64,000 nucleotides of DNA from Chlorobiota bacterium (GTDB lineage: Bacteria > Bacteroidota > Ignavibacteria > OLB7), in NCBI GenBank assembly GCA_028287785.1, contig JAQBOZ010000007.1, positions 271,393 to 335,392 of the forward strand, given 5' to 3'. The notes under the pieces are model-generated. The model ran no database searches, was not told the origin of the DNA, and was given only the letters and a program-made list of their open reading frames with translations. The number at the start of each line of letters is the position of its first letter. Position 1 is the stretch's first letter. Shown piece by piece: positions 1 through 64,000 of the stretch. The position numbers and the translations under genes are program-made.

Positions 1-771
1 GCCGAGGTTCTCGGGGTAACTCCAGACGCCATTCTTCAGATGCGAAACCCAGATCTCCTGATCCCCCCCCTCCGAGTGGGCCGTGGTCGCGAAGTAGATG
101 ACATCCCCGTATGCCCCGACCGAGGCGCCGTAGATGCGGAACGGCGTGCTCTTCTTGAAGAAATCGGTAATGCCCCCGCCAAGGCCGTGGGCATTCTTCC
201 ACTCCCGCGACGGGTTCATATCCGCGCGGTAGAACGGCCCCCCCTGTACCACCCACCCCTTCCTGAGCGATGAGAAGTAGATCGTCCCGCCGTTCGGGCT
301 GATCGACTCCACGGCGTCATCCTCGGCGGTGTTGATCACCGGGCCAAGATTTACCGGCTCGCTCCAGACATCTCCCCCCCTGGCGGATGTGTCGCGGATG
401 GTGAAGTAGATATCGCTGTCGTAGCACCCCTTCTCGGAGCGGAATCTCCCCCAGGAGCGACCGCCGTAACGGGTGGAGTTGAAGAACATGACGCGGCCGT
501 CGGCGGTGATCCGTGGGGTGTTGTCCTGAAAGCCGAGCGCGGTGCCGGCGGCCACCGAATCGTTCCAGCGTCCCAGCATTCGCACTTCGCGGATCGTATC
601 GCCGGAGGGAACGCTGCGCGTTGCATCGACAATCGACGGAGGTTTCCCTTTTCCGATGCCCCTGCGGCCAAGATCCGCGATCGGCTGCGCCGATACCGGG
701 GACACCATAAGTGCCGCCAGCACGCAGAGGAGAACTCCGCCACGAAGGATGAAAATGAGGGATTGCGTCAT
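1..771 (-). CDS. PD40/TolB-like beta-propeller protein with N-terminal signal peptide, partial (runs off the window 5' edge)
   Basis: Hand translation of the reverse strand from the ATG at 769-771 gives MTQSLIFILRGGVLLCVLAALMVSPVSAQP... (cleavable signal) followed by repeated 'DGxxIYFSS/VIYFAT' PD40-like motifs. The frame stays open to position 1, which is why it is missing from the ORF track. AT-rich promoter-like region lies upstream at 860-1110. Confidence 0.6.
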   Translation of the reverse strand, partial: MTQSLIFILRGGVLLCVLAALMVSPVSAQPIADLGRRGIGKGKPPSIVDATRSVPSGDTIREVRMLGRWNDSVAAGTALGFQDNTPRITADGRVMFFNSTRYGGRSWGRFRSEKGCYDSDIYFTIRDTSARGGDVWSEPVNLGPVINTAEDDAVESISPNGGTIYFSSLRKGWVVQGGPFYRADMNPSREWKNAHGLGGGITDFFKKSTPFRIYGASVGAYGDVIYFATTAHSEGGDQEIWVSHLKNGVWSYPENLG

Positions 772-1211
772 ACTGCTTTCAAACTGCCGGGACATTCAGG
801 CCCCGAGGGATGAGACTGCGCGGAGGATCGCACCGATTCCGAAACGTGCCCCTTGCTGATCTGCGAACAGTGGTTCTGGTGCCGACGTGATGTTTCCCTT
901 GCACCGATGCCATTGAATGGTGAGGCATCCCGATCCCACGAGCATCACGTTTTGCTGATTACATAATCATCAAGATATCAAACAAGCCGATTTTTTGTAT
1001 ACACTCGCCGGTTTCCTCCCCCGCGACCGTGGGCCACGCGAGCCCCAACCGCGCATAGAACCAGCACATCAGCGGAGATTGCCGTTTGTTAAATGATGTA
1101 TATATATAGCGTTGCGGTGATCCCATATACGCGACAGCCGGTGGCGATGCTCCAGCGTGGACCGAGAAGCCATCACCACCGACCGTTCACAGATGCCGAA
1201 CCCGGCCGAAT

Positions 1212-1445
1212 CTATTGTCTGGAAATCGAGGTTTCCGCCTTGATCGCAATCAGCGTAGTCGGCTGCTGTTCGCTGCTCAGCCGTTCGCCAAGGACCATCA
1301 GCCCATAGATAGCCCCCATCGCCACCCCAAGCAGCGATGCCAGAAGAATGCCCATCAGAAAAAGCACTTCGCAATCGTACATGAAGCTTCCAATCGCCGC
1401 CAACCCGGTGAGGATCGTCGCGCCATATAATCCATTCTGCTCCAT
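1212..1445 (-). CDS. GlsB/YeaQ/YmgE-family small membrane protein (~77 aa)
   Basis: Internal Met (MEQNGLYGATILTGLAAIG...) is preceded by GGAGGGG 5 nt upstream. There are two glycine-zipper TM helices typical of transglycosylase-associated proteins. The longer 103-aa ORF has no RBS. Confidence 0.45.
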   Translation of the reverse strand: MEQNGLYGATILTGLAAIGSFMYDCEVLFLMGILLASLLGVAMGAIYGLMVLGERLSSEQQPTTLIAIKAETSISRQ

Positions 1446-1669
1446 CGTCTTCCCCTCCAGTCTGTTCACCATCCATCCCTGTTGATAAGCTCCGCTTGCG
1501 GAGCCCGCCCCAATGGGGGTCATAATGCCGAATGATACAATCGGCCTGCCAGGAATTGATGAGAGCGATCATGGGTCGGGTGGAGCGATATCGTGGCAGC
1601 AACAAGCGCGCACGGATGGGGCAACCTTCCGGATATGGCGATCAACGGCGACGGAAACCGGCGTGGCGG

Positions 1670-1906
1670 CTATGCAAGCTCGCCGATTGCCCCTGATGCC
1701 CGGCGCGCCGGGGTGGTTCCGCTCCACTCCTCCGGCTCCTCGTTGCAGCGCCGCGCGGTCCGCTCGATTATCACAAGCGCGCCAAGCAGCAGTCCCACGG
1801 CCAGCATGATGGTAATGCTTACCACGAAAAGGGCGATTCCCGCCCCCATCGAGCCTGCCACCACCATGTTCCGGGCTGTCGAGCGCTCCAGTTCAAGCTG
1901 TTCCAT
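1670..1906 (-). CDS. small single-TM membrane protein, hypothetical
   Basis: 78-aa ORF with GGAGGA 8 nt upstream of the ATG and one strong hydrophobic helix (VVAGSMGAGIALFVVSITIMLAVGLLLGALVII). Confidence 0.35.
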   Translation of the reverse strand: MEQLELERSTARNMVVAGSMGAGIALFVVSITIMLAVGLLLGALVIIERTARRCNEEPEEWSGTTPARRASGAIGELA

Positions 1907-2032
1907 CGTTCATTCCTCCATGGTTTTATTCGCATCGTATCGCAACCGGCTCACGGCATCGGATATCATCATCCAAACCTCATGCAACTGGCCTGCCAAC
2001 CGGGTTCACGGCGGAACGGAATGTGGGGCATT

Positions 2033-3367
2033 TCAAATCAGGCGACGTGCCTTCAGCTCGAGATACTTGTTGATCGTGTTGACGGTAAGGCCGCTTGGCG
2101 GCGTGAGGATGGAATGAATCCCGTAGCGCTGAAGCTCCTTGACGATCTGCCGTTTCTCGAAGGCAAATTTTTCGGCGATCGTCTTCAGGTAGATCTCCTC
2201 CGTGTTCGTGGCCGGGGTCTCCAGCAACGTCCGCAGCTCGGTGTTCTCGAAGAAGACCACCACCAGCAGATGATCGCGGGCGATCTTCCGGAAGTAGGGA
2301 AGATCGCGCTGAAGCGATGTCAGCGTCTCGAAATTGGTGTAGAGGAAGAGAAGGCTCCGCCCTTTGATCCGCTGCCGGATGTTGGCGTAGAGCAGCTCGT
2401 AGCTGGACTCCAGGAAGTTCGTCTGCTGATTGTAGAGCACCTCCAGAATCTGCTGCATCTGCGCCCGGCGGCGCTCGGCCGGGATCACGTTCCCCATCTT
2501 TTCGGCAAATGTGATAAGCCCGGCGCGGTCGTTCTTCAGCAGAGCGATGTTGGAGATGACAAGGCTGGTGTTGATGGCGTAGTCCAGAAGGCTCATCCCC
2601 TCGAACGGCATCTTCATCACCCGCCCCTTGTCGATCAGGCTGTAGACCGGCTGCGACCGCTCATCCTGGTACTGGTTCACCATGAAGGACATCTTCCGCG
2701 CGGTTGCCCGCCAGTTGATCGTCCGGTAATCATCGCCGCGGACATACTCGCGGATCTGATCGAACTCCATCGTCTGCCCGATCCGCCTGATCTTCTTGAT
2801 CCCGGCCTCGTTCAATCGGTTGGAGACGGCCAGCAGTTCGTAGCGGCGCATCTGGATGTAGCTTGGATAGACCGGCACCATCTGGTTCTGCGAGAACCTG
2901 TAGCGCCGCCGCGCCATGCCGATCGGCCCGGCCACAAAGACATTGACCGCCCCGAAGTGATATTCCCCCCGCTCGGTCGGGCGAAGCGAATACGAGAGGA
3001 TCTTCCGCCCCCCCGGCGGAACCACAAGGTCGAAGTTGTTGTCCCGCACCTGAAACTGAAACGGAAGCTCATCGACCACCGAGATCCGGGCCGGAAAGGC
3101 GTAGCCGCTCTCCACATGCACGCGGATCTCGTTGTCATCGCCGTTCGAGAATCGCTCCGGGGCCTCCCGGCTTGCCCGAAGCCCGCGGCCACGGTAGAGG
3201 AGGAGCAGATCCACCACCACCAGCGCAACCACCACCACCACGCTGAGCTTCGCGAAGAAGAAGAGCCCCGGCACGATATAGCCCACCACGAAGAGGAGCA
3301 CCACTCCGCCGAGCGCGAGAAAGAAGCGTTTGTCGAGATAGAAACTTCGGAAGAACGTCATGAGCAT
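2033..3367 (-). CDS. DUF58 family protein (MoxR-associated, vWA-like)
   Basis: N-terminal double TM, then the conserved DUF58 core; it lies immediately downstream of MoxR. The start is chosen at the MLMTFF Met (3367) because the longer ORF (start 3463) overlaps the moxR stop and reads through a palindromic REP-like element at 3380-3400; 3463 remains a possible alternative. Confidence 0.7.
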   Translation of the reverse strand: MLMTFFRSFYLDKRFFLALGGVVLLFVVGYIVPGLFFFAKLSVVVVVALVVVDLLLLYRGRGLRASREAPERFSNGDDNEIRVHVESGYAFPARISVVDELPFQFQVRDNNFDLVVPPGGRKILSYSLRPTERGEYHFGAVNVFVAGPIGMARRRYRFSQNQMVPVYPSYIQMRRYELLAVSNRLNEAGIKKIRRIGQTMEFDQIREYVRGDDYRTINWRATARKMSFMVNQYQDERSQPVYSLIDKGRVMKMPFEGMSLLDYAINTSLVISNIALLKNDRAGLITFAEKMGNVIPAERRRAQMQQILEVLYNQQTNFLESSYELLYANIRQRIKGRSLLFLYTNFETLTSLQRDLPYFRKIARDHLLVVVFFENTELRTLLETPATNTEEIYLKTIAEKFAFEKRQIVKELQRYGIHSILTPPSGLTVNTINKYLELKARRLI

Positions 3368-3434
3368 GCGTCGTGTGTCGGGGGACGTTTCAAACGTGCC
3401 GGAACAATCGTTTAAAGACGGCCGGGGATAAACT

Positions 3435-4457
3435 CTATCGGGGAACTTCGATCCGATCGACAATTCCCTTCACCACGTCATCCGGCGTCACCCCTTCCAT
3501 CTCCTTCTCCGGCGTGATCAGAATCCTGTGGTTCAGCACCGGGCCGACAACGCGCCGGATATCCTCGGGGGTCACAAAATCGCGACCGGCCATCGCCGCG
3601 AACGCCTTTGCCCCCATCATGATGGAGATCGATGCCCGCGGCGAGGCCCCCAGATAGAGCGCGTTGTTGTTACGCGTGCCATCCACGATCTGAGCGATGT
3701 AGCGAAGAAGCGGCCCCTCGCAATGGACCTCCCGAACCTTCGCGCGGAAGGCGGCGATATGCTCCGCGGTCATCACCGGCCCCACCACGCTGATATCGGT
3801 GCTGCTCTTGCGCTGGTGAAAATCGGCAAGGATCTTCACCTCGTCGTCGATCGAGGGATAACCGACAGTGATCTTGAAGAGAAAGCGGTCCAGCTGCGCC
3901 TCCGGCAGACGGTAGGTTCCCTCCTGTTCGATCGGGTTCTGCGTGGCGATCACCAGAAACGGGCTGTCCATCAGGTAGGTCTCCCCATCCACCGTCACCT
4001 GCCGCTCCTCCATCACCTCGAAGAGGGCTGCCTGCGTCTTGGCCGGCGCCCGGTTGATCTCATCGATCAGGATCAGGTTGCTGAAGATCGGCCCGCGCCG
4101 GAACTCGAACTCGGATGACTTCATGTTGAAGATGGAGGTGCCGAGGATATCGGACGGCATCAGATCGGGGGTGAACTGCACGCGGGAGAAGCCGACCGAA
4201 AGCGTGCGGGCGATCAGCTTCGCGGCAAGCGTCTTGGCGATGCCGGGAACCCCTTCGATCAGCACGTGCCCGTCAGCCAGAATGGCCGCCAGCATCTGAT
4301 CCACCATCGCATGCTGCCCCACCATGATCTTCCCCACCTCCATGCGGATGCGATCCATCGCCTCCCGGATATCGCCGAGATCGAGACGGGATGTAAAGAA
4401 CTCCTGACTGTCCATAATGCCCTTCTGTTTCTGATAGGTTTCGGTAGGATTGAACAT
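3435..4457 (-). CDS. MoxR-family AAA+ ATPase
   Basis: Walker A GVPGIAKT, Walker B LILIDEINRA, sensor and arginine-finger region; ~320-340 aa as typical for MoxR. Confidence 0.9.
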   Translation of the reverse strand: MFNPTETYQKQKGIMDSQEFFTSRLDLGDIREAMDRIRMEVGKIMVGQHAMVDQMLAAILADGHVLIEGVPGIAKTLAAKLIARTLSVGFSRVQFTPDLMPSDILGTSIFNMKSSEFEFRRGPIFSNLILIDEINRAPAKTQAALFEVMEERQVTVDGETYLMDSPFLVIATQNPIEQEGTYRLPEAQLDRFLFKITVGYPSIDDEVKILADFHQRKSSTDISVVGPVMTAEHIAAFRAKVREVHCEGPLLRYIAQIVDGTRNNNALYLGASPRASISIMMGAKAFAAMAGRDFVTPEDIRRVVGPVLNHRILITPEKEMEGVTPDDVVKGIVDRIEVPR

Positions 4458-4489
4458 GCGCCGCCACCCGCACCGGTGCCCCGCGGGCG

Positions 4490-5713
4490 CTACCGGCCCC
4501 GCTTCTGGAAACCCTCGATCGCCGCGTTGATCTTCATAAGCTGCTGATCGGTAAGCGAACTGGCGCGCCTGACCTGTTCGATACGATCGAACACCATCCG
4601 CACCTCCTCTTCATCCACGCCGGAGCGGGACGCCACAAGGCGATGAAAATCCCCGCGCAGATCGCTCGACGTGATGCCGAAACGGATGCGGAGATAATCG
4701 AGGAAATAGGTTATCCGCTTCTCGGCGATGTTCCGGTGATCGGCATGCTGGAAATACAACTGCGACACGGTCGCCGCGAACTGAAGAGTGGTGTTCGGAA
4801 GCGGCCTGATCTCCGGGATGATCCTCTGCCGGCGCTTCCCCATGAACAGCATGAAGCAGGCCACGCCGATCAGGCCGATGTAGAACGCCCAGGCGAGCGC
4901 CTCCTGCGAAAGCACGTATCGCATCGGCGAGGTGATCACCCTGCGCCCCACCTTGTAGTACTCGTCCCAGATCACCGTCGCCGGCGGAAGGTAGGAGAGG
5001 GCCTTGTAGATGTACTCCCCGTTCTTCGCATCCAGCACGTTGTAGTTGGTAAACGCATAGGGAAGCGCGCTGAGATAGAACGCACCGCGACCATACCGGA
5101 CCCTGATGAAGTTCGGCTCCCCCAGCGTGTTGATCCCCAGGATCTCCGTTGATGCCGTGTCGAAGTCCTTGAAGTAGCGGTCGGCGACCATCCGCCGGTA
5201 GGAATAGGGGACCGCCGATTTCAGGCTCGGGCTGGTGAAGTTGATCGCGACCTTCGATGAATCCCCACCGAAGACGTTGTAGTTGCCCGCGATGTCGATA
5301 TGGAGCGAATCGGCGAAGTCCGATCCGAACGATTCAGCAGCGACGAAGACCCGGCTCCCGGCGTCGACGAAATCGAACAGCGCCGTGCGGTCCAGCTCGT
5401 CCGGGCTGAACTCCGTGTTGATGATGATGTAGTTCATCTCCTCGCCGGTGTGCCGGGGGTCCCGGTCATCACCCGCGGTATACTCCAGATGCCCGCTTCC
5501 GAGGGCGTTGTACGCCGGCCCGGTGCTGCTGGCAATCGATGCATCGTGGAAGAGATCGGGGAGAAGATCGTAGAGGATGTAGGTTCCGTACGGAACCTTG
5601 TCGTTCCGGGTGAAGCTGGGGGACCAGTTCACCTCGCGCGGCGCCAGTATTCTGGCGATGATCGCGATGATGCCGACCACGGCGAGCGGGATGGTGTAGA
5701 TGCGCCGCTTCAT
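4490..5713 (-). CDS. DUF4350-like membrane-anchored protein
   Basis: N-terminal TM, large extracytoplasmic domain, second TM near residue 270. Its position between DUF4129 and MoxR matches the conserved operon; family assignment is from recall of that context. Confidence 0.6.
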   Translation of the reverse strand: MKRRIYTIPLAVVGIIAIIARILAPREVNWSPSFTRNDKVPYGTYILYDLLPDLFHDASIASSTGPAYNALGSGHLEYTAGDDRDPRHTGEEMNYIIINTEFSPDELDRTALFDFVDAGSRVFVAAESFGSDFADSLHIDIAGNYNVFGGDSSKVAINFTSPSLKSAVPYSYRRMVADRYFKDFDTASTEILGINTLGEPNFIRVRYGRGAFYLSALPYAFTNYNVLDAKNGEYIYKALSYLPPATVIWDEYYKVGRRVITSPMRYVLSQEALAWAFYIGLIGVACFMLFMGKRRQRIIPEIRPLPNTTLQFAATVSQLYFQHADHRNIAEKRITYFLDYLRIRFGITSSDLRGDFHRLVASRSGVDEEEVRMVFDRIEQVRRASSLTDQQLMKINAAIEGFQKRGR

Positions 5714-6516
5714 GCCTCCCTCCGCAGCATCGCGTCGAAGCCGGCAAAGCGCTCCCGGAGGCTTCGAAACATCGTCTCGTCGACCGGCAGATCGCCGTAC
5801 CAGACGTATTCGAACAGCAGCGTCACCTGGGCGAACGGATCGCGGAGCGCCGGCACCGACAGCTCGCGGAGATAGTCGTGGTTGGTCTTCTCCATGCGGA
5901 GCGCGATCATCTTTCGGCTTCCCATCTCCTTCAGCAGCTTCAGATAGTGCAGCCGCACCGCCCGCCTGAAGTTCCGCGCCGCAACCGCCGCCTCGATCAG
6001 CCGGTCGAAATCCATCGTCTCGATATTCTCATCGATCTCCGTGAAGCCCGGCGCCACGGCCTCCCCGTCGCGGAAGAACGCCCCGCGCACCCCGTCGCTC
6101 CTCAGCACAAGGAGCACCAGCCCCAGGCCGATAAGGATCACCGACGGCCAGGAGGTGAGCGCCGACCAGATCTTTCCCGGCGCGGAGCCTGCGCCCTTGC
6201 CGTAGAGATGCTCGCGCAGCCAGGCCAGCACCTTCTGAAAAAACGTCGATGGATCGCGCGGCTTCCGATCGTACAGATAATCGTCGTCATCGGTGAATTT
6301 CTTCAACCGCCGGGCATCGGGCTTTCGGATAAGGATGGTGCTGTGATCGCTGGCGACGCCGTGGTTGCCGCCGACGAGACGGTGCCGGGTGCTGTCGCCA
6401 TACTTCTCCACGGGTATCGGCGCGCTATGCAGGGAATCGTCCTCCTCCTGTGCCGGGAGAGGGACGCATGCGAACAGAAGAAGTGCCAGCACGAGGAGAC
6501 TACCAGCCAGTCGCAT
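5710..6516 (-). CDS. DUF4129-like protein
   Basis: Signal/TM N-terminus, central TM, C-terminal helical domain. Has a 4-nt ATGC start/stop overlap with the downstream gene. Confidence 0.55.
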   Translation of the reverse strand: MRLAGSLLVLALLLFACVPLPAQEEDDSLHSAPIPVEKYGDSTRHRLVGGNHGVASDHSTILIRKPDARRLKKFTDDDDYLYDRKPRDPSTFFQKVLAWLREHLYGKGAGSAPGKIWSALTSWPSVILIGLGLVLLVLRSDGVRGAFFRDGEAVAPGFTEIDENIETMDFDRLIEAAVAARNFRRAVRLHYLKLLKEMGSRKMIALRMEKTNHDYLRELSVPALRDPFAQVTLLFEYVWYGDLPVDETMFRSLRERFAGFDAMLRREA

Positions 6517-7393
6517 CCGCGCTCCCCGGCTTTTCGCTGGAATCGGTATCGTCGGCGGAATCGGCGTCGTTGCCGCCGATCGTCTGAATGCGGCGCATCA
6601 GCCCGACGCCATCATGCTTCTCCCGGAGGTTGAAGTAGTTGAGCGCGGTGGCAACGGTCGGAAGCGCCGAACAGAGAGCGCCGCCGAAGGTGGCGATGAC
6701 GGTTCCGACCATCGACAGCACGCCGAGACGGTCGCCATGCCCCGTGAAATACCCCTCGGCGAACACGGCAAGCAGCGCCGGGATCTCGAAGAAATAGCGC
6801 ATGACCATGGCGATGATGAACGGCACCACGAAGATGCCGAACGCCAGCCACCAGTGGCCGCGGACCAGCTTGATGCTGCGGGAAACCGACTCCGATATCG
6901 AACACCGTTCGTAGACCTGCACGGTGACCACGACGGTATAGATGCCGAAGCAGTAGATGCCGGGGATGAGGAACAGCATGGAGGCCAGGCCGATGACAAT
7001 CGCGCCGCAGAAATAGGTGAAGCTCACCTTCAGCACATCGCGCCGCGTCTCCCCCCAGACCTCCTCAAGCGTAAACCCGTCCGGCCCCTTCTCGGCATAG
7101 AGCGCCACGAACTCGTTGATCACCGTGGTCATCACCGAGAAGGCCAGCACCAGTATCAGCATGGCAAGGAACACCGAGCCGATTGCGCCCCCCGTGGCCC
7201 CGTAGGACCGATAGGGCCCGGCGTTGATCGCGGAGCCGAACAGGAAGCTGGACACCAGCAGCAGCGGGCCGGCAATGAACAGAACGCACTTCCCCAGGAG
7301 CCTGAAATTTTCCCGGATGAACGTGAAGGTGAGGCCAAGCTGATCGCCGAAATCACGCGACTTGAACAGCTCAAGGGGTTCGGAGGTTTCCAT
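6500..7393 (-). CDS. polytopic integral membrane protein of the MoxR-DUF58 operon
   Basis: About 6 predicted TM helices; overlaps both neighbouring genes (translational coupling). Confidence 0.55.
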   Translation of the reverse strand: METSEPLELFKSRDFGDQLGLTFTFIRENFRLLGKCVLFIAGPLLLVSSFLFGSAINAGPYRSYGATGGAIGSVFLAMLILVLAFSVMTTVINEFVALYAEKGPDGFTLEEVWGETRRDVLKVSFTYFCGAIVIGLASMLFLIPGIYCFGIYTVVVTVQVYERCSISESVSRSIKLVRGHWWLAFGIFVVPFIIAMVMRYFFEIPALLAVFAEGYFTGHGDRLGVLSMVGTVIATFGGALCSALPTVATALNYFNLREKHDGVGLMRRIQTIGGNDADSADDTDSSEKPGSADATGW

Positions 7394-8430
7394 CGTTCGA
7401 TATGCGATAGAGGTGACGAGGGTAGATCACGAAGTAGCCGATAACGAACACGAGCGACGCGGAGATGATCGTCAGGCTGGCCCAGATCGGCATCTCCGTG
7501 TAGCGCGTGATAAATGATTCCAGAAAACCGGCGGCGATAAAGACCGGTATCAGCCCCACGATCAGCTTCACCCCACGCACCGCGCCGCGCCGGAAGGACT
7601 CCCTGCGTGAGTAGGTTTTCGGGAAGAGGATGCTGTTTCCCATCACCAGCCCGGCCCCGCCGGCGATGACGATCGCGGAGATCTCCAGCGTCCCGTGAAT
7701 CCAGATCACCAGCGCCGACTGCGCCAGCAGCCCCCGCTCGTAGAAGAAGTACTGGAACACGCCCAGCATCACGCCGTTCTTGAACAGCTCGTACGCGGTG
7801 CCGAACGAGAGGAGAATCCCCTTGACGAACACCATGAACGAGACGAAGATGTTGTTGATGGGGATATACGCGAACATCGTCCCCTCCCCGCTGTGCTTGT
7901 ACACCCCCATGGGGTCGCCCTTGGCGATATTCTCCAGCGTCATGTTGACATAACTATCGCCGAGGATCAACCTGACGAAGTCGCTGTCGTTGGCTGATGA
8001 GAGGGCGCCGATCACGACCGAGATGGCGAAGATCACCAGCGCGTAGAGCATCTCCCGCTGCGACTGGAATGCGGCCAGCGGAACCTCCTCCTTCCAGAAG
8101 GTGATAAACCGGCTGCGCCGTTCCTTCCTGTTGCGATAGATCGCCTGGTGGACCTTCATGGTCAGGCCGTTCAGGTAGAGCGTGGTGTTGCTTTTCGGAT
8201 AGAATGTGCGGGCGTAGGAGAGGTCATCGGTAAGCTGCACGAACAGGTCGGCGAGCTGATCGGGGTTGGCCCGGTCCCGCTCCGCCAGCAGCGTCTCGAA
8301 CTCCTTCCACCGATCGGCATTTTTCCGGAGGAACGCTGCCTCTCTCATACGATTGAACGTCTGGTTGTATCCGTCGGTAATGATGTTCGCGCGCCGGGAG
8401 AAGGAATTCCGCTGGATGGGTCGGGTCATT
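7371..8430 (-). CDS. SpoIIM-like (DUF95) membrane protein
   Basis: Start taken at MTRPIQ (ATG on reverse strand at 8428-8430). It has a soluble N-terminal helical domain and then ~6 TM helices. The 613-aa ORF in the track is an upstream over-extension through Arg/Asp/Glu-rich nonsense. Confidence 0.6.
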
Positions 8431-8498
8431 TTTGCATGTTTGCCGCAACCCGCACACGCCCGCGCCGAATGGCCTCGGCCGGGAGCGAACATAGCCGA

Positions 8499-9230
8499 AT
8501 GCCCATGAAAGTACAAATTCAAACCACGCAAAACGTCGATATCGAGTATGAGGTTGCCAATATCGCCGAACGTATCGGCGCATGGGCGATCGACGCGCTG
8601 ATCCTGTTCGGCTACGCCGTGATCATCTTCGCCATCACCAGCTCTCTGGCGCGGACTTCCTCGATCGGGGAGGGTCCGGTCACCATCATGACGGTGATCT
8701 TCGCCCTTCCCTATCTCTTCTACGAGCTGCTCTGCGAGATCTTCATGAACGGGCAGAGCTTCGGCAAGAAGGTCTTCAAACTCAAGGTGGTGAAGCTCGA
8801 TGGATCGCAGCCGGAGATCGGCGGCTACTTCCTCCGGTGGCTCCTCAGAATCGCCGACATCTGGATAGCCTTCGGCACGGTTGCCGTGGTCACCATCCTC
8901 TTCAACGGCAAGGGGCAGCGCCTTGGCGATCTGGCCGCCGGCACCAGCGTGGTCAAGATCAAGCCCGCGGTCACGCTCTCCGATACCATCCTGGCGAATG
9001 TTGCCGATGATTATGTCCCCACATATCCGCAGGTGATGGAGTTGAAGGATGAGGATATCGCGGTGATCATGGAGGTGCTTACGTCGCGGGAATATCGGGA
9101 TGATCCGACGATCGTGCGGGCACTGGTCACCCGGATTCAGGATACGATCGGCGTGACATCCGAGCTGACGCCGAAGAAATTTCTGCGGACCGTAGTGAAG
9201 GACTACAATCACTACGCAAGCCTGATGTAG
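8499..9230 (+). CDS. RDD family membrane protein
   Basis: MPMKVQIQTTQNVDIEYEV..., three TM helices with conserved R/D residues (RIADIW); divergently transcribed from the SpoIIM-like gene. Confidence 0.7.
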   Translation: MPMKVQIQTTQNVDIEYEVANIAERIGAWAIDALILFGYAVIIFAITSSLARTSSIGEGPVTIMTVIFALPYLFYELLCEIFMNGQSFGKKVFKLKVVKLDGSQPEIGGYFLRWLLRIADIWIAFGTVAVVTILFNGKGQRLGDLAAGTSVVKIKPAVTLSDTILANVADDYVPTYPQVMELKDEDIAVIMEVLTSREYRDDPTIVRALVTRIQDTIGVTSELTPKKFLRTVVKDYNHYASLM

Positions 9231-9370
9231 CAGACGCGCCGGTCACCGGGAGTTTCCCGGCCGGAAGGAATCCGGGAAACTCCAGGCCCCAACGACAAAC
9301 GCCGCTCGCCGATCTTCCCTCAAACGGGAGAAGGATCGACGAGCGGCGTTGTGTATCAGCCCTGACGAAA

Positions 9371-10009
9371 TCAGGGGGTCGTCAGCCGCTGGTCGGAGCT
9401 ATCGGTGGGATCGATCGACGGCGCTCCCGTGCGGGCGCGATCATCCGAGCCCTCGGCCTTCGCCTCGCTTTCTCCCTCGACGCGCATCTCCTCGGCCCAG
9501 GCGCGCTTCTCCATGTTCATCGGGTTGATGCTTGCATCGGACTCCGACTTCACCTCGCCGGCGTGGATATGCCCGCGCCACTCACCCGACTCCGCACGGC
9601 GCGCTTCGATAAAGCTCTTGAACCGTTCCAGATCCCCCTCGACGCTGCGGGAGACGGAGCCCAGCATGTCACCGACGGTCTCGATAAAGCCCTCGGGCTT
9701 GTATTCGATCCGCAGATGAACCTGCGTCCTCTGCTCGTCGATCGGCGTAAAAGTGACGATGCCGGTGTTCTCGGCGCCGGAGACGCTTCGCCACGCGATC
9801 TTCTCGTCCGGCACCTGCGAGGTGATCTCCGCCTCCCACTGCTCCTCCTTGCCGCCGATCTCCGCTTTCCAGTGAAGATGCTTGTCGTCAAGCTGCTTCA
9901 CCTCCGATACGCCGTCCATGAACTGGGGGAACTCCTCGAACTGCGTCCACTGGTTATAGGCGGTGCTGACCGGCACATCCACTTCGATAGATTTTTCGAC
10001 CGTAGCCAT
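9371..10009 (-). CDS. SRPBCC (START/Bet v1-like, polyketide-cyclase fold) protein with acidic C-terminal tail
   Basis: MATVEKSIEVDVPVSTAYNQWTQFEEFPQFM... is a classic SRPBCC N-terminus; start placed at the second Met. Confidence 0.7.
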   Translation of the reverse strand: MATVEKSIEVDVPVSTAYNQWTQFEEFPQFMDGVSEVKQLDDKHLHWKAEIGGKEEQWEAEITSQVPDEKIAWRSVSGAENTGIVTFTPIDEQRTQVHLRIEYKPEGFIETVGDMLGSVSRSVEGDLERFKSFIEARRAESGEWRGHIHAGEVKSESDASINPMNMEKRAWAEEMRVEGESEAKAEGSDDRARTGAPSIDPTDSSDQRLTTP

Positions 10010-10117
10010 ATCGCTGCTCCTTGCGTAATTCATAATCAAGTATTGATCCGGCGGCGCATCCGCGTCCCCGTCATAACCGTCCGGCGCGGCATGCCGCGCC
10101 GGGTTAACCGCTCACGC

Positions 10118-10921
10118 TCAGACCGGGGTGGCCGGATCGGTCTGCATCATCCCTTCGGCCCCACCTGCCGTCCCCTGCGCCGCGCCGCTGCCGCCGGAGG
10201 CCCGCCCGCCGTTCGATGAGCTTTTCCCCTTTGCGCCGGACTTCGCAGCCGAAGCCTTCGAGGCTGAAGCCTTCGAACCGCCTGACTTCGAGTCGCTCGA
10301 TTTCCGCGCCGTGGCTTTGGACGTGGCCGGCGTGCTCGCCGACTTCGAGGCCGATGCCCTGGAAGCGGGGGGCTTGGACGATGCACCCGACCCCCCTCCC
10401 TTCGGGGCGCTCTCCGCATCATCCTCTTCCGTCATGAGCGAGCCCTTGTCATATCCCTTCGACAGCGTCTTCATCGTGGCAAGCGCTGCCTCCTCCTCCT
10501 GAAGGTTGGCGCTGAGGAGCTCCACGGCCTTGTCCATGCCAAGCACCTGGGCTATTTCGATCAGCGCCTCGTAGGCGGTTATCTCGTAACGCTCGGTCTT
10601 GGCGGCGGCGGTCAGGTTGGCGTATTCCAGGATCTCCGGCGTGGGCTTCTCCTTCTTCGTGAAATCCTTTTTCTCCTTGAGCAGTCCCTCGATCGCCGGG
10701 CACTTCTCCGCCTCGGGCGCCTCGCCGAACAGCTTGAAGACCTGCTTCAGTCGCTTGATCTGTCCCAGCGTTTCCTTCTTGTGTGCAGTGAACGCGCGTT
10801 TGATCTCCCGGCTTTTCGATTCACCGGCCAGCTCATCCAGCGCGTCAACAAGCCTGTGTTCGGCATAGTAGATATCCTTGAGATCATGCTCGAACAACTC
10901 GCTCAGCGTTTTGACGGCCAT
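10118..10921 (-). CDS. ferritin-like DUF892 (YciE/YciF-like) protein with Ser/Ala/Lys-rich low-complexity C-terminal tail
   Basis: MAVKTLSELFEHDLKDIYYAEHRLVDAL... matches the DUF892 N-terminus. The C-terminal ~90 aa is a repetitive S/A/K tract. ATG on reverse strand at 10919-10921. Confidence 0.7.
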   Translation of the reverse strand: MAVKTLSELFEHDLKDIYYAEHRLVDALDELAGESKSREIKRAFTAHKKETLGQIKRLKQVFKLFGEAPEAEKCPAIEGLLKEKKDFTKKEKPTPEILEYANLTAAAKTERYEITAYEALIEIAQVLGMDKAVELLSANLQEEEAALATMKTLSKGYDKGSLMTEEDDAESAPKGGGSGASSKPPASRASASKSASTPATSKATARKSSDSKSGGSKASASKASAAKSGAKGKSSSNGGRASGGSGAAQGTAGGAEGMMQTDPATPV

Positions 10922-11140
10922 TGCTCTATCCTTCCTTTTCGAATGATGATTTGATGATTGCCCTGCAATGGCCCGGCTGGCATGCCAGCGGCCCATTCTG
11001 TTACCGGCGTTGTGAGAGTCATGGCAGATGGGAAAACAAGTCTCATGCCAGTGAAGCCGTCTTCTGCCGTCCCCATAAACGACGGAAGCCCCGATCGTTA
11101 CGATCGGAGCTTCGATAATCACATCCGCGATGTCCCCTGA

Positions 11141-11686
11141 TTACGCGGGCATTTCCACCGAGTATCCTTTGGTCCCAAGCTGCTCTCCCATGGCCGCGTA
11201 GGCGGCGGGATCTTCCGGCGCCCAGGTTGCCAGACCATCCACATACCGGTTGTACATGCAGAACGCCGCGGCAATCAGCACCGTGTCATGGATCTCGATA
11301 TCGGTGGCCCCCTGCGCGCGGGCATCGGCGATATCCTCGGCGCTCACGCTTCGCGCGTCGCGCTGCACCTTGCCGGCGATCGCCAGCAGGGATTTCAGTT
11401 TCTCGCTGATCGCGGCGCTCCGGTAATCGCGCCGCACGGCGTTCACCAGATCATCATCACCATCAAGATGGAATGCCGCCACCGCCCCGTGGCAGCTATG
11501 GCAGAATGTGCACTCGTTGAGATAGGAGACGTAGGTGGCGATCAGCTCACGCTCAGAGCGTTCGAGCGAGTTCGGCGCAACCAGCAATACGTTCGCCAGT
11601 TCGTTCATCGGCCTGGCTGTTTCGGGACGGAAGGCCATTGGCCCCACGATGCCGGGAAGCCCTTCCGGGAGTGAAATATGAGCCAT
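11141..11686 (-). CDS. carboxymuconolactone-decarboxylase (AhpD-like) family peroxidase-related enzyme
   Basis: MAHISLPEGLPGIVGPMAFRPE... is the hallmark N-terminus of the 'peroxidase-related enzyme' CMD subfamily; CxxCHxxH motif (CTFCHSCH) present. Confidence 0.75.
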   Translation of the reverse strand: MAHISLPEGLPGIVGPMAFRPETARPMNELANVLLVAPNSLERSERELIATYVSYLNECTFCHSCHGAVAAFHLDGDDDLVNAVRRDYRSAAISEKLKSLLAIAGKVQRDARSVSAEDIADARAQGATDIEIHDTVLIAAAFCMYNRYVDGLATWAPEDPAAYAAMGEQLGTKGYSVEMPA

Positions 11687-12033
11687 GAGAAATAGTTGAT
11701 AAGTGATTCTGATGAAAAGCCCGAAAGGGCCGCCCCTGGAAAGGCCCGCACACGCGGGCCAACGCCGCATTCCGCTATCGGCTTTAACAGTTGCGCGATC
11801 GTTCAGGGTGTGGAATAATGCGAATATCAGCGGTGATTTCCAATCCGGCGACCTCCCACCAACGGGCGTAACAGCGCATTGACGGGCATTACCGTCCCAC
11901 GCGCCAATTCTTATATACGCAATTATTATGATCATCCGGGATATGGTTAACTCCGTATATTAAATGGCGACTACATCAGAGCGCTTCCCTTTTTGACAGT
12001 CTCTCACTGCCGCATCGCACCGACGTTCCCCGC

Positions 12034-15000
12034 GTGCTCGATGAGAGCATTGTTTTCTATACAGAAACAGCACGAGATCCGGATATGCAATCAGGCTATT
12101 ATCGCTTCCCGACCGTACAGGCAAATACTGTGATATTCACCAGCGAGGACGATCTGTGGTCGGTTTCCACCGATGGTGGAATCGCCCGCCGTCTGACATC
12201 GAGCCTCAGCGAGGCGGCGCGGCCGGTCCTCTCTCCCGATGGCACATGGCTGGCATTCATGGCGCGCGAGGAGGGGCATTATGAACTGTATTCCATGCTT
12301 GCGTCCGGGGGTGAAGCAAAGCGCCTCACCTTTTTCGGCACCAATACCCGCCCGGTCGGCTGGAGCCGCGATGGCTCGCAGATCCTCTTCGTCACCAACT
12401 ACGGGCAGCCGTTCAGAAATATCACCCGCGTCTATTCCGTTGCGCCGGAGGGTGGAACCATCACCGAGATCCCAGTCGGCCCGGCAACCAGCATCTCCTA
12501 CAGCCCCGTGCGCGGAACGGTTATCGGCCGCAACACGCACGACACGGCCCGCTGGAAACGCTATCGCGGCGGCACCGCGGGGGATCTCTGGATCGATACC
12601 GATGACGATGGAAATTTCCACAGGCTGATCACCCTTCAGGCGAACCTGGACGCGCCGATGTGGGTCGGGGAACGGATCTATTTCCTGAGCGATCACGAGG
12701 GATACAGCAACATCTATAGCTGCACCCCCGCCGGCGCCGATCTCCGTCGCCATACCGACCACGACAAGTACTACTGCCGCAACGCCTCAACCGATGGCAG
12801 GCGCATCGTCTATCACGCCGGCGCCGATATCTATCTCTTCGATCCCGAGCTCGATCAGTCATCCCGCATCGCGATCGAATATCACTCCCCGCGCACGCAG
12901 CGGAGCCGCAAGTTCATCCAGGGAGGCAATTATCTCCAGAGCTACGGGCTCCACCCGAAGGGGCATTCCACGGCACTTGTGGTGCGCGGCAAGCCTATCA
13001 CGCTGGGGAATTTCGCCGGCCCGGTTGTGCAGCATGGCGATCAGGACGGAACGCGCTACCGCTATGCATCCTACCTGAACGACGGCAAGCGCCTGGTGGC
13101 GCTGAGCGACCGCGGAGGCGAGGAGACGATCGTGATTCTGGGGGGTGATGGCTCGGAGGAGGAGGACCGTCTGGAGGGGCTGGAGATCGGCCGGCCCACC
13201 AACTTCGTGATCTCCCCGAAGAAGAACCAGGTGGCGTTCTCCAATCACCGGAATGAGGTGATCGTGGTCGATCTGGACACGCGCGAGCTGAAGCTGATCG
13301 ACCGGAGCAAGACGCTCCACGATTCCGGGCTCGCGTGGTCGCCGGACGGTCGCTGGCTGGCGTTCAATCACGCGGAGGTGCCGGAGACATCGTACCTGAT
13401 GATCGCGAACGTGGAGACGGGCGACAAGCATCAGATCACCGAGCCGCTCCTCTCCGATCTTGCGCCGGCGTTCGATCCGGAGGGACGCTATCTCTACTTC
13501 CTCTCCTACCGCGAGTTCGATCCGGTATACGACAATCTCCATTTCGATCTCGGCTTCCCGCGTGGAATGCGCCCCTACCTGATCACTCTCCGCAAGGATG
13601 TCCCCAACCCCTTCATGCCGAAGCCGAAGGCCCCGGCCAAGGAGATGCCGCAACTGGACACGGAGAAGAAAAGGGAGGAGAAGAAGGAGCTGGAAGTGAC
13701 GATCGATTTCGATGGGATCACCCGTCGGCTTCTCCCATTCCCGGCCAAGGACGCGAAGTACAGCCAGGTGATCGGCACGCGCAACAAGGTCTATTTCGTC
13801 AGCCTCCCGATCGAGGGAAGCCTGACCCCCGCAACCCCCGGCGAGACCTCGCCAAGCGGGAAGCTGGAGTCGTTCGATTTCGAGACGCAGAAGCTGGAGT
13901 CGTCGGTCGGCGGCGTGAGCGATCTGGATGTCTCGCGCGATGGCAACACGCTGATCTATCGTTCAGGCAAGCGGCTCCGCGTCTTCGCGGCCGGCACCAG
14001 GCCGGAGGAGAAGGAAGGGGTTGAGGACCCCGGCTCGAACAGCGGATGGATCGATCTCAACAGGGCCCGCATATCGATAGCGCCGGGGGCGGAGTGGCGG
14101 CAGATGTATCGCGAGGCATGGCGCCTTCAGCGCGATTTCTTCTGGACCGAGGGGATGCTCGGCATCAACTGGGAGCAGGTCTACTCGCTCTACCTGCCGC
14201 TGCTGGAACGGATCGGCTCGCGCTCGGAGTTCAGCGATCTTATCTGGGAGATGCACGGGGAGCTGGGCACATCCCACGCCTACGAGATGGGAGGCGATTA
14301 CCGCCAGCCGCCGACATATGCCCAGGGCTTCCTGGGAGGCGATCTCCATTACGATGAGACGGCACAGGCCTGGACGATCGGTCGAATCATCAGGGGCGAT
14401 GCATGGAGCCAGCAGTATGGCTCACCGCTGGAATCAGCCGGCGTCAATATCAGCGAGGGGGACAGGATCATCGCGATCAACGGCCGGAAGGTTTCCCGGA
14501 CCCGCTCGCCATATGAGCAGCTTGTGAACACCGCCGGCACGGAGATCTCGGTCACGTTTTCGCCGAAGGACTCGGATGAGCCGAAGGTTGCCACGTTCCG
14601 CGCGCTGCGCGATGAAACCCCCGTCCGCTATCGCGAATGGGTGGAGAACAACCGCCGCCACGTGCATGAGTCCACCAACGGCAAGGTGGGATATGTCCAC
14701 GTCCCGAACATGGGCCCGCTCGGCTACAGCGAGTTCCACCGCGGGTTCCTGAGCGAAGTGGGACACGATGCCCTTATCGTCGATGTCAGGTTCAATGGCG
14801 GCGGCCATGTTTCGCAGCTCATCCTGGAGAAGCTGGGGCAGAAGCGTATCGGCTACCGTCTCTCCCGCCATGCTCTCCCGGAGCCGTACCCTCTCTACGC
14901 CGTCGGCGGGCCCATCGTGGCGCTGACGAACGAGAACGCCGGAAGCGATGGCGATATCTTCTCGCACGGCTTCAAGCTGATGAAGCTCGGGCCGCTGATC

Positions 15001-15327
15001 GGAAAACGGACGTGGGGCGGAGTGGTCGGCATCTGGCCGCGCAACCCGCTGGTGGATGGCTCGGTGACCACGCAGCCGGAGTTTTCGACCTGGTTCGAGG
15101 ATGTGAAGTGGGGGCTGGAGAACTACGGAACCGATCCCGATATCGATGTCGATATCACGCCGCAGGATCATGTGAAGAAGTACGATTCGCAGCTCGAACG
15201 GGCGATCCGCGAAACGCTCCGGCTGATGCAGGAGAAGCCCTTCACCCTTCCGTTCTTCGACGAGCGCCCCACGATGGCGCCGGAACCGCTCCCGAAGCGG
15301 GTCACGACCAACGGCATCAGCCGGTAA
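12034..15327 (+). CDS. tricorn protease homolog (S41B peptidase with N-terminal beta-propellers)
   Basis: 1097 aa; MQSGYYRFP start motif, repeated WD/PD40-like blades, PDZ-like region and C-terminal S41 catalytic domain (GSDGDIFS..., KRTWGGVV). Exact start (12034 vs 12085) not resolved. Confidence 0.85.
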   Translation: MLDESIVFYTETARDPDMQSGYYRFPTVQANTVIFTSEDDLWSVSTDGGIARRLTSSLSEAARPVLSPDGTWLAFMAREEGHYELYSMLASGGEAKRLTFFGTNTRPVGWSRDGSQILFVTNYGQPFRNITRVYSVAPEGGTITEIPVGPATSISYSPVRGTVIGRNTHDTARWKRYRGGTAGDLWIDTDDDGNFHRLITLQANLDAPMWVGERIYFLSDHEGYSNIYSCTPAGADLRRHTDHDKYYCRNASTDGRRIVYHAGADIYLFDPELDQSSRIAIEYHSPRTQRSRKFIQGGNYLQSYGLHPKGHSTALVVRGKPITLGNFAGPVVQHGDQDGTRYRYASYLNDGKRLVALSDRGGEETIVILGGDGSEEEDRLEGLEIGRPTNFVISPKKNQVAFSNHRNEVIVVDLDTRELKLIDRSKTLHDSGLAWSPDGRWLAFNHAEVPETSYLMIANVETGDKHQITEPLLSDLAPAFDPEGRYLYFLSYREFDPVYDNLHFDLGFPRGMRPYLITLRKDVPNPFMPKPKAPAKEMPQLDTEKKREEKKELEVTIDFDGITRRLLPFPAKDAKYSQVIGTRNKVYFVSLPIEGSLTPATPGETSPSGKLESFDFETQKLESSVGGVSDLDVSRDGNTLIYRSGKRLRVFAAGTRPEEKEGVEDPGSNSGWIDLNRARISIAPGAEWRQMYREAWRLQRDFFWTEGMLGINWEQVYSLYLPLLERIGSRSEFSDLIWEMHGELGTSHAYEMGGDYRQPPTYAQGFLGGDLHYDETAQAWTIGRIIRGDAWSQQYGSPLESAGVNISEGDRIIAINGRKVSRTRSPYEQLVNTAGTEISVTFSPKDSDEPKVATFRALRDETPVRYREWVENNRRHVHESTNGKVGYVHVPNMGPLGYSEFHRGFLSEVGHDALIVDVRFNGGGHVSQLILEKLGQKRIGYRLSRHALPEPYPLYAVGGPIVALTNENAGSDGDIFSHGFKLMKLGPLIGKRTWGGVVGIWPRNPLVDGSVTTQPEFSTWFEDVKWGLENYGTDPDIDVDITPQDHVKKYDSQLERAIRETLRLMQEKPFTLPFFDERPTMAPEPLPKRVTTNGISR

Positions 15328-15359
15328 CGCTCCCGAAACCACGATGATATTCCAGACGA

Positions 15360-15386
15360 GGCGGCCCGTTGTACGGGTCGCCTCGA
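15360..15386 (+). terminator. hairpin downstream of the tricorn gene
   Basis: GGCGGCCCGT-TGT-ACGGGTCGCC stem-loop followed by a T-containing tract. Confidence 0.4.
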
Positions 15387-15605
15387 TTCGTTTGAGGGAG
15401 GGCCAGAACCCGCACCGCAACGGAGGACAAACGGCACCGATACGCTTCACCGGATAGAGGAACACGTCATGTGCAATTTTCGCTGTTCATCTCATCTTAC
15501 TGATTGGAAGATCGATGTGGTCTTCAGCCAAAACAGTGTGCCGGACAAGCTCCCGGAGCCTTGTAACGGCGCGTACAACCCATCCCTACTTTTAGGAGGC
15601 ATCTC

Positions 15606-16025
15606 ATGAAAGCCTATCTCCGCATGTTCCTTGCGGCAGTTGTCGTAGCGCTGTTCGCAATGCTCGGAAACCCGGCCAGCACAACGGCACAGCCGTGCGG
15701 CACCATCACCTACGTCAACACGACCGGGTTCAACGTCACCATCGGCCTCTGGACGGCGCCGGCAATTCTGCCCGTCGGCGTTCCTCCCGGCGGAAGAATC
15801 ATCCAGCCATTGCCCGGCCCCGTCAATGTGATGGGTGTCTTCGGCGCCAGCGGCGCGGCGTATCCCTGGGCACCGAATCCTTTTCCGCCACCGCCGTTCT
15901 GGTTGTCCAGCGTTCAGCTTGCCACGGCCCCTCCACCGAACATGTGCTACAACGTCTTCTGGGACCCCGCGACATGCACGGTGACGATCGTCGCCTTTGG
16001 GCCTGCTCCGTGCGTCAACCCGTGA
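15606..16025 (+). CDS. small secreted Pro/Cys-containing hypothetical protein
   Basis: AGGAGG 7 nt upstream, signal peptide MKAYLRMFLAAVVVALFAMLG, four Cys, Pro-rich; followed by a terminator hairpin. Confidence 0.5.
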   Translation: MKAYLRMFLAAVVVALFAMLGNPASTTAQPCGTITYVNTTGFNVTIGLWTAPAILPVGVPPGGRIIQPLPGPVNVMGVFGASGAAYPWAPNPFPPPPFWLSSVQLATAPPPNMCYNVFWDPATCTVTIVAFGPAPCVNP

Positions 16026-16056
16026 TCGGGCATGGCGTACGTGATGGATAATCGAA

Positions 16057-16100
16057 TGGCGCCGGCCCCCGGATGGGGAACCGGCGCCATTCTTGTTTCC
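16057..16100 (+). terminator. rho-independent terminator
   Basis: TGGCGCCGG-(15-nt loop)-CCGGCGCCA followed by TTCTTGTTT. Confidence 0.55.
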
Positions 16101-16140
16101 AGGATCTTCAGGACCCGCCATCCAACAGCACATCGACGAT

Positions 16141-16452
16141 TCGGTAGTGACTCAGGTTGAATCCGGCCTTCCATCTGCTGAACAATCATCGGGCGGCGAT
16201 CCCTCCTTCTCTCTTCAAGCTCCAGAGGAGCGCGCCGATTGTAGCAACGATAGTTCCATCTCCCGCTCAAGCTCCATCGGAGCGTACCATCCCCGCATCC
16301 GTGCCGAACGGTACGCTCCGATGGAGCTTGAGATCATCGAAGACGTGGCATCGCTACAACCGGTACGCCCCGATGGGGCTGGAAGGAGAGATGCGGAATG
16401 CCCTCGATGAGCCCGAACAGCATGAGCCTTGTCCCAAACTGAGTCACTACCG
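16141..16452. mobile_element. MITE-like nested-palindrome element, family A, copy 1
   Basis: 19-bp terminal inverted repeats TCGGTAGTGACTCAGGTTG / CAAACTGAGTCACTACCGA, internal perfect 23-bp inverted repeat CTCAAGCTCCATCGGAGCGTACC with 21-nt loop, nested TTGTAGCAAC/GTTGCTACAA repeats. Homologous copies at 32508-32813 and 63277-63906. Confidence 0.6.
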
Positions 16453-16591
16453 ACGGTTCCGTGCGATGACATCGATGGGGGAAGGCATCCCTCCGTCGAA
16501 GACAGTCCCGGCTTCCACGGGGAGGCGCGCGGGAAATTTCCGGAGAGCACGGTCGTGGCGCGGCCCACGGATCTGCCGGGCATATCGCATA

Positions 16592-16632
16592 AAAAAAGGC
16601 GCCGAACAGTAACGCTGTTCGGCGCCTTACGT
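16592..16632 (-). terminator. rho-independent terminator of tRNA-Val
   Basis: On the reverse strand GGCGCCGAACAG-cgttac-CTGTTCGGCGCC is followed by TTTTTTT. Confidence 0.7.
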
Positions 16633-16644
16633 GTATGCTCTACG

Positions 16645-16718
16645 TGGGGTTAGTAGGATTCGAACCTACGACCTCATCCATGTCAAGGATGCGCGCTAAC
16701 CAACTGTGCCATAACCCC
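16645..16718 (-). tRNA. tRNA-Val(GAC): tRNA-Val (anticodon GAC)
   Basis: 74-nt cloverleaf folded by hand: acceptor GGGGTTA/TAACCCC, anticodon stem CATCC/GGATG with loop TTGACAT, T-arm GTAGG-TTCGAAT-CCTAC, discriminator A, no encoded CCA. Confidence 0.85.
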
Positions 16719-17000
16719 GGTAATCCCCTCGCGTTCGAAGGGCTACAAATATAGCCAGCGGATAGAGGCCGATCCAAGATTTTTTTGCCGCGGGGATGAA
16801 TTGTAACGATGATCCGTGATCATCCCATTAAGCGAAATCCACGGAAATTTGTTCTTTCCCATACAGATGATGTAGGTTTGCAGCGTTTGGAACCTGCCAC
16901 TCGTGCTACGAGAGATCGTAATTCATGGCTCCCCTGGGAGTCGCCAGCATCCCGGCTGACCGGCCGGAGATAACATTCACATCAAAAGGAAGTCATTCCG

Positions 17001-17432
17001 ATGAAATCACGCGCTCTGTTCATGGCCGGATGCCTCTTTGCTCTCGGCATCGCATCGTGCGGCCCGAAGACCGAAACGCCTCCGCCCGCCGATACCAACG
17101 CAGTCAAGATGGACACCGGCATGGTGAAGCACGCCGATACCACGCCGGTCGCCGTCGATACCGCCAAGAAGACCGATACGATGACGCTGAAGCCGAACGA
17201 CTCGCTGAAGCACTCCGACAGCGTCAAGAAGGTCGAGACCACCGGCACGAAGAAGGAGACCAAGCCGGTCGTCAAGCCAACCGGCTCGAAGCCAGCAACC
17301 GACAACGGCACCGGCGGAACCCCGTCGGACGCCAGCAAGCCACGCCGCAGCGGCAACGGCAGTGTGATGAACACCAATCCGCCCGCCGAGAACAACGGTG
17401 GCGCGGTCGGCTCGTCGAAGCCCCGCCGATAA
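17001..17432 (+). CDS. low-complexity Thr/Lys/Pro-rich lipoprotein
   Basis: Signal peptide with lipobox LGIASC, AGGAAG RBS, followed by a large bidirectional hairpin. Confidence 0.55.
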   Translation: MKSRALFMAGCLFALGIASCGPKTETPPPADTNAVKMDTGMVKHADTTPVAVDTAKKTDTMTLKPNDSLKHSDSVKKVETTGTKKETKPVVKPTGSKPATDNGTGGTPSDASKPRRSGNGSVMNTNPPAENNGGAVGSSKPRR

Positions 17433-17458
17433 GCTCATCATTCGTGATAGCGGTAACA

Positions 17459-17524
17459 CCGCCCGTCCCTCTCAGGAGGCGACGGGCGGTTTACGTTTGA
17501 GCCGCCCGTCGCCTCCTGAGGCGG
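17459..17524. terminator. bidirectional terminator / long inverted repeat between convergent genes
   Basis: CCTCTCAGGAGGCGACGGGCGG - 12 nt - CCGCCCGTCGCCTCCTGAGG (20-bp arms, one mismatch), with an inner CCGCCCGTC/GACGGGCGG hairpin followed by TTT. Confidence 0.55.
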
Positions 17525-17561
17525 AACCCGCACGGACACCGGATTCCCTGAGGTTGAAGCA

Positions 17562-18968
17562 TCAGTCGGATGAAACGGAAAGCTCATCATCATCGATCAT
17601 GGTGGGGGGCTTTCTTCGTATCGCCCCGGCGATGCCATCCGCGATCGCAAGGAGCAGAAATCCCCCCCACTCGATCATCAGAATCTCGGTCAGCTCCCGT
17701 GGAGGGGATGACATATATGTCAGATAGGTGAAGGGCCCGGCAAGCGCCGCCCAGAGCCACGCCTTCCTGAGGTAGCCGCCGGAGATAAACGGCAGCAGGA
17801 TCAGCGGCGCGGTGAAGTACCAGATATGAACCTTCGCCCCAAGCACGATCTGCACCGTCGTGATCAGCAGCGCGCGCCACGCCAGCCCCTCCACCGTGCG
17901 GCGGCGCAGCGGCCAGAGAAGAATCCCCAGCAGCAGCGTCAGATGCGTGCCGGTACAGACATTCCCGGCAATCACGTTCGATGGCTTGATATGCCGGTAA
18001 TCGAGCCATCCCTTTATGGCGTAATAGAAGCCGCCGTTGAACTCGTAGAAGTTGGTGAACCGCCCCAGCACGGTGCTGTAGGTCCTCAGCACATCGGGAT
18101 CGAGAAGAGCGCCCAGGAGGAGCAGAGAGGAGGCCGCCAGAACCGCTCCGGCGATGACCGTGCGACGATCCAGCCAGCGGAACCAGAGCGCGAGCAACGG
18201 CAGCGGATAGAGGCGCATCCCCCCGCCGAATGCCAGAGCCCCAAGCCCGCCCCCCAACCCGCCGCAGGCATACCCATACAGCCCCCCGGCCAGCCCCAGC
18301 ACCCAGAAGGCATCGGTGTGCCCCTGCCCCGCTATCTCCACCACCGCCAGCGGATGCCATGCGTACAGAAGGATATGGCGCAATGGAATCCCCAGCTTCT
18401 CCAGCGCCGCGATCGCCAGAATAATCCCGAGCATTTCCGCGGCGATCGCCATCAGCTTGTAGGCGTAATAGCCCACCATGTACTCGCTTCCAACCAGCTC
18501 CGACACGGCCATCCCGGCGGCGAACACCAGTTGCGTGCCGGGAGGATAGATCGTGTTGGTGGTGGGATATCCCTGACGACGGAACAGCTCATCGTGAAAC
18601 CGGGAGAGCGAGCTGTCCGCCGGCACATGGAGATACGGGTTGATGCCGTGCAGCAGAAGCCGCCCGTCCCACAGATACCTGTAGGCGTCGTCGGAGAGGG
18701 AGGGGAGCATCGGGAGGGCCAGAAGGCGGAGCAGCAGGGCGATGCCGATGATGGTCCGTCGCGTGGGAACGATGCCGCGCCGGCCAAGCACCTGATGAGC
18801 GATGTAGAGAAGAAGCGTGGCGGAGGTGACAAGCGCCAGATACGAACCATGCGCGACCCGGAGATCGCCGAGGAACGGCAGAGGCGCCAGCAGCGCGGCC
18901 ACCAGAAGGCCGATGATGCGCGCCGGACGGTCGCCGGAAACCGGCGGGGATGCTGGGGTGATAGCCAT
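17562..18968 (-). CDS. DUF2029-like polytopic membrane glycosyltransferase (GT-C fold, GT87/PimE-like)
   Basis: 468 aa, >10 TM helices, conserved acidic loop after the first TM (SLSDDAYRYLWDG); family assignment from recall. Confidence 0.6.
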   Translation of the reverse strand: MAITPASPPVSGDRPARIIGLLVAALLAPLPFLGDLRVAHGSYLALVTSATLLLYIAHQVLGRRGIVPTRRTIIGIALLLRLLALPMLPSLSDDAYRYLWDGRLLLHGINPYLHVPADSSLSRFHDELFRRQGYPTTNTIYPPGTQLVFAAGMAVSELVGSEYMVGYYAYKLMAIAAEMLGIILAIAALEKLGIPLRHILLYAWHPLAVVEIAGQGHTDAFWVLGLAGGLYGYACGGLGGGLGALAFGGGMRLYPLPLLALWFRWLDRRTVIAGAVLAASSLLLLGALLDPDVLRTYSTVLGRFTNFYEFNGGFYYAIKGWLDYRHIKPSNVIAGNVCTGTHLTLLLGILLWPLRRRTVEGLAWRALLITTVQIVLGAKVHIWYFTAPLILLPFISGGYLRKAWLWAALAGPFTYLTYMSSPPRELTEILMIEWGGFLLLAIADGIAGAIRRKPPTMIDDDELSVSSD

Positions 18969-18978
18969 CGATCGCCGG

Positions 18979-19422
18979 CTACTCCTTGGGACAGAGAAAC
19001 GCCACGCGGGTTCCGTGCCCCGTGTCCGTTACCTGAAGATCGCCCATCAGTGCCCGGATCAGGAACATCCCCCGGCCTCCTTCAAGCATCAGGTTCTCAG
19101 GGCTCACGGGGTCGGCGATATCATCAGGATCGAACCCATCCCCCTCATCCTCCACCACGCAGTAGATCCCCTCGGCGCGGGCCTCCAGCGTATAGCGAAC
19201 GGACTTCGCGGGGTCCAGCCTGTTGCCGTGGACGATGGCGTTGTTCACCGCCTCGGTCATCGCCACCACAAGATTGAAGAATTGCCCGTCGCTCAGGGTA
19301 TAGTCGGCGCGGATCCCTTCCAGGAGCCGTGGCAGCGCGGAGATCTCCTCCCTGGTGGTGTGGAAATCGCGCGCGAGCAGTATGTGAGGAGTCTGTGTCA
19401 CGGAGGATCGGATGTTGATCAT
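18979..19422 (-). CDS. anti-sigma regulatory factor, Ser/Thr protein kinase of the RsbW/SpoIIAB (GHKL, HATPase_c_2) type
   Basis: N-box EAVNNAIVHG, G1 box VEDEGDGFD, G2 box GGRGMFLIRAL; 147 aa; 10 nt upstream of the DUF2029 gene on the same strand. Confidence 0.75.
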   Translation of the reverse strand: MINIRSSVTQTPHILLARDFHTTREEISALPRLLEGIRADYTLSDGQFFNLVVAMTEAVNNAIVHGNRLDPAKSVRYTLEARAEGIYCVVEDEGDGFDPDDIADPVSPENLMLEGGRGMFLIRALMGDLQVTDTGHGTRVAFLCPKE

Positions 19423-19492
19423 AAGCCGGAGCGCGAAGATAACCGCTTGCCGGAGATTCCACCGCCGGATGCCGACGAAAAATGCTCATATG

Positions 19493-19668
19493 TCGGGGAA
19501 CGTTTGAAACGTCCCCTCATGCATGAAGCGTAAGGGGACGTTTCAAACGTCCCCCGACGATCGCTAGAACCGGACGCCCACGGTCATGAAGAGAATCGGT
19601 AAGGGGACGTTTCAAACGTCCCCCGACGATCGCTAGAACCGGACGCCCGCGGTCATGAAGAGAATCGG
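19493..19668. repeat. tandem array: degenerate unit + 2 x 69-bp units, each carrying the palindrome GGGGACGTTTCAAACGTCCCC
   Basis: Units 19531-19599 and 19600-19668 differ at one position. The last 36 nt of each unit equal the last 11 codons plus TAG stop of the upstream outer-membrane-protein gene. Confidence 0.8.
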
Positions 19669-21561
19669 CAGGCGGCTTACCAGCCGGCTCTCGTCAAACC
19701 TGTGTTCCCACCAGCCGGTGAAGCGGACAAGCGTTCTCTCCGAAAGATAGGCCTCGAACCGCGCCGTCGGGCCAACGGATGTACGATCGGAATACGGGAG
19801 CAGGGCGATGGAGCGGGGATCGGTGCGATAACTCTTCACCCGCGAAAGCCGCCCGCCGATGCCGAAGGTGGTCCCCTCGATGGCGCTCGTGGTCAGCTCC
19901 GCCTCCAGCCCCTCCGTCCGCGTCCGCTCCAGCGGGCTCTCCGCGAACTGATCCCAGCTGAAACTTCCCCGCTCCGCGATTCTGAGATCGCCGCTGGCAA
20001 GGAGACGGAGCGTACGGGAGATCGAGAGGCCGAGCGAATCGCGCAGATGAAGCTCGCGGAACGATCGCCCCCTGATATTCTGCGTCCGCCCCTCGAAATC
20101 GTACACCGTGTAGTTGGCAACCACCTCGGTCTCCAGATAATTCTGAAATCCCTCCCCTATCCGGTAACCGACCGATGGGGCGATCCTGAAGACCCGGTTC
20201 CAGTTGTTGTCGTTGCTGTTCTGGCCGAACAGATAGACCAGGTGTGTCAGAAAGATCTGGCCGTAGACGGAGAGATCGAGCATCGGGCTGAAGGAGCGGG
20301 AGTAGCGCAGCTCCCCCTGGATCGTCTGCTCGTCCTTGTCGAAATAGTTTGTCGGGCTGGGCGTGTCGTATCGATAGATCCCCACGGAGCCGCCGAGCGA
20401 GATGGTATCATAACGCGCCGGCCGGTACTCCGCCGAGCCCGCGAGCCGTATCTGCTGCGATACGAAATCGTTCTGCGCGCTGGTCGATCGCTTCTGCTCC
20501 AGCTCCACATCGCTCACCGAGCCTATCCTCTCGACCGTGTTATCCTGCTCGCTGGTGTAATACTCCATCCTTGCGTTGACGCGAAGATGCGACGGATTCC
20601 AGTGCCCTCCGATAACCGCGCCGATCGCCAGCTCGTTCCGTCCGAAGCCGTACGGATCGGGATCGCGCGGGAGGCCGGGCAGCCCATCGTTCTGCTCGCG
20701 CTGATCGATCTTCAGCCGGGAGAGCGAAACCGTGGCATCGATCCCAAGCTCATCGTTCACCGGATAGCTGATCAGCGAATTGATCCTCAGCCTCCCCTCC
20801 CCCCGCTTCTGGAGCGCCTCGTAGGTCAGGCCGCCGTAACGGAGGATATCATCCTCGCTCCGCTTCACAAGGAGATCGGTGTTGATAAGCTCGTAGTGAC
20901 CCTGAAGGTCGATCACGGAGCCCTCGTCGAACTGGCGCGCGATATGAAGGTCGAGATCGCCATTGCTGTTGTGCCGCGGGGCCACGTTGTAGAACCGGCC
21001 GACCCCCTGGGCCGCGATATGATATCCCTCCAGATCGAGCGACCCGGACCCCTCGCCGTACAGGCCGACTCCCCCATCCTCCACATTCAACTGCCGGTTG
21101 TACGCCCCTCCGGCGGCGATCCCCAGCCTGTTCCCGTCCTCATCCACGATCCTCCCGCCAAGCCCCAGAAATCCGGCGGCCGTGTTGTTCAACCCGGCGA
21201 TCCGGGCATCGCGGCTGGCATCGTTGGTCAGCGTCCCTTCCGAGAGCATGAAGACCCGGAATGGGGAGGATGTCCTGTACTCCATGTCGATCAGCGCGTC
21301 CACCTGATCCCTGGTCGATGGGATGCCGAGCAGCGTTGTCGATGAGGTGAGATAGCTTCGAAAGATCCCGGCGGTCGCCCCCTGAAGCAGCCGATAATCA
21401 GTGGTGAGTGATGTCGTGTGGGTTGCGTCGAACCGCTCGGCGCGCGCAATCGCCTGCTGCCGGATCGTGGAATCCGGGAACTCCGGGACCTGCCCCCGTG
21501 CCGCGGTCGCGATCAGAAGGCAGAAGAGGAGCGCGCCGCACCGCCGGTTCGATAATCCCAC
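19633..21561 (-). CDS. outer-membrane beta-barrel protein, hypothetical
   Basis: Ends ...AGVRF with aromatic C-terminus, amphipathic beta-strand periodicity, signal-like LLFCLLIATAARGQ. A GTG start near 21561 is inferred because aspartokinase ends at 21572. Confidence 0.55.
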   Translation of the reverse strand: MGLSNRRCGALLFCLLIATAARGQVPEFPDSTIRQQAIARAERFDATHTTSLTTDYRLLQGATAGIFRSYLTSSTTLLGIPSTRDQVDALIDMEYRTSSPFRVFMLSEGTLTNDASRDARIAGLNNTAAGFLGLGGRIVDEDGNRLGIAAGGAYNRQLNVEDGGVGLYGEGSGSLDLEGYHIAAQGVGRFYNVAPRHNSNGDLDLHIARQFDEGSVIDLQGHYELINTDLLVKRSEDDILRYGGLTYEALQKRGEGRLRINSLISYPVNDELGIDATVSLSRLKIDQREQNDGLPGLPRDPDPYGFGRNELAIGAVIGGHWNPSHLRVNARMEYYTSEQDNTVERIGSVSDVELEQKRSTSAQNDFVSQQIRLAGSAEYRPARYDTISLGGSVGIYRYDTPSPTNYFDKDEQTIQGELRYSRSFSPMLDLSVYGQIFLTHLVYLFGQNSNDNNWNRVFRIAPSVGYRIGEGFQNYLETEVVANYTVYDFEGRTQNIRGRSFRELHLRDSLGLSISRTLRLLASGDLRIAERGSFSWDQFAESPLERTRTEGLEAELTTSAIEGTTFGIGGRLSRVKSYRTDPRSIALLPYSDRTSVGPTARFEAYLSERTLVRFTGWWEHRFDESRLVSRLPILFMTAGVRF

Positions 21562-21571
21562 CGGCGGGCCC

Positions 21572-22918
21572 TCAGGTATGAGTGTCGGAATGGAGAACCC
21601 CGGTGGCGGCCGCGAAACGCTCGTGAAGTGGGCCAAGCGTCCGCCGGGCCGCTTCACGGTCGAGCGCCACGCTGATGGCCCGCCCTTCGATTCCCCCCTG
21701 CATCGCCAGCAGATCCCGGCCGGCAAACGCGGCAAAGAACCGCTCCATCTCCTCACCGCTCAGACGCTCCTCCCCAACCAGCGACAGGACCGATACCGGC
21801 GCGACATGAGCCTCCACCGGCTCCGCTACCAGATGCACCGGAAGGCTCGCGTGCGGATACGGCCCGGCCAGCAGGATCTGCATTCGGTGACGGAACCGTT
21901 GCTGCCAGATGATCGGCGTCTCGGCGGCGATGGCGCGGAGGAACGGATCGAGCGCGGCGGTCGTGGTGGCCGTCTCCAGCGAGATCAGCTCGGCATCCGG
22001 GAGCATCGCGATGGAATATCCATGCTCTCCCTCGGTTCCGATCGTCGTGGATTCCCCACCCAGGCTGGTGATCACAAGCGGAATCGAGGAGCGTTCCACC
22101 GGCATCACCGTCCGCGGATGGAGGATCTTCGCCCCCAGCTCGGCCAGCGTGTTCGCCATCGCGTAGCTCATCGTTCTGAGCGTGCGCGCCTCGGGGACCA
22201 GCTTGGGATCGGCGGTGAGGATGCCGGGAACGCTGGTGTAGATCCTGACCTCGCGGGCGTCGAGGATCGAGGCGAGCATCGTGGCGGAATAGTTGGAGGA
22301 TTCGCGCCCCATCGTGGTTGCCTGCCCCGATGCGCTTCTGGCGATATACCCCTCGGTCACCACCACCGGATGCGTAGCCAGCAGCGGGGGGATCTGCTCC
22401 AGCACCCGCTCCCGCGTCAACTCCAGATCGGGACGGGCGTAGCGATGCGCGCCATCGGTGATGATCAGATCCAGCGCGCAGATGCCGGCGGCATCGGCTC
22501 CGGAGGGGGAATCGTTCAGCGCGGCCAGCAGCAGCGCCGAGGAAAATCGTTCGCCGAAATGGACGATCAGGTCAAGCGTGCGCGGCGAAAGCTCGCGGAC
22601 GATGCCAAGCCCCTGCACAACATCGGCAAGGCGCGCCCTGTGCGGAGCTATCGTCTCAAGCCATGCGTTGTACGCCCCGGCGGAAAGCGCGCGACGGGCA
22701 ATCCCGGCGTGAAGCTCGATGATGGCGTCCAGATCGCGCGCGGCGGCCGCGGAATCGGACAGCGCGTGATCGGCAAGGTGTTCAAGAAGATTGGTGACGT
22801 TGGCGAACGCACTCACCACGACGAGAAGAGGACCCGGAAGGCGACGGATTTCATCACGCGCGCGAAGGAGCCCCTCGCTGCTGTTGAGGAGTGCGCCGCC
22901 GAATTTTGCGACAATCAT
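21572..22918 (-). CDS. aspartate kinase
   Basis: MIVAKFGGALL... (KFGG kinase motif), amino-acid-kinase domain plus C-terminal ACT-like region; 448 aa. Confidence 0.85.
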   Translation of the reverse strand: MIVAKFGGALLNSSEGLLRARDEIRRLPGPLLVVVSAFANVTNLLEHLADHALSDSAAAARDLDAIIELHAGIARRALSAGAYNAWLETIAPHRARLADVVQGLGIVRELSPRTLDLIVHFGERFSSALLLAALNDSPSGADAAGICALDLIITDGAHRYARPDLELTRERVLEQIPPLLATHPVVVTEGYIARSASGQATTMGRESSNYSATMLASILDAREVRIYTSVPGILTADPKLVPEARTLRTMSYAMANTLAELGAKILHPRTVMPVERSSIPLVITSLGGESTTIGTEGEHGYSIAMLPDAELISLETATTTAALDPFLRAIAAETPIIWQQRFRHRMQILLAGPYPHASLPVHLVAEPVEAHVAPVSVLSLVGEERLSGEEMERFFAAFAGRDLLAMQGGIEGRAISVALDREAARRTLGPLHERFAAATGVLHSDTHT

Positions 22919-23250
22919 TGAGCGCGATAAGAGCTGGAGGTATTGGAAAGAGAGGGCCGTGCGAAGAGGCGCGCAAGCCGCGATGTCGAGCTTTCGTCGG
23001 CTTCGTTGAGGATATCGCGGGAGCGGCGCCAGTCACCGTAATAGCCAACAAGCTGCCGCACCACGCCGGCGGGAAGGCGCCGCAGGGGAGTGGCTTCGGT
23101 AAGGAGAGATCGAAGCGAACCACTAGGAGTTTTTTTCATCGTGCCGGCCTTGTATGGTTGTCTGCTTGCGTAACCGTTGGCTCTTCCCATGCTACGCAGA
23201 TTCAGGGGGGAATGCAAGCACGAACTTCGCAGTGCAAAGCGTTGCCACGG

Positions 23251-25194
23251 TCACTCTCCCGCGACCACCGGCACGCGGCGCAGTTCAACCGAACGGACAA
23301 CCACCGGGCGGCCGTCGCCGCTGGCAAGCACGATATCGTATGCCCCCGCGTATTTGGGCACGTCGATCATGTTGCCGGCCCATGTGTGATCCCCGTAGTT
23401 GTTCGAGCGCCCCACATATGCGTAGAAGGCGCCCGGCGCGTCCGCTCCGGGAATGGTTATCCGCCATCGCCCGGCCGGCAGCGCCAGGTTCCGCGCCTCC
23501 ACCGTATTCCCTCTTGTCACCACCGTGTAGAAGCCGCCGGATGAGTCAACCCGCACGATGCCGGTGAGAAGCTGGGCCGGAATGGAGATCCGATCCAACG
23601 TCGAATCGATCCCCATCCTCCCGTTCCGCCGGACCCAGATGTGGGCATCGCAGGGATATTCCGGGTCGTCCGCGTGGATGATCGCCAGGGAGTAATCGCG
23701 CTGGAAGACCGGCTCCGCCTGCATCTCGCGACCGCTTCGGAATCCGGCCGTGTCGTCGCCGGGAGGACCGCCGAAGATGATCAGGTCCGGGTTCCGGCTC
23801 AGCACGTAGCGCCCATCCCCCAGCTCGTGTCCCAGCATCCCGCTCCCGAAATCGGGCGGCCGGTGGCGCGGCAGATAATAATCGTTCAGCCCCAGCATGT
23901 CCACCGATGGAAGCTCCGACCAGTAGGGGAGGCATCCCGCGGCATCCACAGCCAGCAGCGGCTGCGGCTTGCCCGTGCTCCGCTTCAGCATCAGCCCGAT
24001 CGCGCGCCCGCACCATTCCCACCGCTCGTCGATCGCCTTCCGGCTTTTCGAATCGATCAGCCCGCAGATCGCCAGCAACGCCAGCGCCCCGATCGCGACG
24101 CCGTGGAGCATCGCCGCGCCGGTTTCCCGTGTCGCCAGATGCACGCCGCACTCGGAGAGGAGAAAGCCCAGAAGGATGATAAACGGAACCAGATGCCGCC
24201 CCGCCGGGAAGATGTCGCCGCCGATCGCCATCACGTAGAGAAGCCAGAGCACCGCCGGGATCAGGGTGATGATGATCCTCCTCCGCGCCGCCGGATCGCG
24301 CATGGCGCCGGGGAGGAATATCGCGATCGGGATGATGACCGGCAGCAGCGGGAGCGAGCCACGGATGACATATTTGACCCCCATGATGAGCCTTCCCGCC
24401 GAGAAGCCGACCTTGACCAGCGCCGTGTTCGGCACCCATTCGCCATAGTAGCCGAGGCGGAACGCGAGCTGCCCCAGATAGCACGCGGCCGGCACCGCCG
24501 CAAGGCAGACCGCCGCCGCGAACCCGCGACGATTGAACCGGAAGATGACGAGAAGCGCCAGCGCGATGGCGGCGGTGAAGAGCATCCCGTCGGGCCGGGT
24601 AAGCGCAAGGAGCCCCAAGGGAATCCCGGCAAGGATGAAGCCGCGCGGCCCCGACTCGTCGCCATCGACGGCGCGATGGGCCAGCCAGACCCCGAGCGCA
24701 AGGAAGAGCGCGACGAACGGCTGTTCGAGCCCGCCGACGGTCCAGACGGCGATCGGCGCCGCGAGCGAGAGCATCGCCGCGCCGGCCAGCGGAAGGAGCC
24801 CCCCCCCTCCTGTGTATCGCCGGTAGGCATAGAGCAGCACAAGCACGCTCCCCCCCATGCCGGCCACGCCAAGCCACCGCACGGCATCGATCAGATCCAT
24901 CCCCAGCCCGCCCAGCAGCGCGGAGGCAAGCACCCAGAGGAGATTGGAATACCCCTCCACCGGCCTCCCCTGGTTCCAGGTCAGGCCGTGGCCGTCGATA
25001 AGCCTGCGGGCGTACCGGAGGGAGATCAGCGCGTCGTCGGAAAGGAACGGGAGATAGTGATGAGCGTTGAGCAGAAGCGCCATCAGCAGAAGCAGGGCGG
25101 CGATCGCGGCGCCGGTTGCCGTGAGATATCTATCGCGCTTCAAGGTTGCCCAGGGTGTGGATGCTGAACGCGCGGAGAAGGGGGAATGATCCAC
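23251..25194 (-). CDS. large polytopic membrane protein, probable GT-C glycosyltransferase (PMT/ArnT-like superfamily)
   Basis: 647 aa, ~12 TM helices in the N-terminal 420 aa with an acidic loop after TM1 (LSDDALISLRYARRL), and a C-terminal soluble beta-rich domain. Confidence 0.5.
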   Translation of the reverse strand: MDHSPFSARSASTPWATLKRDRYLTATGAAIAALLLLMALLLNAHHYLPFLSDDALISLRYARRLIDGHGLTWNQGRPVEGYSNLLWVLASALLGGLGMDLIDAVRWLGVAGMGGSVLVLLYAYRRYTGGGGLLPLAGAAMLSLAAPIAVWTVGGLEQPFVALFLALGVWLAHRAVDGDESGPRGFILAGIPLGLLALTRPDGMLFTAAIALALLVIFRFNRRGFAAAVCLAAVPAACYLGQLAFRLGYYGEWVPNTALVKVGFSAGRLIMGVKYVIRGSLPLLPVIIPIAIFLPGAMRDPAARRRIIITLIPAVLWLLYVMAIGGDIFPAGRHLVPFIILLGFLLSECGVHLATRETGAAMLHGVAIGALALLAICGLIDSKSRKAIDERWEWCGRAIGLMLKRSTGKPQPLLAVDAAGCLPYWSELPSVDMLGLNDYYLPRHRPPDFGSGMLGHELGDGRYVLSRNPDLIIFGGPPGDDTAGFRSGREMQAEPVFQRDYSLAIIHADDPEYPCDAHIWVRRNGRMGIDSTLDRISIPAQLLTGIVRVDSSGGFYTVVTRGNTVEARNLALPAGRWRITIPGADAPGAFYAYVGRSNNYGDHTWAGNMIDVPKYAGAYDIVLASGDGRPVVVRSVELRRVPVVAGE

Positions 25195-25236
25195 CCTCCC
25201 CGCGCATGAATGTCACGGAAATTTCGAGAACGGCGA

Positions 25237-27483
25237 TCAGCGGACGATGAACCCGTCGCGAACATCGGCATCATCATCAAGGATCGAGATAAGCGTTGGC
25301 GCGTTCTCCGGGGAGTTCGCGGCGAAGAGCATCCCCTGCGATTCCTGCCCCATCAGCTTTGCGGGCTTCAGGTTCGCCACCACCACGATCCGCTTCCCCA
25401 GAAGCGACTCCGGCTCGTACTTCTTCCCGATCCCCGCGATGATCTGCCGTTCGAGATCGCCGATCCTCACCTGGAGCTTCAGGAGCTTGTCGGATTTCTT
25501 CACCCGTTCCGCGGCAACCACGGTGGCAACGCGAAGATCGAGCTTCATCACATCCTCGATCGTCACCTCCGGCTTCAACTCCACCTGGATCGGCGGCTCC
25601 TCCGGTTTCTCCCCCTCGGGCTCCGGGGCGGAGGCGGCGATCAGCCCGGCCACTTCCCGCTCAACCATCTCATCGTCGAATTTCGTAAAGAGAATCACCG
25701 GCTCCCCCAGCGCATGCCCGCTGGGAATCCGAAGCTCCGACGCGCTTTCCCATTCGGCGGCGGATGCGGCGTCCAGGCCGAGCATCGCCAGCATCGACCC
25801 GGAGGAGAAGGGGAGGATGGGACGGAAGATGACGGCGAGCGAGCGGACGACCTGGAGGCAGATGTTGATCGCCGTGGCGCAACGCTCCGGTCGGTCCCGG
25901 CGGGTCTTCCACGGCTCCGAGTCGTTGAAATACTTGTTGGCGGCGCGCGCCACGTTCATCGATTCCAGCGCGGCCTCCCGGAAGCGGAAGGCGCGATAGA
26001 GATCGCCGACCCGTTTCGGCGCGCGGGCAAGCTCCAGGAGCATCACCAGATCGGTCCGGGTGAAATACTTGAGATATTTCGGCGCCAGCTCCGTGAGAAT
26101 CGCGTCATCGCTCTGCGGGGAATCGCAGCAGCGGCGGAGATCCTCGGCCAGCAGCGTCTTCACCTCCGCCTCCTTCTCCCCGGTGGCCGTCAGCGGCGGC
26201 ACGACGTTGTCGAAATATCGCCCGGCGAACTGCATCGTCCGGTTGACGAAGTTGCCGAGGATATCGGCAAGCTCGTTGTTGACCCGCGCCTGATACTCGC
26301 GCCATGTGAAATCGGCGTCCTTGCTCTCCGGCAGGTTGGCGACGATCGTATAGCGGAGCGGATCGGGGGGATGGTTCGCCAGATAATCGCGCAGATCGAT
26401 CCCCCAGCGTTTCGACTTCGAGAACTTCCGCCCTTCCAGGTTCAGGAACTCATCGGCCGGGACGTTGTCCGGCAGCACATGGCGGTCCCCCCGTCCCGAC
26501 TCGTTGTAGGCTAGGAGCGTGGCCGGAAAGATCAGCGTGTGGAAGACGATATTATCCTTGCCGATAAACGCCACATAGCGGCTTTCGGGATCGCACCACC
26601 AGCGTTTCCAGCCATCCGGCTCCCCCCGTTCCCTGGCGAGCATGCGGGTGTTGGTGATGTAGCCGAGCGGCGCATCGAACCAGACATAGAGCTTCTTCCC
26701 CTCGAATCCGGGGAGCGGCACATCGATTCCCCAGGTGAGATCACGGGTGATCGAGCGATCGCCAAGCCCCTGTTTCAGCCAGCTTCGCGACTGCTGGAGG
26801 ACGTTGTCGCGCCAGACGGTCGCGGGCGTTTCGGCGCCGGAGCGGGCCGCGTGCGACTCCACGTACTCCTCCAGGCGGCCCTGGAAATCGCCGAGCTTGA
26901 AATAGAGATGTTTCGTGGTTCTGATCTCCGGCGGCCTGCCGGAAACCTTGCTGACGGGGTTCTTCAGCTCGATCTGATCGTACGTGGAGGAGCAGTTGTC
27001 GCACTGGTCGCCGCGGGCGCCGTCGTGGCCGCAGACCGGACAGGTTCCCTCCACATAGCGATCGGGAAGGAACATCCCGGCCTCCACGTCATAGAACTGC
27101 CCCGTCTCCTTCTCCACCAGATATCCCTGCTCATGGAGCGCCAGGAAGAACTCCCGCGCCGTCTCATGATGCTCCGGCCACGACGTGCGGCCGAAGATAT
27201 CGAAGTCGATCCCGAGCCCCCGGAACGCCTCCAGGTTGGCGAAATGATATTTATCGACGATCTCCTGCGGCGCCACGCTCTCCGTCTCCGCCGCGATCGT
27301 GATCGCCACGCCATGCTCGTCGGAGCCGGAGACATGGATCACATCCTCGCCGCAGAGCCTGAGAAACCGGGTATAGATATCGGCAGGGAGATACGCCCCG
27401 GCGACATGGCCGAGATGGATATAACCGTTGGCGTAGGGAAGGGCGCTCGTGACAAGAGTCCGGGCAAAATTCTGTGTCTTCAA
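25237..27483 (-). CDS. metG: methionine--tRNA ligase with C-terminal tRNA-binding (EMAP/Trbp111-like) domain
   Basis: HIGH motif (HLGHVAG), KMSKS (KFSKS), zinc knuckle CPVCGHDG...CDNC; 748 aa. Confidence 0.9.
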   Translation of the reverse strand: MKTQNFARTLVTSALPYANGYIHLGHVAGAYLPADIYTRFLRLCGEDVIHVSGSDEHGVAITIAAETESVAPQEIVDKYHFANLEAFRGLGIDFDIFGRTSWPEHHETAREFFLALHEQGYLVEKETGQFYDVEAGMFLPDRYVEGTCPVCGHDGARGDQCDNCSSTYDQIELKNPVSKVSGRPPEIRTTKHLYFKLGDFQGRLEEYVESHAARSGAETPATVWRDNVLQQSRSWLKQGLGDRSITRDLTWGIDVPLPGFEGKKLYVWFDAPLGYITNTRMLARERGEPDGWKRWWCDPESRYVAFIGKDNIVFHTLIFPATLLAYNESGRGDRHVLPDNVPADEFLNLEGRKFSKSKRWGIDLRDYLANHPPDPLRYTIVANLPESKDADFTWREYQARVNNELADILGNFVNRTMQFAGRYFDNVVPPLTATGEKEAEVKTLLAEDLRRCCDSPQSDDAILTELAPKYLKYFTRTDLVMLLELARAPKRVGDLYRAFRFREAALESMNVARAANKYFNDSEPWKTRRDRPERCATAINICLQVVRSLAVIFRPILPFSSGSMLAMLGLDAASAAEWESASELRIPSGHALGEPVILFTKFDDEMVEREVAGLIAASAPEPEGEKPEEPPIQVELKPEVTIEDVMKLDLRVATVVAAERVKKSDKLLKLQVRIGDLERQIIAGIGKKYEPESLLGKRIVVVANLKPAKLMGQESQGMLFAANSPENAPTLISILDDDADVRDGFIVR

Positions 27484-27540
27484 GATAGGTCCGTAATCAG
27501 TATTCAGCGCTCAGTGGCGTCGTATCTCCGGGCGGGCGAT

Positions 27541-28911
27541 CTACTGGTCCGCCTCATTGGCAAATGCCTCCTGCCCGTTATCGGCGGCGTCCCGGTTCAT
27601 ATCCTCCAGCTTCACCTGCACCACGCGACGGTTGTAGATCTTCAGCACGGTCATCCGGACGGAGTCCCGTTCCAGCGACTCGTTCTCCTCGGGGATATGG
27701 CCGAACCATTTGTTGACCAGGCCGGCGATCGTCGTGTAGTCATCCCCCTCCGGAAGCACGAAGCCGTTTACGCTGTCGTTCACATCGGAGATCGACATCG
27801 ACGCATTCACCAGCCACGTCTGCTCATCCATCTGCTCGACCCCCACCAGCTCCTCGTCGTACTCGTCCTGAATCTCCCCGACAAGCTCTTCCAGGATATC
27901 CTCCATCGTCACCAGCCCGGCCGTTCCGCCGAACTCGTCCACCACCATCGCTATCTGGTTCTTCGTCTTCTGGAACTCCCGGAGCAGCTCGGAGATCAGC
28001 TTCGTCTCCGGGACGAAATGCGCCGGGCGGAGCAGATCCTGAAGGATGATCAGGTTATGATGTTCCAGCAGCGTGATCAGATCCTTCGAATAGACGACGC
28101 CGATGATGTTGTCGATGGAGCCGGAGAAGACCGGCATGCGGGTATATCCCTCCTCCACCACGAACTTGATCAGCTCGCCGGGGGGATCGTTGATATCCAG
28201 CGCCGCGATGTTCGTCCGCGGCACCATCACCTCCTTGACCACCGTCCCGCCGAACTCGAACACGTTTTCGATCAGCTCATGCTCGGACTCCTCGATCGTC
28301 CCCCCCTCGCGCCCCTGCTCCAGCAGCAGCCGCAGCTCCTCCCCCGAATGGAAATGCTCCGACTCGCTCACCGGCTCGATGCCGAAGATGCCGAGCGTCT
28401 TGGTGGCAACCCAGTTGAGCGAGACGATCGCCGGCTTGAAGATCAGATAGAACACCCTCAGCGGAAACGCGACGAACAACGTCGTCTGCTCGGAACGCTG
28501 AATGGCGAGCGATTTCGGCGCCAGCTCCCCCAGCACGATGTGGAGAAAGGTGATCATCAGGAAGGCGATCGGCAGGGAGATGTTGTTTGCCAGCTCCACA
28601 TTCTGTGCCGAATGGAACCCGAACATGTCCAGAATAGCCACGATCAACTGACCGACGATCTTCTCGCCGACCCAGCCGAGGCCGAGCGAGGCGAGGGTGA
28701 TGCCGAGCTGCGTGGCGGAAAGATATTCGTCGAGATGGGTGATCAGGCGCTGGGCCATCTTCGCGGCGCGGCTTCCCCCCTGCGCCTTCAGCTCGATCTG
28801 CGACTGGCGCACCTTCACGATCGCGAATTCCGCGGCCACGAAGAATGCGTTCGCCAGCACAAGCAGGAGCGTGATGATCGTACCGAGAACCGGATTGATG
28901 GAATTATCCAT
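27541..28911 (-). CDS. HlyC/CorC-family transporter (CNNM/DUF21 TM domain + CBS pair + CorC_HlyC)
   Basis: N-terminal DUF21 helices, tandem CBS domains, C-terminal transporter-associated domain; 456 aa. Confidence 0.85.
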   Translation of the reverse strand: MDNSINPVLGTIITLLLVLANAFFVAAEFAIVKVRQSQIELKAQGGSRAAKMAQRLITHLDEYLSATQLGITLASLGLGWVGEKIVGQLIVAILDMFGFHSAQNVELANNISLPIAFLMITFLHIVLGELAPKSLAIQRSEQTTLFVAFPLRVFYLIFKPAIVSLNWVATKTLGIFGIEPVSESEHFHSGEELRLLLEQGREGGTIEESEHELIENVFEFGGTVVKEVMVPRTNIAALDINDPPGELIKFVVEEGYTRMPVFSGSIDNIIGVVYSKDLITLLEHHNLIILQDLLRPAHFVPETKLISELLREFQKTKNQIAMVVDEFGGTAGLVTMEDILEELVGEIQDEYDEELVGVEQMDEQTWLVNASMSISDVNDSVNGFVLPEGDDYTTIAGLVNKWFGHIPEENESLERDSVRMTVLKIYNRRVVQVKLEDMNRDAADNGQEAFANEADQ

Positions 28912-29263
28912 GCGTGATGCTCACGCCTCCTCTCGAACGTTCAACGAACTCTGATAAACGTGTCTGCCAATGCGCGCCGAAGCGCCTGCTAGGGAACGGA
29001 TCGTCCATGGAATTGAAGATAGTATGACTTCCCCTCCATATACAACAATGTCGTATCGAGGGGATCGGCGCGCCTCCGGAGTTGAATATCCGGCCATAAC
29101 GCGCCCGCCGGGGAGGAATCCCTCCCCAGGCTTTCGGGCAAATCTACGAGTTTGGGAGCGCACGGCACGGGTTTCCGCGCCGGCGGGCGCGATATCGTCG
29201 GTCATCGCCGCCGATCTTTCCAAATGATAACCTTTATCCTGGCCCCCACGGACCACCGCCCCG

Positions 29264-29902
29264 TCAGGAAACGCGCCACATGTACCATGATACGATCGAC
29301 CGGTACGGCGCCCAGCGATGTTCCTCCGCGAGCGCCTGCGCCTGGCCGGGCGTTGGCATCTCCGGCAGGCCGTACGCAATCCGCAGGCCCCGCTTTACCC
29401 CCAGATCGCCGACCGGGAAGACATCCAGCCGACCGAGTGAGAAGATCAGGAACATCTGCGCCGTCCAGATGCCGATTCCCTTGACCGCCGTCAGCTCCGC
29501 GGCCACCTCGTCATCGCTCAGACTGGGGAGATTCGGCAGATCCAGCCGTCCATCCGTCACATGCTCCGCCAGCGAACGGAGATAGCCAAGCTTCTGGGGG
29601 GATATCCCCGCCCCGCGAAACAGCTCGTCCGGCGCCTGGAGCATGGTGCGCGGCTCGAAGATCCCTCCAAACGCATCAAGCAGCCGCCGCCTGATGCTTT
29701 CGGCCGCGCGGGAGCTTATCTGCTGGCTGATGATGGAATCGACCAGCGTACTGTAATAATCCATGTGTGGCCGGAAGGACGGCAGCCCATGCTCCTTCAC
29801 CAGCGGGCGAAGCACGGGATCGCGCCGGGCAAGCGTGCGCGCCCCCCTGGCAAGCTCCTCAAGGAAGCTCTCGATCGACGCGGCGGGGATTCCATCTGTC
29901 AC
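29264..29902 (-). CDS. DNA-3-methyladenine glycosylase II family (AlkA-like HhH-GPD)
   Basis: HhH-GPD motif ...LTAVKGIGIWTAQMFLIFSLGRLDVFPVGDLGV... with catalytic Asp. Confidence 0.75.
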   Translation of the reverse strand: MTDGIPAASIESFLEELARGARTLARRDPVLRPLVKEHGLPSFRPHMDYYSTLVDSIISQQISSRAAESIRRRLLDAFGGIFEPRTMLQAPDELFRGAGISPQKLGYLRSLAEHVTDGRLDLPNLPSLSDDEVAAELTAVKGIGIWTAQMFLIFSLGRLDVFPVGDLGVKRGLRIAYGLPEMPTPGQAQALAEEHRWAPYRSIVSWYMWRVS

Positions 29903-29987
29903 GTTTCACCTCCGTTGGTTCTCAATGATGTACCCGGAATGCCCGGAGACATCCGTTGAACTCATCCTGGAATAGAACCGCAAACAT

Positions 29988-30941
29988 ATGAAGGTTGCCT
30001 GTATCGTATCGATACTCATGCTGATGCACACGGTATGCCATTCACAGAACTTCCCCGACCGGATGATCAGTTACGATCCCCTGGCCGATCACCGGCCGGA
30101 TACGGCGGACTTCACCTGGCTGAGCGGGGCAAGGCTCCACGCCGAGTTTTCCCGCTATTCGAACGGCAGCGGCTCATCGCACCGCTGGAACGCGAAGACC
30201 GGGGGAATGGTGGAGATTGCCCGCTGGGATTCCACCTGGAGCATCGCGGTGGCCGGGACCACGGAGATCATCATCGATCCCCATAACGATATCTCCTTCA
30301 ACCCGCGCGCGATCCAGTGGGAGGAGGGAATCCTGGTCTCCTGCCGCCTCTCCCACGACGCATCTCTTCAGTTCGGCGGAATGCAGCGGTGCAAGCATGA
30401 TATCGACAATCTTGAGCCGGCGCAGGAGAGCGGCAGCGTGGAGGAGCGGACGCTGATCTTCAGCAGCGCCACCGTCCGCGCGCTCTTCCATCCCCGTCCC
30501 CTCATCCCCGGCAGCAACCTCCTCTACGGCGCCCTCGCCATCCGCGACGAGATCTACGTCCATATCCTCGACAACAGAATCGCCGGAACCGCCGATGCCG
30601 GTGGCCGAAGCCTTGAAACGATGTTCAATACGACCGTGGTGACGGGGCGGCTCGATCTTCGCCCCCCCGATGCCCGCTACGGGGTTCACCTGGGGGCCAG
30701 CTTCATGGTAAGCCTCTTCGGCGATGCTCCGGGCACGGGACACAACCTCTCCAACCCGATCGCCCTTGGCTCGATCCCATTTCTGGAGCTGGGGCTCGAT
30801 CTCTTCAACCCGGCCGGCGGAAACCTCACCATCTTCGCCAGGGGCGAATGGCAGCGCGACGCCGCGATCCTCCCGAAACCGGCGGCGGCATCGCTCGCGA
30901 TGTTCGGGATACGCTTCAGCGATTTCGGGACGATGTGGTGA
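29988..30941 (+). CDS. secreted hypothetical protein (possible outer-membrane beta-barrel)
   Basis: Signal peptide MKVACIVSILMLMHTVCHS, alternating hydrophobic beta-strand pattern, C-terminal aromatic residue (..FGTMW). Confidence 0.5.
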   Translation: MKVACIVSILMLMHTVCHSQNFPDRMISYDPLADHRPDTADFTWLSGARLHAEFSRYSNGSGSSHRWNAKTGGMVEIARWDSTWSIAVAGTTEIIIDPHNDISFNPRAIQWEEGILVSCRLSHDASLQFGGMQRCKHDIDNLEPAQESGSVEERTLIFSSATVRALFHPRPLIPGSNLLYGALAIRDEIYVHILDNRIAGTADAGGRSLETMFNTTVVTGRLDLRPPDARYGVHLGASFMVSLFGDAPGTGHNLSNPIALGSIPFLELGLDLFNPAGGNLTIFARGEWQRDAAILPKPAAASLAMFGIRFSDFGTMW

Positions 30942-30958
30942 TCGTCACCATGTGACCG

Positions 30959-32380
30959 TCACCGCGCCAGCACCACGAACTCCGTCCTCCGGTTCTTCTG
31001 GCGACCCTCATCCGTCTCGTTGGTGGCGACCGGAAGGGAGAAGCCGAACCCTCTGGAGCGGACGCGGTCCTGGGGAATGCCCAGCGCGACCAGCGCGTCC
31101 CGGACGGCGGCGGCGCGGGCCTCGGAGAGCTTCTGGTTGTACTCCTCGGTCCCCTTTGAATCGGTATGCCCCCGCACCTCGATCTTCAGCCTGGGATGAT
31201 CCTTCATCGCCGACGCCAGCGCCGCAATCGACTCCTGCGATTCCGGGCGGAGGGTGGACATGTTGTAGTCGAAGTAGATCTTATCCAGCTTCACCGGGAC
31301 ATCGGAGGCGATATCGCCGGTGAGCGTGTTATAGGTGGCCGATGCCGCCACCTGCCTGGAGGAGTTCGGCGGGGTAAGCGTGAGCCGGGCGATATGCCTG
31401 CCGGCGACGTTCGGCGGCCTGTAGGTGACCAGATAATAGTTCCTGAGGCTCCGATAGATATCCTCGAAGGCGCTCTTCAGCTCGTCGTTCGTATACGTCT
31501 GATAGAACCGGCCGCCGGTGTAGGTGGAGATATCGGAGAGGACATCGCGGTTCACCGCGCCGAAGGCGATCGTGAAGATCGGGATGTTGTTGTCGCGGCA
31601 GAACTTGTACAGCTCGGAGGCGGGAATGGTGCTGGCGTTGTCCTCGCCATCGGTCAGCAGAACCACGGCGCGGGGATGATCGGCCGGGGATGATGCAACC
31701 TGATCGGCCCCGAGCTTGGCCGCCTGATAGATGGCGCTGTAGCTGCCGTATCCCTTCAGCCCCGTGCCGTTGAAGAGGGCCAGAAGATCGCTCTGCGAGC
31801 TGGTTGCCCCCAGCACGAGCTTCGGCGCGCGGTCGAACTTCACCACGGAGATCCGGTCCTGCGCCCGCTTCAGCCTGATAAACGCCGATGCCGCGTTCTC
31901 CACGCCGTTGATGTTGTTTCCCATCGTCCCGGAATAATCGAGCGCCAGGGAAAGCTCGTACGGTATCGCATCCTGATCGCTGAACTCCCGCACCGTGAAC
32001 TGATCGATCTTCCCGACCTTTCCATCATCGCCGATCTGCTCGGTCAGCCCGCTCCAGATCTTCCGGTAATCATCGTTCCCCTTGTAATACGGCGGGGCCA
32101 GATTGGTGACGATCTGCCCGCTGCTGTCGTAAACCCGCACATACAGGCTCACCGAATCGGGATAGGTCTCCGATCTGACCTTCCAGACATCGACGATCAT
32201 CTTTCCGGGATCGATCTGCTCGTACGATCTGGTGCCGACCATGTAGATCGGCTGCCTGTAGCCGGACGGCGCCGTCGGCTCGATCAGCGGAAGGATTGAT
32301 TTATCGAACGATCTGCAGCCGGCCCACAGAAGCGCGCCAAGGAGAAGAAACCGGATATCGGAGAGAGAACGTTGATTCAT
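30959..32380 (-). CDS. vWA domain + OmpA C-terminal domain lipoprotein
   Basis: Lipobox LLWAGC, vWA MIDAS (DYSGTM...), C-terminal OmpA peptidoglycan-binding motif (TDSKGTEEYNQKLSEARAAAVRDAL). Paralogue of the 45245-46759 gene. Confidence 0.75.
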   Translation of the reverse strand: MNQRSLSDIRFLLLGALLWAGCRSFDKSILPLIEPTAPSGYRQPIYMVGTRSYEQIDPGKMIVDVWKVRSETYPDSVSLYVRVYDSSGQIVTNLAPPYYKGNDDYRKIWSGLTEQIGDDGKVGKIDQFTVREFSDQDAIPYELSLALDYSGTMGNNINGVENAASAFIRLKRAQDRISVVKFDRAPKLVLGATSSQSDLLALFNGTGLKGYGSYSAIYQAAKLGADQVASSPADHPRAVVLLTDGEDNASTIPASELYKFCRDNNIPIFTIAFGAVNRDVLSDISTYTGGRFYQTYTNDELKSAFEDIYRSLRNYYLVTYRPPNVAGRHIARLTLTPPNSSRQVAASATYNTLTGDIASDVPVKLDKIYFDYNMSTLRPESQESIAALASAMKDHPRLKIEVRGHTDSKGTEEYNQKLSEARAAAVRDALVALGIPQDRVRSRGFGFSLPVATNETDEGRQKNRRTEFVVLAR

Positions 32381-32507
32381 ACGGCCGAAAATACGACAAG
32401 AACGTTACGAACAGCGGAACATCCGCCGGCTGTTCAGGACGACGCTGCCATCCGGCAAATGTATCCTGACGGCCCATCAACATCGCGATGACGCGGGAAC
32501 TGTTGCA

Positions 32508-32813
32508 AGTTACTTCCTGACTCAGCCTGAATCAGGCTCTGGTCTGCGCCGCGATCATCCGGCAATATCTCTTCATCGTTCTTCAAGCTCCGTGGGAGCG
32601 CGCCGGTTGTAGCAACCGATGCTCCCGTTCCCCCTCAAGCTCCATCGGAGCGGACCATCCCCGCATCCATGCCGAATGGTCCGCTCCGATGGAGCCTGAC
32701 ATCATGAAAGACGTGACGTTGCTACAACCAGCCCGCCCCGATGGGGCTGTCAAGACGGAGGCCTTACATAATGCCGTGTTTCGTGCCTCTCATCTCAAAT
32801 TGAGCCACTACCC
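32508..32813. mobile_element. MITE-like element family A, copy 2 (left terminal repeat degenerate)
   Basis: Shares the internal CTCAAGCTCCATCGGAGCGGACC hairpin and loop with copy 1; right end CAAATTGAGCCACTACC. Confidence 0.45.
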
Positions 32814-32853
32814 CAGGGATGGAATAACGGCATGATCGCCGGCGGTGGCAGAT

Positions 32854-34038
32854 CTATGTGAGCGATAGAAGCTGGCGGATATACGGCGCCTGATCGCTCC
32901 CGCCGTTGGCCGCGAGCCACTCCTCGAACAGCGCGCGGCTCTCACCGGCCAGGATATCGCCGATGATCCTCGGCATCTGATTTTCGGGACTCTGCGGCGG
33001 GCGGACACGTCCGGTGCCGCTGTCGGCGGGGGCGCGCAATCCGTAGACGATGACATCCACCGCCCCCTGCATCGCGGCTCCGGTGCACATCACGCACGGC
33101 TCCAGCGTGGAGACCAGCAGCAGATCGCGCGCGTCGATCGGGACCTTTCCGGCCGCATTCTCGAACGTCACCATCTCCGCATGCGCCACCTTGCTGCCGG
33201 TGGCCCGCATCCTGTTGTACCCGCGAGCGATGATCCTCCCATCCCCGCGCGCCAGCACCGCGCCGATCGGCGCCTCGCCCGCTTCCATCCCGGCTCCGGC
33301 GGTCACGAGCGCCTCCCGCATCAGGCGCTCCATGAAATCGTTGGTGATATGTGCCGGGCCGGGGGATGCGATCGCGAGCGCCTCGTCGAGATGATCGAGC
33401 AGCTCGCCGATATCCTTGTAGACCGTTCGCGCTCCCGCGCCAAGAAGCGCCTCCTTCCCATTGTACCCGCTCAGCAGCCCGAACAGGGCCACCCCCGCCT
33501 GCCTGCACGCCGTGGCATCGTAGATGGTATCCCCCAGCATCGCGCACCCCGCCGGTGAAAGGTTCAGCTTTCCGCACGCCGCAACCACCAGATCCGGGGC
33601 GGGCTTGCTGGATGCCGCGTCATCGGCGGTGACGACCACATCCACCATATCCGTGAGAGCCAGGCCGGAACTCCGCTCGATCGCCTCCAGATTCTTCTTC
33701 GATCCCGATGTGGCAAGGGCGCTCTTCAACCCTCTTCGGCGGACCTCCTCGATCATCTCCGCCGCCCCCGGATAGGGCTTGAAATGGATCTCGCCGGCCA
33801 GCCGGACAAACTCCTCCCCCTGCGCCTTCCGGAGCGCGTCGCCATCCTTCCGGTCCGCCTCGCGTCCCAGGATCGACGGCACAAGGTGATCGCCCCCTTT
33901 CCCTATCTCCACCTCGATTCTATCGGGCAGCACCTTGTAGCCATGCCTCTCGAACGCCTTCCGCCACGCCTCGACATGACAGCCGTTCGTGTCGATCAAC
34001 GTGCCGTCGATATCGAAAATGATGCCGTCGAGTGCCAT
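32854..34038 (-). CDS. fusion protein: N-terminal HAD-superfamily hydrolase + C-terminal CDA-fold nucleoside/nucleotide deaminase (TadA/guanine-deaminase-like)
   Basis: HAD motif I IFDIDGTLIDT at the N-terminus; zinc-deaminase motifs HAEMVTF and PCVMCTGA in the C-terminal half. Confidence 0.7.
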   Translation of the reverse strand: MALDGIIFDIDGTLIDTNGCHVEAWRKAFERHGYKVLPDRIEVEIGKGGDHLVPSILGREADRKDGDALRKAQGEEFVRLAGEIHFKPYPGAAEMIEEVRRRGLKSALATSGSKKNLEAIERSSGLALTDMVDVVVTADDAASSKPAPDLVVAACGKLNLSPAGCAMLGDTIYDATACRQAGVALFGLLSGYNGKEALLGAGARTVYKDIGELLDHLDEALAIASPGPAHITNDFMERLMREALVTAGAGMEAGEAPIGAVLARGDGRIIARGYNRMRATGSKVAHAEMVTFENAAGKVPIDARDLLLVSTLEPCVMCTGAAMQGAVDVIVYGLRAPADSGTGRVRPPQSPENQMPRIIGDILAGESRALFEEWLAANGGSDQAPYIRQLLSLT

Positions 34039-34427
34039 CGGTGTTCCGGATTTACTGGTTGCGTATCGGTCGGGAGATCATGTCTCGTCGCCATCATCCT
34101 CGCCATATAACTGCCCGCCCCCCTCGTCGCCGTAGGTGGGGCTCTCCACATCACCATCGGTCGCCCGGCCGATCCCGGCATGGTCGCGCCCCATGATCTC
34201 CTCGCGTTCCGGAACGATATCGCTCCCCTTGATCATCCCCTGCTGTGCCTCCACGGGAGGCTCGTGCCGGCGCGATTCCCGGCCGGCCGCATCGGCGTGG
34301 GTATCGCCGCTCTCCGGGCCTGTTGCCCTGTCATGTTCCTGCTCTTCCACGATGCACCTCGCTGATTGGTTCGTACCACCATTTGTCGATAGAATCGAGC
34401 AAGTACCATGCCCCGCGCCGTGGGCGA

Positions 34428-35966
34428 TTACTTCTTCTCCAGCTCGACCGGCTCCAGATCCACGTTTGCCGGGCCGTTGATCACCCGCCCATGCGGATCG
34501 AACCGCGATCCGTGGCACGGGCAGTCCCACGATTTCTCAAGATCGTTCCAGTCCACCACACAGCCGAGATGCGTGCATACGGCGGAGCATCCATGCGCCT
34601 TCCCCTGTTCATCGCGATAGACCGCGACCCTGGTGGCGCCGTCCCAGACCACGGCGCCGGAGCCCCCCTTGATCTCCGCGTAGTCATCGACCTGGCTCCC
34701 CTTCAGCCAGTCGGCATACTGCATCATGGTGTTTGCCCCCTCGCGAAGAAAATCGCCAGCCGCGCCCAGGGTTATCCGTCCCGGATCGTAAAGGGTCGCC
34801 CACGGATGTTCCCGCCCCATGATCAGATCGGTGATGATCATCCCGCCGATGGTTCCATGCGTCATCCCGTTGCCGGAATCGCCGGTGATGATGTAGATAT
34901 TATCGTCATCGACCGGGTTGCGACCGATGAACGCCAGCCCATCCACCGGCTCCATCACCTGACCGGACCAGCGGAACTCCACCTCGCCCGCGGTCGGAAA
35001 GCGCTGGCGCGACCATTTCTCCAGGCGGTCAAACCGCGCGGCGGGATCATCCTCCTGCCCGGTCTTATGGTCCTCACCGCCAACGATCAGGATATCGTAC
35101 GGGCCGTTGTCCGAGGTCTGAATGCGGATATAGTGATAGGGATCTCCGGTATCCCAGAACAGATCGCGCGGCACCGTTCCCGGCGCCACCTGGAGGCCGA
35201 TCACATAGGTGCGATAGGCCGCCTGCTTGGTGTGAATCACCAGCAGATCGTTGAACGGGGAGTTGGTGGCAACCACCACCGATCCCGCGTCGATCATGAA
35301 ATGATCCACCGTCTCGACGCCGGTCCGCTTCCCCCCCGATACCCGATCGGCGCGGGTGCCGGTGTAGATGCGCCCGCCGGCCCGCTCGATGGCGGCGGCA
35401 AGCCCGCCCAGATATTTCAGCGGATGGAACTGCGCCTGATGCGGGAAGCAGAGGGCGGGGCCGGTGTTGAACGATGCGATCGGCGCGCGATCCACGAGCC
35501 TGATATCCTCCAGGCCCACGGCGTGCGCGGCCTCCAGCTCGCGCCGGAGCTCATCCTCCGGCCTTCCCTCCGATGCGAAGAGATAGCCGTTCAACCGCTC
35601 GAACCGGCAATCGATCTTCTCGTCGCGGACAATCCGCTCCATCTCCGCGATGGCCGCGGTATGGCTCTCGGCGGCGATCCGCGCCCCATCCTCCCCATGC
35701 AGGCGGATCAGCTCGTAATAGCGATCATCGAGCGCGTTGGTGAGATGCGCCGTGGTCCTGCCGGTCTCCCCGCCGCCGATCGGCCCGTCATCGATCACCA
35801 CCACCGACCTGCCGGCGCGCGCCAGCAGATACGCCGTCGTCAGCCCGGCAATGCCGGCGCCCACCACGCAGACATCGGCGCGGGTGTTTTCCGCCAGCGG
35901 CCGCCGCGCGCTGATCTCCGCCGATGCCATCCAGACCGAAATGCTTTCTCCGGAATCGTTGTTCAT
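34428..35966 (-). CDS. FAD-dependent oxidoreductase fused to a C-terminal Rieske [2Fe-2S] domain
   Basis: Dinucleotide-binding motif [11 protein letters not shown]; Rieske boxes CTHLGC and CPCHGS. Start placed at MNNDSG (GGAG RBS) because the longer ORF reads through a perfect 53-nt palindrome. Confidence 0.8.
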
Positions 35967-35990
35967 GGGTTCTCCGAATTGTTTATCGTC

Positions 35991-36043
35991 GCGTGGCGGA
36001 TGGTCGGGGCGGGTTTGAAACCCGCCCCGACCATCCGCCACGC
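35991..36043. repeat. perfect 53-nt palindrome (26-bp arms, single-nt centre) of the GGGCGGGTTT-AAACCCGCCC family
   Basis: GCGTGGCGGATGGTCGGGGCGGGTTT-G-AAACCCGCCCCGACCATCCGCCACGC, verified base by base. It lies 24 nt upstream of the Rieske-fusion start codon. Confidence 0.9.
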
Positions 36044-36398
36044 AATCGGACGGCAAACCTCCTGCCAGTCATCTCATCGGGCGGGCGCTCCGTTTGCATG
36101 CTCCCGAATCGCTGAACCGGCGGCCGGCGACGAACGTTCCCACGGCATCACCTCTTGTTAACCGATTGTCACCCCGCCTTGTTCTTCTTCGACGCTGGAA
36201 CTTTTTACTATCTTTGTCTTCCCGCTGGATCACCGTAGCAGATGATCTCGCCCGGAGCTTCCAACGCAGTGGGGATTCATCCCTCCATCGGGGCACGCTG
36301 CCGGAAGCTTCCACAACGTAGTGAAGGCTGTCCGCGATACCGAGCTTCCCGACACTCACTCGACTCAACAAATCTTTCAGGGATAAATTTTTTCGCAG

Positions 36399-37916
36399 AT
36401 GAACATCCACGAGCATCAGGCTAAAGAACTGCTCGGCAAGTATGGCGTGCCGGTGCAGACAGGGCGTGTGGCATTTACGCCGGAGCAGGCGGTCGAGGCC
36501 GCCCACAACATGATCCAGGAGGGCGCCACGCTCCTGATCGTAAAATCGCAGATCCATGCCGGCGGGCGCGGAAAGGGGGTGATCCACGACGTTCAGACCA
36601 ACCAGCCGGTTCAGTTCGAGGGGAAGGATCTTCGCGGGGTGAAGGTGGTTCCGGTGGACGGCAACACGCTGGACACGGTCTACCAGATCGCGCGGAACAC
36701 CCTTGGCAACAAGCTGGTCACCATCCAGACCGGCGCCGAGGGAAAGATTGTCAACCGCCTTCTGATCGCCAACGGCGTGGATATCGACAAGGAGTTCTAC
36801 TGCTCGATCCTGCTTGACCGCGGCACCAGCATGAACATCATCATGGCCTCCACCGAAGGTGGCGTGGAGATCGAGAAGGTGGCCGAGGAGACCCCGGAGA
36901 AGATCGTCCGCGAGTATGTCGATCCGGGGGCGGGGCTTCAGGGCTTCCAGGCGCGCCGCCTCGCGTTCGGCCTGGGGCTGACCGGCAAGGCCGGGAAGAG
37001 CTTCATCACCTTTATCACGGCGCTCTACAAGGCCTACCTGGCAATCGATGCCGCCATGGTGGAAGTGAACCCGATGGCCCTGACCATCGATGGCGATATC
37101 CTCGCCGTCGACTCCAAGGTGTCGCTGGACGACAACGCACTCTATCGCCACGCCGATATCGCCGCGATGCGGGATGAGAGCGAGGAGGACCCGCTGGAGG
37201 TCGAGGCCGGGAAACACGATCTCAACTACATCAAACTGGACGGCAACGTCGGCTGCATGGTCAACGGCGCCGGCCTTGCGATGGCAACGATGGACATCAT
37301 CAAGCTGGCCGGTGGCGAACCCGCCAACTTCCTGGATGTGGGGGGTGGGGCAAGCGTGGAGCGTGTTGCCGCCGCATTCCGCGTGATGATGAGCGATCCG
37401 AACGTGAAAGTAGTTCTAATCAACATCTTCGGCGGGATCGTTCGCTGCGATCGCGTCGCAAACGGAATCATTCAGGCTATGGAAACCGTAAAGGTAAACA
37501 TCCCGGTGATCGTCCGACTTGACGGCACCAACGCCGAGGAGGCGCGTGATATCCTCCTCAAATCCTCCCTCGATTTCTCCGTGGCAGCCACGCTGAAGGA
37601 CGCCGCCGAGAAGGTCACGGAAGCAATCAACGCCATGGGCGCCGGATCGGTCAAGGAAGAATCGGCAGCCGCGGTCCTCAACGCCGCGATGGCATCCGCC
37701 TCGCTCGCCATTCCCGGCGGCAAGGATGAGGAGGAAGAGGACGACGATGAGGAAGATGCCGATCTGGACGAAAAGGGAGAAGGCGAGGACGATGAGGAGG
37801 AGGAGTTCGAGTTCGAGGAGGTGGAAGATCCCGAGGCGCTCGACCTTCGCGAGTTCGATGAAGAGGAGATCAACGACGATATCGACGACGTTCTTACCGA
37901 CGACGACGATTTCTGA
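36399..37916 (+). CDS. sucC: succinate--CoA ligase [ADP-forming] beta subunit with ~110-aa polyacidic C-terminal extension
   Basis: [19 protein letters not shown]..., ATP-grasp and CoA-ligase domains. After about residue 395 there is an extra tail ...[66 protein letters not shown]. Confidence 0.9.
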
Positions 37917-37948
37917 TCCGTCATTCATCAGGCAGCATGCAAAACAGG

Positions 37949-37992
37949 GAGCCGCGATCAAATCGGGCTCCCTGTTTCTTTTTCATGACGTT
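37949..37992. terminator. bidirectional rho-independent terminator
   Basis: AACAGGGAGCC-(10-nt loop)-GGCTCCCTGTT flanked by TTTTG (upstream) and TCTTTTTC (downstream), between convergent sucC and the T9SS cargo gene. Confidence 0.7.
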
Positions 37993-38006
37993 CCGGGATG
38001 GCCGGA

Positions 38007-39677
38007 TCACTTCACCAGCATCATCCTGCCGGTTGCCCCCGCGTTCCCATCCACGCCGAGACGGTAGAGATAGGCGCCAGCCGGAAGATCGCTCCCGTCG
38101 AACTCCACCTGCTGCTCGCCGGCATCACGATGCTCATCCAGCACGGTCCGCACCCGGCGTCCCAGCCGGTCGAACAGCCCGATCGTCACATGCCCCGCCC
38201 GCTCCATCCTGAAGCCGATCGTGGTATGCGAGGAGAACGGATTGGGAGCGTTCGCCAGCCGCATCGCCGATGCCGTGGCAGGATCGTACGCCACGCCGTT
38301 CGCCGGATCGAACACCTGCTGCGACGGCAGCGATTCGTTGAGGAGATCGACCGTGAGCATGGAATCATCCCCCGCCAGGACGAAGGTGAGATACGATGTC
38401 GCGAAGTTCCCGCTGCTCCCCCCCGTCAGCAGAGGCGATGGGGATGTCTGCCCCGGATGATAGACATCCAGCTTCATCGTCCCACGGGGAACGGAGATGA
38501 AATTGTTGTGCGCCAGAAACTCCACGGTGGTATCCATGACCGGCGTGGTCGCATCGGCGGGCGCATAGAGCCTTACCCTGGCGTTGGGAAGGAAGCTGGC
38601 GGCGTTCGCCACCCTGACGAAGAGCGATTCCGCGGCGTTTCCCGGCACGGTCGCCGGCGCGGTCAGAAGCATGCCGGTGGGGGCGCCATCCTGGAGCTTC
38701 GTCAGGATCACGGTGAAATCGGAATCGTTGCGGAGCCGGACCACCTGATGATAGATCTCCAGCCCCTCGTTGAACGGCGTGAACTTGACCAGGGCCGTAT
38801 CGGCTCCGAACGGGCCGAACTTCTCGGACGCGGAGCGATAGTGAAGATCGTGCGTCTTCGGCTGCCCGTCGATGTAGAGGTCCAGGCTCTGAAGCTTCTT
38901 CCCGTTCGCCGTCGTCTGCCGCCACGCGTGCATCACGCGAAGCGATGGAAGCAGCCCGCCTCCGGTAACGCCCTTCAATGGCACCAGCGGGCCGGCATCC
39001 GGCTGCTCGCCGCTCAACACGTAGACCTTCAGGTCCGCCGCGTTTGTGCCGGTCACGATCAGCGTCATGATCCCGCCATTGACGAACGGGGCTATCACCT
39101 TGGCGACCGGCGTCTTCTTTCCCGCCTCCGTGAAGATCACCGGAAGCGCGGCCGCCCTCACAGTGATGAAGGGGGAAAACCCGTCGGGGGTCAGCCCGGC
39201 GGTGAAGACCGCGGAGTCGGTGGAGCCGACGTAGACATCGAAGGATGTCTGGATGGTGCTGGCATTGAAGATGCGAAGGAGCGACATTCCGTCGGGCGCG
39301 CGCTGCGTCCGCATCCGCTCCAGCACCGCCATCCGTGGCTGCACGGCGGTGCCGTAGGCGATCGCGGTGTACTCGATGTTGGAGGCTCCGGCGATATCAC
39401 GGTTCAGAATCGCCCCGCCAAGGCCCGCGCCGGTCGGCGAGACCTTCACGTTCAACGTCCCTTCCGGCAGCTTCTTGGCGATTGCCGAGGCCGATTCGAA
39501 CGGGACGGTGGAGGGGGACGGATCGTTGTTGAAGAAGATATCGGCCTTCGGAACCCCACCGATCAGATGGACTCCGCGAAAATCGAAGGTCTGCCCATAT
39601 GCCGCCCCGGCGACCAGCAGCAGCACCAGCAGGAGCGCGGCCCGGCGGCAGAAGAAAGTAACATCACTCACGATCAT
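38007..39677 (-). CDS. secreted DUF4397-like repeat protein with T9SS C-terminal sorting domain
   Basis: Signal peptide, internal repeated ~120-aa modules, C-terminal ...NAPNPFSSHTTIGFRM...AGAYLYRLGVDG...GRMMLVK (type A T9SS CTD). Confidence 0.7.
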   Translation of the reverse strand: MIVSDVTFFCRRAALLLVLLLVAGAAYGQTFDFRGVHLIGGVPKADIFFNNDPSPSTVPFESASAIAKKLPEGTLNVKVSPTGAGLGGAILNRDIAGASNIEYTAIAYGTAVQPRMAVLERMRTQRAPDGMSLLRIFNASTIQTSFDVYVGSTDSAVFTAGLTPDGFSPFITVRAAALPVIFTEAGKKTPVAKVIAPFVNGGIMTLIVTGTNAADLKVYVLSGEQPDAGPLVPLKGVTGGGLLPSLRVMHAWRQTTANGKKLQSLDLYIDGQPKTHDLHYRSASEKFGPFGADTALVKFTPFNEGLEIYHQVVRLRNDSDFTVILTKLQDGAPTGMLLTAPATVPGNAAESLFVRVANAASFLPNARVRLYAPADATTPVMDTTVEFLAHNNFISVPRGTMKLDVYHPGQTSPSPLLTGGSSGNFATSYLTFVLAGDDSMLTVDLLNESLPSQQVFDPANGVAYDPATASAMRLANAPNPFSSHTTIGFRMERAGHVTIGLFDRLGRRVRTVLDEHRDAGEQQVEFDGSDLPAGAYLYRLGVDGNAGATGRMMLVK

Positions 39678-39973
39678 ACTCCATATGTAAGGATAACGTT
39701 GATATTGTTGAGCATCGCTGCAATCGGCGCGGGGGAGTTGGAAACCCCGCCACGGGAGTGATTAAGATAACGGCATCGCGGAAAAACTACCACGCACTTC
39801 CGTGCATTCCGTAGATTTGCCCCCTTGACCGGCCCCTTCTCGCGCCCGGCGGCTCTCCCTGACCGGAGCGTCCCGAAGCCGGAGATGGCGCCATCCCGTC
39901 CGATTCGAAACAACGGGTGTTCCCTATCAAACGTTAGGCCCGTTCCGGGCATTTCCTATATCATTTCTCGTCC

Positions 39974-41528
39974 CATGCAAACGCGCACTCAAGATAACGA
40001 TCAGGTAGCCCGGCGCTACGAAGAGCTTGAACATCTCGAATCGGCGGGGGTGCTTGCCTATCCGTATGCGTTCGATAAAACGCATAGCGCCGCCGCCGCG
40101 AAATCGCAGTATCAGGATGACACGCCGGAGCTCACCGTCGCGGTTGCCGGACGGATCGTGGGGATCAGGCGGATGGGAAAGGCGAGCTTCGTTCATATCC
40201 AGGATGATTCCGGCAGACTTCAGATCTATCTGAAGAAGGATGATCTCCCGGATTACGACCAGTTCCGGCTGTACGATATCGGCGATATCATCGGCGCGGC
40301 CGGCTACATGTTCCGCACCCGCACCAACGAGGTGACGCTGCACGCCAGGAGTTTCACGCTCCTCACCAAGTGCCTCTCCCCGCTGCCGATTGCCAAGGAG
40401 GAGATCGATGAGGAGGGGAACAGGATCGTTCACGATCAGTTCGCCGACAAGGAGATGCGCTACCGCCAGCGATACGTGGATCTCGCGGTCAACCCGGAGG
40501 TGCGCGATGTCTTCCGGAAGCGGGCCAAGCTGATCACCACCGTCCGCCGCTATCTCGATCAGCGGAACTATCTGGAGGTGGAAACCCCCGTCCTGCATAC
40601 GATGTACGGCGGCGCCGCGGCCCGCCCCTTCGCGTCGCATCTGAACGCGCTGGATATCCCCCTCTTCCTCCGGATCTCGCTGGAGCTGAACCTGAAGCGT
40701 CTGATGGTCGGCGGCTTCGAGGGGGTCTACGAGCTTGGCAAGAATTTCCGGAACGAGGGGATCGACAAGACCCATAATCCCGAGTTCACGATGCTGGAGC
40801 TGTACGTGGCGTACAGGGATTACATGTGGATGATGGAGATGACCGAGGAGATGCTGACGGAGGTTGTGATGGCTGTCAACGGCTCGCTCCATGTCACCGC
40901 GGCCAACGGCGCCACGCTGGACTTCACCCCGCCGTACCGCCGCGCCACGATGCACGGGCTGATCGCGGAGTATACGGGAAAGGATATCGAGGGGATGGAT
41001 CTTGCGTCGCTCCGGGCGCTGGCGCACGAGCAGGGGGTTCATACCGATGCAACGATGGGAATCGGGAAGGTGATCGATGAGATATTCTCGGAGAAGGTGC
41101 AGCCGCATCTTGTGCAGCCGACATTTGTGATGGACTATCCCGAGGAGATGGTGCCGCTTGCCAAGCCGCATCGCTCCAAGGCCGGGCTGGTGGAGAGCTG
41201 GGAGCTGATCATCAACACGCAGGAACTGGCCCCCTGCTTCAGCGAGTTGAACGATCCCCGTGTTCAGCGCCGTCGCTTCACCGAGCAGGCGAAGCTCCGC
41301 GACGCCGGCGACGACGAGGCGATGCTGATCGACGAGGATTTCCTGCGCGCTCTGGAGGTCGGCATGCCGCCGGCCGCCGGCATGGGGCTGGGAATCGACC
41401 GCCTGACGATGATCCTCACCGGCGAGGAATCGATCCGCGATGTGATCTTCTTCCCGATGATGCGCCCTGATGAACGGCGCGACGCTGGTGGGAGTGATGC
41501 GGCGGCCGCGGATGAAACCGCCGGATGA
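39974..41528 (+). CDS. lysS: lysine--tRNA ligase (class II)
   Basis: OB-fold anticodon-binding N-terminus, class II motifs 1-3 (FRNEG..., GGAAARPF, GMGLGIDR). Confidence 0.9.
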
Positions 41529-41535
41529 TGTATAA

Positions 41536-41572
41536 CGCAGTCGGGGCGGGTTTTAAACCCGCCCCGACTGCG
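41536..41572. repeat. perfect 37-nt palindrome CGCAGTCGGGGCGGGTTT-T-AAACCCGCCCCGACTGCG
   Basis: Sits between convergent lysS and the 41553-42038 gene; the TAA stop of the reverse-strand gene is the palindrome centre. Confidence 0.85.
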
Positions 41573-42038
41573 ACCGATGTTCCGCCATCATCTCCATCAC
41601 CTTCCGGTAGTATTCCGCCACGCTCTCCGCTGCTCCGTCGGTGATGCGACGGAAAACGCGCGCGGTTGGGAAGAGAACCGTGCCATCCGGAAGCTCCACG
41701 GCCAGAAGGGTTGGCGCCTCCTCATGGCCGGTGATCCATGTGCCGCCAAGCTCCAGCCGGAACGTTTCGCCGAGATAGATCCCCCAGAGATTTGCCCACT
41801 GCGCCACATCCACATCGCTTGTCCCAAGGCCCAGCCGTTTCTTGAAGGATTTCTGAGTGTACTGCCCGTGCAGTTCCTCCAGCATCTCATCGAGAACCGG
41901 CAGGGTCGCCGGGGTATGGTCGAACAGCGCCGAGCGCCAGCTTACGGCGGCATCGCGGGCGGCGGCATCGTACTGCGCCACCAGCACCTCCAGCGATTCG
42001 GGTTTTTCCGGCTTCTTGAACGCTCGTTTTTTCAGCAT
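41553..42038 (-). CDS. hypothetical cytoplasmic protein
   Basis: 161-aa ORF with good codon periodicity; the last 6 codons and the stop are contributed by the palindrome. Confidence 0.45.
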   Translation of the reverse strand: MLKKRAFKKPEKPESLEVLVAQYDAAARDAAVSWRSALFDHTPATLPVLDEMLEELHGQYTQKSFKKRLGLGTSDVDVAQWANLWGIYLGETFRLELGGTWITGHEEAPTLLAVELPDGTVLFPTARVFRRITDGAAESVAEYYRKVMEMMAEHRSQSGRV

Positions 42039-42065
42039 CGCGCGATTGGGTTGTGTGTCCTTCGA

Positions 42066-42575
42066 CTATGGCCGGCCGGGTCCTCCGGTGCTATCGCCTC
42101 CGGGGCGTCCCCGCGGGCCGGCCGGAGCCGTCCAGTCCGACCCTATTTCCGGGTGGCGTATCTCCCCGCCCCTGGTGGATGTGATCGCCATCAGGACGCA
42201 GACAGCCAGCGAGAGAAGCAGGAGGACGGCCATCAGCCAGGCGGGCGGGCCTTCCGGCTTCCGCATCATCACAAGCCCGAAGATAGCGAGTATTCCGGCG
42301 ATCTCGGCGCCGATCATCGAGATAAACGCCATCTCCTCGTGCGCGTGAATCGCCCCGCGCATCACGCCGGAAACGCCACGCAGCGTCTCCTGAGCCGGAT
42401 CGCCCGTCAGATAGGCGGGGATGGTGATGGCAGCCACAACCACGAACGACCAGAGCGCGACCCTTCGGACATCGGCGCTTTTCCGCATCATCGCAACCAC
42501 CAGCAATGCCGTGCAGAAGAGGATGCCGACAACCGGAATGTGGTTGAGTATCAGATGAATATGTGCTCCGTTCAT
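42066..42575 (-). CDS. hypothetical membrane protein (4 TM)
   Basis: MNGAHIHLILNHIPVVGILF... hydrophobic helices; start overlaps the upstream gene by 4 nt. Confidence 0.5.
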   Translation of the reverse strand: MNGAHIHLILNHIPVVGILFCTALLVVAMMRKSADVRRVALWSFVVVAAITIPAYLTGDPAQETLRGVSGVMRGAIHAHEEMAFISMIGAEIAGILAIFGLVMMRKPEGPPAWLMAVLLLLSLAVCVLMAITSTRGGEIRHPEIGSDWTAPAGPRGRPGGDSTGGPGRP

Positions 42576-43087
42576 TTCTCCCCCGCGGTTATTGTGTTAC
42601 GATGGCTGGCCTGTTCAAGCATGTCGGCTTCATGATCCGCGACGGAATTTCCCGTTCGCATTCCGCGTTCCTCTTTTTCGCGCTGGCAGAGCTCCAGAAA
42701 CTCCTGCTCGTAGCGCTGCAGATCATCGTCGGAAAGATGCCCCAGTTGCGCGAAGTTGGTACGCGCGTGCTTCATGGCGCGGAGCAGCTCATCCAGCTTC
42801 AGATGGATCACCTTCGAATCCCGGTTCTGGGTATTCTGAATCAGAAAGACCATCAGGAATGTGATGATGGTGGTTCCGGTGTTGATCACAAGCTGCCATG
42901 TATCCGAATACTGGAACATGGGGCCGGTAACCGCCCAGACAAGGATGATCACGATGGAGGCGATGAACGACCAGGCCGAGCCGACAATATCTGATGTTGC
43001 GGCGGCAACCTTGCGAAACGCCTCCCTCATCGTATGCGCCGTGCTGCCTGATTGCTCCGCTTCGGAGGTCTTCTGTACCTCGCTCAT
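42572..43087 (-). CDS. low-affinity iron permease family protein (Fet4-like small form)
   Basis: Conserved core ILVWAVTGPMF...WQLVINTGTTIITFLMVFLIQNTQNRD...IHLKLDELL. Confidence 0.7.
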   Translation of the reverse strand: MSEVQKTSEAEQSGSTAHTMREAFRKVAAATSDIVGSAWSFIASIVIILVWAVTGPMFQYSDTWQLVINTGTTIITFLMVFLIQNTQNRDSKVIHLKLDELLRAMKHARTNFAQLGHLSDDDLQRYEQEFLELCQREKEERGMRTGNSVADHEADMLEQASHRNTITAGEK

Positions 43088-43246
43088 AACGATTCCTGAA
43101 TATCGATGGAAGAAATGATCAATCCGTTTCGTTATGAAGAGATCAAAATCCGTACCTCAAACCTCCATCCCCTCAGATGTGCGCGGGGCGATGCCCCGCG
43201 CACCAGGAATTGCGCCCCTCCGGGGCTTGGGACGATGCTTCCGACA

Positions 43247-43408
43247 ACGCTGCGGATGACCTTCTTCAGCGTATTCCAGAGACGCAGACCCTTCAAGGAC
43301 GATCAGGTGCAAGGCGGCCGAGCCTGAGCGAGTGAGGCGTCCCCCCGGACGCCGCAATGAGCCAACGGTGAAGGCCAACGCCGCAGATGACATCCTTCAA
43401 CAGTCTGC
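43247..43408 (-). mobile_element. MITE-like element family B, copy 1 (far end degenerate, 14-nt insertion)
   Basis: Reverse complement aligns with 51652-51786 (shared GCAGACTGTTGAAGGAyGwCATCTGCGGCGTTGGCCTTCACCGTT...). It abuts the TAG stop of mgtE. Confidence 0.5.
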
Positions 43409-44787
43409 TATAGGAGGGTCCCCCGAAGCACAAGCACCGCGACGGTGAAATAGATGATCAGCCCGGTCACATCCACCAGCGTGGCAACAAACGGCGCTGA
43501 TGATGTGGCCGGATCGGCGCCGAACCGCTTCAGGATGAATGGGAGCATCGATCCGGCAAGCGTTCCCCAGAGGACGATGCCGATAAGGGAAAGGCCCACC
43601 GTAAGCCCCACCAGCGCCCAGTGCGGCCCGTAGATCTGCGAGAACATGCTCCAGACCGCGATCCGCAGAAAGCCGATTGTCCCGAGAATCAGCCCCAGTA
43701 TCAGCCCGGAGAAAAGCTCGCGCCGCATCACCAGCCACCAGTCGCGCAACTTCACCTCCCCAAGCGCCAGGGCCCTGATGATCAGCGTGGCCGCCTGCGA
43801 GCCGGAGTTTCCGCCGCTCGATATGATCAGCGGCACAAAGAGCGCAAGCACCACCGCGCGGGCGATCTGCCCCTCGAAGAACCCCATCGCCGTGGCGGTG
43901 AGCATCTCCCCGAGAAAGAGGATGACAAGCCACGAGGCCCGCTTGCGAACCATCCGAAGGAGCGGAGTGCTCACGTACGGCTCATCCAGCGCCTCCAGGC
44001 CGCCGAACTTCTGGATGTCCTCCGTCGCCTCCTCCTCCGCCACGTCCAGCATGTCATCCACGGTAACGATGCCAAGCAGCCGGCCGCGCGCGTCGATCAC
44101 CGGAAGCACCGTCCGGTCATATTTCCGGAAGACATCGATCGCCGACTCCTGATCCTCGGTGGCACGAAGCGCCAGGAACTGGTTGTCCATCAGATCGGCC
44201 ACGCCGGTATGGAACTCCGCCAGAAGGAACTTTCTGATATGCACATCATCCACCAGGCGGTTGTTCGCGTCCACCACGTAGATCACATCAAGCGTCTCGC
44301 TGTTACGGCCATGCGTCCTGATATGATCCAGCACCCGCCGCACCGTCCAATCCTCCAGCACCGCGATATAATCCGGCGTCATCAGACGGCCCACGCTGTT
44401 CTCGGGAAAATCCAGAAGCGTCCGCGCCACCTCCCGCTCCTCGGTGGAGAGGAGGTTCATCATCTCGCCGGCGGTTTCTTCCGATACCTCCTCCAGCAGC
44501 GCTGTCCGGTCATCCGGCGACATCACGTTGAGAAGCGCCGATGCCTTCTCCCTGGTCATCCCTTCAAGCAGCCATGCCTGATCGGACGGATCGAGATACT
44601 CAAACGTTTCGGCGGCCAGATCCCCCTGAATCGCGCTGAACGCCTGCGGCCGCTCATCCTCGGGAAGGCTGGTGAGCAGCCCCGCGATATCGGCCGGAAG
44701 CCAGTCGCTGAAGACCTCGCTCAGTGTCTCAAGGTCGTCCGCTGCGATAAGATCTCTGATCTCGGGCTGGAGAAGTTTTTCGATCAT
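43408..44787 (-). CDS. mgtE: magnesium transporter MgtE
   Basis: N-terminal MgtE_N, tandem CBS, C-terminal 5-TM MgtE domain (GGNSGSQAATLIIRALA). Confidence 0.9.
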   Translation of the reverse strand: MIEKLLQPEIRDLIAADDLETLSEVFSDWLPADIAGLLTSLPEDERPQAFSAIQGDLAAETFEYLDPSDQAWLLEGMTREKASALLNVMSPDDRTALLEEVSEETAGEMMNLLSTEEREVARTLLDFPENSVGRLMTPDYIAVLEDWTVRRVLDHIRTHGRNSETLDVIYVVDANNRLVDDVHIRKFLLAEFHTGVADLMDNQFLALRATEDQESAIDVFRKYDRTVLPVIDARGRLLGIVTVDDMLDVAEEEATEDIQKFGGLEALDEPYVSTPLLRMVRKRASWLVILFLGEMLTATAMGFFEGQIARAVVLALFVPLIISSGGNSGSQAATLIIRALALGEVKLRDWWLVMRRELFSGLILGLILGTIGFLRIAVWSMFSQIYGPHWALVGLTVGLSLIGIVLWGTLAGSMLPFILKRFGADPATSSAPFVATLVDVTGLIIYFTVAVLVLRGTLL

Positions 44788-45244
44788 CTGCCGTGCTGTT
44801 CGAAGGGATTGTTCGTGCTTCCTCCACGCGCCGGATTGGAGCCGCGGAAGGAGAAATTATCGAGGATGATCCTCTCACCATCCATTATCGCCGCGTAACG
44901 ATTCGATTTTCCGGCGATGGAAGGCGCACCGGCGAGCCCCGCGGTTCAGTATCTTCGATCTCAAATGATAAACCACGTCGGCCGGATGAAACCCGGACGC
45001 GGCAGGCTCGTCTAGCGGGCTTTCCTCGGAATCCATCAGGAACCGCAAACCCGCCCCGTGGAAAAGCATTCATCAACGGGGCGGCAGCCCACATTTCATC
45101 CGAAGATCAGAGACAGCGGCACGGACGCCAGCGCGCGATGATCGCGGCCGGCGCCGGAATGTACCATATGCCCGCCGGGGCGTTCCAGTCACGAGCGTTC
45201 CTTCTCTCGATCTTCGCGAACGACATTACGATCCGGGCCAAAAT

Positions 45245-46759
45245 ATGACGAGATCCGTACAGCATGCGCTTCTTCTCTTCGGCACCATCTTTCTGTGGCT
45301 GTCGTTGACAGGTTGCCCGCAGAACCTGGTGAAGATGGCCGACGAGATTCTGCCGCCGAAGGACTACAAGCCGATCTACATGACATCGGCCGTTCCGTTC
45401 GATTCACTGATCCGGCAATATAGAACCGTCACCGGCCCCGTCACCGCATGGAAAAGCCAGCGGGTGGCCGATTCCACCGGCGCGATCGCCTGGCAGCGCC
45501 AGGGCCCGCTCACGATGGATATCCGCAAGGTGGACGACAGCCGGTATCCGGATGAGGTGGAGCTGCGCGCGTTCATCTACGATACCACCGGCCGTTTCGT
45601 GATGGGGCTTGCCCCGCCCTACTCCACCGGTAACTGGCGCGCCCGCTGGCCCCGGCTGGTGGACTCCTGCTCCGGGGCCGCCGTGCCGATCGACAGCTTT
45701 ACCGTCACCGAGGTCCGGCAGGATCGCCGCGAGCCGTACGCGATATCCTTCGTCCTTGACCAGTCCGGATCGATGGGGGACGAGAAGGTCCGCAAGCTCC
45801 GCACTGCGTTGAGCCGCACCCTCAGGATCATCAAGAAAGGTGATATGATCGCCACGGTGAAGTTCGGCAGCAAGTGCCTTGTGGATGTCCCGCTCACCGA
45901 TGACAGCGTCCGGTTCCGCAGGGAGTTTCAGGTGGAGAATCTGCAACCGCCGGGAGGGGGAGGAACGGCGCTGTACGACGCGGGCATCGTCGGGATCGAG
46001 CAGGTGGCGAACGCGCCGGTCGGCTACAAGCGCGCCATGATCCTCTTCACCGATGGCTTCAACGGCCAGTCCGATGCCACGCTCGCGGACGTGCAGCGGG
46101 CGGCGCGGGAGAAGAACGTCACCATCTACACCGTCGCCTACGGGCAGGCGGACGAGGAGGTGATGCGGACGATGGCGGCCTATACCGGCGGCAGGATGTA
46201 CAGGATCTACTCCAACAGGGAGTTCCCCTACGTCTTCGCCGATATCTATCGCGGCCTGAACAATTACTACAGGATCACCTACCGCCCGCCGCTCTGCAAA
46301 GGGGTCCATACCGCCACCGCCGCGGTCTCCATCCCGGAGCTTGGCTACAGCCCCCTCCTGGCCGACGGGCGCTACGACCGCTCCCTCTTCACGCCGTACG
46401 ATCCCGTCGGCTCCATCGCGATGGTCAGCATCGAGTTCGATTACGACAAGGCCACCATCCGCTCGGAATCCGCGCCCAGGGTGACGGAGGTCGCGGAGGC
46501 ACTCCGCGCCAACCCGGCGATGGAGCTGGAGATACGCGGGCATACCGACGATCGCGGCGGCGATGAGTACAACATGAAGCTCTCCGAGGATCGCGCGCGC
46601 GCCGTTGCCGACGCGCTGGTGACGCTCGGAATCGATCGGAAGCGGATGACCGTCGTCGGCTTCGGAAAGACGCGGCCGCTGGTCCCGAACGATTCCGAGG
46701 AGAACCGGAAGAAGAACAGGAGGACGGAGTTCGTGATCACCAGCCAGGGGGAGAAATGA
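45245..46759 (+). CDS. vWA domain + OmpA C-terminal domain lipoprotein (paralogue of 30959-32380)
   Basis: Lipobox LSLTGC, vWA MIDAS DQSGSM, C-terminal ...HTDDRGGDEYNMKLSEDRARAVADAL...NRRTEF. Confidence 0.75.
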   Translation: MTRSVQHALLLFGTIFLWLSLTGCPQNLVKMADEILPPKDYKPIYMTSAVPFDSLIRQYRTVTGPVTAWKSQRVADSTGAIAWQRQGPLTMDIRKVDDSRYPDEVELRAFIYDTTGRFVMGLAPPYSTGNWRARWPRLVDSCSGAAVPIDSFTVTEVRQDRREPYAISFVLDQSGSMGDEKVRKLRTALSRTLRIIKKGDMIATVKFGSKCLVDVPLTDDSVRFRREFQVENLQPPGGGGTALYDAGIVGIEQVANAPVGYKRAMILFTDGFNGQSDATLADVQRAAREKNVTIYTVAYGQADEEVMRTMAAYTGGRMYRIYSNREFPYVFADIYRGLNNYYRITYRPPLCKGVHTATAAVSIPELGYSPLLADGRYDRSLFTPYDPVGSIAMVSIEFDYDKATIRSESAPRVTEVAEALRANPAMELEIRGHTDDRGGDEYNMKLSEDRARAVADALVTLGIDRKRMTVVGFGKTRPLVPNDSEENRKKNRRTEFVITSQGEK

Positions 46760-47565
46760 TAACGCGAACAAATCATCGAACCGGATCGATCCCCGGCAAC
46801 CCGCCCGGATGGGGCCTGCTCCCGTTGAAGCTCCGCCCGCTGTTTCTGCTGCTGGCGCTCCTCCTCCTCCCCGGCGCGTTTGCATTCGCCGGCATCACCG
46901 TCGATACAACGCGCGGCCTGGTGGGGGAACATCTCCGGGTCAGAATCATCATCCCTCCCGGCGGCCCGGCCGCGGGGCCGGCATTGTTGCGGGGGACGCT
47001 GCGGCTGAGCAACCCGACGGTCTTCTTCCCCGACTCCCTGATCGCGGCGCGGGCCGGCGCGATTACCGGCTACTCGCTCACGGCGCGGAAGGACTCGATC
47101 TACGATTTCTCCATCTCCCTCCTCCGCGATACCGCCATGGCCGACACGATCTACCTTGCGGGCGAGGCGCTGGCCGGCTCCGACTCGGTCTGCGTGATCC
47201 TCCTGAACGATATCACGCTGGACGGCGCACCACGGGAAAGCGCGAGCGGCGCGGTCCTCACCCGATCGGTCGGCCCGCCGCTCCCCTACGTCCGGTTCGC
47301 GATACTCGATCAGAACTATCCGAACCCGGCGCGCCAGGGAAGCCCCACGACATGGGCATACCGGATCGACAGGCTCTCCGATGTCCGCTTCTACTTCTAC
47401 ACCGTGACGGGAGCGGAGCTGTTCGTGGCCGACCTGGGGACGCAGCCGATCGGGCCGCACACATTCATCTACACCCCCGGCATCGACGTGCCGTGCGGGG
47501 TCTATCTGGTTCGTCTGGTGACCAATTCCGGTTTCGCCGACAAAGTGATGCACATCGTACGATAA
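46756..47565 (+). CDS. T9SS C-terminal sorting-domain protein
   Basis: Signal peptide, C-terminal ...DQNYPNPARQGSPTTWAYRI...TGAELFVADLGTQPIGPHTFIY...GVYLVRLVTNSGFADKVMHIVR. ATGA overlap with the upstream gene. Confidence 0.6.
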   Translation: MITRTNHRTGSIPGNPPGWGLLPLKLRPLFLLLALLLLPGAFAFAGITVDTTRGLVGEHLRVRIIIPPGGPAAGPALLRGTLRLSNPTVFFPDSLIAARAGAITGYSLTARKDSIYDFSISLLRDTAMADTIYLAGEALAGSDSVCVILLNDITLDGAPRESASGAVLTRSVGPPLPYVRFAILDQNYPNPARQGSPTTWAYRIDRLSDVRFYFYTVTGAELFVADLGTQPIGPHTFIYTPGIDVPCGVYLVRLVTNSGFADKVMHIVR

Positions 47566-48551
47566 TGAATCAACATCTACCCTGGCTCCGGCTGCATGCC
47601 GCATGGATACTGGCGTTGCTGGTAGTCTCCGCCTGCGGCGCGCGCGCCCAGGATGCCGACACGACGTGGGATGATCTCGGGCTCGATCCCAAGGGATTCA
47701 CGTTCGATGATGAGACGATCGGCCATGTGTCGCGCGGATGGTTTCCGCAGGCATATGCCGGGTATACGCTGATGTACAGCGGGCCGTTCGGCGACACGTT
47801 CGACGCGGCTACGGATATCCGCCCGAGGGCGTTCCAGCCCACCACCGCCCCCTTCTCGTGGCATAACCCGTACGAGGCGGATGAGCGGAAGATCTACCAG
47901 CCGAACAAGGACAAGGAGGAGGACGATGGTTATCCCAGCACCAGCTATGACGACTACTCCCTCCAGTTTCTCTACAACCTGCCGATGCCGGCCGTCGTCA
48001 GGCTTGGCGCCGGCCTCCAGGTGACGCAGGGGATGCTCTTTTCGGTCGACAACTCCCGGCACTACCTTTCGATCGGCGGATTGCGACAGCCGTTGAAGGA
48101 GGTCGGGGTGGCGTATCTGAAGCAGTACTCGCTGGCCGGGACCGTGGGGCTGGACATCCCCATCTATGGCGCGTTCATCAAGACCGAGGCGCTCTCGGTA
48201 TCATCGTACTATTATCTCTTCGGCGGCTACAGCTTCGCCTACGCGATCTCCAGCAAGGGGACGCAGTATGAGCAGATCGCGAACGCCAAGCAGGCGATCC
48301 GCTACGGCAACGGCTCCGACACCGCCACGCTGATCGACAAGCGGACGTTCGACGGATTGCAGCGGCTGCGACGGTCGATCGACGTGGGGGTGGGGTGGAA
48401 CGTGATGGGGGAGGACTTTCTGGCGCTCGGCGTGGAGGGGTTTGTTTCGATCCCGCAGACATCGCTGCTGGATGATTCCGACTGGAAGCAATATTTTGTG
48501 GGGCTTCGCATTTCTCTGGGAATCCACTGGCTGCCGAAGAAATCGAAGTGA
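47565..48551 (+). CDS. secreted hypothetical protein (possible outer-membrane beta-barrel)
   Basis: TAATG stop/start overlap with the upstream gene, signal peptide MNQHLPWLRLHAAWILALLVVSACGARAQ, Tyr/Gly-rich amphipathic strands. Confidence 0.55.
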   Translation: MNQHLPWLRLHAAWILALLVVSACGARAQDADTTWDDLGLDPKGFTFDDETIGHVSRGWFPQAYAGYTLMYSGPFGDTFDAATDIRPRAFQPTTAPFSWHNPYEADERKIYQPNKDKEEDDGYPSTSYDDYSLQFLYNLPMPAVVRLGAGLQVTQGMLFSVDNSRHYLSIGGLRQPLKEVGVAYLKQYSLAGTVGLDIPIYGAFIKTEALSVSSYYYLFGGYSFAYAISSKGTQYEQIANAKQAIRYGNGSDTATLIDKRTFDGLQRLRRSIDVGVGWNVMGEDFLALGVEGFVSIPQTSLLDDSDWKQYFVGLRISLGIHWLPKKSK

Positions 48552-48636
48552 TCCGAACCGGAGCGATCCGAACGGCGGCATCCCGCCCCCGTACGATCTC
48601 TTCTCATCCGAAATATTCCGGGATCATCCGTTGAGC

Positions 48637-49806
48637 ATGGATCGCCCCCTGAAGATAGCATTCGTCCATCCCGGCAACGCGCGCGATGTGCGGACCTGGT
48701 CAGGGACACTCTACTTTTCCAAAGCCTCGATCGAGCGGCATATCGGCACCGTGACCGATCTTACCCCGGCGCCCATCCGGCTGTTCCCCTATCAGGCGGC
48801 CCGGAAGCTGGTTCGCTCGATCTCCGGCAGGAACTACAGCTTCCACCACGATATGTCGCTCGCCCGCCGCTACGGGCGCTACTTCAGCAAACTTCTCGCG
48901 CGCGACCGGTACGATCTGATCTTCTGTCCGGGGGGAGCAAACACGCTCGCCTTCCTGGAAACCGATGTGCCGATCATCTACTACTCCGACGCAACGTGGC
49001 GCTCCGTCCGGAATTTCTACTCCGACTACACCAATGTGATCTCCCGGACCGCGCGCGGCGGCGACGAGCTGGAGCGGCTGACGCTGGAGCGATCATCGAT
49101 CATCCTCTATCCCTCCTACTGGGCGGCCGCGTCGGCGACCGAGGATTACGGGATCGATCCCGGCAGAGTCCATGTCACGTTCCTGGGGGCCAACCTCATC
49201 AACCCGCCGGCGCGGGAGGCGGTGCTCCCCAGGAAGATCGGAACGCCGATCCGGCTTCTGATGGTCGGCGTATCGTGGGAGATCAAGGGGGGGGCGATTG
49301 CCCGCGAAGCCCTGGTCAGGCTCCTGGAGATGGGGCTGGATGCCGGGCTGACGGTGGTGGGATGCACCGCACCGGCCGGCGCGGAGCACCCGAGGATGAC
49401 GGTGATTCCATTCCTCAACAAGCAGATCCCCGAGGAGCGGGGGCTGTTCGAGCGGCTCTGGCAGGAGGCTGATTTCTTTATCCTTCCCACCCGGTTCGAG
49501 GCTGCCGGCCTTGTCTTCTGCGAGGCATCAGCCTACGCCCTTCCCGCCATCACGACCGATATCGGCGGGATTCCCTCGCTGGTGCGGGAGGGGAGAAACG
49601 GTCATACGCTGCCGCTGGAAGCCGGTGGCGGGCGGTACGCGGAGGTGATCGCGGAGATCGCCCGCGATCCGGAGCGCTACCAGGCGCTCTGCCGCAGCAG
49701 CCGGGAGGAGTTCGAAACGCGCCTGAACTGGGATGCCTGGGGGAAAAGCCTGGCGGCGATTATCGGGGATACTTTCCCCGCATTCCGCGGACGGCTCCCC
49801 GATTGA
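48637..49806 (+). CDS. family 4 (GT-B) glycosyltransferase
   Basis: C-terminal EX7E-type motif region (...FFILPTRFEAAGLVFCEASAYALPAITTDIGGIPSLV...). Confidence 0.8.
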   Translation: MDRPLKIAFVHPGNARDVRTWSGTLYFSKASIERHIGTVTDLTPAPIRLFPYQAARKLVRSISGRNYSFHHDMSLARRYGRYFSKLLARDRYDLIFCPGGANTLAFLETDVPIIYYSDATWRSVRNFYSDYTNVISRTARGGDELERLTLERSSIILYPSYWAAASATEDYGIDPGRVHVTFLGANLINPPAREAVLPRKIGTPIRLLMVGVSWEIKGGAIAREALVRLLEMGLDAGLTVVGCTAPAGAEHPRMTVIPFLNKQIPEERGLFERLWQEADFFILPTRFEAAGLVFCEASAYALPAITTDIGGIPSLVREGRNGHTLPLEAGGGRYAEVIAEIARDPERYQALCRSSREEFETRLNWDAWGKSLAAIIGDTFPAFRGRLPD

Positions 49807-49877
49807 AGAAAATTACAATCTGAGATTGCTCGGTGGAGGTGAAAGACCTATGTTTGTAGCCCTGTTTCGGTACATAT

Positions 49878-49952
49878 GGCGGGTATAGCTCAGTTGGTTA
49901 GAGCGCCTGATTGTGGCTCAGGAGGTCGTGGGTTCAAGTCCCATTACTCGCC
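49878..49952 (+). tRNA. tRNA-His(GTG): tRNA-His (anticodon GTG) with encoded G-1
   Basis: Hand fold: G-1, acceptor GCGGGTA/TACTCGC, D-arm GCTC-AGTTGGTTA-GAGC, anticodon stem CCTGA/TCAGG with loop TTGTGGC, T-arm GTGGG-TTCAAGT-CCCAT, discriminator C. Confidence 0.85.
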
Positions 49953-49962
49953 CGAACGAATC

Positions 49963-50005
49963 TGAAGCGCATCCCGATGAATGGTCGGTGATGCGCTTTT
50001 TTTTG
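49963..50005 (+). terminator. rho-independent terminator of tRNA-His
   Basis: AGCGCATC-(17-nt loop)-GATGCGCT followed by TTTTTTTT. Confidence 0.75.
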
Positions 50006-50196
50006 TGAGATGCCGACCCGGTTCAATCACCGCGTCTCCGCTTTGGCCGGCATGCGGCCGGGCCACCCGGCCACAGCTCCATCGCTCGTTTCCCTCAGCT
50101 TCCGTTTCCCGTCAGAGTCGGCTACGGATGGCCGCCAGGCCGCTGATCGAGGCCCTTCCAGGGCATTTTGCTCCATAACTCTCAAGGCCCCTTCTC

Positions 50197-51651
50197 ATGG
50201 TTCGTGTTCGCTTTGCTCCGTCGCCCACAGGCATGCTCCACGTTGGCAGCCTCCGTTCCGGCCTCTACAACTACCTCTTCGCGCGCCATCTCGGCGGCAC
50301 CTGCATCCTCCGCATCGAGGATACGGATCAGACGCGGTACGTGGAAGGGGCGGAACAGAACATCTTCGAGATGTTCCGGTGGACCGGCATCGAGTTCGAT
50401 GAGGGGCCGCACGTGGGAGGGCCGCACGGGCCGTACCGTCAGTCCGAGCGCACCGATATCTACAGGGTCCACGCGCAGATGCTGCTGGATCGCGGCACCG
50501 CCTATTACGCGTTCGATACCGCCGAGGAGCTGGACCGGATGCGCGAGCGACAGAAGGCGGCCGGCGTCGCCCCGAAGTATGACCGCACCTCGATGCGGAA
50601 CCAGTTCACGCTCGGCGAGGAGGAGACGCGACGCCTTATCGATTCGGGGACGCCCTGGACCATCCGGCTCTTTGTGCCGCTGACCGGCGAGACCCGTACC
50701 AGCGACCTTGTCCGCGGCGAGAGCGTCTTCCCGAACAAGACCATCGATGACCAGATCCTCCTGAAATCCGATGGCTACCCGACCTATCATCTCGCCAACA
50801 TCGTGGATGATCATCTGATGGAGATCACCCATGTGATCCGGGGGGAAGAGTGGCTTCCATCGCTTCCCAAGCATGTTATCCTCTACGATGCGTTCGGCTG
50901 GGAGAAGCCGCAGTTCGCCCATCTCCCGCTCCTGCTGGGGCCAACCCGCAAGAAGCTCTCGAAGCGTGATGGCGATGTCTCCGTGGCGGAATATCTCCAG
51001 AAGGGCTATCTCCCGGAGGCGCTCGTCAACTTCGTGGCGCTGCTTGGGTGGAACCCGACCGCGGATCGCGAGATCTTCACGGTGGAGGAGATGATCGCGA
51101 TGTTCGAGCTGGAGAAGGTGAACAAGGCGGGGGCGATCTTCGATCTTGAAAAGCTCAACTGGATGAACGGCATGTACCTCCGCCAGATGCCGATCGAGCG
51201 CCTGGCCGGCGATGTGCTGCCGATACTCGCCAGAGCGGGATTCGGGAATGTGGAGATGATCTATGCCGAGGCGGTGGTCGATCTGATCAAGGAGAGGATC
51301 ACCACGCTGAACGATATCCCGACCTTCGCCGACTACATGTTCGGGCCGATCCGGTGCATCGATTTCGCCTACGCGCAGAAGCACTGGAAGGCCGGGACAC
51401 AGGAGCAGGTCGCGGAGATGGCGGGCCGGTTTGCCAGGCTGAACCCCGCCGAGTGGACCGTGTCGATGATCGAGGGGGTGGTGCGCGGCTACGCCGAGGA
51501 GCTTGGCCTCTCCGCCGGAAAGCTGATCCATCCTCTCCGCCTGGCGATCACCGGCAGGCAGGTGGGCGCCGGGATGTTCGAGACGATGGTGGTGCTGGGA
51601 CAGGGGACATCGATCACGCGGCTGCGGGAGTTTACCGGGCCGGCGGTATAG
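50197..51651 (+). CDS. gltX: glutamate--tRNA ligase
   Basis: HIGH region (PSPTGMLHVG), KMSKS-like KLSKR, anticodon-binding C-terminus; 484 aa. Confidence 0.9.
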   Translation: MVRVRFAPSPTGMLHVGSLRSGLYNYLFARHLGGTCILRIEDTDQTRYVEGAEQNIFEMFRWTGIEFDEGPHVGGPHGPYRQSERTDIYRVHAQMLLDRGTAYYAFDTAEELDRMRERQKAAGVAPKYDRTSMRNQFTLGEEETRRLIDSGTPWTIRLFVPLTGETRTSDLVRGESVFPNKTIDDQILLKSDGYPTYHLANIVDDHLMEITHVIRGEEWLPSLPKHVILYDAFGWEKPQFAHLPLLLGPTRKKLSKRDGDVSVAEYLQKGYLPEALVNFVALLGWNPTADREIFTVEEMIAMFELEKVNKAGAIFDLEKLNWMNGMYLRQMPIERLAGDVLPILARAGFGNVEMIYAEAVVDLIKERITTLNDIPTFADYMFGPIRCIDFAYAQKHWKAGTQEQVAEMAGRFARLNPAEWTVSMIEGVVRGYAEELGLSAGKLIHPLRLAITGRQVGAGMFETMVVLGQGTSITRLREFTGPAV

Positions 51652-51786
51652 CAGACTGTTGAAGGACGACATCTGCGGCGTTGGCCTTCACCGTTCGCTC
51701 ACTGCGGCGTCCGTGAGCTCAGGTTCGGCCGCCTTGCATCTGATCGCCTTGAAGGGTCTGAGCGCTGAAAGCACTTCAACAGTCTG
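51652..51786 (+). mobile_element. MITE-like element family B, copy 2
   Basis: Perfect 13-bp terminal inverted repeats CAGACTGTTGAAG...CTTCAACAGTCTG. It begins on the base after the gltX TAG stop and is followed by a CGGCGGCG/CGCCGCCG hairpin. Confidence 0.6.
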
Positions 51787-51860
51787 ATACGGCGGCGACC
51801 GCCCATGCGAGCGCCGCCGCTTGTGAAGACTGGATTTTTGACTACGGACCAACTCCTCCG

Positions 51861-52766
51861 ATGCAAACCACATTCAATACGAAGCTCGTCGGCGTGCTCT
51901 GTCACCCCGTCGGCGAGAACCTGATCCATCAGATGATCTCCACCGCCTGCGAGATCGCCGGGGCCGACGTATCCTGCCTCCTCTTCGACGCGCAGGTGCG
52001 GGAGCTTGCCACCCCGGTCGCCGCGCTTCGCGCGCTCGGCGCCAGCGGCGTCTACCTGGACACCCGTCTTCGTGGCGCCGCCGCGGGGCTGGTGGACTAT
52101 CTTTCCGACGAGGCCCACGGCGCCGGCGTGATCAACACGATGGTCTTCGACGGCGACCAGGCGACGGGTCACAACACGGAGGCCAGGGCGATCGTAAAGG
52201 TGCTGGAGCCGTACAAGGATATCTTCGGCAACGGCAGCGCGGTGATCCTCGGCGGCGGCGCCATGGCCCGCTCGGCCGCCTACGCGGTGGTCCGCCATTT
52301 CCGCCTGAAGCATGTCGCCATCGCCAACCGCACGCCGCAGCAGGCGCAGATCCTGAAGCAACTGCTCAGCGGCACCAAGACCACATCGGTGATCGAGGCA
52401 TACGAGCTGTTCCCTCCGGATCTGGCGCAGACCCTGGCGGAGTCGCGGCTGATTATCAACGCCACCCCGCTCGGCTCCTATCCGAATGTGGAGGAGACGC
52501 CGATCACGATCCCCGAGATCTTCCACGATCGCCAGATTGTCCTGGACACCAACTTCAGCCCCGCATTCACCCGGATGCTCACCGATGCCGCCGGCGGCGG
52601 CGCCACGACGATCAGCGGCGTGGAGGTGCTGATCGAGCAGGTCCGCGAGGCCTACGAGCTGCTGACCCGGTCGACCTTCCCGCTCGAACAGATCAGGGAT
52701 CTGCTGGTGACGAACGCCGGGGAAAACGGCGCCGCGGAGAGCGCCGGCGATGAAACCGCCGGGTGA
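51861..52766 (+). CDS. aroE: shikimate dehydrogenase
   Basis: Shikimate-binding N-domain and NADP Rossmann motif (ILGGGAMARSAAYAV); 301 aa. Confidence 0.8.
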   Translation: MQTTFNTKLVGVLCHPVGENLIHQMISTACEIAGADVSCLLFDAQVRELATPVAALRALGASGVYLDTRLRGAAAGLVDYLSDEAHGAGVINTMVFDGDQATGHNTEARAIVKVLEPYKDIFGNGSAVILGGGAMARSAAYAVVRHFRLKHVAIANRTPQQAQILKQLLSGTKTTSVIEAYELFPPDLAQTLAESRLIINATPLGSYPNVEETPITIPEIFHDRQIVLDTNFSPAFTRMLTDAAGGGATTISGVEVLIEQVREAYELLTRSTFPLEQIRDLLVTNAGENGAAESAGDETAG

Positions 52767-52985
52767 TGACATGATGAAGCCGGAGCGCATCCCTTGCGGC
52801 GCGCCCCGGCTTCGCCTGGAACTGATCGCTATTTGAAGAGCGGCAGCACCTCGTCATTCAGCGTGGTTTCAAGGTTCTGCACCGCGGTCATCGCCCCCGC
52901 AATCGACGCCTTGCTCCCGCCGTGGGTTTCCATCACCGCCTCGCCGAACGATGGCTGGATAGCCATCACCCGCCGCACCGATTCA

Positions 52986-54011
52986 TCAAGCTGCGCGGAC
53001 CTTTGCATCCAGACCGGGATTTTGCTTCACCACCAGACTGCTGATGCCCAGGCCGACGACCGGCATGTTCCGCTCGCGATATTCACCCGTGTACCATGCC
53101 CTGAGCCCCTCCAGGTTTGCGAGGAAATCCGCCTTCGTCGTGCCGCTGAACCGCGACTCCTCGAAGGCCTTGTCCGAGCTGTGATAGGGGATGCCCATCT
53201 TCGAATTGGCAACTTCGTAGGTGAGCGTGATCGCGTTGCTGGTGACATCCTTCAATGCGGACAGCGCTGACAGATAGGGGCTTCCAGGCTGGCCGGCATG
53301 ACAGAGCTGCCATGCAAATGCCGTGCTGTCGCCGGCCATCGTTCCCTGCCATGCGGTCCTGAGCCTGGCCGTGCTGCCGTGCAGCATTGCCGATGCAGCA
53401 ATCAGATAATCGTATTCACTGCCGGTGATCTGCTCGACCTTCTTCTGTCCGTCCAATCCCCACAGCAGATACTCGATCGCATGAAATCCCCTGGCCGTTC
53501 CCTCCTCCTGGGCGAGCGTTGCCATATCGATCCCATCGTTGTCCTGGAGGATGCTCTCGATCGTGTTGAGGTCCGCCGGCCAGCTATCGATGTCGGGATC
53601 GGTACCCTGGTTCTTGGCGGGCCCCACCAACCCCATCTCGAAGAACTCCCACGGCCTTCGCGCCAGCTTCCATGCCTCCCTGGCCGCCTCCAGGCTGCTC
53701 GCCGTTCTCGCCGACTTCAGGTCGGAGATCCTGTCGGCAAGCGCGCCGGCGTATGTGTCGAGATCGACCGTGGCGGAAACGTAGACGTTCTCCGAGAGCT
53801 GGCAGAGAACATCCCGCATGGCATTATCGCTCACCGTCCGCACCGAATCAACGCGATGGAGCGAATCGGCGCGATGGAGTGAATCGGCACGGCGGAGCGA
53901 ATCGGCAAGGAGCGCGGCCTTGTCGACCCCGGTTGGATTGCTGCAACCAGCCGAGGCGATCGCCATGAGCGCGATCGTCAGCATGAACTGTATGATGAGG
54001 GAGATTTTCAT
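52986..54011 (-). CDS. imelysin-family (peptidase M75/IrpA-like) lipoprotein with N-terminal tandem repeat
   Basis: Lipobox ASAGC; conserved imelysin HxxE-like region (GFHAIEYLLWG); N-terminal (R)ADSLH pentapeptide x3 encoded by 15-bp tandem DNA repeats at ~53818-53900. Confidence 0.7.
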   Translation of the reverse strand: MKISLIIQFMLTIALMAIASAGCSNPTGVDKAALLADSLRRADSLHRADSLHRVDSVRTVSDNAMRDVLCQLSENVYVSATVDLDTYAGALADRISDLKSARTASSLEAAREAWKLARRPWEFFEMGLVGPAKNQGTDPDIDSWPADLNTIESILQDNDGIDMATLAQEEGTARGFHAIEYLLWGLDGQKKVEQITGSEYDYLIAASAMLHGSTARLRTAWQGTMAGDSTAFAWQLCHAGQPGSPYLSALSALKDVTSNAITLTYEVANSKMGIPYHSSDKAFEESRFSGTTKADFLANLEGLRAWYTGEYRERNMPVVGLGISSLVVKQNPGLDAKVRAA

Positions 54012-54169
54012 GTGCCAGCCCGGTAGATGAAATTGTGTGACGGGAATTGCGTTGAGCATTGGAAGATACTGGGAAAGACCCCGGCGCATACAAAAAGTGT
54101 CGCCCCCCTGGCTCCCCCGATCCGATTATCTCCTTCCCATATCGCCGACGCTCCGGTAACTTCATCGGC

Positions 54170-54916
54170 ATGAACAACCTTACTCCCGGCGAACCTGAAC
54201 CAACCCGCGGCATCGTGGTGATCATCTCCGCGAACGCCGAATGGAATGTGATGCGCGCCATCCACCCGGCGGCGGAGATGCGGCGGACGCCGTTCGGCGA
54301 ATGGTTTGTTCGTGAGATGGAGATCGGCGAGGAACGGCGGCCGGTGACGTTCGTTCACGGCGGCTGGGGGAAGATCGCGGCGGCGGCATCGGCGCAGCAT
54401 GCGATAGACAGGTTCCGGCCGGAACTGCTGGTGAATATCGGAACGTGCGGCGGCTTCGCCGGATTGATCGAGCGGGGAACGGTGGTGGTGGCGGAGCGGA
54501 CCGTGGTGTACGATATCATCGAGATGATGGGAGATCAGGAGGAGGCGACGGCCCATTACATGACGGAGATCGACCTCTCCTGGCTCGGCGAATCCCTCCC
54601 GACCGAGGCGCTGCGTACCCTCCTCGTCTCCGCCGATCGCGATCTGATGATGAACGAGCTTCCCGATCTCCGCGCCCGCTACAACGCCGTCGCCGGCGAC
54701 TGGGAATCGGGGGCGATAGCATGGGTCGCGGCCCGCAACGGCGTCCGGCCGCTGATCCTCCGAAGCGTCTCCGATCTGGTCGGCGATGGCGGAGGTGACG
54801 CCTACGGCCGCATCGACGTCTTTCATGAGAGCACCAGGGAGGTGATGGCCCATCTGCTTGCGATCCTTCCACGGTGGATCGCGGCGGCCATGCGCTCCCG
54901 CGTCACAACCCGCTGA
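54170..54916 (+). CDS. purine nucleoside phosphorylase-family enzyme (MTA/SAH-nucleosidase / futalosine-hydrolase-like)
   Basis: PNP_UDP_1 fold motifs (GIVVIISANAEWN, NIGTCGGF, SVSDLVGDGG). Start taken at MNNLTPGE to leave a promoter gap to the divergent imelysin gene. Confidence 0.7.
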   Translation: MNNLTPGEPEPTRGIVVIISANAEWNVMRAIHPAAEMRRTPFGEWFVREMEIGEERRPVTFVHGGWGKIAAAASAQHAIDRFRPELLVNIGTCGGFAGLIERGTVVVAERTVVYDIIEMMGDQEEATAHYMTEIDLSWLGESLPTEALRTLLVSADRDLMMNELPDLRARYNAVAGDWESGAIAWVAARNGVRPLILRSVSDLVGDGGGDAYGRIDVFHESTREVMAHLLAILPRWIAAAMRSRVTTR

Positions 54917-54987
54917 CCGGGCGGCCGGCAATCGGCTGGAACGAGTGCCGGGATCATCCCGGAAACGCGATCATATCCTGAAAGCCC

Positions 54988-57948
54988 ATGCACGTTGTTC
55001 GCTACCTGGCCCTCCTCTGGCTCCTCCCCATCGCGGCCCTGGCCCAGGGCTCGAACATGGTTTCCAATCCCGGCTTTATCGGCACCTATGGAACCGGCAT
55101 CGGCCCCGATAATATCCCCCCGTGGCTCCCCGCCTGCGGCACCCCTGACGCGCGCGCCGGCAACGGCTGTTCCGATACCGGCTATATCGCGATGTGGGGG
55201 AACAAGTTCGTCGGGGAGGCGATCAAGGAAAAGCTGTTCATCCGCATCAGGAAGGACAGCCTCTACACCTGCTCCCTCTGCATGCGCGCCAGCCCCGATG
55301 TCGGCAGGTACTTCCGCGCCCGCGTCGTGGCGTTCAGCACCACTCCCCGGTTCGACAATTTCCACTGGGATATTCAGGAGCCGCAGGTTGCCCTGATCGG
55401 ATCGGCCGGCACCGCCAGCCTGAACTGGCGCACCCTCACATTTCCACCGTGGAAGGCGCCGGCTGACTACGACAGCATCGCGATCAACGTCGAGAACGAT
55501 TCCGCCGACTACACCAACCCGGCCACCGTATCGTGGGGGAATATCGACGGGGTGAATCTGGAGAAGGTGTCGAAGTGCATCCTGTCGGTGGACTCGTTCA
55601 CCGTCCGCTGCAACGGCTTCGATCAGCAGGGACACCGGCTCTACCTCTACTCGGTAAACGCGAGAAGCGATATCGATGGCTTTATCGTCGCATCCACGCC
55701 GAACGGACAGGCGACCATCTCCCAGAACACGATCCCCGCGGCCACGGAGGTGAACATCACCGGCACGATCACCGGCACCAGCGGGACAAATGATCCGCTC
55801 TGCCTCTACGTTTCCCTTATCACCGGAAACGGCCTCCTCTGCCGCGATTCCATCTGCATCCCCTCGCCACTGCCGGCGCCCCTCAACAGCCGCGACACGA
55901 TCTGCACCGGCGGAGCCATCACGCTCGATGCGCCCGACGGGATCGCCTGGCGCTGGAGGCCGGCCACGGGACTGAGCTGCGCGGACTGCCAGCACCCGAC
56001 GGCATCGCCCGATGTCTCGACCAGGTATCTGGTGGAAACCACCGGCCGGCAGGGATGCGTCTCGGTCGATACCGCCGATCTCCAGGTGGCCCCGCTGCCG
56101 GTCATCACCGCCGGAACCAAGGTGACGATATGCCTGGGAGGAAGCACGGAGTTGTTGGTATCCGGCGGGGCAGCCTATCGCTGGAGCCCGGCGACGGGAT
56201 TGAGCTGCACGACGTGCCCCAACCCCATCGCCTCACCGACCGAGCCGACGGTGTACACGGTAACGGTGACAAGCGCCGCCGGCTGCTCCGCGAACGCCTC
56301 GATAACCGTGTTGATCGATTCCGCGACGGCGATGATCCGATCGATTTCGAGGGATACCACCATCTGCGCCGGAGAGGGCGCGCACCTCATCGCGAGCGGC
56401 GCCGATCGCTATCAGTGGTCCCCCGCCACCGGGTTGGGCTGCGTCGACTGCGCCGATCCGATCGCGTCGCCGGCCGTCACGACCCGATATACCTGCACGT
56501 TCATCAGCGTCGCCGGCTGCTCCGCGCGGGATTCCGTGCTGGTGACCGTGGCGCCACCGCCGGCCGCGGACGCCGGGGCCGATACAACCATCTGCGCCGG
56601 AGGAGAAGCGGCGCTGAGCGGGTCCGGCGGCACCGGATACAACTGGTCCCCCGCCGATGCAATCAGTTGCACCGACTGTAGAAATCCGGTGGCCCGCCCC
56701 CTGATCACAACCACCTATACACTCCGCGTGACAAACGCGGCAGGCTGCTCCGCGACCGACTCCGTTACCGTGCATGTCCTCCCCCTCCCCTCCGCCGACG
56801 CCGGCCCCGATGTCGCGGCCTGCCCCGGAGAGAGCATCACCCTCTCGGCATCGGGCGGAACAACGTATGCCTGGTCCCCCGCCGAAGGGCTCAGCTGCGC
56901 CGACTGTCAAAGCCCGGTCGCCACGCCGTTGCGGACGACGGTCTATCATCTGACGGCAATCAACGCCGCCGGCTGTGCCGCAACCGACAGTGTTACGGTA
57001 AACCTCCGCGCGGCTCCGACGGTGACCGCTTCCGGCGATACCGATATCTGCCCGGCCCGCCCGGCCCGGCTCCATGCGTCGGGCGCGTCGGTCTACCGCT
57101 GGAGACCGGCCACCGCCCTTTCCTGTACGGACTGCCCCGATCCCGTGGCAACGCCGCTGGTCACCACCACCTATGTGGTTTCGGGGACCGACGCTCATGG
57201 CTGCACCGGGGAGGACACGGTGATCATCCGCGTCGGCGATGGAACGCGAACCATCACGGCGCATATCGATCGCGACCACCACCTTCTGCCGGGAAGCATC
57301 ATCGCGATTCCCATCATCCTGGATTCCGCGGCGGACGGCGCGGCAACGCTGGAGATCGCGCTGGGTTACGAACGACGCTTCCTCCGCCTCAAACGGATTT
57401 CGACCGATGGAACGCTCCTCGACGGATGGGCCATCACCACCCTGACCGATTCGCTCGGCGCCGTCCGCGTCAGGCTGGATGCCCCACCGGGACGCACGCT
57501 GCGGGGACGGGGAACGCTGGCGACGATCGATCTGGCGGGCTATCTGGCCGATACGGTGGAATCGGAACTGCCGTTCAGCATCACCCTCCCGGCCGGCTCG
57601 TGCGATCGCATCACCGCGCTGCCGGGGCATATCAGGATCGATTCGATCTGCGGGCTGAACCTCCGGCTGATCCGTGTGACCGTCGGCAACTACTCCCTCG
57701 CGGGAAATCGCCCCAACCCCTTCAACCCATCCACCGAGATATCCTTCTCGCTCGGCCTTGACGGGCCCACAACGCTGGCGATCTACGACGCCGCCGGCAA
57801 TGCCATCACCACCCTCATCGACACCTGGCTCCGGCCCGGAAGCTACACCGTCGCGTGGGATGCCTCCGGGCAGCCCTCCGGCATCTACTACTACAGGATG
57901 ACCTCCGGCGCCTGGAGCGGCCAGGGAAGGATGCTGCTTGTGAAATAA
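54988..57948 (+). CDS. large secreted protein with 8 tandem ~47-aa Cys-containing Ig-like repeats and T9SS C-terminal sorting domain
   Basis: Signal peptide; repeat consensus ICxGxxxxLxASGGxxYxWSPAxGLSCxDCxxPxAxPxxTTxYxVTxxxxxGCxxxDSVxVxV spanning ~55880-57240; C-terminal ...GNRPNPFNPSTEISFSL...GIYYYRMTSGAWSGQGRMLLVK. Confidence 0.75.
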   Translation: MHVVRYLALLWLLPIAALAQGSNMVSNPGFIGTYGTGIGPDNIPPWLPACGTPDARAGNGCSDTGYIAMWGNKFVGEAIKEKLFIRIRKDSLYTCSLCMRASPDVGRYFRARVVAFSTTPRFDNFHWDIQEPQVALIGSAGTASLNWRTLTFPPWKAPADYDSIAINVENDSADYTNPATVSWGNIDGVNLEKVSKCILSVDSFTVRCNGFDQQGHRLYLYSVNARSDIDGFIVASTPNGQATISQNTIPAATEVNITGTITGTSGTNDPLCLYVSLITGNGLLCRDSICIPSPLPAPLNSRDTICTGGAITLDAPDGIAWRWRPATGLSCADCQHPTASPDVSTRYLVETTGRQGCVSVDTADLQVAPLPVITAGTKVTICLGGSTELLVSGGAAYRWSPATGLSCTTCPNPIASPTEPTVYTVTVTSAAGCSANASITVLIDSATAMIRSISRDTTICAGEGAHLIASGADRYQWSPATGLGCVDCADPIASPAVTTRYTCTFISVAGCSARDSVLVTVAPPPAADAGADTTICAGGEAALSGSGGTGYNWSPADAISCTDCRNPVARPLITTTYTLRVTNAAGCSATDSVTVHVLPLPSADAGPDVAACPGESITLSASGGTTYAWSPAEGLSCADCQSPVATPLRTTVYHLTAINAAGCAATDSVTVNLRAAPTVTASGDTDICPARPARLHASGASVYRWRPATALSCTDCPDPVATPLVTTTYVVSGTDAHGCTGEDTVIIRVGDGTRTITAHIDRDHHLLPGSIIAIPIILDSAADGAATLEIALGYERRFLRLKRISTDGTLLDGWAITTLTDSLGAVRVRLDAPPGRTLRGRGTLATIDLAGYLADTVESELPFSITLPAGSCDRITALPGHIRIDSICGLNLRLIRVTVGNYSLAGNRPNPFNPSTEISFSLGLDGPTTLAIYDAAGNAITTLIDTWLRPGSYTVAWDASGQPSGIYYYRMTSGAWSGQGRMLLVK

Positions 57949-58141
57949 TCTCTTCAGTCTCGTGATGAATTGCAGTGATCGTGTGTCCTGATCCCCATGG
58001 GCCGCGTTTCCCGCGCGTCCCACGGCGGACCGGCCCGTGCGCCGTAACGTTCCGCCCGTGGAATCATTCCTGGCTATGACCGGCGAACGCCATCGGTCAG
58101 GAACGGCTCCCCGCCGCGGCACTCTCAATTCATCCGAGGCA

Positions 58142-61100
58142 ATGCTCATGAGGCTGATTTCATCTGATCCGGCAGGCGGCGGGAAGAACCTGCTTCCGCT
58201 CACCATCGCGCTCATCATCGCCATCATTGCGCTGGTTCCGGGCGTTCTCCGCGCGCAGGGGGGGACATCATCGGACGCTCCGCCGAGCGGGGAAACCGTG
58301 GAACGCGCGCTCTCCTCGCTGCCGGTCGTCTTCCGCAGGAACGCGGGGCAGTGGGAAGATCCGATTCTCTACCAGGGACGCTCCGCGGGGGCCAATGTCT
58401 ACTTTATGCGGGACGGGCTCAGCTTCGGCTATACGCGTGAGATAGAGGGAGAGGACGAGGAGGGAGAGGGTGATGAGGGGAGCCACGGCGATGAGTCGGA
58501 TGCATCGGAATTCCTGGTCTGGAACCTCACGTTCGCCGGGATGAATCCCAATGCGCGCGTCGTCTCCGAAGGGGAACACGAGGGGAACACGAACTATCTC
58601 CGCGGCGAGGATTTCAGCAGACACCTGACCCATGTGCCGGAGTATTCGCGCCTCTGGTACAGGGATATCTACCCCCATATCGATCTCCGCTACTACGGCA
58701 CCGGAGCGGCGTTGAAGTACGATTATATCGTGGCGCCGGAGGGGAATATCGCCGATATCAGGATGGCGTGCAGCGGCATCGAGAAGCTGGCGATCAACGC
58801 AAAGGGACAGCTCGAAATCACCAACGCCTGGGGAACCGTGGCCGAGGAAGTGCCCTTCACCTATCAGGTGATCAACGGCGCCAGACGCGAAGTGGCGTCG
58901 CGCTATCGGATGGTGAACGATACCACGTTCGGCTTTGCGATCACCGGCGGCTACGATCATGCGGAGCCGATCGTGATCGACCCGATCATGCTGGCGTGGT
59001 CCACCTTCGTCGGCGGGACGGGGGATGAACAGATGGGATATATCCGCGATATCGCCGTGGATAAGAAGGGGAATGTCTACGGCACCGGCTGGTATACCGC
59101 CGGGTTCCCGACAACGCCCGGCGTCTACGGCAAAGGCGCGTTCGGCCCCGACTACAATTTCTTCCACGACTACTACAACGATGTCTTCGTCTTCAAGCTG
59201 GACGCCACAGGGACAAAGCTGATCTACTCCACCTATATCGGCGGCTCATCGAACGAGCTGGGGCTCAGGCTCAGGGTGAACGATGCGGGAGAAGCGTTTG
59301 TTACCGGGCAGACCTTCACATCCGGGGGCGGGTTCGGGCGGAACAACTTTCCGATCACCGCCAACGCGCTGTCGAAAACGTATGGCGGCAACTTCGATCT
59401 CTTCGCCCTCCGCCTGAGCGCCGACGGGACAAAGCTGATCTACTCCACCTACATCGGCGGTGATGATTACGAGGACGTTGGGGGGATCGCGATCGATCAG
59501 CAGGGATCGCTCTATATCTGCGGCTCCACATCCAGCAGCAATTTTCCGACGACGGCCGGCGCCATCCGCCGCACCCCCTACGGCAACTCGGATATCTTCG
59601 TCTCCAAACTCGCCGACGATGGAAGCAGGATGATCTTCTCCACCTATATCGGTCAGAAGGGGAATGACAGCGCGTACGATATGGCGCTCGACCGCCAGGG
59701 AAATATCTACGTTTCAGGGTGGACAAGCTCCACCAATTTCCCCGTCACCGCCGGAGCCTACGCAACCCGCTACGGCGGCGCGGGGGCGGGAGTTGTGCTG
59801 AAGCTGGCCCCCGATGGGGGACGCATTATCTACGCAACCTTTATCCAGTCCGCCAACGACGACAAGAACGTGATCGCGGTTGACCGCGACGGGAGCGCCG
59901 TTGTTGCCGGGACCACCAACGACCGGAACTTCCCCACCACCGCGAAGGCGTATTCGCGAACGCTGAAGGGGGCCTCCGATGCGTTCGTGGTAAAACTGGA
60001 TAGCCTTGGGGCGACGGCGCGCTACTCCACGCTCCTTGGCGGAAGCGGCAATGAACAGCCCGAGGGAATCGCCCTTGCCGCCGGCGGAGAGGTCTTTATC
60101 TCCGGAAGATTGATCTTCCCGAACGCCCCCTCCACCCGGAATTTCAAGGCCGATTTCCCCGTGACCAGATGCGCGCTGGAACCGGATTACCGCTCGCAGA
60201 TGGATTTCAGTTTGCTGTGGGACGGCTTCGTCAGCCGCCTGAGCGCCGACGGGGCGCGGCTTGAATACTCCACCTATCTCGGCGGCAAGAACAATGATTA
60301 CTACGCCAGAGTCATATTCGATACGGTCGGCGGCAGGCAGGATCTCTATATCTCGATAACAACCCATTCCCCCGATTTCGTCACCACGCCGGGATCGTTT
60401 CAGCCGGTGAAGCTGAACACTGCCCGCGATCAGCCGGTGGTGATGAAGCTTAGTCCCATCTACCGTCCCGCGTTCACGCACCGGGCCGATAACTGCGGCG
60501 GGGATCGATTCTTCGATTCCACCATCGCCGACTGCATCTGGACCGACAGCACATGGACGCCGGGAAGCTGGCGATGGGATTTCGGCGATGGATCGACATC
60601 GACCGATCGCAACCCCATCCATTCCTACACGCGTCCCGGCGACTACGCGGTAACGCTGGTGACCGGAGCGCCGTACGACTCGATAACGACCGTCGTTCAT
60701 ATCGCCCCGGCGGGCTCCATCGCACCCGCCGCCGCCGCCCATATCGCGACCGACAACCGGGCGATGCCTGGGGATTCCGTGACGATTCCTGTGGTGCTCG
60801 ATACCCCCGCCGATACGCTCGGCTGCCGCCGGATAGCCTTCTCGATCCTCTATGACAGCAACATGATGAGCCTGGCAAATGCCACCCCCACCAGGCTCCC
60901 CTCGATGCTCAAGGGGACGCTTGTCGAGGGATGGACCCCGATGGTAACGGCCGATCGCCCCGGCTTCTTCTCCCTCACGCTGGATGCTCCGCTCTCGATT
61001 CAGCCGCTGAAGGGGAAGGGAAATATTCTCGAGCTGCGGTTTTCCACATTTATCAAGGGGGCGGGCGACGCGCAGACCGATTCGATCTGGCGATCGCCGC

Positions 61101-61477
61101 TGCCGTTCGATCTTACGCTCTACACGGCGCAGTGCGCGCCGGTTGCCACCGTTCCGGGGGAACTCCGATTCGAGCTCTGCGGCATGCGGGAACGCCTGAT
61201 CATCGCCACGATGTCGAAGTATGCTCTGAGGCCCAATGCCCCCAACCCGGTCCACTCCGCCACGGATATCGAGTTCTCGCTCGGCCTGGATGGCTATACA
61301 ACGCTGGCGGTCTACAATGCCCGCGGGGAAAAAGTGGAGACGCTGGTGGATGGATACCTGGAGCCCGGAAGCTACGCGGCCCACTGGGATGGAACCCGTC
61401 ATCCCTCCGGCGTCTATCACTACCGGCTCTCCTCCGGCACCTGGAGCGCGGAGGGGAGGATGCTGCTGACGAAATGA
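58142..61477 (+). CDS. secreted SBBP beta-propeller-repeat protein with PKD domain and T9SS C-terminal sorting domain
   Basis: Repeated YSTYIGGxxxExGxxIAxDxxGNxYVxGxTxSxNFPTTxGA (SBBP) units x~9, PKD-like WDFGDGSTSTDRNPIHSYTRPGDYAVTLV, C-terminal ...RPNAPNPVHSATDIEFSL...GVYHYRLSSGTWSAEGRMLLTK. Start at MLMRLISS (TM/signal anchor follows). Confidence 0.75.
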   Translation: MLMRLISSDPAGGGKNLLPLTIALIIAIIALVPGVLRAQGGTSSDAPPSGETVERALSSLPVVFRRNAGQWEDPILYQGRSAGANVYFMRDGLSFGYTREIEGEDEEGEGDEGSHGDESDASEFLVWNLTFAGMNPNARVVSEGEHEGNTNYLRGEDFSRHLTHVPEYSRLWYRDIYPHIDLRYYGTGAALKYDYIVAPEGNIADIRMACSGIEKLAINAKGQLEITNAWGTVAEEVPFTYQVINGARREVASRYRMVNDTTFGFAITGGYDHAEPIVIDPIMLAWSTFVGGTGDEQMGYIRDIAVDKKGNVYGTGWYTAGFPTTPGVYGKGAFGPDYNFFHDYYNDVFVFKLDATGTKLIYSTYIGGSSNELGLRLRVNDAGEAFVTGQTFTSGGGFGRNNFPITANALSKTYGGNFDLFALRLSADGTKLIYSTYIGGDDYEDVGGIAIDQQGSLYICGSTSSSNFPTTAGAIRRTPYGNSDIFVSKLADDGSRMIFSTYIGQKGNDSAYDMALDRQGNIYVSGWTSSTNFPVTAGAYATRYGGAGAGVVLKLAPDGGRIIYATFIQSANDDKNVIAVDRDGSAVVAGTTNDRNFPTTAKAYSRTLKGASDAFVVKLDSLGATARYSTLLGGSGNEQPEGIALAAGGEVFISGRLIFPNAPSTRNFKADFPVTRCALEPDYRSQMDFSLLWDGFVSRLSADGARLEYSTYLGGKNNDYYARVIFDTVGGRQDLYISITTHSPDFVTTPGSFQPVKLNTARDQPVVMKLSPIYRPAFTHRADNCGGDRFFDSTIADCIWTDSTWTPGSWRWDFGDGSTSTDRNPIHSYTRPGDYAVTLVTGAPYDSITTVVHIAPAGSIAPAAAAHIATDNRAMPGDSVTIPVVLDTPADTLGCRRIAFSILYDSNMMSLANATPTRLPSMLKGTLVEGWTPMVTADRPGFFSLTLDAPLSIQPLKGKGNILELRFSTFIKGAGDAQTDSIWRSPLPFDLTLYTAQCAPVATVPGELRFELCGMRERLIIATMSKYALRPNAPNPVHSATDIEFSLGLDGYTTLAVYNARGEKVETLVDGYLEPGSYAAHWDGTRHPSGVYHYRLSSGTWSAEGRMLLTK

Positions 61478-61509
61478 TGATCGCGCCACGATGCAATGCA
61501 CTGTTGTAA

Positions 61510-61530
61510 GGGGACGTTTTAAACGTCCCC
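61510..61530. repeat. palindrome GGGGACGTTTTAAACGTCCCC between convergent genes
   Basis: Same TAA-GGGGACGTTTyAAACGTCCCC-CGAC context as the copies at 19534 and 19603. Confidence 0.8.
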
Positions 61531-61540
61531 CGACAGGCCG

Positions 61541-63202
61541 TTATACATCATCGCTGCTGCCGGGGGGGAGCTTCGGCTCCACCATCACCACTTCCTCGCG
61601 TTCCATCATCACGGCACCCACCGCGGCGCCCCGCGGCTTCCGGACATGCTTCTTCAGCGTGTAGGCCACCGGCACCATCTTGGCCCCCCGTGCCCCGGAG
61701 TAGTACGCCGCAATCGACGCCGCCCCACGAATCGCGTCGCGCGGGGGCTTTGATTTCGGGTCGCTCCAGCGGAGGACGACGTGCGAGCCCGATGAGCCGC
61801 GCGCGTGGAACCAGTAATCGTTTGGACGGGCGAACCTGACGGTCAGCTCGTCGTTGTTCGCGGCGTTCTTTCCGGCGTAGACCTCGTGCCCGCCGGCCAC
61901 CTCGAACTTTCTGAATCGCTCCGGCGTGCCGGGCTCCTTTGCTTCTGCGGTCATCGTGAATAGATCCTTGTTCTCCTGTTCAATCCGTTCCAGCTCGTCG
62001 CTGCCGGTCGCCGCCGCCGCCCGTTCCAGCAGCCCGGCTATCCGTTCCAGCGTCCGCCGGTTTCTCTGAATTCCGGCGCTTCCCCGCGCCATCGAGTCGC
62101 GCGCGCCGCGTGCCTTCCTGAAATAGCGCTCGGCGTTCTCCACCGGCGTCAGCCTGGCATCCAGGGTGATTTCCCTCCCCTGCCCCTCCCAGTCCGTCAG
62201 CGTCACCTTCGCGCTCCCCTTCTCCACCAGTTGAAGGTTGCTCATCAGGAGGGTTCCCTGGCTCTCCCAGTCCTCCCCCTTTTTCTGCTGCGATGTCGAG
62301 TCCAGCCGGTTGGCGAGCGAGCGCTCCAGCCTTGTCCGCTCGGTCGTCAGGCGCTTGAAGATTCTATCGCGCAGCGCAGCAAAGCTCCTCCCATGAAACG
62401 ATGCCGACCTGTGGGCGCGCACGGCGCGATCGAGCCGGCTGAACGTCTCGACCCGGACCGCCTGAAGCTCCAGGCTCCGCAGTTCCACCAGGGAGAAGAT
62501 CACCTCATCGGGAAGATGGTAGAGATAAAAGGTCTCGCTGGCCTCCGCCGCGCCGTACAACTGGTCGATCTCCGCGAAGAGCGCGTCCAGCGTGGCGTCG
62601 TCAAGATCGTGGAGAGCGGCGGCCCCAACCAGCCCGCGACGGAAGAGCGCCTCCGCCGCAAGCCGCTTCCCAAGCTCCGGGATGGCGCGGGTCAGCGCGC
62701 GCGATGGCGGCTCATGGATGCTTCTGATCGTGGCGCGGAGATCGTCGGGGGAGCGGACATCGTGCTCCGCGCGACCGGAGATGATCGCATCATACTCCCC
62801 GGAATATTTCGTGAAGGAATCGATCACCCCCCAGTCGCGAAGCAGCAGGATGTTGCCGCCGCCACCGCCGAAGAAGAAGATCGCCAGCTCATCGCCGCCG
62901 GAGAAATGAATGGTGATGGCCCGCTCCCCCTCATCGATCGTCACACCGGTCACCTGCTCCCCGAGCAGCCCCCCGAAAAAGTCGATAGTGTTCCGGCGCG
63001 CCCGATGAATCTCATCGCGCATCAGAGCGTAGCCAAGCTGCGGGTCAAGCGCCACCTCCACGAAACGGGATTCCCGCCCCTGAATAAAGCGGAGGACCAG
63101 CGCGTTTTTTTCCTGCGACCAGCATTCCGCGAGATGCCAGCCCCGAAGCCCTTCATCGAGCAGGAGCGCCTCGTGAGCGAATGTGAGATAATGACGGATC
63201 AT
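61541..63202 (-). CDS. NFACT-family (FbpA/RqcH-like, DUF814) RNA-binding protein, ribosome-quality-control homologue
   Basis: N-terminal NFACT-N, coiled-coil middle, C-terminal NFACT-R motif ...WFHARGSSGSHVVLR...; 553 aa. Confidence 0.75.
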   Translation of the reverse strand: MIRHYLTFAHEALLLDEGLRGWHLAECWSQEKNALVLRFIQGRESRFVEVALDPQLGYALMRDEIHRARRNTIDFFGGLLGEQVTGVTIDEGERAITIHFSGGDELAIFFFGGGGGNILLLRDWGVIDSFTKYSGEYDAIISGRAEHDVRSPDDLRATIRSIHEPPSRALTRAIPELGKRLAAEALFRRGLVGAAALHDLDDATLDALFAEIDQLYGAAEASETFYLYHLPDEVIFSLVELRSLELQAVRVETFSRLDRAVRAHRSASFHGRSFAALRDRIFKRLTTERTRLERSLANRLDSTSQQKKGEDWESQGTLLMSNLQLVEKGSAKVTLTDWEGQGREITLDARLTPVENAERYFRKARGARDSMARGSAGIQRNRRTLERIAGLLERAAAATGSDELERIEQENKDLFTMTAEAKEPGTPERFRKFEVAGGHEVYAGKNAANNDELTVRFARPNDYWFHARGSSGSHVVLRWSDPKSKPPRDAIRGAASIAAYYSGARGAKMVPVAYTLKKHVRKPRGAAVGAVMMEREEVVMVEPKLPPGSSDDV

Positions 63203-63276
63203 GCCGATGCCCTTGCGATTTCCCGAAAGCCGGCAAGTTAGGGAGAAGGCGTGGTTCTGATAACGTGTTGGGGATC

Positions 63277-63589
63277 ATGGGTAGTGACTCAGGTTGGGAT
63301 ACGGTTCATGCTGTTCGGACTCATCGAGGGCATTCGGCATCTCTCCTTCCAGCCCCATCGGGGCGTACCGGTTGTAGCAATGCCATGTCTTCGATGATCT
63401 GAAGCTCCATCGGAGCGTACCATTTGGCACGGATGCGGGGATGGTACGCTCCGATGGAGCTTGAGCGGGAGATGGGAGCATTGTTGCTACAACCGGCGCG
63501 CTCCTACGGAGCTTGAAGAGTGAAGGAGGGATCGCCGCTCGATGATTGTTCAGCAGATGGAAGACTGGATTCAAACTGAGTCACTACCG
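63277..63589. mobile_element. MITE-like element family A, copy 3 (inverted relative to copy 1)
   Basis: GGTAGTGACTCAGGTTGGG...CAAACTGAGTCACTACCGG; internal AGCTCCATCGGAGCGTACC-loop-GGTACGCTCCGATGGAGCT; preceded by GATCATG. Confidence 0.6.
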
Positions 63590-63590
63590 G

Positions 63591-63906
63591 ATCATGAGAG
63601 TGACTCGGGTTGGGATGGGATTCATGATGCCCGGAATCATGGAGGCACCCGGCAGCCGTCTTCACAGCCCCAGCGGGGCGAGCCGGTTGTAGCAATGCCA
63701 TGTCTTTTGTGATGTCAAGCTCCGTAGGAGCGTACCATTCGGCACGGATGCGGGGATGGTTCGCTCCGATGGAGCTTGGGCAAACAACGGGAGCATCGTT
63801 ACTACAACCGGCGCGCTCCTACGGAGCTTGAAGAGCGATGAAGACTTCGCCGATGGAGGATCATTCAAGGGCTCCGAGGCTGGATTCACACTGAGGCACT
63901 GCCAGA
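63591..63906. mobile_element. MITE-like element family A, copy 4, in direct tandem with copy 3
   Basis: Starts ATCATGAGAGTGACTCGGGTTGGGATGG, same internal hairpin set, ends CACACTGAGGCACTGCCAGATCAT. Confidence 0.55.
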
Positions 63907-64000
63907 TCATCGCACAATTCCCTCTTCCCTTTGGAAGTTGTGGGGAGATAAGTTGAAATTGCCATTCATGCTCTTCTCGAAACAGACACGCCGTCGCTCG

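Follow-up and report, generated by a model that had tools for sequence, protein, structure and literature searches.

In a 64,000-nt stretch of genomic DNA (here called the window) from an uncultured member of the Bacteroidota, family Kapaibacteriaceae, whose genome is 62% GC, two copies of a short repeat that we name Family B each begin on the base following a TAG stop codon. One copy follows the stop of gltX (51649-51651) and the other that of mgtE (43408-43410), and the junction TATAG|CAGACTGTTGAAGG is common to both. This position raises the question of what kind of element Family B is and why its copies lie against stop codons. A preliminary description of the region had reported the two abutments correctly, and the names that it gave to the neighboring genes (mgtE, iron permease, gltX, aroE) were upheld by Pfam. 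The features of the two loci are as follows.

42572-43087, minus strand: low-affinity iron permease gene (Pfam Iron_permease)
43179-43203, minus strand: 11-bp GC hairpin GTGCGCGGGGC-ATC-GCCCCGCGCAC between copy 1 and the iron-permease gene
43200-43284, minus strand: degenerate tail of copy 1, with 13 spacer-like nt and then a decayed piece that weakly resembles positions 8-86 of a second direct copy
43285-43407, minus strand: copy 1, 123 nt, the core hairpin from the 5' arm through the inner 3' arm, lacking the outer repeat
43408-43410, minus strand: TAG stop of mgtE, native, abutted by copy 1
43408-44787, minus strand: mgtE (Pfam MgtE)
50197-51651, plus strand: gltX (Pfam tRNA-synt_1c)
51648-51650, plus strand: target-site duplication ATA, 5' copy, overlapping the TA of the gltX TAG stop (51649-51651)
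51652-51786, plus strand: copy 2, 135 nt with both termini kept, 13 nt of the family consensus being deleted internally (alignment to 11 other copies)
51652-51664, plus strand: left terminal inverted repeat CAGACTGTTGAAG, invariant in 18 of 19 family copies
51736-51760, plus strand: inner 3' arm GCATCTGATCGCCTTGAAGGGTCTG, which pairs with the 5' arm and closes the long hairpin
51774-51786, plus strand: right (outer) terminal inverted repeat CTTCAACAGTCTG, within the diverged second copy of the 3' arm, which is duplicated in tandem
51787-51789, plus strand: target-site duplication ATA, 3' copy
51861-52766, plus strand: shikimate-dehydrogenase-like gene, aroE (Pfam Shikimate_DH-like)

Two decaying copies in the window

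When the window was searched against itself with BLASTN, copy 2 (51652-51786) aligned to the reverse complement of copy 1 (43285-43407) over 123 nt with 82% identity (E=3e-32), and each copy was the sole match of the other within the window. The 12-mer CAGACTGTTGAA occurs three times in the window, where 0.03 occurrences are expected, and none of 100 shuffles reached three. Copy 2 has CAGACTGTTGAAG at one end and CTTCAACAGTCTG at the other, and these are the perfect 13-bp inverted termini that had been noted at 51652-51664 and 51774-51786. The reverse-complement copy had been placed at 43247-43408; this placement stands for 43285-43407 and falls for 43247-43284, which is not homologous to the outer end of copy 2, the homology common to both copies stopping at 51760 and 43285, respectively. 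What had been taken for a 14-nt insertion in copy 1 is actually a 13-nt deletion in copy 2, the bases being present in 10 of the 11 other full copies. The far end of copy 1 is indeed degenerate: the outer 13-bp repeat, which belongs to a duplicated 3' arm, is a feature of the family and has been lost from this copy. The assignment of the tail to a second direct copy is weak, with a local alignment score of 35 against a mean of 23 (sd 3.7) and a maximum of 35 among shuffles. The two copies of the window are old and in decay, the one at gltX with its internal deletion and the one at mgtE without its outer end. The hairpin that had been seen between copy 1 and the start of the iron-permease gene was located at 43179-43203; it lies outside the Family B repeat and has no T-run.

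A dispersed family without coding capacity

A search for further copies, as the preliminary description had proposed, found about 19 in other assemblies, namely the Ca. Kapaibacterium metagenome-assembled genome (MAG) JBDSJW01 and soil metagenome contigs, bringing the family to about 21 copies in all. An internal 18-mer was scanned against 185,579 species genomes and gave at least 118 loci, seven of which carry Family B, all from JBDSJW01, the others being chance 18-mer matches. Across those seven contigs nhmmer found 11 copies, including four or five within 7 kb of contig L095. A metagenome scan by the 5'-terminal pattern added the copies in soil contigs, comprising full copies in L121, L132, and L128 and central-deletion forms of 44-70 nt, with both arms kept, in L126, L127, and L131. 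A 38-nt hairpin in L130, with the first 22 nt in common, and eight AT-rich metagenome matches were set aside as chance or unassignable. Viral contigs and plasmid collections yielded no Family B, the one viral match being due to chance. The GltX of the window is 96% identical to that of JBDSJW01, and its other close matches are from Kapabacteria. The window's MgtE is 100% identical to a protein of a 'Chlorobi bacterium' MAG.

The family consensus is about 149 nt long and has perfect 12-13 bp terminal inverted repeats (TIRs), CAGACTGTTGAA...TTCAACAGTCTG, with copies ranging from 123 to 149 nt. The TIR 12-mer is invariant in 18 of 19 copies and the interior is variable. The consensus core reads CAGACTGTTGAAGGACGTCATCTGCGGCGTTGGCCTTCACCGTTCGCTCACTGCGGCGTCCGGAAGGACGCCTCATTCGCTCAGGTTCGGCCGCCTTGCATCTGATCGTCCTTGAACAGTCTG, and the extension that follows, GGCATCTGTAGTAATTCAACAGTCTG, repeats the 3' arm in tandem and in diverged form and supplies the perfect outer TIR. 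In L013, 33 nt have been lost between direct repeats TTCGCTCA. There is no conserved ORF, and coding is excluded because the indels between copies are 13, 1, and 33 nt. The flanking genes are housekeeping genes unrelated to one another: mgtE, gltX, diphthamide-synthase-like, aldo/keto reductase, ECF sigma factor, and ribonucleotide reductase genes and the dnaB region.

With two copies only in a 64-kb window, one could suppose that the similarity is fortuitous, or that an intergenic spacer has undergone local segmental duplication, with no element involved. This reading is refuted by the family census, with some 19 more copies in unrelated contexts in other assemblies; the E-value of the BLASTN alignment and the sharp end of homology at the termini also speak against it, and we give it practically no chance.

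Some individual sequences call for comment. In L128, near-identical inverted copies at 1382-1530 (plus strand) and 2654-2801 (minus strand) have identical outer 30-nt flanks, and the pair probably reflects not two insertions but a palindromic mis-assembly around the hairpin. Upstream of a META-domain gene, at L095 235-249, a lone 15-nt terminus, CAGACTGTTGAAGGA, has no homology beyond it and may be a truncated copy.

Several other repeats were noted in the same DNA. Family A, of about 320 nt, is present in tandem at 63271-63593 and 63644-63912, inverted at 16138-16460, and again at 32567-32763, and a filled and a clean empty site can be compared for it: in the window, GATCAT and GATCAT enclose 627 nt made up of two tandem copies, and the collinear MAG contig L142 has a single GATCAT at 9866-9871 and lacks the element. 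A 29-nt REP-like palindrome, GTCGGGGGACGTTTCAAACGTCCCCCGAC, is multi-copy, lying in the window at 3365-3410, 19480-19667 (three in a row), and 61494-61539, in L135 at 1341-1367, and in L095 at about 6009-6037 and 6918-6946; it also fills the gltX-aroE spacer of the JBDSJW01 relative, and two Family B copies that hold it lie inverted to each other on either side of a single gene. Another family of small palindromes, GTCGGGGCGGGTTT(G/T)AAACCCGCCCCGAC, is found at 35991-36043 and 41540-41568, and shares the GTCGGGG...CCCCGAC frame of the first with a different stem interior. About 3 kb of the window (54899-57941, compared with L142 4394-4452) are missing from the otherwise collinear relative, and internal repeats of about 228 nt at 55954-56922 are presumably repeated domains of a large surface protein.

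Flanking sequences and target duplication

The junctions of the family can be written as x-T-A-N|CAGAC...GTCTG|x'-T-A-y. TA is present on the 5' side (-3/-2) in 15 of 19 copies and on the 3' side (+2/+3) in 9 of the 10 copies that keep the outer repeat. The adjoining base matches across the element (x = x') in 9/10 copies, with TTA five times, ATA twice, and GTA and CTA, and it does so in four of the five informative cases where it is not T. A match between N and y is seen in 5/10 copies, which is too frequent for chance and too rare for a 4-bp duplication. At the 5' junction only, one variable base (G in about half of the copies, else A, T, or C) stands between NTA and CAGAC, as at 51651 and 43408. 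The target duplication is TA-centred, of the form NTA(N), mostly TTA, and 3, possibly 4, bp long. The alternative of a 2-bp duplication of TA alone, beside a variable end base that is symmetric, was considered and is ruled out by x = x' in 9/10 copies.

The proposal that Family B inserts at TA sites, including those of stop codons, is borne out by the TA and the matched duplicated base on its two sides. The narrower proposal of a TATAG target is not, as that sequence is confined to the two window copies and elsewhere gives way to TTAG, CTAG, GTAG, TTAA, TTAT, TTAC, and similar sequences. The NTA(N) pattern resembles the targets of the IS5 family and of PIF/Harbinger (Tourist) elements.

The same junctions bear on a different reading, under which Family B would be a REP/BIME-like or IS200/IS605-type palindrome (PATE) that a Y1 (RAYT/TnpA) transposase moves as a single-strand hairpin and inserts 3' of (T)ATAG-like sequences. 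The entire element is indeed hairpin-forming, the 5' flank is conserved between the two window copies, and the genome has other small REP-like palindromes, one of which has inserted into Family B. Against this, IS200/IS605 and REP elements make no duplications, whereas those of Family B match at both ends; its perfect TIRs lie at the very ends, the 5' flank is variable except for TA, a length of 123-149 nt far exceeds that of a REP unit, and no Y1 transposase was seen near any copy. We therefore regard a REP-type or IS200-type origin as highly improbable.

Association with stop codons

Genes in the host loci were called with a home-made codon-usage score trained on the window. By these calls, in five of 19 copies (both window copies, L095_6065, L127, and L131) a scored ORF of the same orientation ends in a TAG to which the 5' end of the element is directly joined. 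The 3' end of L027_1626 lies on the TAG of a convergent ECF-sigma gene, which makes 6/19 copies abutting a TAG overall, and one further copy lies 3 nt past a TGA. When the background is taken as all non-coding TA sites of the window, 5-8% of which are in stop codons, 6/19 is an enrichment (P about 0.0003-0.003), and the place just past a stop may accordingly be further favored, by preference or by selection. In a conditional test that considers the TA sites available in each host spacer, often only one to four, 4.3 stop-abutting copies are expected and five are observed (P=0.39). Because this per-spacer null so nearly predicts the observed number, stop abutment is mainly explained by TA targeting together with the scarcity of TA in short GC-rich spacers. 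The association put forward for the two window copies thus extends to some of the family, five of 19 copies by the 5' end, and does not go beyond the frequency expected from spacer TA sites. A rule of orientation toward the downstream gene, also put forward, does not hold: co-directional, convergent, and divergent spacers are all represented.

Whether the stop codons themselves belong to the host genes was considered for both window copies. The MgtE C-terminus RGTLL* is identical in 29/29 listed homologues of the query length, 459 aa, and a relative at 77% that lacks the element has TAG at the same mgtE codon (CTC CTG TAG); the mgtE stop is thus clearly native. For gltX, the ATA...ATA duplication suggested that the element might supply the stop and truncate GltX by 12 codons. 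This is unlikely, as in the 96% relative gltX ends at that very codon (TAA); a read-through GltX tail would also exceed all 40 orthologue tails in length, which argues against an element-made stop. The C-terminal tail of GltX is variable among orthologues.

As a separate observation, MgtE (43411-44787) has Kapaibacteria-like matches at 77-79%, and its next matches, at about 70%, include Singulisphaera and Isosphaeraceae (Planctomycetota), which hints that mgtE may have been acquired by horizontal transfer.

Orthologous spacers, mobility, and decay

The comparison of the gltX-aroE and mgtE spacers that had been suggested found relatives without the element, save for an 8-nt remnant at gltX. Between mgtE and the permease gene the spacer is 320 nt here, 69 nt in the 77% relative, and 141 nt in a 79% relative, these relatives being too diverged for base-level comparison. 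A JBDSJW01 contig is collinear with window positions 50330-64000 at 80-92% identity. Its gltX-aroE spacer is 94 nt long and lacks the element, the stop (GTA TAA) being followed by CAG-CAGACTGT-CTCTGTCTG and then by a small palindrome. At this site, in a relative of about 90% DNA identity, 8 nt matching the element terminus, CAGACTGT, are kept at the same position, and are best read as a remnant rather than as part of a clean empty site. The remnant implies that the gltX insertion predates the lineage split and was largely deleted in one lineage. A protein search for a close orthologue of a MAG gene flanked by copies, for use in site comparison, found none, the best match being 69%.

Other elements have in turn entered Family B: in two L095 copies the interior is interrupted at one and the same point by a 29-nt palindrome, GTCGGGGGACGTTTGAAACGTCCCCCGAC. 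The 8321-nt contig L001, assembled from the short reads of SRR13312994, spans gltX to mgtE and breaks inside both Family B copies, which is the behavior of a multi-copy repeat in assembly. A further contig of that run, L141 (1804 nt), ends in other repeats around an NFACT gene; repeat density fragments assemblies of this genome.

Hairpin structure and possible function

For 12 aligned copies, RNAalifold predicted an imperfect hairpin along the whole length of the element, with 34 pairs. In a counting test, 96.3% of cells were paired and six pairs had changes on both sides, examples being GG/CC to CA/TG, ACTG/CAGT to CCCC/GGGG, and T-A to C-G. None of 500 shuffles reached the observed values, and slid controls were 31-57% paired. 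The support for the structure comes from the alignment rather than from single-copy MFE, for which the z-scores do not stand out (copy 2, -0.19; copy 1 including the tail, -2.07). All six compensatory pairs lie in the 22-bp terminal helix, and because of this confinement the covariation does not discriminate between causes: it fits a symmetry of the ends imposed by a transposase as well as it fits an RNA or DNA hairpin. An integron attC site was also considered and rejected, the order of the core sites being reversed (GTTGAAG...CTTCAAC) and the neighbors being core housekeeping genes.

In Rfam searches at gathering and permissive thresholds, two tRNAs only reached gathering in the window, and the element regions gave E about 1 at best. 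Scans for intrinsic terminators (hairpin plus T-run) and sigma-70 promoters found none inside either window copy. The suggestion of a recruited terminator or leader element consequently fails, with no hairpin-plus-T-run, promoter consensus, or Rfam family to point to and with unrelated genes on the flanks.

These results weigh on a broader explanation, in which Family B is a functional RNA or DNA signal selected right after stops (a 3'-UTR stabiliser, an RNase III or other processing site, a termination modulator, or a terminator or leader) and its mobility is secondary or ancient. A stable hairpin begins at the stop in 5-6 of 19 copies, stop copies are enriched over random non-coding TA sites, about 11/16 copies share the direction of the upstream gene, and the stem is kept by compensatory changes, all of which would suit such a signal. 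However, all the compensatory pairs fall in the TIR helix, whose symmetry a transposase requires as well, and the conditional null accounts for the abutment of stops. Copies also lie in divergent promoter regions and at distances of 120-650 nt from the nearest stop; their orientation to genes is mixed; the corresponding spacers of relatives are without the element; copies decay by deletion; and there is neither an Rfam match nor a T-run terminator or promoter consensus. We consider a selected signal of this kind improbable.

Nevertheless, a stem that starts at the stop codon could, by analogy with other repeats, influence termination or mRNA decay. In a more specific version, the transposase or selection would favor copies whose 26-bp stem begins at the first post-TAG base, and the family would serve as a mobile unit by which termination of translation, rescue of ribosomes, or 3' mRNA decay of the upstream gene is adjusted; we think this unlikely.

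Identity and proposed mechanism

[quoted passage not shown] It is an ordinary, previously undescribed MITE of the palindromic ERIC/Correia-like type. It is very likely that the family as a whole represents a non-autonomous TIR transposon of Kapaibacteriaceae that targets TA, and that its position at stops comes from the scarcity of TA. Searches of the window, of the genes beside the copies, of viral contigs, and of plasmids found no cognate transposase with the same termini.

We propose that a transposase encoded elsewhere would cut a TA-centred target with a 3-4 bp stagger, which would give the NTA(N) duplication, most often TTA. At 62% GC and with short spacers, tolerated TA sites would be few, and often the sole one would lie in a TAG or TAA stop. 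Upon insertion at a stop, the upstream copy of the duplication would rebuild the stop codon, and the element would start on the next base, as at gltX and mgtE. Any effect on expression, such as that of a stable hairpin at the stop codon, would be a by-product.

The family adds a MITE to the poorly studied, uncultured Kapaibacteriaceae, and offers a simple account of why elements may sit on stops in GC-rich genomes, where TA targets are few and the duplication rebuilds the stop. In practical terms, short-read assemblies break at both copies, two spacers are enlarged by 140-250 nt, and the annotation of 3' ends can be misled. Should a hairpin at the stop codon prove to alter termination or mRNA decay, the family would provide a natural insertion set for studying this.

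Comparison with known systems

ERIC/IRU elements of enterobacteria and Correia/NEMIS elements of Neisseria are palindromic MITEs that insert at TA with duplication, are intergenic, often lie just downstream of genes, and are co-transcribed with them; both ERIC and Correia elements affect mRNA stability. Family B is like them in its size class (100-170 bp), its TIRs, its single long imperfect hairpin, and its insertion at TA with duplication, as well as in being mostly intergenic, in having size variants due to internal deletion, and in having received other repeats. It differs in showing no sequence similarity to them, in its apparent 3-4 bp NTA(N) duplication rather than plain TA, in the duplication of its 3' arm, which creates an inner and an outer right end, and in its uncultured Kapaibacteriaceae host.

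IS5 has the target YTAR, and the IS427 and IS1031 groups make duplications of 2-4 bp. With Tourist/PIF-Harbinger elements and the IS5 family, Family B shares a TA-centred target, a 3-bp TTA/TAA or 4-bp YTAR-like duplication, short TIRs, and non-autonomous amplification. This link is drawn from the duplication pattern only, and the TIR of Family B is not known to resemble IS5 termini.

Similar to Family B, REP/BIME sequences are GC-rich extragenic palindromes near stops with possible effects on mRNA or translation. In contrast to it, REPs are 20-40 nt long, lack the architecture of TIRs and duplication, and show a conserved head of the GTAG type and an association with a Y1 transposase. Liang, Rudd and Deutscher are reported to have found in 2015 that, in E. 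coli, expression of the upstream gene falls when a REP hairpin lies about 15 nt or less from its stop codon. A post-stop module of the kind considered above would be analogous to E. coli REPs lying no more than 15 nt from a stop, but Family B would be delivered by transposition into the stop codon itself.

Prokaryotic MITE families are extremely numerous, one survey having counted 118,358 clusters (PMC11602168). Among them, QMITE2 of Coxiella burnetii is described in a review as a MITE found mainly in the 3' untranslated regions of ORFs (PMC10969869); its sequence and host are unrelated, and its direct repeats are 7-9 bp.

Follow-up and report, generated by a model that had tools for sequence, protein, structure and literature searches.

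In P. gingivalis, type A CTD proteins are retained on barrels of the outer membrane (OM) in the pairs PorZ-PorQ and PorU-PorV, which belong to the T9SS attachment complex. Another pair, TraA/TraB of Myxococcus, serves outer-membrane exchange; TraB is a barrel fused to an OmpA domain. PorE, PorP and PG1035 form a complex in P. gingivalis (PMC9143113), and F. johnsoniae possesses five operons which each encode a type B substrate together with a PorE homologue and an SprF-like shuttle, and for which static wall-anchored complexes were proposed (PMC12618676). Type A cargo in the studied Bacteroidota uses the general shuttle PorV and is attached to A-LPS, with no dedicated barrel (PMC12618676). PorE has been argued to be chiefly a tether between OM and peptidoglycan (PG) rather than a part of the T9SS (PMC12204202).

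A gene run which can be compared with these systems was found in the window, i.e., the whole stretch of 64 kb of DNA from a Kapabacteria genome that was analysed. Its genes, and those of a second region with a related gene, are:

45245-46759, + strand: gene A, vWA+OmpA lipoprotein, 504 aa
46756-47565, + strand: gene B, Sec signal, cohesin-like domain and putative type A T9SS CTD, 269 aa
47565-48551, + strand: gene C, predicted family-less outer-membrane beta-barrel, 328 aa
48637-49806, + strand: gene D, GT4 glycosyltransferase, 389 aa
49879-49953, + strand: tRNA-His (GTG), found with ARAGORN
30959-32380, - strand: gene A', paralogous vWA+OmpA lipoprotein, 473 aa
29988-30941, + strand: secreted protein, convergent with A', 317 aa

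Layout and conservation of the gene run

The TGA stop codon of A overlaps the ATG of B as ATGA, and B and C share one nucleotide in TAATG; the gap between C and D is 85 bp, taking the ATG at 48637, the most likely start of D. The positions of all genes, the overlaps and the tRNA agreed with the preliminary description, which had regarded A to D as a four-gene module. The latter view had to be revised: in about 14 orthologous loci, D follows directly after C in three (L001/2, L009, L010), has moved away in two (L011, by 6.4 kb, and L014, by 1.9 kb), and is missing from the others. The conserved unit is three genes, A-B-C, and D is a facultative neighbour outside of this cassette. Its assignment as a GT4 glycosyltransferase was confirmed by Pfam matches which were all over cut-off (Glyco_trans_1_4, 49.5 bits; Glycos_transf_1, 41.2 bits; Glyco_transf_4, 36.2 bits). 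The tRNA-His is an end marker of the gene run, without a functional link to it.

The order A-B-C recurs in about 20 Kapabacteria/Ignavibacteria-like loci, with identities of A between 34 and 70%. Species genomes contributed 14 loci with the same order and strand (L001/2, L003=L012, L004, L008-L011, L013-L015, L019, L024, L025, L064), and a search starting from C yielded eight further metagenome loci (L090, L091, L094, L095, L097, L099, L100, L105); B-C was also present on two truncated contigs. Of 15 loci, 9 had the ATG of C at -4 or -1 relative to the stop of B, and four more had it at +1 to +6. The fixed order and the tight or overlapping junctions hold down to 34% identity of A and 28% of C, and all vWA-type loci, about 20 in number, have B placed between A and C. 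A single operon consisting of A, B and C is the best explanation.

The three proteins

Protein A has a lipobox (LTGC) and an N-terminal beta-rich region. The two domains assigned with Pfam are VWA (residues 167-322, nt 45743-46210, 69.4 bits) and, at the C-terminus, OmpA (OmpA_C, which binds peptidoglycan; residues 398-492, nt 46436-46720, 81.5 bits). In an alignment of 11 family sequences G23 and C24 of the lipobox were invariant, as were D172, S174 and D270 of the MIDAS (DxSxS...T...D), with S176 and T241 present in at least 90%; the metal-coordinating residues looked for in a functional MIDAS are present, and the motif is intact. The same alignment showed invariant R431 G432 H433 T434 D435 ... 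R450 in the OmpA_C domain, and likewise GHTD ... N..LS..R. There were 370 homologues of A at E<=1e-10, the best named one being from Kapaibacterium.

A was considered as a member of the PorE family and rejected, since NF052230 aligned with the OmpA part only (model positions 516-600 of 648; 75.9 bits versus a cut-off of 600), and TPR, beta-propeller and CarboxypepD_reg are missing, Pfam giving VWA instead. What A and PorE have in common is the lipobox of an OM lipoprotein and, at the C-terminus, an OmpA_C domain that binds peptidoglycan. The top NCBIfam matches of the C-terminus of A were YiaD, Pal and YfiB, with 91-112 bits, all under the family cut-offs. With Pal/Tol-Pal, YiaD, YfiB and PA1041, protein A shares the N-terminal OM lipid anchor and the C-terminal OmpA_C domain with its D/R peptidoglycan-binding residues; it differs from such tethers by about 370 extra residues, including the MIDAS vWA domain, and by its coupling partners, which are a barrel and a T9SS cargo in place of TolB/TolA. 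The acidobacterial-type, VWFA-related family TIGR03436 could be aligned to A (model positions 44-293, E 9e-18) and A' (positions 9-295, E 1e-20) from the N-terminal beta-rich part to the segment after the vWA domain, with scores of 65-75 bits, i.e., under the cut-off of 81; however, that family is without an OmpA_C domain and without a described link to the T9SS.

In protein B a cohesin-like beta-sandwich takes up about residues 46-172 (nt 46891-47271). It is joined by a conserved linker, SIGPPLPYVRFA, to a C-terminal sorting domain of type A at about residues 184-269 (nt 47305-47562), which has the hallmark motif QNYPNP. The AF2 model (pLDDT 88.7) contained two beta-sandwiches, the C-terminal one with seven strands and pLDDT >90, and a helix at residues 24-45 which corresponds to the signal peptide. 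Foldseek gave cohesin modules as the top matches of the N-domain (2w1n, E 2e-8); target-normalised TM values were 0.56-0.57 with an rmsd of 4.7 for 6kgc and 2xdh, and many Ig-like folds scored alike. Among 15 orthologues there was no Pfam match to cohesin (PF00963), the matches to FlgD Ig-like domains were weak, and CHU_C matched weakly in just one. TIGR04183 was matched by 13 of these 15 (best E 1.3e-8) and PF18962 by seven, and several homologues in this family of 66 clusters were named T9SS type A sorting domain proteins by PGAP. The copy in the window, taken alone, remained below threshold (13 bits versus a cut-off of 23 for TIGR04183, E 0.079). Thus, the earlier assignment of a T9SS-CTD to B was borne out at family level, where the proteins would qualify as type A CTD substrates.

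Protein C possesses a signal peptide with an AxA-Q cleavage site and contains 6.4% Y and 9.5% G. The AF2 model was all-beta (pLDDT 80.8, pTM 0.70) with about 11 long strands, and every top match by Foldseek in the PDB was an OM barrel (Ail, OmpA, OmpW, Legionella porins), which is in agreement with the secreted, Tyr/Gly-rich putative barrel suggested before; query-normalised TM values were only 0.2-0.37, and strand count and topology are uncertain. Conserved motifs are GWFP, QYxQIAxAK and IRYGNGxDT, and an acidic loop, QPN.DEEEDDGYP, is located at about residues 112-125. The family comprises 125 clusters at 50% identity among 1.84e9 representatives. A search of 25 members produced no Pfam or NCBIfam match, and a sequence search of the PDB with C was also negative.

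The PorP/SprF family was tested for C and excluded: TIGR03519 and PF11751 were unmatched at E<=10 in the 25 members, and a 42-sequence C profile gave an hhalign probability of 0.5% against a PorP/SprF protein (L079:7200-8210) verified at 148.6 bits versus a cut-off of 90.55. For a PorQ-like protein the hhalign probability was 0.3%, and FadL-type barrels had no specific relation to C (Foldseek probabilities 0.13-0.23). With PorP/SprF proteins C would have in common the predicted secreted OM beta-barrel within about 300-340 aa and, in five loci, the linkage to a gene for a PorE-like OmpA_C lipoprotein; it deviates in that the linked substrate gene, B, has a type A and not a type B CTD.

A possible anchoring platform and other readings

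The five loci mentioned (L098, L101-L104) contain C genes of 31-34% identity and lack B, a vWA gene and any nearby CTD gene. Their upstream gene has its stop 0-1 nt before the ATG of C and encodes a protein with PD40, CarboxypepD_reg and OmpA domains. These proteins match NF052230 (T9SS_PorE) with E values of 1e-35 to 1e-39, over model positions 277-597 in L098, L101 and L103 and in two separate stretches in L102 and L104; the model CHU_0125_OmpA matches them equally well, and of the five proteins those of L102 and L104 showed a clear lipobox. When the vWA-type and the PorE-like loci are taken together, every C-family gene with a readable upstream region therefore follows the gene of an OmpA_C wall-binding protein. 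A related MAG harbours a canonical PorE-like/PorP-like/cargo cassette (L079).

Like A-B-C, the cassettes PorE-PorP-PG1035 and Fjoh_3952-3951-3950, with four similar operons, consist of three genes, whose products are an OmpA_C lipoprotein, a protein secreted by the T9SS and a barrel with a length of about 320-340 aa. The lipoproteins encoded next to distant C-family genes are genuinely PorE-like. They differ from A-B-C in several respects: C is outside of the PorP/SprF family, A has a vWA domain where PorE has TPR, beta-propeller and CRD, their cargo carries a type B and not a type A CTD, and the order is cargo-barrel-lipoprotein instead of lipoprotein-cargo-barrel. For the known cassettes, static surface complexes anchored to the wall have been proposed (PMC9143113, PMC12618676). 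The analogy to PorE and PorP which the preliminary description had drawn is supported independently by the position of C next to PorE-like lipoproteins, although C is outside of the PorP/SprF family.

By analogy with PorZ-PorQ and PorU-PorV, B could stay on a dedicated barrel and not be cleaved and linked to A-LPS; however, C has no detectable PorQ-like or specific FadL-type relation, and B, with a cohesin-like domain of about 130 aa, is neither an enzyme nor a beta-propeller protein. TraA and TraB resemble the cassette as a C-terminally tagged surface protein and an OM protein with an OmpA_C wall anchor in one operon. Homology is confined to the OmpA domain, since the TraB model NF033763 matched this part of A alone; moreover, barrel and OmpA domain are fused in TraB, and sorting proceeds by MYXO-CTERM, in contrast to the T9SS for A-B-C.

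The probable role of the A-B-C cassette is to fasten a surface protein to the cell wall. We tentatively prefer, with somewhat less than even confidence, the reading that the operon is an envelope-spanning anchoring platform, which follows the logic of PorE, PorP and their cargo with different parts and a type A cargo. Protein A would be a lipoprotein in the inner leaflet of the OM, facing the periplasm, where its OmpA_C domain would bind peptidoglycan non-covalently and the vWA domain with the MIDAS could offer a metal-dependent site for protein binding. C would be the membrane-embedded partner of this wall-binding lipoprotein, and B a small cohesin-like cargo retained at the surface; the contacts A-C and B-C we infer from the gene neighbourhood. 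Support comes from the conserved triad, the tight B-C junction, the swapped partner, the coupling of distant B homologues to another peptidoglycan binder, the T9SS cargo genes near other branches of the vWA-OmpA family, the conserved motifs of A and the experimental precedent. As a counterpoint, C may be irrelevant to B, considering that type A cargo is served by PorV elsewhere. The earlier proposal of an OM-PG tether or T9SS accessory module gains new support from the conserved A-B-C order and the PorE-like swap, and loses the argument from a pairing repeated within the window.

A serious, if rather unlikely, alternative would be that A, B and C are co-transcribed and functionally independent, the operon merely co-regulating envelope components: A as a generic Pal-like tether, C as an ordinary porin or small-molecule channel, and B as an ordinary type A cargo which would use PorV/PorU and become linked to A-LPS. 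It would fit with the recognition of all type A CTDs by PorV in the studied systems (PMC12618676) and with the generic small barrels and porins as best structural matches of C. Also, vWA-OmpA genes which are 40-51% identical to A occur without nearby B or C (L005, L006, L022, L026, L062), so that A-like proteins work without them. T9SS cargo genes are frequent in these genomes: the window has four CTD-bearing ones (B and three further ORFs, which speak indirectly for T9SS machinery such as SprA/Sov, PorV, PorU and PorK-N in the same genome), and 1.5 Mb of related loci have about 74, at a background of about one CTD gene per 20-27 kb. Against this background, a gene of about 1500 aa with Sortilin, PKD and Por_Secre_tail domains immediately 3' of the vWA-OmpA gene (L017, L020, L021) and a Por_Secre_tail gene of 247 aa two genes upstream of it (the L042 group) bring the association of the vWA-OmpA family with T9SS cargo to only about three independent events. 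However, order and tight junctions are maintained at identities beyond what is usual for co-regulation, C always has an OmpA_C-lipoprotein gene immediately upstream, even one of other architecture, and B and C are both clade-restricted families which co-occur.

A more far-reaching version of the anchoring platform must be considered doubtful. C would then constitute an undescribed family of OM barrels with obligate OmpA_C-lipoprotein partners in Kapabacteria and relatives, its vWA version being a shuttle or anchor for type A cargo. If this were true, C as the cognate shuttle or anchor of a type A substrate would be a counter-example to the view that PorV alone is used, and it would be through the MIDAS of the vWA domain that the barrel, or the cargo during its transit, is connected with the cell wall.

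It seems improbable that lipoprotein and barrel alone are the core, as an OM-PG tether of the Tol-Pal or PorE type apart from secretion, and B a lineage-specific passenger. The five PorE-like loci without B or a nearby CTD gene would be consistent with it, as would the view of PorE as primarily a tether (PMC12204202) and the location of distant B homologues away from A and C; yet B is found between A and C in all vWA-type loci, with a conserved overlap with C, and its linker and N-domain are strongly conserved (P177 and Y178 invariant, R180 in at least 90% of sequences). The farthest homologues of B, from the HR20 lineage, overlap as ATGA with the stop of a TPR+SPOR gene, which encodes another peptidoglycan binder; since B homologues outside of the triad are also coupled in this way, a functional tie of B to wall-binding partners is suggested.

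Gene A' and its convergent neighbour

That A' is paralogous to A had been recognised correctly before: the two proteins are 37% identical over 419 aa (E 2e-89). They had been thought to form a recurring pairing, each with a putative barrel. The neighbours, C and the protein at 29988-30941, are unrelated, as no similarity was detected by BLASTP and the hhalign probability was 0.4%. The latter protein carries a signal peptide and a C-terminal W and contains two conserved motifs, RCKHDIDNLE and ARGEWQR; it has no match in Pfam or the PDB. It is separated from A' by 17 nt, and the two genes are not co-transcribed because they are convergent. Only L030, L031 and L038 yielded orthologues; there, the identity of A' is at least 56% and the adjacency is kept. 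About 30 loci whose A'-like genes are more distant did not have it, and conservation of the pairing was consequently restricted to close relatives. That the window contains two paralogous modules of vWA lipoprotein and barrel, whose repetition would itself point to a tether system, is very improbable, for while A and A' are real paralogues, both neighbours carry signal peptides and the second pair is kept in L030 and L031, the neighbours are unrelated, the second pair is convergent, its adjacency is lost under about 56% identity, and no A'-type locus has B or C.

In 35 of 67 family loci the gene is nearer to A' than to A, and both B and C are missing from all of these 35; A' represents the more widespread, stand-alone branch of the vWA-OmpA family. 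It has the VWA and OmpA domains in Pfam, and in its MIDAS a T replaces the third Ser.

Gene layout and extent of the conserved unit

The ORF map, the junction sequences and a tRNA scan confirmed the coordinates and domain calls of the preliminary description. The features of both loci in the window, whose G+C content is 62%, are as follows:

45245–46759: A, gene of a vWA+OmpA lipoprotein (504 aa, lipobox LTGC)
46756–47565: B, gene of a putative small T9SS (type IX secretion) cargo (269 aa; ATGA overlap with A)
47565–48551: C, gene of a predicted outer-membrane beta-barrel (328 aa; TAATG, 1-nt overlap with B)
directly after C: spacer of 85 bp
48637–49806 (most likely coordinates): D, GT4 glycosyltransferase gene
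49879–49953: tRNA-His
30959–32380, minus strand: A', second vWA+OmpA gene, convergent with a 317-aa ORF (gap 17 nt)
29988–30941: 317-aa ORF, facing A' convergently

The closest homologues of A, B and C (93%, 88% and 95% identity, respectively) were all found in Candidatus Kapaibacterium/Kapabacteria MAGs. A direct repeat, GATCCGAAC ... GATCCGAAC, with copies at 48550–48558 and 48565–48573, marks the start of the spacer between C and D. Promoter and terminator scans of both loci gave chance-level results only; the sigma-70 consensus probably does not suit this lineage in any case.

Loci of the A family (numbered L001, L002, etc.) were sampled from species-representative genomes and from contigs encoding database homologues. 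Triads were detected by tblastn and an HMM of the C family; metagenomes were scanned with a C profile. A, B and C occurred with conserved order and strand in L001/2, L003 (= L012), L004, L008–L011, L013–L015, L019, L024, L025 and L064, with identities of A from 70% down to 34% and of C down to 28%. The metagenome scan yielded the triad in 8 additional loci and B-C on 2 truncated contigs. Of 15 B-C junctions, nine were overlaps (-4 or -1) and four had spacings of +1 to +6, and the A-B junction spanned -4 to about +150. L001/2, L009 and L010 were the only loci with gene D right behind C; it was displaced by 1.9–6.4 kb in L014 and L011 and absent from the remaining triad loci. Synteny thus ruled out D as a member of what had been proposed as a four-gene module: the conserved module consists of the three genes A-B-C, and the GT4 gene and tRNA-His lie next to it without belonging to it.

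The window and L001 have the following gene order in common: ATP-grasp/citrate-lyase-like, DUF4397-CTD, Asp/Asn-tRNA ligase, MgtE, A-B-C, tRNA-His, GltX. Local synteny is strong in this clade (window, L001, L014/L030, L011/L031).

Properties of the three proteins

In Pfam searches, A scored 69 bits for a vWA domain and 81.5 bits for an OmpA domain at its C-terminus. Aligning 11 family members revealed no variation in the lipobox Gly-Cys, in D172, S174 and D270 of the MIDAS, or in the peptidoglycan-binding block RGHTD...N..LS..R of OmpA_C; S176 and T241 were conserved to at least 90%. A would be located in the periplasm, as its C-terminal wall-binding domain requires.

The window copy of B, taken alone, scored 13 bits with the type A sorting domain model TIGR04183, which is below the cut-off of 23; among the orthologues, 13 of 15 matched this model, with a best E of 1.3e-8, and PF18962 was matched by 7 of 15. 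An AF2 model (pLDDT 88.7), for which the alignment was built from database homologues, consisted of a signal helix and two beta-sandwiches, the N-terminal one resembling cohesin modules best in Foldseek searches (2w1n, E 2e-8; 6kgc and 2xdh, target-normalised TM 0.56–0.57). Taken together, the orthologue matches and the model suggest that B is a very small T9SS cargo; without its C-terminal sorting domain (CTD), it would comprise about 130 residues in a cohesin-like domain. The most distant homologues of B (34–35% identity) belong to the HR20 lineage; none is near A or C, and they overlap (ATGA) the stop codon of an ORF for a TPR+SPOR protein of about 250 aa, another peptidoglycan binder (L087/L088, 5261–6693; L089, 5237–6693).

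An ad-hoc HMM made from the CTD of B was used for a census of the window and detected three further ORFs:

38007–39677, minus strand: corresponding, by synteny with L001, to a DUF4397 + Por_Secre_tail protein
54982–57945, plus strand: CTD-bearing ORF
57992–61474, plus strand: CTD-bearing ORF

Together with B, these would make T9SS cargo dense in this genome, with four candidates per 64 kb.

C carries a signal peptide, and its AF2 model (pLDDT 80.8, pTM 0.70) was all-beta with about 11 long strands. The top Foldseek matches in the PDB were all outer-membrane barrels (Ail, OmpA, OmpW, OmpX, Legionella porins), with query-normalised TM values of just 0.2–0.37. When 1.84 billion representatives were searched exhaustively with a profile, the family amounted to just 125 clusters; 25 members searched against Pfam and NCBIfam matched nothing at E ≤ 10, and a sequence search of the PDB with C revealed no relative. 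On these grounds, C represents a small, clade-restricted family of predicted barrels without a Pfam model or a solved relative. Barrels and soluble proteins were not told apart by a crude amphipathic beta-strand score, which was dropped as a barrel test.

Partner proteins, comparison with PorE/PorP cassettes and proposed mechanism

Five metagenome loci with C homologues of 31–34% identity contained neither B nor the vWA gene. Here, the ORF ending 0–1 nt before the ATG of C encoded PD40 beta-propeller repeats, CarboxypepD_reg and OmpA, with a clear lipobox in L102 and L104. The coordinates of these PorE-like + C pairs are:

L098: 3903–6900
L101: 1–2419
L102: 4126–6954
L103: 4233–6864
L104: 4119–6885

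The PorE-like ORFs matched the PorE model NF052230 with E values of 1e-35 to 1e-39, below the family cut-off, over model positions 277–597 in L098, L101 and L103 and in two stretches in L102 and L104; matches to the CHU_0125 "outer membrane integrity" model were equally good and likewise below cut-off. Wherever the sequence upstream of a C-family gene could be read, in vWA-type and PorE-type loci alike, a gene for an OmpA_C wall-binding protein precedes it; the remainder of this partner is interchangeable, being either vWA or PorE-like.

Two other associations agree with this picture. One is the coupling of the HR20 homologues of B to a TPR+SPOR protein, described above; the other is that vWA-OmpA genes from further branches of the family were found next to other T9SS cargo genes:

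L017, 11932–16419; L020, 11797–16314; L021, 2099–6862: vWA-OmpA gene (40–48% identity to A), directly followed on the same strand by a cargo gene (about 1500 aa; Sortilin-Vps10/BNR + PKD + Por_Secre_tail) instead of B-C
L042, 7125–11176 (also L047, L050–L053, L056–L058, L061): on one strand, a 247-aa Por_Secre_tail protein and a TMEM260-like putative O-mannosyltransferase, both encoded upstream of a vWA-OmpA lipoprotein; divergently upstream, genes for a DUF6029 and a thioredoxin-like protein

The 247-aa protein was rejected as a B homologue, since no homology was present outside the CTD. This adjacency of vWA-OmpA and cargo genes is suggestive and not conclusive, because CTD-bearing ORFs occur about once per 20–27 kb in the comparison loci.

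The closest system to A-B-C is the cassette of PorE, a PorP(SprF)-like protein and a type B substrate; in P. gingivalis, PorE, PorP and PG1035 form a complex (PMC9143113). As a reference for the known architecture, the canonical cassette of the "Chlorobiota" MAG locus L079 (4624–10417) was used, which encodes a cargo of 853 aa (type B model TIGR04131, 55 bits), a PorP/SprF protein of 336 aa (TIGR03519, 148.6 bits, cut-off 90.55) and a PorE/CHU_0125-like OmpA lipoprotein of 740 aa (309–361 bits). C is not a member of the PorP/SprF family: none of the 25 members searched matched its models, and hhalign gave no relation to a verified PorP/SprF protein. The hhalign comparison with a PorQ-like protein gave no relation, either. 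PorE possesses TPR, propeller and CRD, whereas Pfam and NCBIfam searches detected none of the three in A, and the cargo CTD of the known cassette is type B, whereas that of B is type A. In view of these differences, the likeness would be one of working and not of family membership. The barrel family of C and the substitution of vWA for PorE are undescribed.

Beyond the observed domain content, gene coupling and co-conservation, we infer the following contacts and topology. The lipid of A would hold the outer membrane and its OmpA_C domain the peptidoglycan; C would be the membrane-embedded partner; B would pass through Sec and T9SS to be displayed on the surface, where C would probably position it. 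Through its vWA/MIDAS site, A could bind an acidic ligand in a metal-dependent way; this ligand may be the conserved acidic N-terminal segment of C or its acidic loop QPN.DEEEDDGYP, although the loop is conserved in PorE-type loci, too. The N-terminal extension of C was considered as a marker of the two locus types: its acidic LDPEDF-like segment is longer in vWA-type copies, but the difference was not clean enough to serve as evidence.

The previous suggestion of a tether or T9SS accessory module with PorE- and PorP-like roles gains support from the PorE-like/C loci and stands in part, the components being linked by gene neighbourhood alone. That lipoprotein and barrel form a tether, to which B is an add-on, appears rather unlikely; some weight is given to it because PorE has been argued to be primarily a tether between outer membrane and peptidoglycan (PMC12204202).

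If A-B-C does work in the manner of PorE/PorP, an uncultured, deep-branching FCB lineage would have arrived independently at the design of cargo, barrel and wall-binding lipoprotein, using components that are not homologous; to our knowledge, what is known of T9SS biology comes almost solely from Porphyromonas and Flavobacterium. The protein that binds the wall would be a modular component occurring in vWA, PorE-like and possibly SPOR forms. In studied species PorV handles all type A CTDs (PMC12618676); under the same premise, a dedicated barrel could exist even for a type A substrate. The immediate impact of this comparative finding is modest, since the lineage is uncultured. Three families now annotated as "hypothetical", "OmpA family" or "VWA domain" proteins obtain names and testable roles, and the 125-cluster barrel family is now defined.

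The second vWA-OmpA gene and its neighbour

A' and A are true paralogues, 37% identical with an E value of 2e-89 in pairwise alignment. A' represents the commoner, stand-alone branch, as 35 of 67 family loci are closer to A' than to A. The convergent neighbour of A' had been regarded as a second barrel, completing a partial copy of the module. This did not hold: BLASTP detected no similarity between C and the 29988–30941 protein, and the profile-profile probability was 0.4%. Searches of Pfam and PDB with the latter yielded no relative. It has a signal peptide and a C-terminal Trp, the motifs RCKHDIDNLE and ARGEWQR are strictly conserved in the four known copies, and it may be an uncharacterised outer-membrane protein or an enzyme.

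Nor is the pairing widely conserved. The neighbour accompanies A' only in L030 and L031 (A' identity 66%) and, at a distance of 2.7 kb, in L038 (56%), and none of the approximately 30 loci whose A'-like genes are more distant contains it. In the window and in at least two other genomes (L014/L030, L011/L031), A and A' share a contig at a distance of about 13 kb; the conserved feature at A' is therefore local synteny of close relatives and not a functional pair.

Kapabacteria-type loci were present under other names in the MAGs at L009, L013, L014, L030, L035, L052, L057, L058 and L060, whose records are labelled Alphaproteobacteria, Armatimonadota, Hyphomicrobiales, Bradyrhizobiaceae or Desulfobulbaceae, probably due to binning or naming errors.
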